Positions 1 through 17,808 of a stretch of DNA of 17,808 nt are shown piece after piece (position 1 is the stretch's first letter; every line of letters starts with the position of its first letter). The stretch comes from Thermovirgaceae bacterium (GTDB lineage Bacteria; Synergistota; Synergistia; Synergistales; Thermovirgaceae), in NCBI GenBank assembly GCA_046542505.1, contig JBKHBH010000037.1, forward strand, positions 1 through 17,808, read 5' to 3'. Below the pieces are notes generated by a model that saw only the letters and a program-made list of their open reading frames with translations, ran no database searches and had not been told where the DNA came from. Position numbers and translations under genes: made by a program.

Positions 1-860
1 TGGTCGGCGGCGAGGGCCCCGCTGGCATAACCGAGGATCTCGGCCATGGGCTCGTACCCCTGCGATCTGGCCCACTCTTCGTCGGCCACGACCACGGCGC
101 TTCCCGCATCGCACAGGGCCGAGCTCGTTCCTGCCGTCACTGTTCCGCCCTCGCGGAAGATGGCGGGAAGCCGGCCGAGTTTTTCCATGCTCGTGTCGGC
201 CCTGGGAATCTCCTCGGTAGCGAAGGTGATGGTCTCCTTTTTCCTTTTCACCGTGACAGGGACGGTCTCCTCTTCGAAAAGCCCCTTTTCCACCGCGGCC
301 AGAGCCTTTTTGTGGCTTTCAAAGGCGAAGGCGTCCTGTTCCTCGCGACTGATGTCATACTCGTCCACAAGGATTTCCGCCGTGGCGCCCATCATCATAT
401 CCGCCAGGGGACACATGAACCCGTCCTTGTGCAGTACGTCCATTGCGGTCTTGTCCCCCATCCTGTGGCCCCAGCGAGCCTCAGGCAGGATATAGGGCGT
501 CTTCGAGGCACTCTCCATGCCTCCTGCGACAGCGGCCCTGATATCGCCCAGGCGCACCCTGTCGGAGGCGAGCATGACGGCCCTGAGTCCCGAGCCACAT
601 CGTTTGTTCACCGTAAAGGCCGGAATGCTCTGCGGGAGTCCCGCCTTGTACAAGGCAATTCGGGCCGGGTTCGCCCCGACGCCGGCCTGCCAGCCGTTTC
701 CCATGATAACTTCGGCGATATCCCTGTCGGAAAGACCCGACCGCCTCATGGCATCGGCGATGGCGAACCCTCCGAGGTCCGTGGCCTCAAAGGATGACAA
801 CGTTCCGCCAAACTTTCCGCCGCCGGTCCTGCAGGCGGAAAGCACAACAGCTTTTCCCAT
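1..860 (-). CDS. Thiolase family protein (acetyl-CoA C-acyltransferase), 3' end truncated by window edge
   Basis: Absent from the ORF track (no stop in window); translated by hand. ATG at 860 with GGGAG SD gives MGKAVVLSACRTGGGKFGGTL..., VIMGNGWQAG, catalytic-Cys motif AFTVNKRCGSGLR, AGGMES, MMMGATAE, GGTVTAG. Confidence 0.93.
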   Translation of the reverse strand, partial: MGKAVVLSACRTGGGKFGGTLSSFEATDLGGFAIADAMRRSGLSDRDIAEVIMGNGWQAGVGANPARIALYKAGLPQSIPAFTVNKRCGSGLRAVMLASDRVRLGDIRAAVAGGMESASKTPYILPEARWGHRMGDKTAMDVLHKDGFMCPLADMMMGATAEILVDEYDISREEQDAFAFESHKKALAAVEKGLFEEETVPVTVKRKKETITFATEEIPRADTSMEKLGRLPAIFREGGTVTAGTSSALCDAGSAVVVADEEWARSQGYEPMAEILGYASGALAAD

Positions 861-890
861 TTTTCGTCACGCTCCCTTGTCTTCCGGAAA

Positions 891-923
891 CGGGGGACCA
901 GGGGAAAACTCCAAAGTCCCCCG
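891..923 (-). terminator. GC-rich stem-loop between CoA-transferase beta and thiolase (weak terminator or mRNA stabiliser)
   Basis: Perfect 8-bp inverted repeat CGGGGGAC (891-898) / GTCCCCCG (916-923); only TTT follows on the minus strand. Confidence 0.45.
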
Positions 924-930
924 ATGATTT

Positions 931-1620
931 TCAGTCCTGCTCTTCTTCCTCGCAGCCCTGCATGACGCACAGGTCCGGGCTTGTCACATATTCAGCCTCG
1001 GTGACTTCCTTGAGGTCCTCTTCCGAGACGCCCGGCGCCAGTTCCTCGAGCACCATCCTGCCCTCAACGAATCGAAAGACGGCATACTCGGTGACGACAA
1101 GGCTCACTACGCCCGCCCCCGTCAGGGGCAAACTACACTTTTTCACCAGTTTCGCCCCGCCCTTTTTGGTGGTGTGGGTGGTGGCCACGATGACATGCTT
1201 TGCCCCGGTCACGAGGTCCATGGCCCCGCCCATGCCGGGAACGAGCTTGCCTGGGATCCACCAGTTGGCCAGGTTTCCTTCCTGGTCCACCTGCAGCGCT
1301 CCAAGCACCGTAGCATCAAGGTGGCCGCCGCGGATGAGGCCGAAGCTGAAATCGCTGGCGATGAGGGCACCGCCCGGAAGGACAGAGAGGCACCGCCCAC
1401 CAGCGCCGATGAAACGGAGGTCATCCTCGGGCGGTTTGGGCCCGGCCCCCACGACGCCGTTTTCCGTCTGGAAGGTCACCCTGACGCCCGCGGGGATATG
1501 GTCCGATACCAAAGTCGGGATCCCGATCCCCAGATTCACAACGTCGCCGTCCACGAATTCCCGGGCGATCCGCCTGGCTATTCTGTGGCGCACGACTTCT
1601 TCATCAAGTACGGGAAGCAT
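931..1620 (-). CDS. 3-oxoacid CoA-transferase beta subunit (AtoA/ScoB/YodR-like)
   Basis: 229 aa; VNLGIGIPT, FQTENG (catalytic Glu, S/TENG motif), GALQVD..GNLANW, PGMGGAMDLV, CSLPLTG; GAAGGGGG SD; overlaps the alpha-subunit 3' end by 17 nt. Confidence 0.95.
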   Translation of the reverse strand: MLPVLDEEVVRHRIARRIAREFVDGDVVNLGIGIPTLVSDHIPAGVRVTFQTENGVVGAGPKPPEDDLRFIGAGGRCLSVLPGGALIASDFSFGLIRGGHLDATVLGALQVDQEGNLANWWIPGKLVPGMGGAMDLVTGAKHVIVATTHTTKKGGAKLVKKCSLPLTGAGVVSLVVTEYAVFRFVEGRMVLEELAPGVSEEDLKEVTEAEYVTSPDLCVMQGCEEEEQD

Positions 1621-2302
1621 AGTAGGAATCCCCCTTCAAAACGAGAATGTCCACCAGGATTCCGGGCGTGACCACATCGTTGGGGTCGAGCTTGCCCACT
1701 TCCAGGATGGCATCCACCTCTGCGATGACAACGTCCGCCGCGGCTGCCATGGCAGGGTTGAAGTTCCGGTTCGTTCCGTAGTAAACGATGTTGCCGTAGC
1801 GGTCCGCCCTGTAGCCCCGTATCAATGCCACATCGGCCTTCAGGGGCAGTTCAAGGATGTATTTGCGGCCGTCGATTTCGAGAACCTGCTTCCCCTCCTC
1901 GTGAACCGTTCCCACACCCGTCGGAGTGAGAATGCCGCCCAGGCCGAATCCGCCGGCCCTGATCCGTTCCACAAAGGTTCCCTGGGGGACGAGCTCCAGA
2001 TCCAGCTTCCCTTCGTTGAACAGGCGCTGGGTGGCCTTGTTGAGCCCCACATGGGACGCGATGACCTTTTTGACCTGCCCGGCCGTTACCAGTTTTCCGT
2101 GCCCCACATCATCGTAGGCGGTGTCATTGGCGACAAGGGTCAGGTCCTTCGTGCCGGCCGACACCAGCGCATCCACGAGAGTATAGGGGATGCCACCGTA
2201 GTTGAAACCGCCGACCATGACCGAGCTTCCCGGCTCGATGTGATTCACGGCCTCCTCGGCGGAGGTGACGGGCTTGATGACTTTTGTAGGCATGAGGTTC
2301 AT
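1604..2302 (-). CDS. 3-oxoacid CoA-transferase alpha subunit (AtoD/ScoA/YodS-like)
   Basis: Start reassigned to ATG 2302 (ATGA overlap with the permease stop, AGGAGG SD; ATG 2293 is an alternative). VMVGGF..GIP, SHVGLN, PQGTFVERIRAGGFGLGGILTPTGVGT, ADRYGN, NFNPAMA, VVTPGILVD. Confidence 0.95.
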   Translation of the reverse strand: MNLMPTKVIKPVTSAEEAVNHIEPGSSVMVGGFNYGGIPYTLVDALVSAGTKDLTLVANDTAYDDVGHGKLVTAGQVKKVIASHVGLNKATQRLFNEGKLDLELVPQGTFVERIRAGGFGLGGILTPTGVGTVHEEGKQVLEIDGRKYILELPLKADVALIRGYRADRYGNIVYYGTNRNFNPAMAAAADVVIAEVDAILEVGKLDPNDVVTPGILVDILVLKGDSYYASRT

Positions 2303-4293
2303 GATCCCTCCTTCTCGGAATCTGTCTGTTCTGCTGCAATTGGTTCGCCCATTTCCGCCTTGTCCAGTTTCGCCTTCCGCTGCTGCAGGAACAGCACTCC
2401 GCCCAAAACCGCGATGCCGAAAATGTCCGTCACAAAGCCGGGCTTGATGAGGGCAAAGGCGGTGATTCCAAAGAGAATCCGTTCGATCACGTTCAGTTTC
2501 GCAATGTAATAGTTCTGCACGCAGGCCGCCAGGGCAATGACGCCGAGGATGGCCGTTGTGCTTGCCAGAAGAACCCGCCAAAGTTCCCCCTGGAAGAGAA
2601 GCGCCTGGTTATAGGCAAACATGAAGGGCACGATAAATCCCGCCAGGGCAAGTCCCAAAGCCGTGAATCCCGTGCGCATGGCGTTGGCCCGTGCGATTCC
2701 CGCTCCAGCGTAGGCCGCCAGAGCCACAGGCGGCGTGATGTCCGCAATGACGCCGTAATAAAGGATAAACAGGTGCGCCGCCAGCATGGGAACTCCCATC
2801 TTGTGGATAGCCGGAGCCGCCAAAGTGGAGAGGATGATGTACTTGGCCGTTGTCGGCAGGCCCATGCCGAGAATGATGGAGGCGATCATGGTCAGAATCA
2901 GCGCGAGAAAAAGGATGCCATGGGACAGGCTGATGATAAAGGACGTGAAGGCCAGCCCGAGGCCCGTGATGCCAACCACGCCGATGACGATCCCCGAACA
3001 GGCGCAGGCGGCGGCCACTTCCACGGCCGACGTCCCCCCCTCTATGAAGGAATCGATGATTTTTTTTGGTGTCATCCGGTGTTCCTTCGGCCCGATCCAG
3101 CTCACGCCGATCAGAAGCATGATTGACCAGAAGACGGCTTTGATGGCCGAATACCCGAAGGCGAGAAAAACGATGAGTGTCACCACCGGAAGAAGGAGAT
3201 GCCATCCTTTTTTGAGAACTTCCTTCGACTTCGGGAGCTGGTCCTTCGGGATTCCCTTTATACCTTCACGGCCGGCCCTGAAGTGGACCATGGCGAAGAT
3301 GGAGAAAAAGTACAGCGCCGCCGGGATCGCCGCCGAAACGACGATGGTCCAGTAGGATATTCCCAGAAACTGGGCCATGACAAAGGCCGCGGCCCCCATG
3401 ACGGGCGGCATGATCTGGCCGCCCGTGGAAGACGCCGCTTCCACGGCGCCGGCGAAATGACTGGGATAGCCCACGCTTTTCATCAGGGGGATCGTAAAGG
3501 ACCCGGTGGTCACCGTGTTCGCCACGGAGCTTCCGGAAACGCTTCCCATGAGTGCGCTGGACACGATTGCCGCTTTCGCCGGCCCTCCCCTGCTTCTGCC
3601 CGTCAGGGCAAAGGCGAGGTCGATGAAAAACTGCCCGGCACCGGAAACATTCAGCACCGCCCCGAAGAGGACGAACAAAAAGATGAACGACGCCGAGACC
3701 CCCAGGGGAACGCCGAAGATCCCGTCAGTCCGCAGGTACATGTAGGGCGCCAGTTCACTGACGGGAAATCCCGGATGGGCCAGCATTCCCGGCAGGTACG
3801 GGCCGAAGACGGCATAGAGCAGCGCCACGATGGCCACAATGGGAAGCGGCCATCCCACGGTCCGCCTGGTGGCATCGATGACCAGAACGGTCATGATGAC
3901 GCCCAGAACGATATCGGACTGCACGGGATTTCCTGCCCTGTTGGTTATGGCCTCCCAGTTGATCAGGATGTTCATGCAGCCATATACCAGAAGCCCCGCC
4001 AGGGCCCAGTCCCAGATGTCGATTTTGTCCACCGGGCGTTTTTTCGATATGGGATAAAGCAGGAAAATGATGGCTCCCATGAGCAGCCAGTGAATGCCCC
4101 GTTGCTTCATGGCGTAGAAAAGCCCGAAGGCCGCCGTGTAAAGATGAAAACATGAAGCCGCAATCGCCAGGGCGGCGATGGTCCAGTATTGCCAGCCCTC
4201 GAGCTGGCGCTTCCCGCCTTCGAGCTTTCTCAAAATTTCCTCGTCGGCGATTTTTCCCCCCTGTTGGGTATTATTCTTTTTCTCGTCTTTCAT
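2299..4293 (-). CDS. TRAP transporter fused permease (4TM/12TM DctQM fusion, TAXI-associated)
   Basis: Start ATG 4293 (GGAGGGAG SD), 664 aa, highly hydrophobic; GGPAKAAIVSSALMGSVSGSSVAN, EAASSTGGQIMPPVMGAAAF, GMGLPTT, ADITPPVALAAY. Confidence 0.95.
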   Translation of the reverse strand: MKDEKKNNTQQGGKIADEEILRKLEGGKRQLEGWQYWTIAALAIAASCFHLYTAAFGLFYAMKQRGIHWLLMGAIIFLLYPISKKRPVDKIDIWDWALAGLLVYGCMNILINWEAITNRAGNPVQSDIVLGVIMTVLVIDATRRTVGWPLPIVAIVALLYAVFGPYLPGMLAHPGFPVSELAPYMYLRTDGIFGVPLGVSASFIFLFVLFGAVLNVSGAGQFFIDLAFALTGRSRGGPAKAAIVSSALMGSVSGSSVANTVTTGSFTIPLMKSVGYPSHFAGAVEAASSTGGQIMPPVMGAAAFVMAQFLGISYWTIVVSAAIPAALYFFSIFAMVHFRAGREGIKGIPKDQLPKSKEVLKKGWHLLLPVVTLIVFLAFGYSAIKAVFWSIMLLIGVSWIGPKEHRMTPKKIIDSFIEGGTSAVEVAAACACSGIVIGVVGITGLGLAFTSFIISLSHGILFLALILTMIASIILGMGLPTTAKYIILSTLAAPAIHKMGVPMLAAHLFILYYGVIADITPPVALAAYAGAGIARANAMRTGFTALGLALAGFIVPFMFAYNQALLFQGELWRVLLASTTAILGVIALAACVQNYYIAKLNVIERILFGITAFALIKPGFVTDIFGIAVLGGVLFLQQRKAKLDKAEMGEPIAAEQTDSEKEGS

Positions 4294-4337
4294 ATGCCGC
4301 TCCCTCCAAAAGACAAATAGAATCCCGAGCCGGAAGG

Positions 4338-4361
4338 GGGGCGGGTGCAAAGGCCCGCCCC
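4338..4361 (-). other. Intercistronic stem-loop after the TAXI receptor gene
   Basis: GGGGCGGG (4338-4345) / CCCGCCCC (4354-4361), 8-nt loop, no U-tract; typical position for differential stabilisation of binding-protein mRNA. Confidence 0.55.
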
Positions 4362-4380
4362 TGTGCTGCAATGTGTTCTG

Positions 4381-5334
4381 CTATTTCTTACACTCGTAGC
4401 CTTGTTCGTCGAAGTATTTGGCAGCGCCGGGATGGTAGGGGATAATCCCCTTGCTGGCTTCTTCGGGAATGAAGTGAGCCGCCTGGGGCGTCACGTCCAT
4501 GAACGCGTCCTTGTTTTCGATGAGGGTCTTGACGAGATTGTAGGCAAGCTCTTCGTCCATGTTCTCGTGAACCACCATGTAGTTCCCGTCTGCGATGGTC
4601 AAAACCGGCTCGGTGATGGACTTGTATACGCCGCCTTCAAGGGTGTAGGGCAAAAGGAAGGGGTTCTTCTCGACGATCTTGTCTACGAGATCTTCCGGCA
4701 GCGGGATGAAGCGGACCTTGCGGACAGCCTCGACTTCCATGACGGCCGCGCCGGGAGCGGCGAAATTCCAGAATACGGCGTCTACATTGCCGTCTTTCAG
4801 GGCCGTGGCCGCCTCGGGCTGGGTCAGCTGGGCCATGTCAAAATCCTCTTCAGGATCGATGCCGGCGGCATCGAGGATCATCCTGGTCAGCACCTGGTTC
4901 CCGCTGCCCGGGGCCCCGATGGAGACCCGTTTGCCCTTGAGGTCGTCGAAGGTCTTGATCCCGGACTTTTCAATGGTCAGAAGATGCTGTGGCGCGGGGT
5001 ACATGTTGAAAAGAGTCATGAGGGGCAGCTCACCATCTTCTTCAAAGGCTTCGGTCCCGGTGTAGGCCTGCCACAGGGTTGACCCCATGGTCATCCCCAT
5101 CTGGGCCTTGCCGGAGGCCACGAGGCGGCAGTTTTCCTTCGAGGCCGCCGTCGTCCTGGACGTAGCCTTCACATCAATGCCGGCCTTGTTGAGGACCTCG
5201 GCCATGGCACCGCCGAGAGGATAGTATGTGCCTCCCACTCCGCCGGAACCGATGGTGACGAAAGTCACAGCAAAAGCCGCCGCCGAGAACGCCAGAACCG
5301 CTGCTACTGCAAGAGGTACGAGAACCTTTTTCAT
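4381..5334 (-). CDS. TAXI family TRAP transporter solute-binding subunit
   Basis: Start ATG 5334 (AAAGGAGG SD), 317 aa; signal peptide MKKVLVPLAVAAVLAFSAAAFA; TIGSGGVGGTYYPLG, DLKGKRVSIGAPGSG, ALKDGNVDA, C-terminal IPYHPGAAKYF. Confidence 0.95.
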   Translation of the reverse strand: MKKVLVPLAVAAVLAFSAAAFAVTFVTIGSGGVGGTYYPLGGAMAEVLNKAGIDVKATSRTTAASKENCRLVASGKAQMGMTMGSTLWQAYTGTEAFEEDGELPLMTLFNMYPAPQHLLTIEKSGIKTFDDLKGKRVSIGAPGSGNQVLTRMILDAAGIDPEEDFDMAQLTQPEAATALKDGNVDAVFWNFAAPGAAVMEVEAVRKVRFIPLPEDLVDKIVEKNPFLLPYTLEGGVYKSITEPVLTIADGNYMVVHENMDEELAYNLVKTLIENKDAFMDVTPQAAHFIPEEASKGIIPYHPGAAKYFDEQGYECKK

Positions 5335-5460
5335 CCTGCACACTCCTCCTTTTCTCTGCTTCACCCGATCAACGGGTGATTACCGATGTTTCCCGTTCTT
5401 TCCGACTCCAAATGGGTCATTCGGAAACGCGCCGGGTCTCACCTCCCTCGATTCTTCCAA

Positions 5461-6855
5461 TTACCGGGATGAATCCAGAAGTCTTGTCGAGGCCGCCTTG
5501 AGGCTCTCTTCGAGGATCGAAAGGATTTCGTCGATCTGGTCCTCCTGGACCACCAACGGCGGCGCGACCATGAAACTGTCGCCGTCTACGCCGTCGACCA
5601 TGCCCGTACCCGGGTAGACGATCAGCCCCCGTTTCGTGCACTCTTCGGAAACGACGCCGACCGCCCGGGCAGCCTTCGGGAAGGGCTGCTTCGTCTTCTT
5701 GTCGGCCACGATCTCGACACCTCGCATGAGGCCAAGCCCGCGGGTTTCGCCCACGATCGGAACCTCTTCTAGTTTTTTCAGCCCCTCACTGAGCCGCTGT
5801 CCCTGTTTCGCGGCGTTCTCGAAGAGCCCCTTTCTTTTCATGTACCGCACCGTCGCCGCCGTGGCCGCCGCCGACAGGGGGTTGCCGTTGTAAGTGTGGC
5901 CGTGCACGAAGGCACCGCTCCCCTTTTTGATAACCTCCACGATTGCGTTTTTGACAAATATGCCGCCCGTCGGGACGTACCCCGCGGCCATGCTTTTCGC
6001 AGCCGCCATGATATCCGGGACAACGTCCCAGTGCTGAACGGCGAAAGCTTTTCCGGTCCTGCCAAAACCCGTCATGACTTCGTCGGCGACGAGGAGGATG
6101 TCGTAGCGGTCACAGATCTCCCGGACCATGGGCCAGTATTCCGGCGGCGGGTTCAGGGCGCCCACCGTTGAGCCCACCACGGGCTCGGCCAGGAAGGCGG
6201 CGATATACTGCGGACCTGTCCGTTTGATCGCCAGCTCCACCTGCTTGGCGCACATGAGGCCGCAGGAAGGGTATTTTTGACCCCAGGGGCACCGGTAGCA
6301 ATAGTGGGTGTCCACCTTCGGGTGCTCCTTGAACATGGGGGCGTACATCCGCCGGCGCGGCATGTTGCCGCCTACGGCCATGGTGCCGATGGTGCTCCCG
6401 TGATAGGAGTTGTAGCGGGAAAGAATCAGGTGCTTCTGCGAGCCGGAGCCGTCACGCTCGACGTAGTACTGCCTGGCGAGCTTGACGGCCGATTCGACGG
6501 CTTCGCTCCCCCCGCTGACGAACCAGACCCAGTCCAGGTCCCCGGGAGTGAGTTCGGCGATCTCCTCGGCGGCTTCTTCGGAAGGCCTGTTTCTCCAGCG
6601 TGACGGGTGAGCGAAGGCCATGGTCGCCAGCTGCTCTGAAATCGCCTCGACCACTTCGGGGACACTGTGACCGATGCTGGAAATGAGAGCCCCCGAGCAC
6701 CCGTCAAGGTACCTGTTGCCCTTTTCGTCATGGATATAAAGTCCTTCGGTGCGAACGGCGAGGGGCAAATCACCCTTCAACGTCCTGGGGAGTACGTGAC
6801 CTGTGCCCAATCCTTTCATCTCCTTTTTCGCGTGGGGTTTATGGCCGTGTTTCAA
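5461..6855 (-). CDS. Class-III PLP-dependent aminotransferase (omega/beta-amino-acid type, YodT-like)
   Basis: 464 aa from a TTG overlapping the regulator stop (TTGA); YLDGCSG, FVSGGSEAVE, SYHG, AEPVVG, LVADEVMTGFGRTG, PDIMAAAKS (PLP Lys), HGHTY, RGLG, APPL. Start could be the later ATG at 6819. Confidence 0.93.
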   Translation of the reverse strand: MKHGHKPHAKKEMKGLGTGHVLPRTLKGDLPLAVRTEGLYIHDEKGNRYLDGCSGALISSIGHSVPEVVEAISEQLATMAFAHPSRWRNRPSEEAAEEIAELTPGDLDWVWFVSGGSEAVESAVKLARQYYVERDGSGSQKHLILSRYNSYHGSTIGTMAVGGNMPRRRMYAPMFKEHPKVDTHYCYRCPWGQKYPSCGLMCAKQVELAIKRTGPQYIAAFLAEPVVGSTVGALNPPPEYWPMVREICDRYDILLVADEVMTGFGRTGKAFAVQHWDVVPDIMAAAKSMAAGYVPTGGIFVKNAIVEVIKKGSGAFVHGHTYNGNPLSAAATAATVRYMKRKGLFENAAKQGQRLSEGLKKLEEVPIVGETRGLGLMRGVEIVADKKTKQPFPKAARAVGVVSEECTKRGLIVYPGTGMVDGVDGDSFMVAPPLVVQEDQIDEILSILEESLKAASTRLLDSSR

Positions 6856-7742
6856 TCACCGCCGTCACTGCTGCTTTCTGATGCCTTTGCGGGATCGCCA
6901 TGGCGCTCCCTTGCCTGATAGACGCCCGTTTCCTTCCAGACCTCCTCGAGTTCCGCCAGTTTTTTCCGGGTCTCATCGCCCAGCTTTCGCGACGCCGCAA
7001 GAATGATGCAATTGATGACGCTGACCGGCGCCGTGAAAGAGTCTATGAAGGAAAGGGGATTCCAGGGAACGGTGACGACCAGCTCCGAATGGGCCGCCAG
7101 CGGGCTCGAATAGTCGTTGGTCACCGCGGCGACTTTCAGGCCCTTTTTCCGGGCGTGCTGCAGCATCTGGATCGTCCAGGTGGTATACCTTGGGAAACTG
7201 ATCCCGACGACAAGAGTCTCCCTGGCCGCTCTGGTGATCTTTTCCAGGGCTGTTTCCGAGTCGAGGAGTTCCACCGTCGGGAAAAGCCAGGAGAGGTAGT
7301 GGAAGAGGTAGTAGGCAAGGGCTCTCGAGCTTCTGTGCCCCACAATGAACACCGATTCGGCGCCCGCAATTTCGCCGCCCAACCGCTCGATGGCCTCAAC
7401 ATCAACTTCCGCCCGTGCCGAGGCGAGGGAATCCATGTCGCTTTCTATGGCCTTGTGGACCAGGCTTCCCGCTTCCTGGGCGGAGTATTCCCCGATCCGC
7501 TCCAGAGTCGACAGGCGCTCCATGAGGAGGTCCTTCACGGCTGTCCGGAGACCGGGATACCCCTCGAACCCAAGGGCCGAGGCAAAACGGATCACCGTCG
7601 ACTCGCTCACGCCAACCCTCTCGCCGACCTTGGCGGCGGTCAAAAAGGCCGCGTCCTTCGGGTTTTCCAGAATGAACCTCGCCGTTTCCTGCTGCCCTGG
7701 CGTAAGATCATGCATCTTGTCGGCAACCAGTTTCCTGAGCAT
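6852..7742 (-). CDS. MurR/RpiR family transcriptional regulator (HTH + SIS)
   Basis: 296 aa; HTH TAAKVGERVGVSESTVIRFASALGFEGY; SIS domain with ISFPRY and VTNDYSSPLA; GGGAGG SD. Confidence 0.93.
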   Translation of the reverse strand: MLRKLVADKMHDLTPGQQETARFILENPKDAAFLTAAKVGERVGVSESTVIRFASALGFEGYPGLRTAVKDLLMERLSTLERIGEYSAQEAGSLVHKAIESDMDSLASARAEVDVEAIERLGGEIAGAESVFIVGHRSSRALAYYLFHYLSWLFPTVELLDSETALEKITRAARETLVVGISFPRYTTWTIQMLQHARKKGLKVAAVTNDYSSPLAAHSELVVTVPWNPLSFIDSFTAPVSVINCIILAASRKLGDETRKKLAELEEVWKETGVYQARERHGDPAKASESSSDGGD

Positions 7743-7796
7743 CCATTCCCTCCCGGGAAAAGCTTTCCTGCATACGCAAAACCTGCACTGGTAGTC

Positions 7797-7824
7797 TATT
7801 TATGCAGGATTTCCTGCATAAATA
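7797..7824. promoter_or_regulatory. Perfect 28-bp palindromic operator
   Basis: TATTTATGCAGGA-TT-TCCTGCATAAATA (13-bp perfect arms); overlaps the -10 and likely start site of the leftward promoter. Confidence 0.75.
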
Positions 7825-7850
7825 ATAGCCACTGCCATTTCCTCTGTCAA
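7822..7850 (-). promoter_or_regulatory. Sigma70/SigA promoter of the RpiR-aminotransferase-TRAP operon
   Basis: Minus strand TTGACA (7850-7845), 17-nt spacer, TATTAT (7827-7822). Confidence 0.75.
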
Positions 7851-7942
7851 CCTCGATCTTGCCGGATATATAATCGCCCTTCCACATACGTGCTGATATA
7901 ATGCACTCAAGGAGTTCGCGGAATTCGAAAAACGCCTCCAGG

Positions 7943-7998
7943 CTGTAATAAAATTGTGACATTCCTGTAAGACACCCGTTACGGCCTGCGCCTATACT
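7943..7998 (+). promoter_or_regulatory. Pho boxes (four 11-bp direct repeats) and -10 of the pstS promoter
   Basis: CTGTAAT-AAAA, TTGTGAC-ATTC, CTGTAAG-ACAC, CCGTTAC at 7943/7954/7965/7976, resembling the CTGTCAT PhoB half-site; TATACT at 7993-7998 lies exactly 10 nt after the last heptamer. Confidence 0.8.
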
Positions 7999-8054
7999 CC
8001 ATCGTGAAAGGTCCGGACAAACCCGGATCATCATGAATCAGGAGGGATTGTGTA

Positions 8055-8870
8055 ATGAAACGAATCGGACTGCTTCTTTCGGTTTCTCTACTTGTCGTCG
8101 GAGCAATCGCGGGCGCGGCATTCGCCGGCGATCTCGTCATCAAGGGCTCCACTACGGTACTTCCCATCGGTCAGGCCGCGGCGGAAAAGTTCATGGAAGC
8201 TCATCCCGACACGTCGATCTCCGTCTCTGGCGGCGGCAGCGGAAACGGCATCAAGGCCATCATCGACCAGACCACCGACATCGCCATGGCCTCGCGGTTC
8301 ATCAAGGACAAGGAAGTGAAAACCGCCGTCGAGGGCGGTGCCTATCCCGTCCCCTTCGCCGTGGCCATCGACGCCCTTCTTCCCGTCGTGCACCCCGACA
8401 ACCCTGTCAAAGACCTGACGATCCAGCAGCTTCACGACATCTATGCCGGGAAGACCACCAACTGGAAGGATCTCGGCGGACCTGACAAGAAAATCCTTCC
8501 CGTAACCAGGGACACCAGCTCGGGGACTTTCGAGGTCTGGAAATCGAAGATCATGGACGGAGAAAGGATCATTCCCAGTGCCCAGGTGGTAGCCTCCAAC
8601 GGCGCCATGGTCCAGAGCGTTTCAGGGAACCCTGCGGCCGTTGGCTATATCGGCATCGGCTACCTCGACAGTTCCGTAAAGTCCGTGACAGTCGACGGCA
8701 CCGAGGGAAACAACGAAACCTCCATCAGCGGGGAGTACCCCCTTACCAGGCACCTCTTCATGTTCACCCCGGGCTGGCCCACAGGGGACGCCATGGATTT
8801 CATCAACTACGTCCTCAGCGATGCCGGCCAGGAGATCGTGGCTTCCACGGGTTACGTGCCGCTTCGGTAG
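8055..8870 (+). CDS. pstS: Phosphate ABC transporter substrate-binding protein PstS
   Basis: 271 aa; signal peptide ending AFA; IKGSTTVLP, GGGSGNGI, DIAMASR, TRDTSSGTFE, YPLTRHLF; AGGAGG SD. Confidence 0.96.
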   Translation: MKRIGLLLSVSLLVVGAIAGAAFAGDLVIKGSTTVLPIGQAAAEKFMEAHPDTSISVSGGGSGNGIKAIIDQTTDIAMASRFIKDKEVKTAVEGGAYPVPFAVAIDALLPVVHPDNPVKDLTIQQLHDIYAGKTTNWKDLGGPDKKILPVTRDTSSGTFEVWKSKIMDGERIIPSAQVVASNGAMVQSVSGNPAAVGYIGIGYLDSSVKSVTVDGTEGNNETSISGEYPLTRHLFMFTPGWPTGDAMDFINYVLSDAGQEIVASTGYVPLR

Positions 8871-8902
8871 TTCTGAAAGGATCACAAGGGCGAACTGGTT
8901 TA

Positions 8903-8935
8903 CCCCGGGCCGCGCCTCCCAGAGGCGGCCCGGGG
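8903..8935 (+). other. Strong stem-loop between pstS and pstC
   Basis: CCCCGGGCC-(GC)-GCCTC-CCA-GAGGC-GGCCCGGGG, 14 bp of pairing, no strong U-tract. Confidence 0.65.
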
Positions 8936-8982
8936 ATGTTTCCGGCAAGAAACCGGTGAAACAGACGGAAAGGGATTGAATC

Positions 8983-9861
8983 ATGGCAACCACTCTCAAA
9001 GGCGACAGGCTCCCTAAAGCTGCAATATCCGTCATCGCAAGCATCGGTCTCGCAGTGATGCTTTTCATCCTCTTTTTCCTGGTGAAAGAAAGCTACCCGA
9101 TTCTTCTGGACACGTCGGTAAAGGAGCTTTTCCTCAGCAGCGAATGGTTTCCGACGGACGACCCGCCCGAGTTCGGCATGCTGTCCTTGATCGCCGGCTC
9201 CCTTTCGGTAACGCTTTTGGCTTCCTTGCTTGCGGTCCCCGTCAGCCTCTTTCTGGCGGTCTTTTTGTCAGAGGTCTGCCCCTCGGCTCTTCGCGAGGTT
9301 CTCAAACCCGTGGTGGAAATCCTCGGATTCTTTCCCTCGGTGGTTCTCGGCTTTATCGGCATGGTGATCATCGCCCCCTGGCTGGTTTCGGCACTCAACG
9401 TGTTTTCGGGGCTCAACCTGCTCAATGCTTCGGTCCTCATGGGCGTCATGATCGTTCCTATCGTTGCCTCCCTGGCGGAAGACAGCCTGGGGAGCGTTCC
9501 AAAAGACCTCCGCGACGCTTCCTACGCCCTTGGAGCGACCCGCCTTGAAACGATCTCTCGGGTGGTCATCCCCGCCGCCCTTCCCGGGATTCTTCAGGCC
9601 ATTCTTCTGGGCGTCATGCGAGCCGTGGGGGAAACCATGGTGGTCCTCATGGCCGCCGGAGGATCGGCCATCATCCCCCTGGCACTCACGGACCCTGTCA
9701 GACCCCTGACCTCGGCCATCGCGGCCGAAATGGGCGAAACACCCGTCGGGACCGCCCATTACCACGCCCTGTTTTTCGCCGGGCTGCTTTTGCTTTTCAT
9801 GACCCTGGGGCTCAACCTCATCGCTCTTCGGATTGAAAAACGGGGAAGGAGGTGGCGCTGA
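8983..9861 (+). CDS. pstC: Phosphate ABC transporter permease PstC
   Basis: 292 aa membrane protein; WFPT, KPVVEILGFFPSVVLG, EAA-loop DASYALGATRLET, RAVGETMVVLMAAG. Confidence 0.96.
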   Translation: MATTLKGDRLPKAAISVIASIGLAVMLFILFFLVKESYPILLDTSVKELFLSSEWFPTDDPPEFGMLSLIAGSLSVTLLASLLAVPVSLFLAVFLSEVCPSALREVLKPVVEILGFFPSVVLGFIGMVIIAPWLVSALNVFSGLNLLNASVLMGVMIVPIVASLAEDSLGSVPKDLRDASYALGATRLETISRVVIPAALPGILQAILLGVMRAVGETMVVLMAAGGSAIIPLALTDPVRPLTSAIAAEMGETPVGTAHYHALFFAGLLLLFMTLGLNLIALRIEKRGRRWR

Positions 9862-10721
9862 TGCCCAGCTCGGCAAGACATGCAAAGGATCGCGCCGCCA
9901 CGCTGTTTCTGTGGGCCATCATGGCGGCAACCTGCGCCCTTCTTTTCGGCATTCTTGCCTTTGTCGTCTCCAAGGGCTGGAGCGCAATAAGCTGGGAATT
10001 TCTGACCAGGCCTCCGCGGGACCAGATGACCGCAGGCGGCATCCTTACGCCCATCCTGGGGACACTGCAGCTCGTCGGAGTTTCCATGGCCTTCGCCTTT
10101 CCCGTGGGCGTTTTCACCGCCGTCTACCTGGTGGAGTACGCCAGAGACGACATGTTCACCCGGTTCCTGCGGCTTGCCGTCAGAAGCCTGGCCGGGGTCC
10201 CCTCGGTGGTCTTCGGCCTCTTCGGCCTGACTTTTTTCGTCATCTTCCTGAAGTTCGGTTCGTCCCTGCTTTCGGCGGGGCTGACCCTGGGCTGCCTGGC
10301 CCTTCCCGTCATCGTGGGGGCCTCGGAATCGGCCCTACTGGCCGTCCCGAAAGACTACCGGGACGCCTCTTACGCCATGGGGGCAACACGATGGCAGACG
10401 ATTCGCAAAGTGGTCCTGCCTGCGGCCTTTCCGTCCATTATCACCGGGGCCATCCTGTCCGTGGGCAGGGTAGCCGGAGAGACGGCGCCCATCATTTTTA
10501 CCGGCGCCGCCTTTTCCGCTCCGCGAATCGCCAAAAGCCTTTTCGACGAAATCATGGCCCTGCCCTATCATATTCTCGTACTGGCGACGGCGGGAACACA
10601 CATCGACAAGACCCGCCACATCCAGTACGGAACCGTCCTGGTCCTGCTGGCCCTTGTTTTGGGGATAACGCTCTTCGGCGTACTCTGGAGGTCCCGGCTC
10701 AGGCGACGAGCGAGGGGCTGA
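9861..10721 (+). CDS. pstA: Phosphate ABC transporter permease PstA
   Basis: Probable start ATG 9861 (TGATG overlap with pstC, GGAGG 8 nt upstream); [55 protein letters not shown]. Confidence 0.96.
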
Positions 10722-10743
10722 CGCCTTGGAAGGGGATTGCACC

Positions 10744-11499
10744 ATGAAAGACAAGATCGTTATCGAGAACCTGAATCTTCATTACGGAACGAACCACGCC
10801 CTCAAGGATATCAACACGAAGATTCCCGAGAAAGCCGTCACGGCATTGATCGGGCCCTCGGGCTGCGGCAAGAGCACATTCTTGAGGTGCATCAACCGGA
10901 TGAACGACTTCATCTCTAGTTGCCGCATCGAGGGAAAGGTCTTTTTGGACGGCAAAAACATTTACGCGCCCGGGACGGACCCGATTAACCTCCGCCGGGA
11001 CGTGGGCATGGTGTTCCAGCGACCGAACCCGTTCCCCATGTCCATCTACGACAACGTGGCCTACGGTCCCAGGCTGCACGGCATCAAGAAAAGAAAGGAA
11101 CTGGACACCGCCGTGGAAAACAGCCTCAAGGCGGCGGCCCTCTGGGAGGAAGTCCGCGAAAAACTTTCAAGCCCCGCACTGTCTCTTTCCGGGGGACAGC
11201 AGCAGCGCCTCTGCATCGCCAGGGCCATCGCCGTCGAACCCGAGGTGCTTCTGATGGACGAACCCACTTCCGCCCTGGACCCCATGGCCACGGCCCGTAT
11301 CGAGGAGCTCGTCAGGGAATTGAGCGAGACTTACACCGTAGTCATCGTGACCCACAACATGCAGCAGGCCGCGAGAATTTCAGACGAGACGAACTTTTTC
11401 CTCATGGGCGAGATGATCGAGGCCGGACCCACGCAGACCATGTTCACTTCGCCGAAAGACAAGCGGACGGAGGATTATATAACGGGCCGCTTCGGATAG
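10744..11499 (+). CDS. pstB: Phosphate ABC transporter ATP-binding protein PstB
   Basis: Start ATG 10744; Walker [10 protein letters not shown], signature [13 protein letters not shown], Walker [18 protein letters not shown]-terminal [10 protein letters not shown]. Confidence 0.97.
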
Positions 11500-11545
11500 A
11501 ATCCTCCGCGCGGCAGGCTACTGACGGAGAAAAGAGGGAAGGAAA

Positions 11546-12244
11546 ATGACGAACACCTTGTCTGGACGAAAAGCTTTCGACGAACAGCTTGAAAAGCTCG
11601 AACAGAACCTCATGAAGCTCGGCACCCTCGCCGAAGATGCCATCTGCAAGGCAATATGGGCTCTTCAGAAGCGGGATGACGCCCTGGCCCTGGAGGTCAT
11701 GGAAAACGATGACGTTTTGGACGATCTGACGGAAAAAATCAACGAACAGGCCCTGGCCATCATCGCCCGCTTCCAGCCCGTGGCCATGGACCTTCGTCTC
11801 GTTTCGGCGATCATCCACATGGCGACGGACCTGGAGCGCATCGGAGACCTGGGTGTCAGCATTGCGAAGATCACCAAGAAACTCTCCGGCCAGAAGCTGA
11901 TCAAGCCTCTCATCGATGTGCCGCGGATGGGGGACCTCATCCGTCGGATGATCGACGTCGCCCTGAAGGCCTTCATGAACAAGGATGCCGATGAAGCCAC
12001 ACAGGTCTGTGCCATGGACGACGAGATCGACGACCTGGACAACCAGATCTTCCGTGAACTGGTTGTCCTCATGATGGAAAACCCCCGGAACATCGAGCAG
12101 GCGACACAGCTCATCCTCGTCTCCCGGAGCCTCGAACGGGCCGGGGACCACGTGACGAACCTCTGCGAGCAGACCGTGTACGTGCTTACGGGCCAGACCA
12201 TCAAGGCTTCAGATTACCGGCGCCCGAGGGATGGTGGCAACTGA
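11546..12244 (+). CDS. phoU: Phosphate signalling complex protein PhoU
   Basis: 232 aa; RFQPVAMDLR, DLERIGD, DDEIDDL, LERAGDHVTNLCE. Confidence 0.96.
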   Translation: MTNTLSGRKAFDEQLEKLEQNLMKLGTLAEDAICKAIWALQKRDDALALEVMENDDVLDDLTEKINEQALAIIARFQPVAMDLRLVSAIIHMATDLERIGDLGVSIAKITKKLSGQKLIKPLIDVPRMGDLIRRMIDVALKAFMNKDADEATQVCAMDDEIDDLDNQIFRELVVLMMENPRNIEQATQLILVSRSLERAGDHVTNLCEQTVYVLTGQTIKASDYRRPRDGGN

Positions 12245-12247
12245 TTC

Positions 12248-12952
12248 ATGAGCACCGGGCGGATTCTCGTCATCGAGGATGAACAGACCATCGCAGAATT
12301 GGTGGCGGACTCCCTGAGGCTGTGGGGCTACAGGGTCGAAACCGTCGGCGACGGTGACGAGGGGCTTGCCGTAGCGGAAGGCACCTTGCCGGATCTGGTG
12401 GTCCTGGACCTGATGCTTCCGGGTCTCGATGGCTGGGAAATCTGCAGGAGGCTGAAGGAAAAGGAAGCCACCCGGGATATTCCCGTGATCATGCTCACCG
12501 CAAGGCGTGACGAACGGGACGTGGTGGCGGGGCTTGAACTCGGCGCCGACGATTACCTGCGAAAGCCCTTTTCCATGTCGGAACTCGTGGCGCGGGTCCG
12601 GGCCCTCCTGAGGCGTGCGGCGCAAAGCACCACATCGGGGGAGAAGACATCCATCGGCCCCCTGGTCCTGGACCACGAAAGGGAATCGGTCACCCTTCGT
12701 GGAGAATTCCTGGAACTCAGCCCGACGGAATACCGGCTCCTCGAAACGCTGGCCCGCTCCGCCGGCCGTGTTCTCTCGAGGGAGGAACTCCTTGGCAAGG
12801 TGTGGGGCTATTACGCCGGTGACACCAGGACCGTGGACGTGCACATCTGGCGCCTGAGGCGGAAGATCGAAACCGACCCGGAAAACCCGAAAATGCTTCA
12901 TACCCTCAGGGGACGGGGATATCGGCTTCAGTGGGAGGACGAGGGAGAATGA
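12248..12952 (+). CDS. phoB: OmpR/PhoB-family response regulator (PhoB/PhoP)
   Basis: 234 aa; ILVIEDE, VLDLMLPGLDG (phospho-Asp), GADDYLRKPF, winged helix RTVDVHIWRLRRKIE..TLRGRGY; directly follows phoU. Confidence 0.9.
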   Translation: MSTGRILVIEDEQTIAELVADSLRLWGYRVETVGDGDEGLAVAEGTLPDLVVLDLMLPGLDGWEICRRLKEKEATRDIPVIMLTARRDERDVVAGLELGADDYLRKPFSMSELVARVRALLRRAAQSTTSGEKTSIGPLVLDHERESVTLRGEFLELSPTEYRLLETLARSAGRVLSREELLGKVWGYYAGDTRTVDVHIWRLRRKIETDPENPKMLHTLRGRGYRLQWEDEGE

Positions 12953-14706
12953 GAACCCTGAAAGGGAGAATGACCGATCTCGTGGCAACGGTGCTTGCCC
13001 TGGCCCTTTTGGCGGGATGGTTCGTCGTCGGCAACGGCATTGAGGAACGCATGCACCGGCAGGCCAGAACCTCCCTGCTCCACCAGATGGAAGTTCTTGT
13101 CGGGGTCCTTGGCGAAACGGGCCTCGACGGGTTCAGCGATGTCCTCGAACGCATGGAAGCCTCGACAGGTACCCGTGTCACCGCCGTAAACATGCGGGGG
13201 AAGGTCCTCTACGACACCCAGGCGGCCCCCGAGAGGATGGACAACCACGCCGACCGCCCCGAAATCCGGGAAGCCATGCTGAGAGGGACGGGCATCTCTT
13301 CACGTTACAGCCGGAGCCTCGGCGAGGAACAACTGTATATCGCCCGCCTGGCCACGGACCCCCAGGGGGACACCCTCATTCTCAGGACATCTCTTTCGCT
13401 CCGGTATATCCTGGATGCTGTGAATTCCGCGAGAACCCGGCTTCTGTTTTCCCTTCTTCTTGCCGGTGGTGCGGCCATGGCGGCGGGACTTTTTTTCCTC
13501 CGTCAGGTCACGAAACCCCTTGAAGATCTCACTCGTGCCGCCTTCAGCCTCCGGGAAGGGAAACAACCCCTGTTCCCCTCGTCGGGGACCCTTGAAGTAC
13601 AACGCCTGGCATCGGCTTTGGAGAACATGTCAGACCGCCTCGAAGCGGCCATGGGCGACCTGCGCCGTGAACAGGGATATCTCCGCTTCCTTTTGGAATC
13701 CCTTCCAGTGGGTGTTCTGGTCGTGGATGACGGCGGGAGGATCCGTTACGCCAACTCGGCCCTGTCTTCCCTGCTCAGGGATGTCCCGGCAAAGATCGAG
13801 GGATCCGCCTACCTTTCGGCCATAAAGGCTCCCGAACTTCTCGACCTCCTCGAAAAGGCCTACAAGGGACAAAGCGGACGGGCCGTCTTTTCCGTTCGCG
13901 GCGTGGAAGAAAAATTCCTCGAGGCACAGGTCATCAAGATCGACTGGGGCGTTCTGGCCGTTTTGAACGACCTGACGAACCGGATGCGCCTTGAGGAATC
14001 CAGGAAGGCCTTCGTCGCCGACGCCGGCCACGAACTCCAGACACCATTGACGGCCATAAGGGCCGCCGCCGAACTTCTGGCCGACGACAGGGAGCTGGAC
14101 AACGCAAAGCGCCGTTCCATCGCCCAAAAGATCATCACCCAGCAGGAGCGCATGACGACCCTCGTGGATGACCTGCTTTTGCTGTCACGGCTGGAGTCGG
14201 AAGTTCCTGCTGAAGAACCCGAAGAGCTTGACCTGGCGGGACTTCTGAGTTCCCTGGTGGAAAACACCCTCGCCAGTCCGCTGGTCGAATCAATCAATGT
14301 GGAAAGTGACATTTCCGGACCGGCCCCTGTCATCGGACGCCCGGGTGACCTCTGGCGGGCTTTCGGCAACATCCTGGACAACGCCGTCAAATACACGAGA
14401 AAACGCCATGGCGACAAGCCCGGCGGGAAAATACGGGTGACCCTCGTCCGGACAAAAGACAGCTGGGAAGTTGTCATCGAGGACAACGGCATCGGCATCC
14501 CGCCCCAGGCGAGGGGCATCATCTTCGAACGCTTCCAGCGGGCCGAGACGGACCGCTCCAGGGAAAGCGTCCCCTCGGGCGGCTACGGCCTGGGACTGGC
14601 CATTGCCAGGCGCGTCTTCGAAACCCACGGCGGCTCCATCACCGCCGACGATACCGCAGAAGGTGCCCGTTTCACCGTTTCTCTTCCCTTTGCGGATTCC
14701 GATTGA
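12949..14706 (+). CDS. phoR: Phosphate-regulon sensor histidine kinase PhoR (2 TM, HAMP, PAS, HisKA, HATPase)
   Basis: Start ATG 12949 (ATGA overlap); extracytoplasmic MDNHADRPEI; H-box FVADAGHELQTPLTAI, N-box NILDNAVKY, G1 DNGIGI, F IFERF, G2 GYGLGLAI. Confidence 0.9.
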   Translation: MRTLKGRMTDLVATVLALALLAGWFVVGNGIEERMHRQARTSLLHQMEVLVGVLGETGLDGFSDVLERMEASTGTRVTAVNMRGKVLYDTQAAPERMDNHADRPEIREAMLRGTGISSRYSRSLGEEQLYIARLATDPQGDTLILRTSLSLRYILDAVNSARTRLLFSLLLAGGAAMAAGLFFLRQVTKPLEDLTRAAFSLREGKQPLFPSSGTLEVQRLASALENMSDRLEAAMGDLRREQGYLRFLLESLPVGVLVVDDGGRIRYANSALSSLLRDVPAKIEGSAYLSAIKAPELLDLLEKAYKGQSGRAVFSVRGVEEKFLEAQVIKIDWGVLAVLNDLTNRMRLEESRKAFVADAGHELQTPLTAIRAAAELLADDRELDNAKRRSIAQKIITQQERMTTLVDDLLLLSRLESEVPAEEPEELDLAGLLSSLVENTLASPLVESINVESDISGPAPVIGRPGDLWRAFGNILDNAVKYTRKRHGDKPGGKIRVTLVRTKDSWEVVIEDNGIGIPPQARGIIFERFQRAETDRSRESVPSGGYGLGLAIARRVFETHGGSITADDTAEGARFTVSLPFADSD

Positions 14707-14733
14707 AACGAAAATCGCCCCTCCGCGATCTTC

Positions 14734-14766
14734 AAAGAAAGGCGCGGCATTTGAAGCGCCGCGCCT
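14734..14766 (-). terminator. Intrinsic terminator of marR-arsM, lying between convergent phoR and arsM
   Basis: AGGCGCGGC (14740-14748) / GCCGCGCCT (14758-14766), followed by TTCTTT on the minus strand. Confidence 0.65.
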
Positions 14767-14814
14767 GCTCATGTCATAGGAGCTTTTGGCTTTCTGATCC
14801 TGAAAGGTCCCGTT

Positions 14815-15657
14815 TCAGCCTTTCTTCCCGCAGCAATCGCCTACGCAGCAGGCGGAAGGTTTGCGAGCCGAGACAAAGGCGCTTGCCAGCGAGCCGCTCA
14901 GGTGTTGCGAGATCTCTTGGGCAAGATCGGGAAACAGGTTTTCAAGTTCCTCCCGCATAAAGGTGAAAAGCCTTTCTTTTTCAACAGAGATGGCCGAAAA
15001 ACCGGCTTCGGAAAGCTTGCGCCGGTACTCGCTCTCCAGAAGCGCCCCTGCGACACACCCGGACCAGGCCGCGAGACTGTTCTTCACATCTTCAGGAACG
15101 GGCTTCACGAAAACCATGTCTGAAAGGGCGATTCTCCCGCCCGGAGCGAGCACCCTGTGGATCTGGCGGAAAACCTTGTCTTTCTCGGGAGAGAGATTGA
15201 TCACGCAGTTGGAAATCACCACATCCACGCTCCCGTCGGGAAGGGGGATGTCTTCCAGGTACCCCTCGATAAATGAGACGTTTTCCATCCCCCATGCCTT
15301 CTGGTTGGACCTCGCCCGCTCGAGCATCTCCGGCGTCATGTCCAGGCCCCACACCATCCCCTCGGGCCCCGTTTCCAGAGCCGAAAGAAAGACATCGTAT
15401 CCCGTGCCGCAGCCCAAATCCAGGACCCTTTCCCCTTTCTTCAGGCCAGCCTTCCTGGTGGGGCTCCCGCACCCAAAGGACCGCCCCTGTACGGTGCCGG
15501 GAATCTTCGAAAGCTCCTCGCCGCTGTAGATATCGGCCGTTATGGGGTCGCAGCCGGTGGAGCAGCATTCGCCGGATCCACAACAGGACGTCCCCGACTT
15601 TACTGCTTCGGCGTATTTTTCTCTGATTTTCTCCCTGAGATCTTCCATTCTTTTCAT
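14815..15657 (-). CDS. arsM: Arsenite S-adenosylmethionine methyltransferase ArsM
   Basis: Start ATG 15657 (ATGA overlap with marR), 280 aa; REKYA..SCC, SFGCGSP, SAM motif VLDLGCGTG, GLDMTPEML, VDVVISNCVINLSPEK, WSGCVAGAL; the As-binding Cys positions of ArsM are all recognisable. Confidence 0.93.
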   Translation of the reverse strand: MKRMEDLREKIREKYAEAVKSGTSCCGSGECCSTGCDPITADIYSGEELSKIPGTVQGRSFGCGSPTRKAGLKKGERVLDLGCGTGYDVFLSALETGPEGMVWGLDMTPEMLERARSNQKAWGMENVSFIEGYLEDIPLPDGSVDVVISNCVINLSPEKDKVFRQIHRVLAPGGRIALSDMVFVKPVPEDVKNSLAAWSGCVAGALLESEYRRKLSEAGFSAISVEKERLFTFMREELENLFPDLAQEISQHLSGSLASAFVSARKPSACCVGDCCGKKG

Positions 15658-16139
15658 CGAACCCCTTTCGAACAACTGAAACTTTGCGCCTTGCCATCAG
15701 GCGGATCAATAGCCTCAAGAGCTTTGGTCAAAAATTCAAGCCCCTCGGCCAGCGACTTTCGCCCGGCCTCCGGTATTTCCTGCAGTACCCGCCGGAAATA
15801 CCCGTCCATCAGCTTTTCGACACTTTCGTAATGCTCCCGTCCCGCTTCCGTGAGGGCCAGTCTCACATACCGCCGGTCAGGGTACCCGGGGCGGCGTTCC
15901 GCAAGTTCTTCCGATACCAGCGAATCGGCCAGCCGGCTCGCCGTGCTCTTGTCCACGCCAAGCATGCCTGCCAATTCAGTCACCGAGAGATCCCCTGCAC
16001 GTCCAAGCACCGTCAGGCAGTGGCATTCGGCGATCGTCAGCTTGCAACAGTCCGCCCGGCCGCTTTCGAGCAGCCCCATGGCCCTGACGATGCGGTTCAG
16101 ATTGTCTCGGACGGCCCGCACCTGTATTTCATCAGACAT
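15654..16139 (-). CDS. MarR-family transcriptional regulator, Cys-rich (probable As(III) sensor)
   Basis: Start ATG 16139 (GAGGTGA SD), 161 aa; wHTH SVTELAGMLGVDKSTASRLADSL, DRRYVRLALTEAG; N-terminal DCCKLTIAECHC. Confidence 0.88.
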   Translation of the reverse strand: MSDEIQVRAVRDNLNRIVRAMGLLESGRADCCKLTIAECHCLTVLGRAGDLSVTELAGMLGVDKSTASRLADSLVSEELAERRPGYPDRRYVRLALTEAGREHYESVEKLMDGYFRRVLQEIPEAGRKSLAEGLEFLTKALEAIDPPDGKAQSFSCSKGVR

Positions 16140-16158
16140 GATCGTCACCTCGATACAT

Positions 16159-16198
16159 ATGTTACATGCAACAGTTGCATTCTGCAACTATATGCAAA
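16159..16198 (-). promoter_or_regulatory. Putative MarR operator array and promoter of marR-arsM
   Basis: Overlapping palindromes ATGCAAC-A-GTTGCAT (16166-16180) and AGTTGCA-TTC-TGCAACT (16173-16189); candidate minus-strand TTGCAG(16187-16182)-17-TAACAT(16164-16159). Confidence 0.65.
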
Positions 16199-16376
16199 AA
16201 GAGAACTGTCCTTTACCGAATACTGCGTCGAGACTCCTGCCAAGGCCAATGCACAAGAAAGAAAAGTCAACCTGGAAATGCCCTTTCTCAAAAGAGGACT
16301 CTTTTTCGAAAACGGCTTGTACCTGAAGCCGGGGGCTCGGGGTTTCTTTTGTCGCAAGATCCCTGAAGTATCTCGA

Positions 16377-16413
16377 GGTCTCCCCCGAATAAACGGTCGA
16401 GGCGGAAGAGACC
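16377..16413 (-). terminator. Stem-loop just downstream of the thiE stop
   Basis: Minus-strand RNA GGUCUCUUCCG / CGGGGGAGACC, 11-bp stem with two G-U pairs, 15-nt loop, no U-tract. Confidence 0.4.
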
Positions 16414-16418
16414 GTGTC

Positions 16419-17060
16419 TCAGCCTTCCCGGGATATCCCAAGAGCCTGCCTGAAAGTTACCGCCACTGTGGGAATGTCGGAAGCCCCGACGAGAGCCCCG
16501 ATGACGGCCACGCCGGAAGCACCGGTCCGCAGGATTTCCGGCACGGCTTCAACGGTGATTCCCCCAATGGCGACACAGGGCAGCGACACGGCCTGAACGA
16601 CTTTTCGAAGGCCTTCAGGTCCGATGACGCGGGTGTCCTTTTTGCTTTCCGTCGGGAAGGCGGCCCCCACGCCCAGGTAATCGGCTCCATCTTTTTCCGC
16701 TTCGACGGCCGCCTCCGGCGCCCGTGCCGTGGCCCCGATGAGAAAACCTTCCGGCGCCAGCCGCCGCGCGGCGGCCACAGGCAGATCCTCCGCCCCGAGG
16801 TGGACTCCGTCGGCCCCGGCGCTCAGGGCGATATCAAGACGGTCATTGACGATAAAAAGCGCGCCATGAATATCGCAGAGTTTCCGGTATTCCAGCGCCT
16901 CATCATACAGGTCTCGTGAGGACGCCTCCTTGTGGCGAAGCTGGATCGCTGTGGCCCCGCCCTCCAGGGCCAGACGGGCCTGCTCCGCCATTGGCCGGCC
17001 ACGCCCCTGGAAAGGGTCCGGAATGACATACAGCCTGAGTTTTTCGGCAAGACCTTTCAT
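16419..17060 (-). CDS. thiE: Thiamine-phosphate synthase ThiE
   Basis: 213 aa; LYVI, GATAIQLRHK, LFIVNDRLDIAL, ADGVHLG.EDL, ADYLGVG..FPTESK, VAIGGI, GVAVI. Confidence 0.96.
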   Translation of the reverse strand: MKGLAEKLRLYVIPDPFQGRGRPMAEQARLALEGGATAIQLRHKEASSRDLYDEALEYRKLCDIHGALFIVNDRLDIALSAGADGVHLGAEDLPVAAARRLAPEGFLIGATARAPEAAVEAEKDGADYLGVGAAFPTESKKDTRVIGPEGLRKVVQAVSLPCVAIGGITVEAVPEILRTGASGVAVIGALVGASDIPTVAVTFRQALGISREG

Positions 17061-17808
17061 GACGACCTACCCAGAAAACAAGGTCCTTCGACAAGGGGTT
17101 CCATGGCGGCGGAAAGCTCCCCGGGGTCCAGGGAGGCGAGGGTATCGACAAAGGCGTTCCTCCAGGAAGCGGGCCACGGGGCGGTACCTGCGCGCTCCGC
17201 GGCGAGGCTGAAGGCCAAAAGGGCCGTCACGGCGGCGGAAAACGGGTCAGCCACGGCCATGCAGGCCGCCATGACGCTTCCCAGGGCGCAACCGCTGGTC
17301 GGCACCTTCGGCAGCAGAGGTGACCCTCCGCGCACCTTCCATAAGGTGCCGTCATAAACGACCCTGTCCTCCTCCCCGGTGGAAAGGGCGACCTGTACCT
17401 TTTTTTCCTCCGTGATTCCGTTCATAGCCTTTTCAATTTCGCGGGCTCCGGAGCTTTCAACGCCTTTCATGAAGCCCGGAGTCCCGCCGAGGCGGGCCAT
17501 CTCGGCTTCGTTTCCCTTGACAGCGGTGATGCGGCCACTTGCAAGGAGCGAATCAACCCAGCCCGTCCGGAAACGGGTGAGACCGTACCCCACGGCGTCA
17601 AGCAGGCAGGGTTTTCCCTTCCGCAATCCGCCCAAAGCTTCAAGGAAGACCCTTTGTGAGGTTTCCACGGGCATTCCCGTGTTCAGGAGAAGAACGTCGG
17701 CTCCCCCTGCAATCACCCGGGCCTCCTCAGGATGAGAGGACATGACCGGCACGGCGCCCACGGCGGCGGTCACCTCCGCTTGAAATGACACGGCCACGAC
17801 GCTTGTCA
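17057..17808 (-). CDS. thiM: Hydroxyethylthiazole kinase ThiM (5' end outside window)
   Basis: Frame open to the window end (..TSVVAVSFQAE); GAVPVM..HPEEA, LLLNTG, LLDAVG, KGNEAE, STGEED, SGCALGS; ATGA overlap with thiE. Confidence 0.88.
   Translation of the reverse strand, partial: TSVVAVSFQAEVTAAVGAVPVMSSHPEEARVIAGGADVLLLNTGMPVETSQRVFLEALGGLRKGKPCLLDAVGYGLTRFRTGWVDSLLASGRITAVKGNEAEMARLGGTPGFMKGVESSGAREIEKAMNGITEEKKVQVALSTGEEDRVVYDGTLWKVRGGSPLLPKVPTSGCALGSVMAACMAVADPFSAAVTALLAFSLAAERAGTAPWPASWRNAFVDTLASLDPGELSAAMEPLVEGPCFLGRSS

Follow-up and report, generated by a model that had tools for sequence, protein, structure and literature searches.

A seven-gene cassette at the start of a 17,808-nucleotide stretch of Thermovirgaceae DNA, here called the window, is probably an autoregulated set for the uptake and catabolism of a 3-amino (beta-amino) carboxylic acid, judging from comparative genomics. 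The genes encode an RpiR/SIS regulator (rpiR), a class-III aminotransferase (AT), a TAXI binding protein (TAXI P), a fused permease (TAXI QM), subunits A and B of a 3-oxoacid CoA-transferase (CtfA and CtfB, together CtfAB), and a thiolase (thl). Pfam and NCBIfam profile matches place all seven, co-oriented as the first-pass annotation had claimed, on the minus strand (Table 1). In the proposed route, the binding protein and permease would import the beta-amino acid, and AT would pass its 3-amino group to 2-oxoglutarate or pyruvate, yielding a 3-oxoacid. The two-subunit family-I CoA-transferase would convert this to a 3-oxoacyl-CoA, using as CoA donor either acetyl-CoA or the acyl-CoA released by the thiolase, which in turn would cleave the 3-oxoacyl-CoA to acetyl-CoA and an acyl-CoA two carbons shorter. 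The acetyl-CoA could then support ATP synthesis via acetate formation. The RpiR/SIS protein is predicted to bind a promoter palindrome and to be released by an effector, presumably the substrate or an intermediate.

Table 1. Features of the cassette, in window positions
Feature	Position	Strand	Basis
Sigma-70-like promoter TTGACA-17-TATTAT upstream of rpiR	7822..7850	-	11/12 matches
Perfect palindrome TGCAGGAAATCCTGCA immediately following the -10 box, candidate operator for RpiR	7803..7818	.	pattern search
rpiR/SIS regulator, HTH_6 + SIS, first operon gene	6852..7742	-	PF01418 46.4 bits, PF01380 58.9 bits
Class-III PLP aminotransferase, putative transaminase of beta-amino acids with 2-oxo acids	5461..6819	-	profiles, motifs, tree
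TAXI-family TRAP solute-binding protein, signal peptide	4381..5334	-	TIGR02122 296.6 bits, cut-off 84.35
G+C-rich stem-loop GGGGCGGG...CCCGCCCC, then T-rich tract, between binding-protein and permease genes	4320..4372	-	sequence reading
Fused TAXI-TRAP permease, DctQ-DctM type	2299..4293	-	TIGR02123 741 bits, cut-off 320.65
3-oxoacid CoA-transferase subunit A, AtoD/ScoA/PcaI family	1604..2302	-	TIGR02429 242.1 bits, cut-off 128.5
3-oxoacid CoA-transferase subunit B	931..1620	-	TIGR02428 285.2 bits, cut-off 243.55; TENG residues 51-54
Thiolase, N-terminal 286 residues, Cys88 in NKRCGSG	1..860	-	profile match + sequence

The window begins at a contig end that interrupts the thiolase gene. Its positions 1-55 match the end of contig C74 exactly, and C74 carries the remaining 123 thiolase residues (Thiolase_C, GHP, CIGGGQG) with an identical overlap of 17 residues. 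The set had been described as self-contained; the seven genes are present, but the C-terminus of the thiolase lies outside the window, on that second contig. The next gene on C74 encodes an alkaline phosphatase, and the putative operon therefore ends with the thiolase. Two of the gene overlaps reported earlier, the ATGA of permease and CtfA and the 17 nucleotides shared by CtfA and CtfB (ATGCTTCCCGTACTTGA), are seen in the sequence. The letters of a third, the TTGA of rpiR and AT, are present at 6855-6852, but use of TTG 6855 as the AT start is doubtful, because the starts of 15 AT homologues fall near the in-frame ATG 6819 and the other alternative, TTG 6810, is 9 nt downstream of AAGGAG. The permease ATG 4293 is preceded by GGAGGGAG, and that open reading frame has a further opening at TTG 4371. 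The binding-protein frame has a further possible opening at GTG 5364. The stem-loop between these two genes is a possible attenuating terminator, and a terminator-like site was computed close to it, at 4335-4323.

Upstream of rpiR, the promoter was one of 7 promoter-like sites in positions 1-8200, where 2.1 were expected. The palindrome pattern, with up to 3 mismatches, matched four times in the window against 0.17 expected from shuffles. Of 29 related loci, 10 carry TGNAGG-N4-CCTNCA at a distance of 57-88 nt upstream of rpiR. The regulator has the RpiR/MurR architecture, with an N-terminal HTH_6 and a C-terminal SIS domain, and it scores below every NCBIfam equivalog cut-off, with HexR, MurR, and AlsR far below.

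The best NCBIfam scores of AT were with the YodT-type equivalog PRK06917 (491.4 bits, cut-off 535) and the equivalog PRK07483 (480.5 bits, cut-off 485), both short of the cut-off, followed by omega-transaminase and BioA models; HemL models were absent from the best 25 of its 69 matches. Its best solved structure is 3I4J. The sequence has Lys275 in AAAKSMAAGY and Asp246 in ADEVM, which we take to be catalytic motifs, as we do Cys88, GHP, and CIGGGQG of the thiolase and TENG of CtfB. CtfA and CtfB each exceed the NCBIfam subfamily cut-off for the family-I 3-oxoacid CoA-transferases (AtoDA/ScoAB/PcaIJ). In family-I enzymes the catalytic glutamate of subunit B belongs to an (S/T)ENG motif, found here as TENG. 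Subunit A scored 269.6 bits with the AtoD equivalog NF007394 (cut-off 315), and its orthologue at locus L083 scored 271. The thiolase matched PF00108 in the window (263 bits) and PF02803 on contig C74 (160 bits). Its full-length L083 orthologue, 92% identical, reached 428.1 bits with TIGR01930 (cut-off 240.55) and fell below the more specific models, namely the BktB subfamily (417, cut-off 565), PRK08235 (411, cut-off 526), and PcaF (328, cut-off 597), so that neither acetoacetyl-CoA nor 3-oxoadipyl-CoA thiolase equivalog cut-offs were reached. Because all substrate-specific equivalogs of the CoA-transferase and thiolase stayed below their cut-offs, chain length is not readable from these enzymes.

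Co-conservation of the families had been proposed as a check on the first-pass annotation, and the outcome was strongly positive. In a sample of 251 Synergistota genomes, 103 were found to have a relative of AT at E <= 1e-120. Forty loci (38 genomes, 12 families) were hand-picked among the matches listed, with flank length and range of identity as the guides. The arrangement rpiR-AT-TAXI P-TAXI QM-ctfA-ctfB-thl was kept exactly in 24 of the 40 and the six-gene order in 5; AT, CtfAB, and thiolase occurred in a differing order in 6, AT and CtfAB in 2, and CtfAB was lacking in 3. AT was thus kept with the CoA-transferase in 37 of the 40, and the most constant gene pair was rpiR-AT. The link between AT and CtfAB extends beyond the phylum, to Spirochaetota (L005, L006, L010) and Bacillaceae (L037, L039, L041, L059). 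While the enzyme core is constant, the transporter type varies, being TAXI, DctPQM (L012/L122), an aromatic-amino-acid-type permease (L006, L115), or a Dpp-type ABC system (L010).

A midpoint-rooted tree of 122 AT sequences placed the cassette enzymes in a clade of 57 tips (support 0.994). CtfA/B lay within 5 kb in 48 of these; of 60 tips beyond the wider clade, not one passed the same tblastn filter. The robust sister of the clade is the AT of a Peribacillus cluster (support 0.989), and a Bacillaceae clade joins it at a weak support of 0.261. An Anaerolineae member of the family (L023; PRK07483 500.2 bits, cut-off 485) is found with lysine 2,3-aminomutase, CoA-transferase, a GabT-like AT, and an aldehyde:ferredoxin oxidoreductase. 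The presence of relatives of this lineage in clusters for lysine 2,3-aminomutase and beta-lysine acetyltransferase is independent support for beta-amino acid chemistry. The lineage appears to include YodT of B. subtilis, and the comparative evidence offers a testable function for enzymes whose annotation goes no further than "aspartate aminotransferase family" or "BioA-like."

The binding protein and the fused permease both exceed the NCBIfam cut-offs for TAXI-TRAP proteins, and the best solved relatives of the former are the glutamate-binding VcGluP (8S4J) and TtGluBP (1US4/1US5), at E of about 1e-45. In VcGluP, Y45 and Q93 are key determinants and E125 contacts the ligand's amino group (PMC11574862). 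The cassette protein shares Y45, Y46, S75, and G156 with VcGluP, has Tyr for H123 and Trp for Y200, and replaces Q93 with Met83 and E125 with Ala114, the two VcGluP residues that hold the alpha-amino group. The VcGluP-type glutamate/glutamine pattern is thus broken, with the tyrosine present and Q93 and E125 replaced, as it also is in 31-32 of 33 cassette TAXI proteins. Glutamate-type carboxylate contacts are retained and both alpha-amino contacts lost; the protein is not glutamate-like, which has no direct bearing on beta-glutamate. Across the 33 proteins, which are 58-94% identical overall, the signature GTYYSMYAG(D/N)WNA is nearly invariant, pointing to one ligand class. To our knowledge, few TAXI ligands have been established, and the cassette supplies a TAXI protein with a conserved site unlike those of the glutamate-binding members.

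Since the cassette protein has no acidic residue at the VcGluP amino-group positions, the TAXI protein taken alone is compatible with an amine-free ligand. The operon could alternatively combine two unrelated functions, the uptake of a short-chain, acetoacetate-type ketoacid coupled to a CoA-transferase/thiolase module and a separate role for AT. The hydrophobic site, in which only the carboxylate contacts of VcGluP are kept, is in keeping with such an arrangement, as is the best NCBIfam score of CtfA, which was with an acetate CoA-transferase model. We nevertheless consider it very improbable, given that AT adjoins CtfAB in three phyla and also where there is no transporter or one of a different type, that rpiR and AT form the most constant pair, and that proximity to CtfA/B separates the AT clade so sharply from tips outside it.

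A different alternative would take the substrate from inside the cell, with the organism's own lysine 2,3-aminomutase (KamA) making beta-lysine, the operon degrading it, and the TAXI system importing lysine or an acyl-lysine. The same genome does carry a KamA-type gene at the end of contig C72, of which the N-terminal 208 residues are present (TIGR03820 272 bits, model positions 2-199). In G081, a genome of the same genus, the genes after KamA encode an M20 deacylase, which shares only 28% identity with the M20 of Bacillaceae, and a Na+/solute symporter; the unnamed ORFs beside KamA showed no similarity to an AblB-like protein. AT is present in 53 of 71 KamA-positive against 50 of 180 KamA-negative genomes of the Synergistota sample, an association inflated by relatedness among the genomes. 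Only 19 of the 251 genomes have BKACE, which is the Kce family of classical lysine fermentation, and 5 of these are among the 71 with KamA, so that in most of the latter beta-lysine needs another fate. The context of classical lysine fermentation was itself set aside for the window's own genome, where BKACE and KamD were not found, the KamD search being weak, with no match in control genomes either. Against the endogenous source, 50 of the 103 AT-positive genomes have no KamA, some of them (G020, G071, G073, and G107 included) closed, or nearly so, and carrying the cassette in full, KamA never lies within about 9 kb of the cassette at the 40 loci, and the TAXI site is without acidic residues, which binding of a diamino acid would presumably require. 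We regard this explanation as quite improbable.

For the route of import, formation of a 3-oxoacid, and thiolysis put forward in the first-pass annotation, co-conservation and the occurrence of the AT lineage in lysine 2,3-aminomutase clusters are favorable. Among possible substrates, beta-lysine-type compounds are a tentative candidate class; beta-lysine or its N-epsilon-acetyl form would leave 4-amino- or 4-acetamidobutyrate. 3-Aminobutyrate is a slightly less likely candidate; it would give two acetyl-CoA, with nothing further needed, yet no genomic feature appears to point to it specifically, and we know of no abundant natural source. Another beta-amino acid would be a long shot, and what likelihood these three classes leave is that of the general model failing. 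The beta-lysine-type candidates are weakened by the 50 of 103 AT-positive genomes without a lysine 2,3-aminomutase and by tblastn searches with Bacillaceae and Spirochaete probes, which at the 40 Synergistota loci gave no AblB-like GNAT, M20, KamA, GabT, or aldehyde dehydrogenase at distances up to about 9 kb from AT. The cluster AT-CtfAB-M20-AblB-KamA, indicative of beta-lysine acetylation, was accordingly not found at these loci, and the AblB-type model TIGR03827 had no matches in five genomes, including the window's own. With no acetyltransferase, deacetylase, or GABA enzyme nearby, the acetylated version would leave an unexplained product. Three further ideas were set aside as unsupported: beta-alanine, by way of 3-oxopropanoyl-CoA and formyl-CoA; a connection with pyrimidine breakdown, raised by a CN-hydrolase in L006 and by PreA-like and amidohydrolase genes several kb off in L022; and beta-glutamate, raised by a MatC-like carrier beside L091.

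The sequencing runs listed as containing the window, no RNA run among them, are microbial-mat and hypersaline-lake metagenomes, settings in which beta-amino acid osmolytes are expected. It is conceivable, if on balance unlikely, that the cassette is the genetic basis for scavenging the N-epsilon-acetyl-beta-lysine and beta-lysine solutes of methanogens and other halophiles, and that AT is the orphan N6-acetyl-beta-lysine (or beta-lysine) 3-transaminase. The CoA-transferase would then recover CoA for reuse from the product, 4-acetamido- or 4-aminobutyryl-CoA. If this were true, many Synergistota would be consumers of the osmolytes of their syntrophic partners, and a function would follow for the whole YodT lineage, the B. 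subtilis sporulation operon included. Under the broader proposal of beta-amino acid catabolism, the cassette would provide an entry point to the turnover of beta-amino acids and osmolytes, and the AT relatives in about two in five sampled Synergistota genomes suggest a common nutritional trait of widespread anaerobes of digesters, guts, mouths, and microbial mats.

Among known systems, Kat bears on the order of the enzymatic steps, in that the CoA-transferase might activate the beta-amino acid first and AT act, like Kat, on a beta-aminoacyl-CoA ahead of the thiolase. The gene content of the cassette fits either order. AtoDA/ScoAB-type transferases, however, are known to us for 3-oxoacids and short fatty acids, not for amino acids. 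Kat is a class-III 3-aminobutyryl-CoA aminotransferase of a variant lysine fermentation, and its description places it among lysine fermentation genes, with an acetoacetyl-CoA thiolase as its neighbor in 'Candidatus Cloacamonas' (PMC3149608), which is a precedent for a beta-transaminase acting on acyl-CoA. The same paper describes it as HemL-like and active on CoA esters only, its homologues forming a tight group to which other class-III enzymes are only about 30% identical (PMC3149608). Both Kat and the cassette AT as proposed are class-III enzymes that make a 3-oxo compound for a thiolase, but by NCBIfam scores AT falls in another class-III subgroup, best on PRK06917/PRK07483, the comparison with Kat being by description only; a Kat enzyme would be expected to have a HemL-like sequence with about 60% identity or more to that of Cloacamonas. 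Activation ahead of transamination therefore seems improbable.

The logic of transaminating a 3-amino group and splitting the 3-oxo compound into C2 and a C4 amide or amine is shared with beta-lysine catabolism in Pseudomonas. According to old biochemical work, that pathway reportedly runs through an N6-acetyl-beta-lysine transaminase (EC 2.6.1.65), 3-keto-6-acetamidohexanoate, and 4-acetamidobutyryl-CoA; cleavage is said to use acetyl-CoA directly, and no genes are said to be assigned. Genes for its acetylation and deacetylation steps, in contrast, were not found at the cassette. In the literature searched, the names of the Pseudomonas intermediates turned up only in metabolomics papers, and no gene assignments for beta-amino acid or osmolyte turnover were found.

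No operon of this make-up characterized by experiment was found in the literature searched, in agreement with the first reading, but a close genomic precedent exists in Bacillaceae. In Neobacillus jeddahensis (L037) the order is AT, CtfAB, M20 deacylase, AblB-type beta-lysine acetyltransferase, and lysine 2,3-aminomutase, with scores of 736 bits for AT on PRK06917 (cut-off 535), 304 on TIGR03827 (cut-off 205), and 636 on TIGR03820 (cut-off 525). The cluster, with a sigma-54 activator in some cases before the aminomutase, is found there and in Gottfriedia acidiceleris (L039), and we take it to be the yodT-yodS-yodR-yodQ-yodP-kamA operon of B. subtilis. Its AT is of the same lineage as the cassette AT, about 41% identical, with the same four-cysteine motif, and both systems have a two-subunit 3-oxoacid CoA-transferase, encoded directly after AT in Bacillaceae. 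YodT is listed as an uncharacterised putative aminotransferase whose best solved structure is 3I4J (PMC6522883), which is also that of the cassette AT. The cassette operon differs in being without aminomutase, acetyltransferase, and deacylase, in adding the TAXI-TRAP importer, thiolase, and RpiR regulator, and in an AT that is below the PRK06917 cut-off. A cluster in Peribacillus tepidiphilus (L041), arranged DUF3870-CtfA-CtfB-thiolase-AT-GabT-like AT-aldehyde dehydrogenase-M81-GNAT, is without the TAXI transporter and the RpiR regulator, unlike the cassette, but has the same three enzyme types, thiolase included, and it alone of the two has the enzymes that would carry a 4-aminobutyrate-type product on to succinate.

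The G+C content of about 0.56 to 0.64 along the window produces many spurious ORFs, from which Pfam and NCBIfam models separate seven real minus-strand genes spanning 7742 to 1. The start of the window is a contig end, and its bases 1 to 55 are identical to the final 55 bases of contig C74 of the same genome, which encodes the Thiolase_C part; 17 identical residues are common to both thiolase fragments. Since the next gene on C74 is that for alkaline phosphatase, the operon ends with the thiolase. The first-pass annotation had claimed three overlapping junctions. Those between the permease and CoA-transferase subunit A (ATGA) and between subunits A and B (17 nt) stand, but the one between rpiR and the aminotransferase (AT) is doubtful: the TTGA is indeed present there, yet homologues begin close to an ATG in the same frame, 36 nt farther downstream.

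Features of the cassette, its flanks, and the loci compared with it (positions are those of the window unless a locus or contig is named)
Feature	Position	Strand	Basis
Near-consensus promoter	7850-7822
RpiR/MurR regulator (rpiR), HTH_6 and SIS domains	7742-6852	minus	Pfam, NCBIfam
Class-III aminotransferase (AT)	end at 5461	minus	Pfam, NCBIfam
Four-cysteine motif, AT residues 174-190	6298-6248	minus
TAXI-family TRAP binding protein	5334-4381	minus	Pfam, NCBIfam
G+C-rich stem-loop after binding-protein gene, GGGGCGGG...CCCGCCCC	4320-4372	minus
Fused TAXI permease	4293-2299	minus	Pfam, NCBIfam
3-Oxoacid CoA-transferase subunit A (CtfA)	2302-1604	minus	Pfam, NCBIfam
3-Oxoacid CoA-transferase subunit B (CtfB)	1620-931	minus	Pfam, NCBIfam
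G+C-rich stem-loop in ctfB-thl gap, GGGGGAC...GTCCCCC	861-930	minus
Thiolase (thl), truncated by contig end	860-1	minus	Pfam, NCBIfam
Perfect 12-base inverted repeat, AAAACTCCCCCT ... AGGGGGAGTTTT	L003 (C74) 11521-11585	minus
Alkaline phosphatase	L003 (C74) 9983-11521		Pfam scan
pstS-pstC-(pstA)-pstB-phoU-phoB-phoR	8055-14706	plus	Pfam
ORF in pstA position, no Pfam match	9833-10747
SAM-dependent methyltransferase	14815-15675	minus	Pfam
411-residue ORF, no Pfam match	15684-16919	plus
thiE-like thiamine gene	16419-17060	minus	Pfam
thiM-like thiamine gene, truncated by window end	17057-17806	minus	Pfam
Second cassette, same genus (L098)	G081:C1:1779239-1798564
Divergent MatC_N/CitMHS-type carrier	L091 11879-13243
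Trp_Tyr_perm-family permease, Spirochaete	L006 14030-16126
Trp_Tyr_perm-family permease, Synergistota	L115 15935-17173
KamA gene fragment, own genome (L123)	C72 1-625
KamA, M20 deacylase, Na+/solute symporter, same genus	G081, L128 8655-12704

The promoter is followed directly by a perfect 16-base palindrome, TGCAGG-N4-CCTGCA. Ten of 29 related loci have a relaxed form, TGNAGG-N4-CCTNCA, 57 to 88 nt upstream of the regulator gene, and the 752,840 bases of the 40 fetched loci described below contain only 20 in all, a pattern that would fit an RpiR operator and autoregulation. Of the two stem-loops within the operon, the one after the binding-protein gene may raise the binding-protein transcript over that of the permease. 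The inverted repeat on C74 contains a GAGAC-GA-GTCTC palindrome; it comes after the thiolase stop codon and ends at the start codon of the phosphatase gene. It could act as a terminator or control translation; the terminator scan missed it. The cassette sits between phosphate-regulon genes, with the pst-pho set on one side and alkaline phosphatase on the other.

The AT relatives belong to the Synergistota, with a match at an E value of at most 1e-120 in 103 of the 251 genomes of a phylum sample. Forty of the listed places, from 38 genomes and 12 families, were fetched at about 19 kb each, hand-picked for flank length and an identity spread of 54 to 90%, and relatives of the seven window proteins were placed in them by tblastn. 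The operon reading had been made to depend on conservation of the cluster, and conserved it is: the exact seven-gene order recurs in 24 of the 40 loci. Five more have six genes with no same-strand rpiR upstream, six have AT, CoA-transferase, and thiolase in another order or with no TAXI genes in between, two have only AT and CoA-transferase, and three have no CoA-transferase in the fetched stretch. A second, diverged cassette in the same genus (L098) is rearranged to AT-thiolase-CtfA-CtfB-rpiR-TAXI binding protein-TAXI permease; its enzymes show 38 to 52% identity and its TAXI site is changed (Y37W, M83T, A114S). It probably serves a related but different substrate, and this different binding-site signature points to a family of such cassettes, each handling one of a set of related substrates. 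Two Synergistota genomes (L091, L092) have rpiR-AT-ctfA-ctfB without TAXI or thiolase. A carrier gene adjoins the L091 cassette, which may hint at a dicarboxylic substrate in that lineage.

The best solved relatives of the binding protein are the glutamate-binding TAXI proteins VcGluP (8S4J) and TtGluBP (1US4), at E values of about 1e-45. Ligand contacts given in PMC11574862 were transferred to the window protein via a HMMER alignment. In VcGluP, according to that paper, S75 and G156 hold the alpha-carboxylate and Q93 and E125 the alpha-amino group. The window protein retains Y45, Y46, S75, and G156, whereas Q93 and E125 are replaced by Met83 and Ala114, and H123, Y200, and D157 by Tyr112, Trp189, and Asn146. 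A 13-position signature, GTYYSMYAG(D/N)WNA, is nearly invariant among 33 cassette TAXI proteins that are 58 to 94% identical overall, and TAXI proteins adjoining ATs without CoA-transferase (L120, L121, L116, L013, L075) have Gln and Asp/Glu at the Q93 and E125 positions. This comparison indicates that the cassette transporter is not a glutamate-type TAXI. The cassette proteins appear, from their signature, to share one conserved ligand class, and an ammonium group could, we infer, sit in the aromatic-rich pocket. Around a constant enzyme core, the transporter is exchangeable: L012/L122 have DctPQM, L010 has a Dpp-type ABC system together with an amidohydrolase-type dipeptidase, and L006 and L115 have aromatic-amino-acid-type permeases. 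Such exchange is expected if the module serves to break down an acid that the cell imports. The permeases of L006 and L115, 47% identical to each other, follow the cassette. In L006 a CN-hydrolase (amidase/nitrilase superfamily) comes ahead of the permease, and there the substrate may be imported or set free in amide or carbamoyl form.

A search for related loci returned 79. CtfA and CtfB lie before or after the AT in Synergistota (L004, L007, L011, L012, L015), Spirochaetota (L005, L006, L010), and Bacillaceae (L037, L039, L041, L059); about 60 loci, mostly from Acidobacteriota and Chloroflexota with proteins 39 to 47% identical, showed no CtfA/CtfB neighbors. Neobacillus (L037) and Gottfriedia (L039) have the order AT-CtfA-CtfB-M20-GNAT-sigma-54 activator-KamA. 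In L037, three proteins score above NCBIfam cut-offs: the AT for PRK06917 (736 bits versus 535), the GNAT for the AblB model "putative beta-lysine N-acetyltransferase" (304 versus 205), and the radical-SAM enzyme for lysine 2,3-aminomutase (636 versus 525). We take this arrangement to be that of the Bacillus subtilis yodT-yodS-yodR-yodQ-yodP-kamA operon. PMC6522883 presents YodT as uncharacterized and dependent on SigE; the best structure given there, 3I4J, is likewise the best one for the window AT. Peribacillus (L041) has CtfAB-thiolase-AT, then a GabT-like AT and an aldehyde dehydrogenase, and an Anaerolineae locus (L023) has aldehyde:ferredoxin oxidoreductase, a GabT-like AT, lysine 2,3-aminomutase, a CoA-transferase, and the family AT.

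A midpoint-rooted FastTree tree of 122 AT sequences (all hits of at least 38% identity in all loci, plus the window) placed 57 tips in a cassette clade (support 0.994), with L041 as its sister (0.989); the KamA-linked Bacillaceae proteins branch next, with a support of only 0.261. CtfA/B genes lie within 5 kb in 48 of the 57 cassette-clade tips, and none of the 60 tips beyond the wider clade passed this filter, yet a Pfam CoA_trans gene adjoins the L023 AT. Neighborhoods and tree give independent support to a route in which this AT lineage would strip the 3-amino group from a beta-amino acid and the 3-oxoacid would go to the CoA-transferase. The alternative order, in which the steps proceed on a CoA ester as with 3-aminobutyryl-CoA aminotransferase (Kat), is less likely: Kat is described as HemL-like (PMC3149608), and profile models suggest that the window AT is not.

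Several beta-amino acids are candidate substrates. A beta-lysine-type compound is suggested by the phylogenomic links of the AT lineage to KamA/AblB clusters, by the KamA gene fragment in the genome itself, by KamA with an M20 deacylase and a symporter downstream of it in the same genus, and by the microbial-mat and hypersaline-lake metagenomes whose runs hold the window. The AT is present in 53 of 71 KamA-positive genomes, an association overstated because related genomes are not independent. BKACE/Kce, on which classical lysine fermentation depends, occurs in just 19 of the 251 genomes and in 5 of the 71. However, KamA is absent from 50 of the 103 genomes with the AT, among them closed ones that have a full cassette; probes for KamA, AblB-like GNAT, M20, GabT, and aldehyde dehydrogenase gave no hit within about 9 kb in the 40 loci, and the AblB model had no match in five genomes. 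With N6-acetyl-beta-lysine, the operon would leave 4-acetamidobutyryl-CoA, whose CoA the CoA-transferase could hand to the next 3-oxoacid, freeing 4-acetamidobutyrate. The KamA gene in the window's genome is cut by the contig end and divergent from an Amidohydro_3 gene. 3-Aminobutyrate is another candidate, from which the three enzymes alone would give two acetyl-CoA, and subunit A scores best with an acetate CoA-transferase model; but transferase and thiolase fall below the cut-off of every substrate-specific equivalog, and we know of no abundant source. Beta-glutamate or others are possible.

One feature of the AT is a C-x2-C-x8-C-x3-C motif (HYCYRCP...YPSCG..CA). Its four cysteines are all present in 95 of the 122 family members, across phyla, and CCCY in a further 16, whereas 3I4J, the best solved relative, has a deletion at this site. 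The motif may bind zinc or an iron-sulfur cluster within a PLP enzyme; to our knowledge, it has not been described.

Taken singly, the parts of the cassette are unremarkable within their superfamilies. The biochemical precedent is the beta-lysine pathway of a Pseudomonas, with the orphan activity EC 2.6.1.65. Our literature search found no gene assignment for that pathway and no description of the cassette, though subscription journals and supplements may hold more. The genomic precedent for the gene combination is the Bacillaceae AT-CtfAB-KamA cluster, and we rate the cassette as a YodT-type module with an added transporter, RpiR control, and completion by a thiolase, widespread in Synergistota.
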